A DNA stretch of 64,000 nucleotides from Macrostomum lignano (lineage: Eukaryota). The stretch spans positions 62,001 through 126,000 of the forward strand of contig NIVC01001561.1 of NCBI GenBank assembly GCA_002269645.1, given 5' to 3'. Of the stretch, positions 1-64,000 are shown piece after piece (the stretch's first letter is position 1; the number at the start of each line of letters is the position of its first letter). The position numbers and the translations under genes are program-made. The notes beneath the pieces are model-generated. The model ran no database searches. It worked only from the letters and a program-made list of their open reading frames with translations, and was not told the origin of the DNA.

Positions 1-1132
1 TTCTCTCAGGGGCGATTCTCTAAGGGGCGATTCTCTCAGGGGTGATTCTCACATGGGTGATTCTTTCCGGGGTGATTCTCTAGGGGCGATTCTCTCATGG
101 GTGATTCTATCAGGGGTGATTCTCTCAGGGGTGATTCTCTCAGTGGTGATTCTCTAGGGGCGATTCTCTCAGGAGCGATTCTCTCAGGGGCGATTCTCTC
201 AGGGTAATTCTATCAGGAGCGATTCTCTCAGGGGCGATTCTATCAGGGGTGATTCTCTCAGGGGCGATTCTATCAGGGGCGATTCTATCAAGGGCGATTC
301 TATCAGGGGTGATTCTATCAGTGGCAATATTATCAGGGGTGATTATCTTAGAGGCGAGGCTGTCAGGGTTGATTATCTCAGAGGCGAGTCTCTCAGGGGT
401 GATTCTCACATGGGTGATTCTTTCAGGGGTGATTCTCTAGGGGCGATTCTCTCATGGGTGATTCTATCAGGGGTGATTCTCTCAGGAGCGATTCTCTCAG
501 GAGCGATTCTCTTAGGGACGATTCTCTCAGGGGTGATTCTCTCAGTGGTGATTCTCTAGGGGCGATTCTCTCAGGGGCGATCCTTTCAGGGGTGATTCTC
601 TCAGGAGCGATTCTCTCAGGGGCGATTCTCTAAGGGGCGATTCTATCAGGGGTGATTCTTTCAGGGGCGATTCTATCAGGGGCGATTCTATCAGGGGTGA
701 TTATCTTAGAGGCGAGTCTGTCAGGGGTGATTATCTCATGGGTTATTCTCTCAGGGGTGATTCTCTAGGGGCGATTCTCTCACGGGCGATTCTCTCAGGA
801 GCGATTATCTCAGGGGGCGATTTTATCAGGGGTGATTCTCTCAGGGGCGATTCTCTTAGGGACGATTCTCTCAGGGGTGATTCTCTCATGGGTAATTCTC
901 TCAGGGGCGATTCTCTCAGGAGCGATTCCCTCCGGGCGATTCTCTCAGGGGCGATTCTCTCAGGAGCGATTCTCTCCGGGGCAATTCTCTCATGGGTGAT
1001 TCTCTCAGTGGTGATTCTCTAGGGGCGATTTTATCAGGGGTGATTATCTCAGAGGCGATTCTCTTAGGGACGATTCTCTCAGGGGCGATTCTTTTAGTGG
1101 TGATTCTATCAGGGGCGATTCTATCAGGGGCG
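1..1132. repeat. ~15-bp minisatellite (GGGCGATTCTCTCAG), truncated by window start
   Basis: Seen directly as degenerate tandem copies; the ORFs here are repeat translations. Confidence 0.95.
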
Positions 1133-2721
1133 TTTCTATTCTTTGTTTTATTTTGTATTCACGTTTATTTGAAAATTATCGAACAGATAAGTTTAAATCA
1201 ACATTGAACTACTTAAAGTAGTTTAACTAGCTTACTTTCGATTGTTAAACTAGAAAATATAGCGGCTGAACAAGCAGGTTTCGGCAGTACAAGTAAGATA
1301 AAGTAAGCCAGCTATGCTGAAGTCCCGAGATTCAACCCTTTTTTAAATTGTCTCCACTTTCCAAGGCTGGGAAACAATAGTTTACAAAACAATAGGGTTT
1401 GGAGACTTGGAAGCACCTATCTAATTTTGGTTAGCCTATCCTGAGTGTCTGATCCTGGTTCTTAAGCATTCCCTATGGGGATACTGCTAGCCGCTGGTCT
1501 GACCGCCCGTGCGGAGCGCAGATTCCTGCGTTGCTCATGGCAACGCTTCATCTTGCGTCTGCATTATTTAGTTCTCTGTGCAACCTGGCTGGGAGTGGAG
1601 ATGCCCCTGATATTACTTCCGCGTTGTCACTGGTCCCCAGCCTCTCCCTTTCTCTCAAAGCTTCATCGTGTTGAGCAGCTATTCGGGACTCAACCAACTT
1701 TAACAAGCAATCCAACTGAGCTCGGTGAGTGACGTACGCGCCAGTTTATAAAATAATTTCTTCTAAAAGAGCTGTTCTCTGTAGCCAAATATTGCCACAA
1801 GCAGTCAAAGTCCGCTTAGATATGATGCTTGATTGACATGTGACATGTGACAGTCTAAGGTCAGGTGTTGCTGAGCCCTGGATCTTTTTTGAGCACTAAA
1901 TTGGCTGCTTTTTAGACAACCAAACTCTAGCACGATCTGGTTAGTTCGTTGTCAAAACACGGTATTAAACAAAGGTTGAATAATGACAGGAAAACCGCCT
2001 TGTCTGTCGGGTACTCAAAATTATTTTTCTGTTTACAATTTTTATCTGATTTCTAAATGGGCTGCTGCTGCTGCTGCTGCTGCTGCTGAAAAGTGCAGAA
2101 GAGAAGAGCGTCATTAGCGCCTGTCTGTTAGCCAGACCGGTCTGAGTTTGTCAAGCAATGCAATATTTTGTTAGGAATTCTTGCTGTTTTTGTATTCTGT
2201 AATGAGTTGAGTTGTCGAGAGGAGACACAGCTTTGAAGACCTGTTCTGTTCATAGTCTGGTAGGGGTTGAGTGGATAGAGAGATCGCCTACTCGTAAGGG
2301 TCTCACGGTCTGTTCACAACTGCTAGACTAAAACGCGTTGTTTGGAAAAGAAATTAAAGCTGCTACAAGCAGACGCTTTTGGCAATGTTTCAATTTGCAA
2401 CCATTTATTCGAGTTCTGTGCGTTTTCCATCTTGCCTTGAGGTTTCTTTCGCCTTGGATTGCATGCGTCTGCTAAAACTGCTTTTTGTGCCGCAGCCAAT
2501 CAGCCGCAGAGCTTTTACGCACTCGGCAACTGCGTAACCCCCGGTGAGCCACCCCTCCCCCCTACTCGATTCGTCGGGGGGGGGGGCATAGCGCTAGTCG
2601 TTCGAACAGCTGGTCTGCTACGGAGAGAGAGCTGTGGGAGCTGCGGCCGAGAGACGTGTCGAGATGGCGAGTAAAATGGAAAGAGAAGAAGAAAGAAACG
2701 CTCTGTTAACGGGCTTGGCCC

Positions 2722-2752
<31 letters not shown>

Positions 2753-2970
2753 CATCTTGCTTCGGCTCGCACTTTAAGTTTCTTTTTTGTTGGAGAAATT
2801 TTAGCCGCCAGATAATTGGCGGGCTTTGTCTGGCCGCTCATCGCCCCGCAACACTGGCTTTGATTCGCGTGCACACATGCCTGACAACTGTTCCAGCCAA
2901 GGCGGCCAGGGCTGAACTGCAGCACAGCTGACCTCTGCAAGGGTTGGCACCCAGTCTCTTCCGCCCATTC

Positions 2971-9686
<6,716 letters not shown>

Positions 9687-9809
9687 CCGCTTCAGGTAGA
9701 AATCACGGACAGGTAAAGTACACGAATGTGGCAAAATAGGGCTTCGCTGCAAAAATGCATTAGTGAGGAAGAAAGTTCTGCATGTTGCTGCTGTTTTATT
9801 GGGCTGGAT

Positions 9810-10330
9810 TTGTTCGGGATCGACTTGGGATTTCTATAGGATCGAATTGGGATTTCTATCGGATCTAATTGGGATTTCTATAGAAAGATCGAATTGGGAT
9901 TTCTATAGGATCGAATTGGGATTTCTATAGAAAGATCGAATTGGGATTTCTATAGGATCGAATTGGGATTTCTATAGAAAGATCGAATTGGGATTTCTAT
10001 AGAAAGATCGAATTGGGATTTCTATAGAAAGATCGAATTGGGATTTCTATAGGATCGAATTGGGATTTCTATAGAAAGATCGAATTGGGATTTCTATAGG
10101 ATCGAATTGGGATTTCTATAGGATCGAATTGGGATTTCTATAGGATCGAATTGGGATTTCTATAGAAAGATCGAATTGGGATTTCTATAAAAAGATCGAA
10201 TTGGGATTTCTATAGAAAGATCGAATTGGGATTTCTTCGGGATCGAATTGGGATTTTTTCGTGATCTAATTGGGAGTCGTTCGCGATCGAGTTGGGATTT
10301 CTTCAGGATCAAGTTGGGATTTTGGGACAA
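9810..10330. repeat. ~22-26-bp minisatellite, same family as 7525-7870
   Basis: Shared GATCGAATTGGGATTTCTATAG units. Confidence 0.92.
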
Positions 10331-10849
10331 AATCGGGATTTAGGGATTTCGGGATTTCGGGCCAGAGTGGGGCATCAGAACCAACAGCAGCAGCAATGAA
10401 CTCTTTGTTTTCCCATGCTTTCTTTGTTTTCTTTTGTTTTATTGTGCCAGATGAATCAGAGAAACAGTAAAAGATGATTTTCAAATATGTTTATTTTTGT
10501 TATTTTGCTAACAACCCATTTTGCACGCACCCTCTGGCCAAAACGGCAAGTAGAATTTTTACAATTTTTTTGTTAATCTTCACTTGTTGTATTTGTTTCT
10601 TTTTGAATTACGTATTTTTCTACTCGACAAAAATAATTTTGTTGTCTTTTCTACATTTCGCACTTTCATCACCTCTTGGGAGAGCTCGACGACGGCTTGT
10701 GACTTGCATATAAATAAATATACTGCGATGTATTATGTGTCCGTTTGTGTGTTATGCACTCTGGCTTACATTGACAGATTATCTAAGAATTGTAATTATT
10801 TCTAGTTCTGATTTTTTATTCATATAGAAGTTCCAAAATTTATAGTTAG

Positions 10850-12035
10850 TGAGCTGCAGTCAGTGAGCTATAGTCAGTGAGCTATAGTCAGTGAGCTATA
10901 GTCAGTGAGCTATAGTCAGTGAGCTATAGTCAGTGAGCTATAGTCAGTGAGCTGTAGTTAGTGAGCTATAGTCAGTGAGCTATAGTCAGTGAGCTATAGT
11001 CAGTGAGCTATAGTCAGTGAGCTATAGTCAGTGAGCTATAGTCAGTGAGCTGTAGTTAGTGAGCTATAGTCAGTGAGCTATAGTCAGTGAGCTATAGTCA
11101 GTGAGCTATAGTCAGTGAGCTATAGTCAGTGAGCTATAGTCAGTGAGCTGTAGTTAGTGAGCTATAGTCAGTGAGCTATAGTCAGTGAGCTATAGTCAGT
11201 GAGCTATAGTCAGTGAGATGTAGTCAGTGAGATGTAGTCAGTGAGCTGTAGTCAGTGAGCTATAGTCAGTGAGATGTAGTCAGTGAGCTGTAGTCAGTGA
11301 GCTATAGTCAGTGAGCTATAGTCAGTGAGCTATAGTCAGTGAGCTGTAGTCAGTGAGCTGTAGTCAGTGAGCTATAGTCAGTGAGATGTAGTCAGTGAGC
11401 TATAGTCAGTGAGATGTAGTCAGTGAGCTGTAGTCAGTGAGCTATAGTCAGTGAGCTGTAGTCAGTGAGCTATAGTCAGTGAGATGTAGTCAGTGAGCTA
11501 TAGTCAGTGAGATGTAGTCAGTGAGCTATAGTCAGTGAGCTGTAGTCAGTGAGCTATAGTCAGTGAGCTATAGTCAGTGAGCTATAGTCAGTGAGATGTA
11601 GTCAGTGAGCTATAGTCAGTGAGATGTAGTCAGTGAGCTATAGTCAGTGAGCTGTAGTCAGTGAGCTGTAGTCAGTGAGCTATAGTCAGTGAGCTATAGT
11701 CAGTGAGCTATAGTCAGTGAGCTATAGTCAGTGAGCTATAGTCAGTGAGCTATAGTCAGTGAGCTATAGTCAGTGAGCTATAGTCAGTGAGCTATAGTCA
11801 GTGAGCTATAGTCAGTGAGATGTAGTCAGTGAGCTATAGTCAGTGAGATGTAGTCAGTGAGCTATAGTCAGTGAGCTGTAGTCAGTGAGCTGTAGTCAGT
11901 GAGCTATAGTCAGTGAGCTATAGTCAGTGAGCTATAGTCAGTGAGCTATAGTCAGTGAGCTATAGTCAGTGAGCTATAGTCAGTGAGCTATAGTCAGTGA
12001 GCTGTAGTCAGTGAGCTGTAGTCAGTGAGCTATAG
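10850..12035. repeat. 14-bp minisatellite (AGTCAGTGAGCTAT)
   Basis: Tandem copies seen directly. Confidence 0.96.
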
Positions 12036-12476
12036 CTATATGACCCATAAACTAGCCAAGTTTTTGTTCATGCCCACACAATACGCGCCAAGAATGAGCC
12101 CGGTTGCTATTGTCCGTTGCTAAGGACAACAAAATCAGCAGTCTCGGTGCTCTAGGGAGTCGACTTCCGGTGAATAGGGGGATTTTCAGCCCATCTCCGC
12201 TGAGCATTGAGACTCAAAGTATCCAGTGCGGTCCAAGAGAGGATGAAAGATTGTGAAAGCACGGTTGAGAACAGCTCTGAGTCTAGGTGAGCACAATCGT
12301 GAATTGTTGTGCGGCTAAAATGGGGGTTGCCTCCTGACTCTCGTCCCATCTTTCCTCCCTTCTCCACTCCTCTGCAAATCAAGCCGGCCTCAATAAAAAT
12401 GAAGCGGGCACTGCCTGGCAATCGATGCACCAAACCTTCACAGTAACATCTGGGATTTGCTGCAGCAGCATTCTGC

Positions 12477-14481
<2,005 letters not shown>

Positions 14482-15415
14482 CTCTGTCATGAACTAAATA
14501 TTTCATTTATCTCTTTAACAACGCTGACAAAAGCTGATGGTTACTACTAATAGTAACCCCTATTGAGTGGGATCTTATGCTTGCTGTTTCAAATAAAGTT
14601 TAAAAACCTTCCAATTTAAATTTCTTTATACTTAATTTTCAAGTTAAAACTTAAGCCCTTAATTTATAAATTCCCACTTCCATGAACTTTCAAAGTGCAA
14701 TTTTTTAGGGTTGCAAAATTTTTTTGTGTCTTAGTATCGTTCGAAGGTCATCACTATGGGACCATGATCACGTGGCTATCAAGGGTGATAGTCGATTAAA
14801 GAATCAGAGCAGAATACAGTCAGAGGCAAAGCGTCCTTTTCGAAGCTAATCGGGAAATGAAAAATCGAACAACGTTGTCACGAATTGAAGTTCCGTCCGA
14901 TGAGAGACCGGACATTTCGTTCTCTGCAATCCCATTGTATTCCTGTAATCCCATTGACAGCAGTCTCACTTCTTTCTCTCGTTTTTTGCTTCGTTGCGCT
15001 TCTTTATTTTATCTCTTATAGTTGAGCTATATAGTTGTAGTTGCTATTAAGAATAAATTAGCAAAGTATGAATTGTTGGTATATTCGGCGCCCTCTGGCT
15101 TTTTCATTATCGCCCACAAAGTATTATTGTGATTGTACCATAGACTATGTGGCTGAGTTATACGAACGCATGAGCTGCGTTGATGAATTACGCTCGTATG
15201 GGCCATGGGGTGTGGGTGTCAACCATAGACATCATGATTTAATGAGCAATATGTATGGCCGTTTTGTATTGCCATATACTAGTAACTCCTGTAGTCTGTG
15301 GCCCACCTCTGCCCAGAAACGCGGAAGTTATGAATATTAAATCGAAGCAGGCAGTCCTTTTGCAGCACTATAGTTACATATTTAGCCAGCAGCTGACACT
15401 GCCAATAACCGCACG

Positions 15416-17359
<1,944 letters not shown>

Positions 17360-17399
17360 GATCTGATCGAGTATTTGCTGTTGTTTAGCGCATTTCTGG

Positions 17400-18425
17400 C
17401 TTTTTTCACTCCTGTCACTCTGCCCTCAATCTTCTGTCACCATTCTTTCACTCATGTCATCCTTTTTTCACACTCTCTGTCACTCTCTTTTCACTCCTTC
17501 TGTCACTATCCTTTCACTCCATCTGTCACTGACCTTTCACTCTGTCTGTCACTATCCTTTCACTCTGTCTATCACTATCCTTTCACTCTATCTGTCACCA
17601 TCCTTTCACTCCATCTGTCACTAACCTTTCACTCTATCTGTCACTGACCTTTCACTCTATCTGTCACCATCCTTTCACTCCATCTGTCACTGACCTTTCA
17701 CTCTGTCTATCACTATCCTTTCACTCTATCTGTCACTGACCTTTCACTCTATCTGTCACCATCCTTTCACTCCATCTGTCACTGACCTTTCACTCTGTCT
17801 ATCACTATCCTTTCACTCTATCTGTCACTGACCTTTCACTCTATCTGTCACCATCCTTTCACTCCATCTGTCACTGACCTTTCACTCTGTCTATCACTAT
17901 CCTTTCACTCTATTTGTCACTATCCTTTCACTCTATCTGTCACCATCCTTTCACTCCATCTGTCACTGACCTTTCACTCTGTCTGTCACTATCCTTTCAC
18001 TCTGTCTGTCACTATCCTTTCACTCTGTCTGTCACTATCCTTTCACTCTGTCTGTCACTATCCTTTCACTCCATCTGTCACTGACCTTTCACTCTGTCTG
18101 TCACTATCCTTTCACTCTGTCTGTCACCATCCTTTCACTCCATCTGTCACTGACCTTTCACTCTGTCTGTCACTATCCTTTCACTCTGTCTGTCACTATC
18201 CTTTCACTCTGTCTGTCACTATCCTTTCACTCTATCTGTCACTATCCTTTCACTCCATCTGTCACTGACCTTTCACTCTGTCTGTCACTATCCTTTCACT
18301 CTATCTGTCACTATCCTTTCACTCCATCTGTCACTGACCTTTCACTCTGTCTGTCACTATCCTTTCACTCTGTCTGTCACTATCCTTTCACTCTGTCTGT
18401 CAGTATCCTTTCACTATATCTATCA
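17400..18425. repeat. ~23-bp minisatellite (CACTCTGTCTGTCACTATCCTTT)
   Basis: Seen directly. Confidence 0.95.
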
Positions 18426-18930
18426 CTCTTTTCTCCAAAAGAAATCACTCTTATGTTCCAAAAGACCTCGTTAAAGCCAGTCAAGGCCTCCCATGCTGTG
18501 ATTTGCAGCCCCATTTTCACACAGACCGTTACAAAAATATTAGCTTTAAATTTTCTCGCTATTCAAAAAATACTACGATAGTCTGGGGAGACTTTTATGC
18601 TCTCTGCCCTCGGCTTTTTTTAAATAAATCATTTTCTATTCTGGATTTCATTTAGAAGAAATATAAAATGCTTTTTTTCTCAAAAGTTTGACTCAGAAAG
18701 GAGCTGAAGTGAATTGGCCTATTATTTGGCATCCGCCCCGATTAAACTGTAAATAACCTGGCTGAAATTTATGACAGTTCATCAACCAGTTTGTTGGATC
18801 ATATTTGATGCAGCGATTTCCATAATTGGGCCGGGGCTGTTGCCCCCAGGACCCCGGGTCCTGCACGCAATGGCGTGGTGAACTATCTGTGCAGTATGAG
18901 ACTGGTATGGCCCTTATCCCAACCAGCGAT

Positions 18931-19075
18931 GCTCACACCTGCCTCCCCTGGCGGGCTGATAGCTAAAGAGACTCTGTCTCCTGATTTTCACCTTGCAAGG
19001 CGCACTTCGAAGGGTACTCGTCCCGTGGGTGTTAAGGCAGGCTCTCGGGCCTTGCCGAGCTAATTCGTTGGCGCC
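18931..19075 (+). ncRNA. Candidate HDV-like self-cleaving ribozyme in the LINE 5' UTR
   Basis: Manual fold: P1 GCTCAC/GTGGGT, P2 CGAA/TTCG, P3 GGG/CCC, L3 TACTCGT, P1.1 AC/GT, P4 GGCAGGC/GCCTTGCC, J4/2 CTAA. Not computationally verified. Confidence 0.55.
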
Positions 19076-19306
19076 GGGTCCTGGTGTGACCATATAAACG
19101 CACCCTCTAATGTCCCAGTGTAACTCCGTGCTGATGGACGCTTGGCCAGGGAGTAGTCTGGTCGCTAACGGTTCCCCTTGCGCTTTTGGGTCCCCCCGCA
19201 GGGTGGTATTTCGCTTTTTGGGGGCCTGCCGCTTGGTTTGGGGTTGCGGCCTTGCGGCTCTTTGCCTGTGTTCTGCAGGAAGTCCCACCTTTTTTAATTC
19301 CAGCCA

Positions 19307-20827
19307 ATGGCTTCTAACCGAAGTACCCAACCGGCTGTGGATGACACAGTGCCTCCGGCCTCGGCTGGGGCCGTGGACTCCGCGGCCATACCACCTGCTA
19401 CCATCGGGGACGCCTCGGCGAGACCCGTGGAGCCAACTCTGAGCGGTGCCTCCGAGAAGACACCTGCTACTCCAGCTGCCAAGCAGCTGAGCACCACCTC
19501 TGGAGCTGCCCGCCGTGGACTTAACAAGGCGAGGCGGGCCAAGGAGGGCGGAAGCCTAACCGGCGCCAGGGGCCAACGGCCCGCGGCAGCGGAAGCTTCC
19601 CAATCTGGGGCGGTGGCGGAAGAGGGCCTCGAGCCCACTGAAGCCCCTGTCCAGGATGGGGAGGCCGATGCAGCCGGGAGGGTGGACAGCCCACCTGAAG
19701 AAAGCTCCACTGACCCCCGGGCCTCCTACGCTGATGCGGCAAAGAGGCAACCGGCGGTTGTCATCCTGGGAAAGGACGCGCGCCTGTCTCCCGATCAGCT
19801 GAAGCAGGTGAGAGGTGCCGTTGATGGCCTCCTGTGGAAGCAAACTCTGAAGGGCACGCCTCTGAACATTCATTCGAATGCGACGAGGGACTCGTGCCTT
19901 CTCATTTGGCCCAGTGATGCTGACTCGGGTCGGCGGCTCCTTGAGCTGCTGCCCGAGCAGAGCTGGGACCTCAACCTAGCCTTCTGCAGAGAGGACGAAC
20001 GCCCCCGGACCAAGAGGCATCGAATCTGGGTTCCGGCCAGGAGCGTCGTTACCTCTGCTGACGAGCTCCGGAAAGGACTGCTAGCAGTCAACCGGGAGCT
20101 TCCCGCCGCGGGCCTAGTGGTGCATGACACCCTTAAGCGCACCGACGGCACTGGCTTCACAGCCATCCTGGGGCTGTCGGACGCCTGGATGAGGCGCTAT
20201 CCGCACGGCAGCTTCATCAACGTCGGCCTTTGGAAGCTGCGTATCCGCTCCTACGAGGCCGACCCTCCCCGTGGTGGTGAGCAGGGCGGGCGGAATGCCG
20301 AAGCAGCCGGGGCCGTGGCGCGAGCTTCTGCTCAGGCTGCCAAAGCAAACCGCCCCGCCCGGCAGCACGGCCGCGCGGGTAAAGCCGAGCGCGCTGCTGA
20401 GGGCGGAGGAGACCGACGCCCGGCACGCAGCACCAAGCGACGCGGCCTGTACCAGCGTGCAGCTGAGGCAGTCCGTACCGCCAAAATCACCCAGCTGAGG
20501 AGAGAGGTCGCCGGGACGCCTAGGCGCACCAGTTCGTCCAGGGAGGGTGGGGATGTCCCAGCTGGGCCCAACCCCTCGGGGCAGGGCCGACTGGAGACGG
20601 ACCCGCCTGCCCAGGCGGCTGGCTGCTCCAGGGCATTGGGCCAGTCTGAAGCGGAGGACCCCATGGCTGGTGGGCGAAGGGCGGCGAACGCTGCCTATTG
20701 CCTTCCGACCAACCGGGGGCCTTTTGCTGAAGAAGAGCCCATGGACACCGGTGACCCCGACCCGAAGCTGGTGAGCGCCGAGGAGGAGGAGGAACTCCTG
20801 GCGACTGCAACACCCGATCTGCACTGA
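19307..20827 (+). CDS. LINE ORF1 (506 aa; central region resembles DUF4780-type Loa ORF1; no CCHC knuckle seen)
   Basis: Intact ORF directly upstream of ORF2; SYADAAK..VVIL..LSPDQL..V pattern recalled from Loa ORF1s. Confidence 0.85.
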   Translation: MASNRSTQPAVDDTVPPASAGAVDSAAIPPATIGDASARPVEPTLSGASEKTPATPAAKQLSTTSGAARRGLNKARRAKEGGSLTGARGQRPAAAEASQSGAVAEEGLEPTEAPVQDGEADAAGRVDSPPEESSTDPRASYADAAKRQPAVVILGKDARLSPDQLKQVRGAVDGLLWKQTLKGTPLNIHSNATRDSCLLIWPSDADSGRRLLELLPEQSWDLNLAFCREDERPRTKRHRIWVPARSVVTSADELRKGLLAVNRELPAAGLVVHDTLKRTDGTGFTAILGLSDAWMRRYPHGSFINVGLWKLRIRSYEADPPRGGEQGGRNAEAAGAVARASAQAAKANRPARQHGRAGKAERAAEGGGDRRPARSTKRRGLYQRAAEAVRTAKITQLRREVAGTPRRTSSSREGGDVPAGPNPSGQGRLETDPPAQAAGCSRALGQSEAEDPMAGGRRAANAAYCLPTNRGPFAEEEPMDTGDPDPKLVSAEEEEELLATATPDLH

Positions 20828-23800
20828 TGCCAGCGGCTACCTGGTGTCTGCAGATCAACACCCAGCACTGCGTGGCGGCGTCAGTCAACCTGATGCGCAC
20901 GACAGAGCAACAGCTTCCGGGCCTGGTCTTCGTACAGGAGCCCTGGATGACTAAAGGTAAGCCAAATAATGTGCCATCTGACTACCACTGTTTTTGCATG
21001 GCGGACTCTCAGCCTCGCCCAAGATCTCTGGTCTTTGCTGCAAAAGCTTTTGAAGCATGGATGAGACCTGATCTCTCGACTGGGGACATCTGTGTTGTTC
21101 AAATCAATAACCTCATTCCAAATAAACCTGCGCTGGTAGCATCTGCCTATTTCCCAGGCGATGCCCCAGTAGTCTGCGACGCACTAGTCAACCCCATTGA
21201 CTATGCCGCGTCCCGACGGTTCGAGCTGCTCATTGCAGGGGATGTGAACGCACACCACCTGCATTGGGGCAGCAAGAACACCAATAACAGAGGCGAGGAG
21301 CTGCTGGCCTACGTCAGCAGCACAAACCTCAATTTCTGTAACGTGGGCAATGCACCAACGTTCAATAATGGGCGGTGGGCCGAAGTCATCGACACCACCA
21401 TCGCCTCACCCGGACTGCTTTCCGCAGTCACGGGCTGGCGAGTGTGGGACGAGGACTCGCTCTCGGACCACCGCTTTATCCGCTTTTGCATTGGGCCGAC
21501 CAAGCAAAAGCCTAAAGTCACTTGGAGTCGGAACGTCAGGAACACCGATTGGGCCGCCTTTGGCTCGAAGCTGAGCCGCGGCCTTCGGGATCTTGACCCC
21601 CCCAGTGACCTCTCTGACTGCCAGGTGATGGATGATCTCGCCTCCTCCCTGGGCGGGGCGATCACCACTGCCTTTGAAGCAGCCTGCCCTCTAAAGGCCT
21701 ATAAAGGCAAGAAATCTGCTCCCTGGTGGAACCCAGAGCTCGGGGCCCTTCGGCGCCGAGCCAGGACCCTCCAAAGGCGAGCACTCAAAACCAAAGACCC
21801 ATCTGATATAGAGGCCTACACCCGTGCGATCCACGAGTTTAAGGGCCAAGTCAGAAGGGCCAAGACGGCCAAGTGGCGCCAATATTGCGAAGGGCTTGAG
21901 GGCTCTCGCCCCGTAGCCCGCGTGGTTAAGGCACTCACTAATGACCGTTTTTCTAAACTCTCTGTTGTGAAGAGACCTGATGGCTCGGTCACAGAGAGTT
22001 CGGAAGATACTCTAGAGCTCATGCTCAACCGTTTTTTCCCTAAATCTCCGACTCAGCAGGGCCCGCCCGACCACACAGTGGGAGGGCAAGGCCTAGCAAA
22101 GTCTATGATCACCAAAGACCGCATTATTAGAGCGGCAAGGTCCTTTAACCCGTTCAAGGCGCCTGGGCCCGACGGCATCTACCCAGCGTTCTTGCACGAG
22201 GCGGTAAAAAACCACCGCTTCCTGGATCTGCTCTGTCGTCTCCTTCGAGCTTGTGTGGAGCTGGGCTATGTACCAGTTGCGTGGAGAGAGGCCCGGGTGG
22301 TCTTTATCCCCAAGCCTGGAAAGAGCGACTACCAATCGGTGAAGGCCTTCAGGCCTATCAGCCTCACCTCTTTCTGCCTCAAGCTCCTCGAGAGGTTGGT
22401 GCTTTGGCGCCTACTTTCGGTCGAGCTGAAGCGCTTCCCACTCTCGCAGAACCAGCACGCCTTCCGCGCGGGCAGGTCTACCGAGAGTGCTCTCCATGTC
22501 ATTGTTGACTTCCTGGAGAGGGCCGTTCTTGGCAGCGGCTTTGCCCTCTCGCTTTTCCTGGACATTGAGGGGGCCTTCGACAACGTCATCTTCGAGGCCT
22601 TTTGCAGAGCCCTGGAATCCAGGGCCACGCACCCTCACCTTGTCCGGTGGATCATGTTCATGATCCGAAACCGCACTGTTGTGGCCCACCTGAACGGCAG
22701 CTCTCTTTCGGTGCCTGTCCTGAAAGGGGGCCCCCAGGGCGGCGTTCTCACCCCCGTTCTCTGGAACATGGTCATGGATGAGTTGCTTTGCAGTGATCTC
22801 CACGACCCCATTCTCAAGGTGGGCTATGCCGATGATGTGACCGCGATATGCGCGGGCCCCTCGGTTGATACCATCAGAGACCTTCTGCAGGGCTTTCTGG
22901 GACGAGCGGAGCGTTGGGCAAACCAATGTGGCCTTAGACTCTCAGAGTCGAAAACCACAGCAGTCATGTTTACCAACAAACTGCTCTGGACCATTAAGCC
23001 CCTCACCCTCTATGGAAAGAATATTTCCATGGAGAAGCAGGTCCGCTGCCTGGGCCTCACTCTGGACCACAGGCTTAACTGGACTCCGCACATTCAAACT
23101 AAAGCCAAAAAAGCCCTGGCTGTCCTGGCTCAGATCAGGCGCGCCGTGGGCACCACCTGGGGGCTCACCCCCAGGAAGCTGTGGTGGATTTACACTGCCA
23201 TCATCCGCCCCTCGATCAGTTACGCCAGCCTCGTGTGGGCTAGCGGCCTGAGCGTCAAGAGCAACCTCGACGCTCTCTACAAAATCCAGGGCAGAGCCTG
23301 CCGCATGACTATGGGCGCTCCACCCTCTACTCCTTTTGAAGGCATGAATGCCTTCCTCTGTGCCCCTCCTTTGGATATATATATCAAAGGAGAGGCGGCG
23401 AAGAGCACCCGGCGTCTTCTGGATGCTGGGGTGGCCTTCAAGAAAGTGCGGGCCTTTAAGAAGCGGTCGCTTATCCCGCACTCTGACCTCTGCCTCAAGG
23501 CTCTCGAGGAGTGTGGCGGGCTCAACATCCTCACGGACTCGATCCCAGCCACCCTTCTCCTGAGCCAAAGGTATAAGGTCACCATTCAGCCTCGACACGA
23601 GGCGAGTGACAGCTGGAGCGATTCTGAAGTCCACTGTTACACTGACGGCTCTATGAGGCATGGTCGTTCAGGCTTCGGAGCTTGCGTCTTCTTTAAGGGA
23701 GAAGTGGTGTGGAGCTACTCCCAACACACTGGGCTCAACTCCAGTGTTTTTCAGAGCGAGGTGCTTGCCATCAGCTCCTGCGCGGCAGAGCTGCGCCGAA

Positions 23801-24528
23801 GGCAGCTTGGCGGCCGGAAATTTATTTTTCACTCTGACAGCCAAGCTGCCCTTCGGGCCCTCTGCCGCAGCACCGCCAGCTCCAGGTCCGTCCTGGACTG
23901 CAACACCCAGCTCAACGGGCTTGCGCTAGGCAACCAAGTGGAGCTCAGATGGATCCCGGGCCACGCCGGCTTCCTCGGCAACGAGCGCGCTGACCTGCTG
24001 GCCAAGGCTGGCTCCGCCGGCGCGTTGCTGGGACCGGGCCCGGGAGCCCCCATCCCCGCCTCGGTGATCAATTCCCGCGTTAAGCGCTGGGCTGACTCCG
24101 AGCATCTCCGCAGGTGGCACGACACCCGGAATTGTAGGCAATCCCGTGCTGCCGTCCCCTGCCCCTCTCCTCTCCTGCGTAGAGCCCTCCTCAGGCTCAA
24201 CCGCAGAGACCTCAGAGCAGTTAGCATGGCCCTCTCCGGGCATGGCTGCTTCTCTCGCCACCGTTTCCTTCAGGGCCAAGTACCCGAGGAGCGGTGCCCC
24301 TTCTGCCGCTCAGGCAGTGAAAACGCCGAGCATTTTATCTGCCACTGCCCGGTTTTCACCAGGGCCAGGCTTACTCACCTCGGGCCAAACCCGGTTCTCT
24401 CCGACGTTTGCAGGCCCGAGAGCATCCCGCTGCTCGCCCGGTACCTCAGGGACACCGGACGAGCTGATTTCTTCCCCACCGTCGGTGAGGAGGACCGCGC
24501 TGCAGGCGAGACCGACGGGTCCCCCTGA
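20827..24528 (+). CDS. LINE ORF2: AP endonuclease, reverse transcriptase, RNase H and C-terminal Zn knuckle (1233 aa)
   Basis: APE: VQEP, GDVNAHH, SDHRFI. RT: KAPGPDG, FRPISL, LDIEGAFD, PQGGVL, YADD. RNase H: YTDGS, SDSQAAL, WIPGHAG, NERAD. Knuckle: CPFC..ENAEHFICHC. Confidence 0.97.
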   Translation: MPAATWCLQINTQHCVAASVNLMRTTEQQLPGLVFVQEPWMTKGKPNNVPSDYHCFCMADSQPRPRSLVFAAKAFEAWMRPDLSTGDICVVQINNLIPNKPALVASAYFPGDAPVVCDALVNPIDYAASRRFELLIAGDVNAHHLHWGSKNTNNRGEELLAYVSSTNLNFCNVGNAPTFNNGRWAEVIDTTIASPGLLSAVTGWRVWDEDSLSDHRFIRFCIGPTKQKPKVTWSRNVRNTDWAAFGSKLSRGLRDLDPPSDLSDCQVMDDLASSLGGAITTAFEAACPLKAYKGKKSAPWWNPELGALRRRARTLQRRALKTKDPSDIEAYTRAIHEFKGQVRRAKTAKWRQYCEGLEGSRPVARVVKALTNDRFSKLSVVKRPDGSVTESSEDTLELMLNRFFPKSPTQQGPPDHTVGGQGLAKSMITKDRIIRAARSFNPFKAPGPDGIYPAFLHEAVKNHRFLDLLCRLLRACVELGYVPVAWREARVVFIPKPGKSDYQSVKAFRPISLTSFCLKLLERLVLWRLLSVELKRFPLSQNQHAFRAGRSTESALHVIVDFLERAVLGSGFALSLFLDIEGAFDNVIFEAFCRALESRATHPHLVRWIMFMIRNRTVVAHLNGSSLSVPVLKGGPQGGVLTPVLWNMVMDELLCSDLHDPILKVGYADDVTAICAGPSVDTIRDLLQGFLGRAERWANQCGLRLSESKTTAVMFTNKLLWTIKPLTLYGKNISMEKQVRCLGLTLDHRLNWTPHIQTKAKKALAVLAQIRRAVGTTWGLTPRKLWWIYTAIIRPSISYASLVWASGLSVKSNLDALYKIQGRACRMTMGAPPSTPFEGMNAFLCAPPLDIYIKGEAAKSTRRLLDAGVAFKKVRAFKKRSLIPHSDLCLKALEECGGLNILTDSIPATLLLSQRYKVTIQPRHEASDSWSDSEVHCYTDGSMRHGRSGFGACVFFKGEVVWSYSQHTGLNSSVFQSEVLAISSCAAELRRRQLGGRKFIFHSDSQAALRALCRSTASSRSVLDCNTQLNGLALGNQVELRWIPGHAGFLGNERADLLAKAGSAGALLGPGPGAPIPASVINSRVKRWADSEHLRRWHDTRNCRQSRAAVPCPSPLLRRALLRLNRRDLRAVSMALSGHGCFSRHRFLQGQVPEERCPFCRSGSENAEHFICHCPVFTRARLTHLGPNPVLSDVCRPESIPLLARYLRDTGRADFFPTVGEEDRAAGETDGSP

Positions 24529-24807
24529 GCGACACCACTTCAACGGAAGTCGTTGGTCGCCAGGGGCTAGCGGAATGGGCGGTCTCCTCCGCCTCCTCGC
24601 TGCATCCGCCGGACGCCCCCTGCAGCTAAGTCAAAGTAAGTTCCATAATTGGTCACAAATCAGCTTCGAAGCTCTTGATGACGGCTCGTCCAATCAGATT
24701 TGAGCAGAGGATCTACTTTGGAATATAATTTGACCCTTAAATTTCGAACTTTGCCCCCCATGCGACTCTCAGCCTCTCCACAGTCAAATTAAAGGCAACA
24801 GGTAAAA

Positions 24808-26397
24808 ATGTTCCTTCATCTAAGACTTGCCACAACGCTACTGTTGCTATTGGTTACCGCTGGCGCCCTCCAGTTGGAAACGCAGCGGGATGCTGATGAA
24901 GAAGGTGAGGCAACCGCGCGAGTTCAATGGGCGCATCAAAGTTTTAACGGGACAATCGCTTCAAAGGGCAATAGCGATACTTTTAGCGATACGTTACTGT
25001 AGCAACACGATAAATTGCTAGACCTCTGCTGAACCTCCGCCTGCTACCCATCTTTCAACTTTTTCCTCTCCTCTTCTCTCCTCTCCTCTCCTCTTTTCTC
25101 CTCTCCTTTCCTCTCCTCTCCTCTCCTCTCCTCTCCTCTCCTCTGCTCTCCTCTGCTCTCCTCTGCTCTCCTCTCCTCTCCTCTCCTCTCCTCTCCTCTC
25201 CTCTCCTCTCCTCTCCTCTCCTCTCCTCTCCTCTCCTCTCCTCTCCTCTCCTCTCCTCTCCTCTCCTCTCCTCTCCTCTCCTCTCCTCTCCTCTCCTCTC
25301 CTCTCCTCTCCTCTCCTCTCCTCTCCTGTCCTCTCCTTTTAACTCCATCCTGTTCTTCAAAGCAGCTCGACTAATTGGAATTTATAATTTGACCGCAACT
25401 TTTGAAGCCGTGGTTTTATAAATAGATCTCAATTTATGTGGAATTTTTGCAACTCTTTCATCTGATCTCTGACCCCCAACCTCTATCCTTACTTTGAGAA
25501 GAGCAAGTTTGTTTGAGAAGCATTCCTATTCCCTAAATTGCAGGCAGTTTCAACTACAAAGTGCAAACGACCACGGGCCAGGTGAAAAAACGGTACAAAA
25601 CCTACGGTGAGTATTGAGTAATTGGGCAAATTAGGACAGAATGTACTTTTCTATGAAATCCAATCATGACTGTGTGCATGTAGATAGTGAGAATTTACAA
25701 TATTATTGTATGGATTGATTAGTAGCCAGTGCTTTATCAGTGGCGGATTAATTAGTAACCAATTAAGCATGACAGCGTCAATTATAGGAATCTCACTGAG
25801 AGAGGTTATTGTATCCGTTGAAAGACTGCTCAGAAATAAAAGAGCAAATACGACGTAAATATATATATAGTACATCATATAAGCGCCCCCAAATCACCCT
25901 ACGTATAAGCCCCCCAAAGCACCCTTATAAGCGCTCCTAAAGCACCCTTATAAGCGTCCCAAAGCACCCTTACAAGCGCCCCCAAATTACCCTGATAAGC
26001 GCCCCCAAATTACCCTTATAAGTGCCCCCAAATTACCCTTATAAGCGCCCCCAAATTACCCTGATAAGCGCCCCCAAAGCACCCTTACGTATAAGCCCCC
26101 CTAAAGCACCCTTATAAGCGCTCCCAAAGCACCCTTCTAAGCGCCCCTAAAGCACCCTTATAAGCGTCCCAAAGCACCCTTCTAAGCGCCCCTAAAGCAC
26201 CCTTATAAGCGTCCCAAAGCACCCTTACAAGCGCTCATAAATTACCCTGATAAGCGCCCCCAAAGCACCCTATAAGCGCCCGCAAAAAATTACCCGCAGA
26301 CATCCAGTTCGGCAGCCAGATTCCGTGGGCCAGCGAGGACATAATCTACGCTAGGGGATTCAAGCCCCTGCGCGGCAAAAGAAGCAATCTTTGGTGA
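24808..26397 (+). CDS. Neuropeptide prohormone, 85 aa; exons 24808-24904, 25544-25606, 26300-26397
   Basis: Spliced translation MFLHLRLATTLLLLLVTAGALQLETQRDADEEGSFNYKVQTTTGQV-KKR-YKTYDIQFGSQIPWASEDIIYARGFKPLR-G-KR-SNLW*. It has a signal peptide, basic cleavage sites and a G-KR amidation signal. Two phase-1 GTGAG...CAG introns. Confidence 0.8.
25065..25337. repeat. (CTCTC)n pentamer microsatellite in prohormone intron 1
   Basis: Seen directly. Confidence 0.97.
25878..26285. repeat. ~23-bp minisatellite (ATAAGCGCCCCCAAAGCACCCTT) in prohormone intron 2
   Basis: Seen directly. Confidence 0.92.
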
Positions 26398-26824
26398 AGC
26401 AACGAAGCCACTGGCTTAGCCGATATTCAGGATACCCTAGCAACCGAAGACTTAACTAAGAATTTCAACGATTAAAACTAAAACAATTTTTTTTATTTTC
26501 TCATTTCTAGCTGACGCGAAAAGGGCAATACAGAAATAAATCACCCGAGAAGCTGCGGCTTCATCATTCTGGCAGCCAACGTGCTCTGGCTCAGGCTAAC
26601 ACACAGGCAACGAAATTATAGTCCTCGCGCTGAGCACCTGAACTTTGACTGTACTTTTAACTTCGTTCGGAAAATATTATCTCAGTTGAGAAAAGGATCA
26701 GTTTTGCTATTTCTTTTTTGAATTTGAAAAAAATTGTCTACTTACCTATTTATAAGTAGTGTGCTGCGAAAAATGAACTCTAACTAACTTAACTTTAAAA
26801 TTTAAATTACAATGACAGATAAGA

Positions 26825-27665
26825 TTGTAGGAGTGACACACGTGAAGTTGTAGGAGTGACACTGAAATGCTGTACGAGTGACACAGGTGAGGCTGTAGGA
26901 GTGACACACATGAAGCTGTAGGAGTGACACAGATGAAGCTGTAGCAGTGAAACAGATGAAGCTGTAGGAGTGACACAGATGAAGCTGTAGGAGTGACACA
27001 GATGAAGCTGTAGGAGTGACACAGATGAAGCTGTAGGAGTGACACAGATGAAGCTGTAGCAGTGACACAGATGAAGCTGTAAGAGTGACACTGATGAAGC
27101 TGTAGGAGTGACACAGATGAAGCTGTAGGAGTGACACTGATGAAGCTGTAGGAGTGACACAGATGAAGCTGTAGGAGTGACACAGATGAAGCTGTAAGAG
27201 TGACACTGATGAAGCTGTAGGAGTGACACAGATGAAGCTGTAGGAGTGACACAGATGAAGCTGTAGGAGTGACACAGATGAAGCTGTAGGAGTGACACTG
27301 ATGAAGCTGCAAGAGTGACACTGATGAAGCTGTAGGAGTGACACAGATGAAGCTGTAGGAGTGACACAGATGAAGCTGTAGCAGTGAAACAGATGAAGCT
27401 GTAAGAGTGACACTGATGAAGCTGTAGGAGTGACACAGATGAAGCTGTAGGAGTGACACTGATGAAGCTGTAGGAGTGACACAGATGAAGCTGTAGGAGT
27501 GACACAGATGAAGCTGTAAGAGTGACACTGATGAAGCTGTAGGAGTGACACAGATGAAGCTGTAGGAGTGACACAGATGAAGCTGTAGGAGTGACACAGA
27601 TGAAGCTGTAAGAGTGACACTGATGAAGCTGTAGGAGTTACACTGATGAAGCTGTAGCAGTGATA
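26825..27665. repeat. 23-bp minisatellite (GAGTGACACAGATGAAGCTGTAG)
   Basis: Seen directly. Confidence 0.96.
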
Positions 27666-28044
27666 CATGGAAAGCTGAAGTTCAGTGCCCGATACTGCAA
27701 ATGCTGCCTAAGATGCTTAGCGACCAGAGGATGAAGTGTCTTACTTGTAAAATGCGAATAGATGAAGGCTCGGAGAGTCAAACAGACCTGTCGTACAGAG
27801 CGCCTTTCAAAGTCAAGAGGAACTGCTTGACATAACAAGTTCTGGCACGTAGCGAACTGTTGAGGGGAGCCGAACTCCCCGGGCAAAAAGCCTGGGGTCT
27901 GTTGCTGGGGGGGGGCAATCAGCAGCCGTTGAAATGGCAATTCGGTAGATCTGCACTTCTGGTGTGTTTCCGTTTTCTCGTACGAGTACACAGGGTGCGA
28001 CCTGATTTTATATTTGTGTTGAATACAAAAGCTACGCAATAGAA

Positions 28045-28362
28045 AGTCAGTAGTGTCAGTAGTGTCAGTCAGTAGTGTCAGTAGTGTCAGTCAGTAGTAT
28101 CAGTAGTGTCAGTAGTGTCAGTAGTGTCAGTCAGTAGTATCAGTAGTGTCAGTAGTGTCAGTAGTGTCAGTCAGTAGTGTCAGTAGTGTCAGTCAGTAGT
28201 ATCAGTAGTGTCAGTAGTGTCAGTAGTGTCAGTCAGTAGTGTCAGTAGCGTCAGCAGTGCCAGTAGTGTCAGTCAGTAGTGTCAGTAGCGTCAGCAGTGC
28301 CAGTAGTGTCAGTCAGTAGTGTCAGTAGTGTCAGTAGCGTCAGCAGTGCCAGTAGTGTCAGT
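28045..28362. repeat. 9/13-bp minisatellite (GTCAGTAGT)
   Basis: Seen directly. Confidence 0.93.
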
Positions 28363-29024
28363 ATTTTTTGTGCTGCAAGCTATTAGGAATGGCAAAGTTT
28401 AACAAAGCATCACAGAGTATAACAAAATACATAATTTTCAAAATGATGCAGGGCCATTACAATATTACAGGATCTTATATCTTCAAAGGAGATAAAGAAA
28501 GTCGTTGGTTTGGAAAAGTACATGATGACCGGATATAGGGAATCCTACTATAGATTTTATCTGCCGAAAAATACGGACCGATTCATTCTTAGGGGAAGTC
28601 AGCTTAAACTGCACCAGCAGTGCAGGGATCAGGTGCGTGTTCTTCCCTGCAAACGCTATCCAATTATCCCGAACCCCAATCTTGGGCCTATTGGGATTTT
28701 CAATTACTCGGCTTGTTCAGATTTTCGTTGCGGGGCTAACTAGCAAATGGATAATGTATATGCAGGCCTGCCAGATGGTCTTCGCGTGTCTTTCCTGCTT
28801 GAAGACACTGCCGAGATGCAGCTTGAGAGATTCTTGAACCGTCAGATCCGCATAGCATTTCATGCGACTCTGACGGTCGAAGCAGGCGTTGGATAAAAAT
28901 GTGTAAATGAACAGCCGCCATCGTACCAGATGCAATAAGTTCACGTCTCTAAATGTTCGAGCGTATGACTGCGATTCACTAAGCTGCAACCTCGGCGTGG
29001 CTGTAAAGTGACTTGATTGAATAA

Positions 29025-29695
29025 GAGAAGGGAGAGGAGAGGAGAGGAGAGGAGAGGAGAGGAGAGGAGAGGAGAGGAGAGGAGAGGAGAGGAGAGGAGA
29101 GGAGAGGAGAGGAGAGGAGAGGAGAGGAGAGGAGAGGAGAGGAGAGGAGAGGAGAGGAGAGCAGAGCAGAGCAGAGCAGAGGAGAGGAAAAGAGAGGAGA
29201 GGAGAGGAGAGGAGAGGAGAGGAGAGGAGAGGAGAGGAGAGGAGAGCAGAGCAGAGCAGAGGAGAGGAAAAGAGAGGAGAGGAGAGGAGAGGAGAGGAGA
29301 GGAGAGGAGAGGAGGGGAGATTATGGGAGAGGAAATTACAGGGAGAGGAGAGGAGAGGAAAAGAGAGGAGAGCAAGAGCAGAGGAGAGGAGAGGAGAGGA
29401 GATGACGGGAGAGATAAAGGGAGAGCAAGAGCAGAGGAGAGGAGAGGAGAGGAGATGACGGGAGAGATAAAGGGAGAGCAAGAGCAGAGGAGAGGAGAGG
29501 AGAGGAGATGATGGGAGAGATGAAGGGAGAGCAAGAGCAGAGGAGAGGAGAGGAGAGGAGATGATGGGAGAGATGGAGGGAGAGCAAGAGCAGAGGAGAG
29601 GAGAGGAGAGGAAATGACGGGAGAGATGAAGGGAGAGGAGAGCAGAGCAGAAAAAAGGAGAGGAGAGGAGAGGACAGGAGAGGAGAGGAGAGGAG
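29025..29695. repeat. (GGAGA)n microsatellite grading into a longer purine-rich unit
   Basis: Seen directly. Confidence 0.95.
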
Positions 29696-30377
29696 TGCGA
29701 TAAAGAGGACACTGTCCGCAGCGGCCACATCAAGAAGCCACCTGCCAACTGTGCTGTCAATCACAGCTGCAAGATTTTTTCAACTCCCGTGTTCAATTAA
29801 CCCCTGGTGAGCTCCTCAGTTTTTGGTATTTAACAAAAATTTTAGGTCAAATCTCCTCCCCTCCTCGGTGGCGTCAGACACGCACTGAATCAAAGTGCGA
29901 TCCCATTTCCCCTCTAAAATATCAAAACCTTGGCTGCAGCAGGCGCACTTATTCTGCAGTTTATCTGGGCCAATCAATCTACCCGCCCGGATATTCCGCA
30001 GGGTAAACTGCGGTTGCGCCAAAGCTTTCGACACCGGCAGCTGCCTGCCTGCCCAACCACAATTCCCCTCGAACCAGCAGGCCGCATGCGCGGTTTTTTC
30101 TCGGCAGTTTTTTTTGTTTTTTGGGAGGCTAAAACTGTACAAATAATTCCCATATCCTTCCCTGAGAGCCATGCGGTGGCAGGGAAATACGCGAACAGCC
30201 CCAAAGTCTTCTTCATTTGCAAAAAGCAGACGGCCAAACAACCAGAAGCTCGCAGAAAATATTTCCACAATTGCATTCTCTCAATAAAAAAGCATTCATT
30301 GCTGTCGAAGATTTTCGAGTGCAACAGTTAGAGAAATTTTCGACGAAATTACCTGCAATTAACTTAACAGCGTCTCC

Positions 30378-33300
30378 ATGGTAACCAATATTGTTGGAGG
30401 CCAGCAGATGATCTGCTTTCTATTTCTCTTGAGCCTCGGTGGTGGATCAGTGTTTGGGGGGTCTCAGCCGGCATCTCCATCAGATGGCAAACTGCTGAAA
30501 ACATTTGACCGGAATATCACACTGCAACCGACTTCATCCACCCAGCAACCGACTTCATCCACCCAGCAACCGACTTCATCCACCCAGCAACCGACTTCAT
30601 CCACCCAGCAACCAACTTCATCCGCCAGCAACCGACTTCATCCGCCCAGCAACCGCCGAATTCCACCCAGCAACCAACTTCATCCGCCCAGCAACCGACT
30701 TCATCCACCCAGCAACCAACTTCATCCGCCCAGCAACCGACTTCATCCGCCCAGCAACCGCCGAATTCCACCCAGGAACCGCCGAATTCCACCCAGCAAC
30801 CGCCGAATTCCACCCAGCAACCGCCGAATTCCACCCAGCAACCTCCGAATTCCGCCCAGCAACCGACTTCATCCGCCCAACAACCGCCGAATTCCACCCA
30901 GCAACCGACACAGTCCGCCAAGCAACCGACGCAGCAACCGAACGCTGCTGCTGACAAATACCTGTTGGTACTCGATGCCGGAAGCACCGGCACCCGGATC
31001 AACGTGATGCACTTCCGGCCGGATCCCAGCCACTCGGCCGGCCTCCGCCTGGTCCGCCTAGACTACGAGAGCGTCCGGCCGGGCCTGTCCGCTTATCGCC
31101 ATTTCCCCAGCGGGTGGCCGGCAACCTGGCGCCGCTGTTGGCCTTCGCCAGCGAGCGGGTGCCAGCGGAGGCGCCGCCGCCACAGGCGGTCCTGGCGGCC
31201 ACGGCCGGCCTGCGCAGCCTTCAGCGCTCCGACCAGCTGCGGCTGTTGAAGGCGGCGAAGCGGGCGCTGTCAGACGCGGCAGGCAAGGGCGGGAGGCTGG
31301 GTTCGGTGTCGGCCCGAGTGCTGACGGGCACTGAGGAGGCTCTGTACGGCTGGCTGGCTGTGAACTTTCTCATGAATTCGCTGGGTCGCCATGGCAACAC
31401 CTACGGACTGTTGGACATGGGCGGCGGGTCAACGCAGATCGTTTTCCAGCCGGAATGGCCGGCCATGTCCGATGAGTTTGTGGCGAATTTTCGGACGCTG
31501 GGGGAAGAGTGTTCGTGCTGCATCAGCATAGCTACCAGACTCTGGGCATGTCCAAGGTGCGTTTAGAGGGTTAATTATAATATGTAATCAGGTAATTATT
31601 GTGACACAAATGCAGCTAATTATTGTGGCACAAATGCAGCTAATTATTGTGGCACAGGTGAGGCTAATTATTGTGACACAGGTGGGGGCTAATTATTGTG
31701 ACACAGGTGAGGCTAATTATTGTGACACAGGTGGGGGCTAATTATTGTGACACCAGGTGAGGCTAATAATTGTGACACAGTTGAGGCTAATTATTGTGAC
31801 ACAATTTAGTCTAATTATTGTGACACAGTTGAGGCTAATTTTTGTAACACAGGTGAGGCTAATTATTGTGACACAGGTTAGGCTAATTATTGTGACACAG
31901 GTGAGGCTAATTATTGTGACACAGGTTAGGCTAATTATTGTGACACAGGTGGGGCTAATTATTGTGACACAGTTGAGGCTAATTATTGTGAAACCAGGCG
32001 AGGCAGATTTTGGTGACACATTTGAGACATTTGCTCCGCGATGCAGATTTTATTGATAATTTAGCATTTCAAAATAACATTTATTAAAAAATCTAAGCAT
32101 TATAATTCTAGCTACTTACAGTAGCGTGAATGCGTATTGTATTGTTTTCGAAAAAATTTCCCCGACAATTTCAGGTGACGCTCGACCTGCTCGGGCACAG
32201 CGAGGATAGCGGCGATGGACACTTTGTGACGCCCTGCCTGGCGGCGAATTTCTCGGCCAACTTCAGCTTCGGTGCCATCACGGTTGTGGTGCAGGGCGAC
32301 AGTCAGGTTGACGACGCTGAAAGGTACGACCTGTGCTCACAGCAGCACGAGCACCGGCTGCAGGCTGCCAGGGTGCACAGGTGAGACTGATTTATAGATA
32401 AGGGGGGTGCACAGGTGAGACTGATTTATAGATAAGGGAGGTGCACAGTTGAGACTGATTTATAGATAAGGGAGGAGCACAGTTGAGACTGATTTATAGA
32501 TAAGGGGAGCGCAGGTGAGACTGATTTATAGATAAGGGGGGTGCACAGGTGAGACTGATTTATAGATAAGGGAGGTGCACAGTTGAGACTGATTTATAGA
32601 TAAGGGAGGAGCACAGTTGAGACTGATTTATAGATAAGGGGGAGCGCAGGTGAGACTGATTTATAGATAAGGGGGAGCGCAGGTGAGACTGATTTATAGA
32701 TAAGATAAGGGGGGAGCACAGGTGAGACTGATTTATAGATAAGATAAGGGGAGAGCACAGGTGAGACAGTCGATAATAGCTTGAGGTTCCTTCGGCCACT
32801 CCCAGGCTGCCCGTGCCGATCTCGGAGCGGTTCGTGGCCGTCTCCTCGTTTTACTACTCGGCCAACACGTACTACTCTCGGTGGCCGAGTGCCGCCCAGC
32901 CAGTGCCTGCCAACCTGAGCGTAGCGTACCTGATCTCGGCTGCCCGGACGGCCTGCGCCAGCCCAGTCAGCACTGGACGGTACGCGCCCTATGCCTGTAT
33001 CGGCCTGGTGCACATCTCCAACCTGCTGTCCAAAGGCTACGGTTTCCCGCCGGAGCAGCGACTGTTCGTCACGGACAAAATCGATGGCCACTCGGCCAAC
33101 TGGCCGCTGGGCCTGGCCGTTCATTGGCTGACCGGCGACGGCAGAGGTCGAGGCGGCGGCGGCGACGGCGGCAGCGGCAGAAGCGGTAGCAGCGACGTTG
33201 GTGTCCTGAAGGACAATGCCGCTTTTGGAGAGGAAGACGACATCGGCGCTTCGAGTTTTGAAGTGGCCGGAGACGAAAGTCGAGATGAAGGCAGTCGCCG

Positions 33301-33442
33301 AAGTCAGCAGGTTCCAGCGGCGACCGCGGGGCAGCCTCTGCCTTCTAGCGGAGTTCTCCGACTCCGAGGTTCGAATGTCCTGACGCTGCTGATGTCGCTG
33401 GTTTCAGTGCCGCTGGCTTTTTGCCTTCGCTGTTTTGTCTGA
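30378..33442 (+). CDS. Ecto-NTPDase/apyrase (GDA1/CD39 family), ~674 aa after repairing three 1-bp deletions; exons 30378-31556, 32175-32380, 32806-33442
   Basis: ACR1 DAGSTGTR, ACR2 ATAGLR, ACR3 GTEEALYGWLAVN, ACR4 DMGGGSTQ, HSY motif, ACR5-like NWPLG; hydrophobic N- and C-termini. Frameshifts at ~30625, ~31105-31108 and ~31500-31504 (assembly error or pseudogene). Confidence 0.88.
30526..30945 (+). repeat. 21-bp coding tandem repeat (QQPTSS[T/A] / QQPPNST) within NTPDase exon 1
   Basis: In frame with the N-terminal hydrophobic segment up to 30625, and with ACR1 after a single missing C. Confidence 0.8.
31590..31995. repeat. 24-bp minisatellite (GCTAATTATTGTGACACAGGTGAG) in NTPDase intron 1
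   Basis: Seen directly. Confidence 0.93.
32370..32767. repeat. ~33-bp minisatellite containing the 5' splice site (GCACAG|GTGAGACTGATTTATAGATAAGGG)
   Basis: The first unit overlaps the exon 2/intron 2 junction at 32380/32381. Confidence 0.92.
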
Positions 33443-33730
33443 TTAATTGGTGAAGTGGAAACTCGATTTATTAATATGCTGGGAATGTCGGAATGTACTA
33501 CTATACTACTATATAACTACTTGTAGATGTGTCAATCACTACTAATAAGCAAGAACCAAAGCAAAGTAGAGATTTTTTCTTAATTTTCGATGCGCCATGT
33601 CAAAACAGCTTTTTACCATAGACAAACCAGAGTAGTTTTGTTTGAATCCGGTTAGTTCGCCAGACTTCAATAGTGTTGCTCCAAGTTCGCAGTCAGTCAA
33701 TACACACCATGGCTTCAGAAAACTAGAACA

Positions 33731-34169
33731 CGAGAATTTTCCACAGCGAGGTTTTCCCGAGGTTTTCCCGAGGTTTAGAACTTGACTAGACTAGACTAGA
33801 TTAGAACTAGACTAGATTAGATTAGAACTAGACTAGACTAGATTAGAACTAGACTAGACTAGATTAGAACTAGACTAGACTAGATTAGAACTAGACTAGA
33901 CTAGATTAGAACTAGACTAGATTAGATTAGAACTATGGGTGGACTAGATTAGAACTACGAGTAGACTAGATTAGATAACTACAAGTAGACTAGATTAGAG
34001 AACTACGAGTAGACTAGATTAGAACTATGAGTAGACTAGATTAGAACTACGAGTAGACTAGATTAGAGAACTATGAGTAGACTAGATTAGCGATTTCAAA
34101 TCCGATTGGATTTTACTTGAAATTCCGACTGGAAACCCCTGCGGGAAAACCTCCTGCGGGAAATTCTCA
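33731..34169. mobile_element. MITE/foldback-like element: ~40-bp imperfect terminal inverted repeats around a CTAGA/TTAGA minisatellite
   Basis: Left CGAGAATTTTCCACAGCGAGGTTTTCCCGAGG versus reverse complement of right TGAGAATTTCCCGCAGGAGGTTTTCCCGCAGG; no TSD recognised. Confidence 0.5.
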
Positions 34170-34739
34170 TAGCCCTTAAAAAACGAAATGCGGAAGGGGA
34201 TTAAACCATGAATTTGTTTACTTAGTGCAATAAAATTTAATGTTCTTATCTATAGACAAATTCACTTCAAAGCGAAGGGGTTTACAATACCCATAATTAC
34301 AGTAGAGCTGGCTGATGGCACCCTGACGCAACGCCTTCGGCGAAATCCTCCCACAGCCAGCGCTGACGCAACTCTTGAGCACCTGCAAGCGCCAATACTG
34401 TACACCGGCACGCACTCATGCACACAGCTCACACCGGGTGTCATAGGAAACCAATGAAAATTCTCACTTAATGTTTGTAAAAATTTTATTTTGAAGCAGT
34501 GTCATCCCTCTTGATCTCGTGAATTTTACCTTTATATTCGCTACGCACTACTCATATAAATCGTGCAAATTAAATTATTATTTTATTGCATACAAAATAT
34601 TTCTATGCGTTATGTGTTAGTAGAACAAATTGAAATATGTTACCAATTAAATATGAATTTTCTAATAGATTGGGTTAATTTGTTACTTCCATGTTGGTGA
34701 CAGAGTGGCACTTGTAAGACAGTAAGAATGACGCGCACA

Positions 34740-35848
34740 ATCAATTCAGTGACACAATCAAGTCAGTGACAATATCAATCAGTGACAATATCAATCAGTG
34801 ACAATATCAAGTCAGTAACACAATCAAGTCAGTGACAATATCAAGTCAGTGACAATATCAAGTCAGTGACACAATCAAGTCAGTGACAATATCAAGTCAG
34901 TGACACAATCAAGTCAGTGACAATATCAATCAGTGACAATATCAAGTCAGTGACACAATCAAGTCAGTGACAATATCAAGTTAGTAAACACAATCAAGTC
35001 AGTGACACAATCAAGTCAGTGACAATATCAAGTCAGTGACAATATCAAGTCAGTGGCAATATCAAGTCAGTGACAATATCAATCAGTGACAATATCAAGT
35101 CAGTGACACAATCAAGTCAGTGACAATATCAAGTTAGTGAACACAATCAAGTCAGTGACACAATCAAGTCAGTGACAATATCAAGTCAGTGACAATATCA
35201 AGTCAGTGACAATATCAAGTCAGTGACAATATCAAGTCAGTGACAATATCAAGTCAGTGACAATATCAATCAGTGACAATATCAAGTCAGTGACACAATC
35301 AAGTCAGTGACAATATCAAGTCAGTGACAATATCAAGTCAGTGACGATATCAAGTCAGTGACAATATCAAGTTAGTAAACACAATCAAGTCAGTGACACA
35401 ATCAAGTCAGTGACACAATCAAGTCAGTGACACAATCAAGTCAGTGACACAATCAAGTCAGTGACAATATCAAGTCAGTGACAATATCAAGTCAGTGACA
35501 ATATCAATCAGTGACACAATCAAGTCAGTGACAATATCAAGTTAGTAAACACAATCAAGTCAGTGACACAACCAAGTCAGTGACAATATCAAATCAGTGA
35601 CAATATCAAGTCAGTGACAATATCAAGTCAGTGACAATATCAAGTTAGTGAACACAATCAAGTCAGTGACAATATCAAGTTAGTAAACACAATTAAGTCA
35701 GTGACACAATCAAGTCAGTGACAATATCAAGTTAGTGAACACAATCAAGTCAGTGACAATATCAAGTCAGTGATAATATCAAGTCAGTGACAATATCAAG
35801 TCAGTGACAATATCAAGTCAGTGACAATATCAAGTCAGTGACACAATC
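34740..35848. repeat. 17-bp minisatellite (TCAAGTCAGTGACAATA)
   Basis: Seen directly. Confidence 0.95.
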
Positions 35849-36127
35849 ATGGCTTGAGAACCGACGCCACTGCTACCTTACCAAAATTAGTGCACTCAGT
35901 TTTAGTTTTCAAGGCGGTAAATCATCCGAGCCCTAGTAAGGCTCAGACTCACTTCTCCTCCCAAATCCGTTCCCCAAACGACAGGCAGTATGAGCAGTCA
36001 AACAAAATCGCAACTCGAGAGTCGAGCTCATTAAAAAGAACAAAAATGATGAACGGTCGGGCATGCAATAAATAATGAGCTGCCGCGACTGCAGTCGGAC
36101 TTGAGTCAACAGATTGGATTGACCAAC

Positions 36128-37248
36128 ATGCCGGATAGCGGCTTGCCCAGGCTGCCCCCGGAGCTGCTAGCGAAGATTTTCCTGCGCCTGACAGCAGTCT
36201 CCGATCTGCTGGCCTGCGCAGCCGCCAGTCGCGAGTTCGAATCCGTGATCGGCTCGGCGCACTTTTTTTTATCCTACGCGCGAAGACGCAGCCTCCTGCG
36301 CCTCATCGATAGCCGGGGCTGGCAGGCGCTCAGCGGGCACAGTCTGGCACAGGGCGGCGCAGGCTTCTGCTGCTCCTGCGGCTTGGACTTCCTGCTGACT
36401 GGCGAGGAGCTGCGAGCGGCCGGAACTGAGGCGGACTGCCGTCAGCTGGTGGACGGCCTGGCTCGAGCGAGGCGACAGGGCTACCTGCACATGGACATCC
36501 GTGGCGTGGAGGTGCTCACCATGGCTGAGGACCCGGGCCTGTTCGCCACTCTGCCTGAGGGGCGCCTGTCACTGGCTGATGCGGCCGGATGTGGTGCGAC
36601 TGTTGAACTCCAGACCGTCTACGCCTGCTGCAGCGTTGGTGAGGCTTGAGACTTGGAGTCTGCGCGTGACACACTGCAACAGATGCAGTGTTTTGTTCTG
36701 TACGATAAATCTGTCGAAATTATTTTTCCTTTTCAGACCCCCTGCTAACCCGCGTGGCCTACAGCATCGTGGCTAATTCAAACCCCGGCGAAACTCAGGC
36801 CGACATCCGACGCTATCGCTGGTTCAGCAACCGAGTAGCGCTGTCTGACTTCCTGAGTTCGTATGCTAACCCAGATGCTGCTGATGGCTCCATCAACGAG
36901 CTCAGTCGGGAAGCTCGTCGTCTACTGGCCGAGTGTCACGCCGTCCAGCTGCTGCTGCTGCCGAACCAACTTCAGCGACACAAACTGGACAAGCTCGTCA
37001 GGCGGGTCATGGCGCCCTTTGCCGCCGTTCCAGGTCGACGACCTCGGCACCCGGTGCCGCTGCTGCTGGCAATAGTCGGCGAATCGAAGTACCAGAGCGG
37101 ATCCGATGCTCGGCATCTGGTGCGACGAGCTGGTCTGGACGACCTTGAAGGCCACGCTTGGCTGGTAGAACAGCCGAACTGCAGAGAGGACTGGACAGCC
37201 ATGCTGCGGTGGCAGCTGGATCACGTGCTGAAAGACATGTTCCTTTAG
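36128..37248 (+). CDS. FBXO4: F-box protein with degenerate small-GTPase-like domain, FBXO4-like, 340 aa; exons 36128-36638, 36737-37248
   Basis: F-box LPRLPPELLAKIFLRL..DLLACAAASREF. C-terminal PLLLA, LVRRAGLDDLEGHAWLVEQ and AMLRWQLDHV parallel the recalled FBXO4 PLLVL, LAHELHLNLLNHPWLVQD and GIEWILEEV. Phase-1 GTGAG...TTTCAG intron. Confidence 0.7.
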
Positions 37249-40211
37249 TCTGCCCGAATCTGTGCTGACTGAGTTCAGGAAGACATGTTCCTTTAGTCTG
37301 CCCGAATCTGTACTGACTGAGTGCAGGAAGACATGTTCCTTTAGTCTGCCCGAATCTGTACTGACTGAGTGCAGGAAGACATGTTCCTTTAGTCTGCCCG
37401 AATCTGTACTGACTGAGTGCAGGAAGACATGTTCCTTTAGTCTGCCCGAATCTGTGCTGACTGAGTGCAGGAAGACATGTTCCTTTAGCCTGCCCGAATC
37501 TGTACTGACTGAGTGCAGGAAGACATGTTCCTTTAGCCTGCCCGAATCTGTGCTGACTGAGTGCAGGAAGACATGTTCCTTTAGTCTGCCCGAATCTGTA
37601 CTGACTGAGTGCAGGAAGACATGTTCCTTTAGCCTGCCCGAATCTGTACTGACTGAGTGCAGGAAGACATGTTCCTTTAGCCCGCCCGAATCTGTGCTGA
37701 CTGAGTGCAGGAAGACATGTTCCTTTAGCCTGCCCGAATCTGTGCTGACTGAGTGCAGGAAGACATGTTCCTTTAGCCTGCCCGAATCTGTACTGACTGA
37801 GTGCAGGAAGACATGTTCCTTTAGCCTGCCCGAATCTGTGCTGACTGAGTGCAGGAAGACATGTTCCTTTAGCCTGCCCGAATCTGTGCTGACTGAGTTC
37901 AGGAAGACATGTTCCTTTAGCCTGCCCGAATCTGTGCTGACTGAGTGCAGGAAGACATGTTCCTTTAGCCTGCCCGAATCTGTGCTGACTGAGTGCAGGA
38001 AGACATGTTCCTTTAGCCTGCCCGAATCTGTGCTGACTGAGTGCAGGAAGACATGTTCCTTTAGCCTGCCCGAATCTGTGCTGACTGAGTGCAGGAAGAC
38101 ATGTTCCTTTAGCCTGCCCGAATCTGTGCTGACTGAGTGCAGGAAGACATGTTCCTTTAGCCTGCCCGAATCTGTGCTGACTGAGTGCAGGAAGACATGT
38201 TCCTTTAGCCTGCCCGAATCTGTGCTGACTGAGTGCAGGAAGACATGTTCCTTTAGCCTGCCCGAATCTGTGCTGACTGAGTGCAGGAAGACATGTTCCT
38301 TTAGCCTGCCCGAATCTGTGCTGACTGAGTGCAGGAAGACATGTTCCTTTAGCCTGCCCGAATCTGTGCTGACTGAGTTCAGGAAGACATGTTCCTTTAG
38401 CCTGCCCGAATCTGTGCTGACTGAGTGCAGGAAGACATGTTCCTTTAGCCTGCCCGAATCTGTGCTGACTGAGTGCAGGAAGACATGTTCCTTTAGCCTG
38501 CCCGAATCTGTGCTGACTGAGTGCAGGAAGACATGTTCCTTTAGCCTGCCCGAATCTGTGCTGACTGAGTGCAGGAAGACATGTTCCTTTAGCCTGCCCG
38601 AATCTGTGCTGACTGAGTGCAGGAAGACATGTTCCTTTAGCCTGCCCGAATCTGTGCTGACTGAGTGCAGGAAGACATGTTCCTTTAGCCTGCCCGAATC
38701 TGTGCTGACTGAGTTCAGGAAGACATGTTCCTTTAGCCCGCCCGAATCTGTGCTGACTGAGTGCAGGAAGACATGTTCTTTTAGCCTGCCCGAATCTGTG
38801 CTGACTGAGTTCAGGAAGACATGTTCCTTTAGCCTGCCCGAATCTGTACTGACTGAGTGCAGGAAGACATGTTCCTTTAGCCTGCCCGAATCTGTACTGA
38901 CTGAGTGCAGGAAGACATGTTCCTTTAGCCTGCCCGAATCTGTGCTGACTGAGTGCAGGAAGACATGTTCCTTTAGCCTGCCCGAATCTGTGCTGACTGA
39001 GTGCAGGAAGACATGTTCCTTTAGCCTGCCCGAATCTGTGCTGACTGAGTGCAGGAAGACATGTTCCTTTAGCCTGCCCGAATCTGTGCTGACTGAGTGC
39101 AGGAAGACATGTTCCTTTAGCCTGCCCGAATCTGTGCTGACTGAGTGCAGGAAGACATGTTCCTTTAGCCTGCCCGAATCTGTGCTGACTGAGTTCAGGA
39201 AGACATGTTCCTTTAGCCGCCCGAATCTGTGCTGACTGAGTGCAGGAAGACATGTTCTTTTAGCCTGCCCGAATCTGTGCTGACTGAGTGCAGGAAGACA
39301 TGTTCCTTTAGCCTGCCCGAATCTGTACTGACTGAGTGCAGGAAGACATGTTCCTTTAGCCTGCCCGAATCTGTACTGACTGAGTGCAGGAAGACATGTT
39401 CCTTTAGCCTGCCCGAATCTGTGCTGACTGAGTGCAGGAAGACATGTTCCTTTAGCCTGCCCGAATCTGTGCTGACTGAGTGCAGGAAGACATGTTCCTT
39501 TAGCCTGCCCGAATCTGTGCTGACTGAGTGCAGGAAGACATGTTCCTTTAGCCTGCCCGAATCTGTGCTGACTGAGTGCAGGAAGACATGTTCCTTTAGC
39601 CTGCCCGAATCTGTGCTGACTGAGTGCAGGAAGACATGTTCCTTTAGCCTGCCCGAATCTGTGCTGACTGAGTGCAGGAAGACATGTTCCTTTAGCCTGC
39701 CCGAATCTGTGCTGACTGAGTGCAGGAAGACATGTTCCTTTAGCCTGCCCGAATCTGTGCTGACTGAGTGCAGGAAGACATGTTCCTTTAGCCTGCCCGA
39801 ATCTGTGCTGACTGAGTGCAGGAAGACATGTTCCTTTAGCCTGCCCGAATCTGTGCTGACTGAGTTCAGGAAGACATGTTCCTTTAGCCCGCCCGAATCT
39901 GTGCTGACTGAGTGCAGGAAGACATGTTCTTTTAGCCTGCCCGAATCTGTGCTGACTGAGTTCAGGAAGACATGTTCCTTTAGCCTGCCCGAATCTGTAC
40001 TGACTGAGTGCAGGAAGACATGTTCCTTTAGCCTGCCCGAATCTGTGCTGACTGAGTGCAGGAAGACATGTTCCTTTAGCCTGCCCGAATCTGTGCTGAC
40101 TGAGTGCAGGAAGACATGTTCCTTTAGTCTGCCTGAATCTGTGCTGACTGAGTGCAGGAAGACATGTTCCTTTAGCCTGCCCGAATCTGTGCTGACTGAG
40201 TGCAGGAAGAC
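37232..40211. repeat. 62 copies of a 48-bp unit (AAGACATGTTCCTTTAGCCTGCCCGAATCTGTGCTGACTGAGTGCAGG), starting in the last codons of the F-box gene
   Basis: The first and last AAGAC are 2975 bp apart, equal to 62x48 minus one 1-bp deletion (~39217). Confidence 0.97.
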
Positions 40212-40923
40212 TCATATAACGTTTTAAAGTACTAAAATAACGATGAATTAATTGTCTTCAGACTACAGTACCAGTTTAATTCAGTCAGCTAAATAATTGA
40301 GCTATTTTTCTTTAAAAAGTGTAGCATGCACTTTCATCACTACTCATTAGGTCTGCCGTAATTGACCAGCAACAGACAGCAAATGATATCAGATATATTT
40401 TAATTGATTGATAGCACATTCAAATTCAGAGATCATTTGGCATTTTTTCACGTACAAAGTCGGTTGCTTCTCAAAACTATAAATAAAGTTTGGAAGTTGG
40501 TCGATAATTTATCGCAGAGAGAAAGAATCAAATGACAATGCGCGCAACACAGGGCACCCTGATAAATGACAGTTTTTGTAAAGAAAAAAAACAAAGGTCA
40601 TTTATGTGTTTTGCTCAGTTTCTGACACGTTGTTTAAAGCGAGCTCGTAGGGCTACGTTTTCTAAAAAGAGAAAGCGATGAAAATTACTAAAAATGTTTA
40701 CACAATTTCAATAAGCTTCCTTACTCATGGAATTACAAGGTCAATAGCTATTATTAACGCGTATGGCAGCACCCTAGGCTCTATCTACAAGCAGGTTAAC
40801 TAGGTGTTAAAATTATACTTAACCAGTTAAAATATTGATAATACTCGGGTTTTCTACTGTCAGTAGACGTCGGGGACATGTACGCAATTTCAATGCTTAT
40901 CTCGAATATTGAGAATTTCAAGC

Positions 40924-62267
<21,344 letters not shown>

Positions 62268-62399
62268 CTTCAGCAGGAACTGGTGAATGTAGGCCGCGGC
62301 TTTCTGGAAATCTGCATGAAAGGAATTGACAGATGAGTGAGATATGCACCCGTCGAGTTTGCGTGTCAATATACATTTTCAACATTTTTCTACTCTTTC

Positions 62400-62594
62400 G
62401 AAAGCATTTCGGGGTCACCAAACACCCTCAATCACCCCAGCTAATGCTGGCACCCATTTTACAGCTGGGTGGACTGAAGCAGTGCAGAGTTAAGTGGCTT
62501 GCTCAAGAACACAAATTGTTCTGAGTGGGTCGAGAATCGAACCCCCGACCTTTCAGTCGTAAGTCCGACGCTCTATCCACTAGGCTACAACCCC
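62400..62594 (-). mobile_element. tRNA-derived SINE with a CORE-like central segment
   Basis: Minus strand: A-box TAGCCTAGTGG, B-box GTTCGATTC and a broken cloverleaf, then GTGTTCTTGAGCAAGCCACTTAAC...GTCCACCCAGCTGTAAAATGGGTGCC, which resembles recalled SINE central domains. Confidence 0.7.
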
Positions 62595-64000
62595 CACTTA
62601 GGCAACCCCCCAACTTACAAGTTGGAACTTAGGAGTCAGTCTTAAGACGCAGTTCGTAAAACACCCCCCCTGGGCAAGCATGCCACATCTCCGTTCTATC
62701 TTGATGGATTCAAATGTAATTTGTGTATTAATCTTTGCACAAGCGTATGTGTTCCTTCGGTGACTATGGAGAAGAAAGTACGACAGACACTGAAGAAACA
62801 GATCCAGATCGTATTTAATCTGCAGATATTTTGAGGCAAAGGGTAGACAGAGAGCCCCATCGGCAATGGACACATAATTAGAACAGGTAAATATAATACT
62901 ATTTTATACCGCTATTTCAGTTTTTAACATGAAAGAAGTGGATATTAACTTTAACTGGCAGGAAACCTATAACAAGAAAAATGTGTAAGAGACGCTATAA
63001 AGACTTGGCGTGGTCTCCGATAACCAATTAGATGAAAAAATCAATTCAGCCGCTCTATCACTAAATATGCGGGTCTCCATCATCGGTGAAAACAACAGGG
63101 TCGATATCGTCTTTAAAATTACTTCGACCGAAATTCTCGGCAGCGTATTCATTGAAACTGTCTTTTTAATGTTCCATTTCGAGAATTCTCGCTTCTGATT
63201 TAGTTCCTAGGCCTTGTTTTGTATCCTCAGGCATGGACTTCCATACTTGTATCAATCAACCATAATTAATCAACCATATTGTACATGTCTAACTTGCATT
63301 TACAAATGCGTATACTTCTGGGACTTCAGAACTTAAATTTAAAGAATAGGCGTTTATTTCAACTTTTAATGGAAATAAAAGGTAGTTTTATATATATTAA
63401 ACTGATTTCTCTGCTCGCAGAATTCAGAAAAATGGCTAAAAGCATCTTAAAAAGTATGGTCTTGTTCCTGCCCCTACCATTTATTTGAAACAATATTTGG
63501 TTTAATGTAGGCAGTAGCCGCAGTACCATGCAGTCTGTCGACTGCAATCTGTCGACTGCAATAAAATAAAATTGGTTTATCGATTAATCTATTATTAGCC
63601 TATCTACAAACTGTTAATCTATGAATGCCTCTGTCAGTGTGCAAGCTCTTGAGATTGTACTTTTGGAACAAAATCCCAGAGATACAACAAAAGCCGGAGC
63701 AAGTTCCCATCTAGAGGCTTTGCATAATTCGAAATTTTAGTTTCCCTAAAGAGCAAGTGAAGGTTTTTATTCACTTAATAAAAAATTGTCTTTACTTAAA
63801 TGTGTGTTTTCGTAGAAAAATCTCAACGAAACAAAGAACATATTTAGCTGACAGAAGATAGAGAAATTACCTTTTCTTTTAACAGTCATGCTTCCGAAAT
63901 AAACAGTTCAAAATGAGATTTATAATTTTGCTTTTGTAGTTTAACTGCTCAGTCATACAAAATGGAAACCAACAATCAATATTTAAAGGGTAAACTCCAT

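Follow-up and report, generated by a model that had tools for sequence, protein, structure and literature searches.

A small unannotated three-exon candidate gene in Macrostomum lignano that may encode an orphan amidated-peptide prohormone

Structure of the locus

The stretch of DNA analysed here (the window, 64,000 nt) matches, at 100% identity, contig NIVC01001561.1:62001-126000 of the Macrostomum lignano assembly Mlig_3_7, in agreement with the flatworm host that the initial annotation had supposed. Its forward strand contains a three-exon reading frame of 258 nt in total with GT..AG introns, and the exons of 97, 63 and 98 nt lie exactly where they had first been described (24808-24904, 25544-25606 and 26300-26397). 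In contig coordinates the predicted exon junctions are 86904^87544 and 87606^88300. The GenBank annotation of Mlig_3_7 has no gene at this locus. The features, in window coordinates, are as follows.

24690..24735, + strand: possible core-promoter motifs as read from the sequence (CCAAT at 24690-24694, TATAAT at 24724-24729)
24784..24807, + strand: proposed 5' leader; the AG at 24782-24783 (ctctccacag, leader starting after the final g) is a possible cis- or trans-splice acceptor
24808..24904, + strand: exon 1, 97 nt; M1-E32 and the first base of G33; donor GTGAGG
24808-24867, + strand: signal peptide M1-A20; predicted cleavage TAGA/LQ
24905..25543, + strand: intron 1, 639 nt, phase 1; GTGAGG...TTGCAG; contains (TCCTC)n at 25064-25337
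25544..25606, + strand: exon 2, 63 nt; G33-Y53 and the first base of D54; acceptor TTGCAG, donor GTGAGT
25607..26299, + strand: intron 2, 693 nt, phase 1; GTGAGT...CCGCAG; C-rich 23-nt minisatellite at 25878-26286
26300..26397, + strand: exon 3, 98 nt; D54-W85 uninterrupted; acceptor CCGCAG, ends in TGA
26398..26560, + strand: proposed 3' UTR; AATAAA at 26535-26540, 138 nt past the stop

An in-frame TAA at 24790-24792 precedes the candidate ATG by 18 nt, so the frame has no upstream extension without another splice. Trans-splicing affects 38.8% of M. lignano genes (PMC5730564). Both introns are phase 1 and interrupt the codons of G33 and D54, and exon 3 begins after the first YAG past the intron 2 minisatellite. 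Intron 1 is built like the 621-nt intron of an annotated neighbouring gene (GTGAGA...(CTGT)n...ATGCAG). A LINE insertion ends at 24640, 13 nt upstream of the left flank of the possible promoter stretch. No further copy of the exons or of unique locus sequence was found within the window, and Rfam gave no match over its whole length.

The predicted 85-aa product, MFLHLRLATTLLLLLVTAGALQLETQRDADEEGSFNYKVQTTTGQVKKRYKTYDIQFGSQIPWASEDIIYARGFKPLRGKRSNLW, consists of a signal peptide, an acidic spacer, KKR (residues 47-49), a 29-mer (50-78), Gly79, K80-R81 and the tail SNLW (82-85), which is the full formal anatomy of an amidated prohormone as originally reported. Within exon 2 the acidic spacer leads into KKR (25585-25593), after which the peptide begins (25594-25606); exon 3 supplies the rest of the 29-mer (26300-26373), Gly79 (26374-26376), K80-R81 (26377-26382), SNLW (26383-26394) and the stop codon TGA (26395-26397). 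The generic features of this class that the product shows are a signal peptide, judged heuristically, and dibasic flanks with a glycine (KKR...G79-K80-R81). The signal peptide passes the heuristic test with R6 as a positive n-region, a 15-residue hydrophobic core (LATTLLLLLVTAGAL) and A-G-A at -3 to -1.

Comparison of the two genomic copies

This region is duplicated, and both genomic copies carry the reading frame, its consensus splice sites and its processing motifs. The second copy (NIVC01000041.1:35217-37362, minus strand) has the same start codon, is intact in frame and at all four splice sites, and encodes an identical 29-mer followed by G-KR; its predicted exon junctions lie at 37266^36900 and 36838^35314. 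It differs from the candidate at three positions in 258 nt, two of them synonymous, with no indels. Exon 1 has one change (CTA>TTA, synonymous Leu); exon 2 is identical, as are 99 flanking nt; and exon 3 has ATT>ATC (synonymous Ile) and AGC>AGA, the latter giving S82R past the G-KR site.

Outside the exons, intron 1 of the second copy is without 91 nt (window 25428-25518), and its intron 2 measures 1523 nt because of repeat expansion. TATAAT reads TAGAAT there, which weakens the case for a promoter, and AATAAA is not kept as such, the site being AATATA with indels. This lack of conservation of both promoter and poly(A) motifs is a point in favour of a chance reading frame, and so is the fact that no constraint between the copies is measurable. 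The local contrast between exons (3/258 nt) and flanks (32/1053 nt) gives p=0.064 with copies that are very alike, and the locus-wide divergence (non-coding 1.07%, annotated neighbouring CDS 1.36%, candidate exons 1.2%) is a powerless comparison. No constraint is demonstrable from the second copy because overall similarity is too high. As a selection test the copy comparison was dropped, locus-wide divergence being patchy and as low as that of the exons. The initial annotation had also raised the prospect of a peptide family, a term without support since the sole relative is a near-identical duplicate in the same genome.

Searches for relatives and existing gene models

Searches for a homologue outside the M. 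lignano genome (word-indexed protein search, HMMER and a metagenome scan) found none. The word-indexed search with the 85-aa product gave no match, a weak negative because the same index missed UniProt A0A1I8JMK5, a model with 37 residues in common with the candidate overall. HMMER against 1.84 billion representative proteins returned no relative besides A0A1I8JMK5. Two further HMMER matches, to a repeat protein from a bacterium and an Ig-repeat protein from a fish, were rejected as repeat-inflated chance matches; one such alignment pairs VQTPTGSVRKRS with VQTTTGQVKKRY. Exact look-up showed both 85-aa variants to be absent from ~15 billion public proteins, the metagenome scan found no relatives, and Pfam at E<=10 gave no match for the 85-aa product.

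Neither Piovani 2023 nor Collins 2010 (Schmidtea prohormones; PMC2953531) has a match in its supplements, and main-text literature searches with strings from the peptide returned nothing relevant. LRG[KR], PLRG and ARGF were all missing from the planarian prohormone texts compared, in which R-amide ends are nearly absent. The suggestion that the peptide is undescribed holds to the extent that no described prohormone matches it across literature strings, Schmidtea supplements, Pfam and HMMER (1.84 billion proteins).

The lack of an annotation, protein record or orthologue in these searches would also be expected of a frame that arose by chance. However, the GenBank annotation of Mlig_3_7 removed transcripts without a TransDecoder ORF and those overlapping repeats (PMC5730564), and its silence is uninformative because these filters would discard the candidate locus. 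Absence from the protein collections is likewise uninformative, since a bona fide neighbouring gene drew NCBI, UniRef and MetaClust entries only, none of them transcriptome-derived.

A0A1I8JMK5 is a model on the older ML2 assembly. It contains candidate residues L7-G33, its exon 1-exon 2 junction (...DADEEG/SFNYKVQTT) is identical to that of the candidate, and it uses the candidate's exon 2 acceptor and donor; the model is independent and may be ab initio. Its frameshift was considered as a sign of decay and rejected as an ML2 assembly error, because the same haplotype in Mlig_3_7 (L002) is intact at exon 2 and sister ML2 models are frameshift-ridden.

Coding signal and chance expectation

We considered how often a chain of this kind would arise by chance. 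Our scanner accepted chains of at most three exons that began with an ATG, had a signal-peptide-like core in exon 1, used GTRAG donors and YAG acceptors around introns 40-1200 nt long, and encoded 50-160 aa containing the pattern [KR][KR]-x(4-40)-G[KR][KR]. The candidate is the sole chain that passes in the window on either strand. Order-3 Markov sequences of 64 kb yielded 0.38-0.43 loci each, with at least one locus in 32%; the reversed window yielded two, and 21 kb of unrelated M. lignano DNA another two that are plainly spurious. The bare prohormone pattern, a signal peptide followed by a dibasic...G-dibasic chain, is within chance expectation.

These figures speak for a chance reading frame. 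On this view an ATG, a hydrophobic run, two consensus donors and usable acceptors coincide by accident in unique sequence flanked by minisatellites, and no such mRNA is made. Tandem repeat, which makes up 42.6% of the window and yields many long spurious open frames, points the same way. Against it stands a null refined with five added features (G-KR at most 12 aa from the C-terminus; AATAAA or ATTAAA 30-400 nt past the stop; a purine at -3; an upstream in-frame stop; a -3/-1 cleavage motif), under which 600 simulations produced five loci, or ~0.008 per 64-kb window, with all scanner criteria and refinements picked post hoc, the candidate having already been seen. We roughly estimate the prior for a true prohormone locus of such build, from 51 planarian prohormone genes and a redundant genome of 764 Mb, at 0.002-0.01 per window, which is not above the refined null.

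Codon usage also argues against chance. Per codon, the candidate has a log-likelihood of 0.006, where null loci average -0.423 (sd 0.132); its GC3 of 0.647 compares with 0.527 (sd 0.05) in the null. Not one of the 192 null loci reaches either value, even when the best chain per locus is taken. The candidate frame scores 0.01, the other two frames -0.55 and -0.54. Relative to chains in real DNA the score is intermediate, below those overlapping true genes (0.15-0.62) and above clear noise. Moreover, an independently trained gene finder picked the same junction and donor in A0A1I8JMK5, and the product is unusually tidy: its signal peptide is strong, its spacer is acidic and its stop comes four residues past G-KR. 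We regard a chance frame as a serious but less likely explanation, and favour a small unannotated three-exon gene for a secretory prohormone, plausibly an orphan, to which sequence considerations lead us to assign a probability of about one half.

A possible transcript with another product

The locus may instead be transcribed into something else, namely a small secreted protein that undergoes neither processing nor amidation, a different exon chain or internal exons of the upstream gene. As many as 320 alternative GTRAG/YAG chains are open from the candidate ATG. Those that we considered include a different 3' exon, an unspliced 64-aa frame (24808-25002) and a 64-aa product in which exon 2 is skipped, a skip that keeps the frame because exon 2 is 63 nt long. 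A0A1I8JMK5 itself follows another path, entering exon 1 through an internal acceptor at 24824/24825 from an exon at ~17350. That acceptor, however, is a weak AAG, and the model continues into a minisatellite reading frame (30387-31004) and was built on frameshifted ML2 sequence. The upstream gene BOX15_Mlig023789g1, a transcript-based GenBank model, stops at 17359 with its own stop, and in the window haplotype a 5.8-kb LINE separates it from the candidate. The KKR...G-KR arrangement four residues ahead of the stop also has the look of an amidated prohormone, and we judge another product to be improbable.

Comparison with known peptide families

The candidate prohormone resembles the spp/npp genes of Schmidtea mediterranea (Collins et al. 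2010, PMC2953531) in its precursor of <100 aa with signal peptide, spacer and dibasic site, in its single peptide with G-KR and a short C-terminal tail, and in being lineage-restricted and easily missed by annotation pipelines, but it has no sequence similarity to them. Many planarian peptides have been confirmed by mass spectrometry, whereas the candidate is a prediction from genomic sequence.

Flatworm NPY/NPF precursors, like the candidate, are small and yield a single long amidated peptide, with a short tail behind the G-KR; counting back from the amide, both have Pro at -3 and a basic residue at -4 (K-P-L-R in the candidate, R-P-R-F in NPY/NPF). The candidate differs in ending in K-P-L-R-amide without RxR[F/Y]-amide, in having no Pfam match, and in placing the 29-mer behind a 26-aa spacer, where the NPY/NPF peptide directly follows the signal peptide. 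In vertebrate and planarian npy genes alike an intron splits the Arg codon just ahead of the final residue (PMC2953531); the candidate has no intron there, its own splitting the codons of G33 and D54. Pyrokinin/PBAN (FxPRL-amide) and planarian ppl-1 are similar in having F-x-P and then Leu and Arg at the amidated end, but the candidate order is P-L-R rather than P-R-L and the family-defining PRL-amide core is absent. In contrast to allatotropin, with its C-terminal (T)ARGF-amide, the candidate has ARGF internally (71-74), followed by KPLR rather than by Gly and a dibasic site.

The initial annotation had compared the peptide with tachykinin-related peptides and natalisins, and a C-terminal Arg-amide with Phe at -5 is indeed common to them. 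Tachykinin-related peptides require FxGxR-amide, and both their precursors and those of natalisin are multi-copy, releasing short peptides. The candidate has a single 29-mer and one amidation site in 85 aa, and reads F74-K-P-L-R78-amide, with Pro at the Gly position, so the tachykinin-related link falls. Of the natalisin link what survives is the motif: FKPLR-amide fits FxxxR-amide literally, but this motif is loose and carries little weight, and the precursor is single-copy and comes from a platyhelminth. To our knowledge, natalisin is known from arthropods only.

The 29-mer thus appears, from its sequence, to fit no recognised peptide family. That it diverged from within one of the known bilaterian families (tachykinin/natalisin, NPY/NPF, pyrokinin or allatotropin) is very improbable, for although F-K-P-L-R-amide matches the loose FxxxR-amide motif, ARGF occurs at residues 71-74 and the [K/R]-P-x-x-amide past a helix-prone stretch is faintly like the GRPRF-amide of flatworm NPF and the RPRL-amide of the atypical planarian npy-11, the testable defining features are lacking (bare FxxxR-amide of natalisin alone matches) and there is neither a Pfam match at E<=10 nor a HMMER relative.

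Predicted processing and implications

If the locus is a prohormone gene, its product would be processed by the canonical regulated-secretory pathway, which includes the convertase, carboxypeptidase E-like and amidation steps. The signal peptide would be removed after Ala20, and a PC2- or PC1/3-type prohormone convertase would cut after K47-K48-R49 and K80-R81. A carboxypeptidase E-like enzyme would then trim the basic residues, and peptidylglycine alpha-amidating monooxygenase would convert Gly79 to a C-terminal amide. The predicted main product is YKTYDIQFGSQIPWASEDIIYARGFKPLR-NH2 (29 aa, monoisotopic [M+H]+ 3461.80), accompanied by an acidic 26-aa propeptide and the tetrapeptide SNLW (RNLW from the second copy). 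GFKPLR-amide, which had been offered as an alternative product of cleavage at a single Arg, is less likely, because monobasic cleavage follows a rule of a basic residue at -4, -6 or -8 and this site has none.

The amidated 29-mer would be expected to signal through a G-protein-coupled receptor. Nothing links the peptide to the GPCR at 54616-55698 that had been put forward for deorphanisation, and no paralogous peptide gene was found beside the paralogous GPCR (L003). It is conceivable, though rather unlikely, that the locus is the founder of a Macrostomum- or flatworm-specific family of long PLR-amides with no described planarian or parasite counterpart, and possibly the source of a ligand for an orphan flatworm rhodopsin-type receptor.

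The locus has implications for annotation as well. In the repeat-rich M. lignano genome a chance 'signal peptide + KR...GKR' chain occurs about once per two to three 64-kb windows, and calls of this type therefore require RNA evidence. Short reading frames whose introns contain repeats escape the GenBank 'coregenes' annotation of Mlig_3_7, so other peptide genes may lie hidden as well. We found no published neuropeptide catalogue for M. lignano. If real, the gene described here would give this transgenic, regenerating flatworm model an additional amidated peptide, an orphan one, and provide a candidate ligand for receptor deorphanisation.

The candidate gene and its predicted product

The initial annotation described a chain of three small exons on the forward strand (window 24808-26397; contig NIVC01001561.1, 86808-88397) encoding the precursor of an amidated peptide. 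Reading 24500-26700 and splicing these exons reproduced both the chain and its product exactly.

24808-24904, +, exon 1, 97 nt; donor GTGAGG
25064-25337, tandem repeat (TCCTC)n, the bulk of intron 1
25544-25606, +, exon 2, 63 nt; acceptor TTGCAG, donor GTGAGT
25878-26286, tandem repeat with a 23-nt unit, the bulk of intron 2
26300-26397, +, exon 3, 98 nt; acceptor CCGCAG

Both introns are in phase 1, and the 85-aa product reads MFLHLRLATTLLLLLVTAGA / LQLETQRDADEEGSFNYKVQTTTGQV / KKR / YKTYDIQFGSQIPWASEDIIYARGFKPLR / G / KR / SNLW. The ATG has A at -3 and is preceded by an in-frame TAA 18 nt upstream; AATAAA is found 138 nt downstream of the stop. The introns (639 and 693 nt) are built in the same style as the single 621-nt intron of the transcript-based neighbouring gene BOX15_Mlig023789g1 (GTGAGA...(CTGT)n...ATGCAG). 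Introns in M. lignano average 1.1-1.4 kb, and tandem repeats make up 15% of its genome (PMC5730564). Only four GTRAG donors occur within 24808-27000, two of which close exons 1 and 2, and the acceptor at 26300 is the first YAG past a C-rich minisatellite. Formally, 320 alternative chains can be assembled from the same ATG, among them in-frame skipping of exon 2.

The 12-mer TATAATTTGACC, inside TTGGAAT(T)(T)ATAATTTGACC, has exactly two occurrences in 64 kb vs 0 expected; in the second genomic copy of the locus, the first of them carries a mutation.

24724-24735, +, copy 1, 84 nt upstream of the candidate ATG
25383-25394, +, copy 2, in intron 1, 161 nt upstream of exon 2

Prohormones mature by signal-peptide removal, convertase cleavage, carboxypeptidase trimming and amidation from Gly, a biochemically established route. 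By this route, the signal peptide would be removed after A20 and convertase would cut after KKR49 and KR81; once a carboxypeptidase had trimmed the product, G79 would supply the amide, and the predicted end product is a 29-mer amide (computed [M+H]+ 3461.80). Monobasic cleavage calls for a basic residue at -4, -6 or -8. Because the site at R72 has none at these positions, GFKPLR-amide, which cleavage after R72 would release, is the less likely product.

Chance expectation and codon usage

We considered how readily such a chain might arise by chance. A scanner was set to find chains of 1-3 exons in which the first encodes a signal-peptide-like stretch, donors read GTRAG and acceptors YAG, introns span 40-1200 nt, and the product has 50-160 aa and the motif [KR][KR]-x(4-40)-G[KR][KR]. 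On both strands of the window it returned exactly one chain, the candidate. Order-3 Markov copies of the window gave 0.38-0.43 loci each (at least one locus in 32%), the reversed window gave two, and an unrelated 21-kb M. lignano sequence gave two that are obviously false, one joining a GPCR transmembrane helix to a repeat and the other an antisense frame; on its own, then, the pattern is not significant. When five gene features were added (G-KR close to the C-terminus, a poly(A) signal 30-400 nt past the stop, a purine at -3, an in-frame stop ahead of the ATG and a cleavage motif at -3/-1), five loci remained in 600 simulations, or ~0.008 per window, a post hoc figure, since all five criteria were fitted after the fact. 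By our own rough estimate, based on 51 planarian prohormone genes and a redundant genome of 764 Mb, true prohormone loci of such build are expected a priori at 0.002-0.01 per window, which is no larger than this refined null.

Codon usage provides a test independent of the pattern. When the codon table is derived from the neighbouring gene plus two GPCR frames, the candidate scores 0.006 bits per codon vs a null mean of -0.423 (sd 0.132; 192 null loci, best chain each), and its GC3 is 0.647 vs 0.527 (sd 0.05); none of the 192 null loci reaches either value. Read in either of its other two frames, the candidate falls to -0.55 or -0.54. In real DNA scanned with the criteria relaxed, scores are 0.15-0.62 for chains that overlap true genes and -0.1 to -0.7 for clear noise; the candidate, at 0.006, lies in between. 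The support from codon usage is moderate, not decisive. A chance reading frame, favored by the null rate of the bare pattern and disfavored by the codon scores, is in our judgment possible but less likely than a real gene.

The second genomic copy

The M. lignano DV1 genome is partly duplicated (PMC5730564). The homeologous locus L002 (NIVC01000041.1:28368-50326, reversed) has the three exons, with the frame and the four splice sites preserved. Its exons differ from those of the window at 3 of 258 nt, with no indels: CTA>TTA (Leu), ATT>ATC (Ile) and AGC>AGA (S82R, beyond the G-KR site). None of these changes alters the 29-mer or its processing sites, which both copies share. The local unique flanks carry 32 differences in 1053 nt and several indels, including one of 91 nt in intron 1; comparison of exons with these flanks gives p=0.064 (Fisher's one-sided test), and the two copies separated too recently for constraint to show; chance would equally leave the frame intact. 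Across the shared region the copies diverge by 1.07% in all unmasked non-coding sequence and by 1.36% in the CDS of the real neighbouring gene, where 8 amino acids change. TATAAT is changed to TAGAAT in L002 and AATAAA to AATATA with indels, so both motifs are weaker as evidence.

Divergence between the loci (window 5951-32000 vs L002) is strongly patchy: 26801-32000 (2.5 kb unique) differs by 0.04%, 12477-15415 by 0.5%, and the stretches around 17360-18817 and around 24641-26800 by 3-5%. The pattern suggests either gene conversion or duplicated blocks with a mosaic history.

A full-length non-LTR retrotransposon (LINE) ends 167 nt upstream of the candidate ATG; it is a young insertion, since L002 lacks it. 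Other features of the region are as follows.

5338-6333, +, and L001 1-4271, exons of an annotated 852-aa protein kinase gene, upstream; duplicated in L002
About 12477-14481, annotated 162-aa gene, upstream; duplicated in L002
18830-24640, +, LINE
18818-18829 and 24641-24652, its 12-bp target-site duplication, TTCCATAATTGG
19307-20827, +, LINE ORF1, intact, 506 aa
20827-24528, +, LINE ORF2, intact, 1233 aa; endonuclease, reverse transcriptase and RNase H domains
37225-40211, example of a minisatellite array, 48-nt unit x62, 98% identity

Tandem repeats (TRF) occupy 42.6% of the window. They form dozens of different minisatellite arrays (periods 4-48 nt), and these arrays give rise to long spurious open frames, the longest reaching 1097 aa.

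Existing gene models and annotation

A HMMER search of 1.84 billion proteins returned one true relative, UniProt A0A1I8JMK5, a 'Myb-like domain-containing protein' of M. lignano. It contains ...GRFR/LATTLLLLLVTAGALQLETQRDADEEG/SFNYKVQTT..., which is the proposed exon 1-exon 2 junction, and shares the candidate's exon-2 donor. The entry is a chimeric model on the error-prone ML2 assembly, which joins three segments.

15416-17359, upstream gene
24825-25606, candidate exons 1-2, frameshifted
30387-31004, minisatellite frame (ATDFIHP / QPTSSTQ repeats)

The model reaches exon 1 via a weak internal acceptor, and its frameshift falls within exon 2. At the amino-acid level its variants are those of the second Mlig_3_7 copy (P0009), which has an intact exon 2, and the sister ML2 entries A0A1I8IWH2, A0A1I8FAJ1 and A0A1I8F8M3 carry frameshifted stretches of the bona fide upstream gene; the frameshift is therefore an assembly error, and decay is ruled out as its source. 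A0A1I8JMK5 shows that a trained gene finder judged exons 1-2 and their junction to be coding, and it may have no RNA support behind it.

The locus of the neighbouring gene BOX15_Mlig023789g1 matches window 5416-27359 at 100% identity (21,944 nt), which places the window in M. lignano DV1 (assembly Mlig_3_7, GCA_002269645.1; contig NIVC01001561.1:62001-126000) and agrees with the flatworm origin supposed in the initial annotation. GenBank annotates no gene in 17360-27359, the stretch containing the candidate. Its 'coregenes' annotation deliberately omitted transcripts that lacked a TransDecoder ORF or overlapped repeat annotation (PMC5730564), rules under which an 85-aa frame with repeat-filled introns is dropped. 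Word search and exact look-up did not find the 85-aa product in the public protein collection; this says little, since even the real neighbouring gene is represented there by NCBI, UniRef and MetaClust entries only, none of them transcriptome-derived.

Relation to known peptides and a nearby receptor

Pfam has no family for the product, its peptide strings had no match in the literature main texts searched, and no M. lignano neuropeptide catalogue was found in that literature. The planarian prohormone supplements searched contain no LRG[KR], PLRG or ARGF, and R-amide peptides are almost absent from them. The initial annotation had likened the peptide to tachykinin-related peptides and natalisins. 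Tachykinin-related peptides need a C-terminal FxGxR-amide, and the first likeness fails at the required Gly, where the candidate has Pro. For natalisin, FxxxR-amide is matched literally, but the precursor is single-copy and non-arthropod. In contrast to NPY/NPF, the candidate has neither RxR[F/Y]-amide nor an intron in the penultimate Arg codon. Pyrokinin is rejected, the core PRL-amide being missing, and allatotropin is excluded because ARGF is internal.

An intronless rhodopsin-type GPCR frame of 360 aa (54616-55698, +; Pfam 7tm_1, E=8.8e-15) lies 28 kb from the candidate. Its best relative is the M. lignano paralogue BOX15_Mlig025013g6 (42% identity), its best match among solved structures is somatostatin receptor 4 (weak, E=6.5e-7), and the public protein collection has no entry for its exact product. 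It had been named among the receptors to test with the peptide; nothing ties the two together, and no related peptide gene was found at the paralogue's locus.

Overall interpretation

The locus is a credible, tidy, unannotated orphan prohormone candidate in both genomic copies, with evidence that is wholly sequence-based and in large part post hoc. From its sequence features, we put the probability that it is a real amidated-peptide gene at about one half. Beyond this reading and the chance frame, what probability remains is shared between a real transcript with another product and a divergent member of a known family. Should the candidate be real, it would be an additional gene of an already known type and would not represent a new type of gene.
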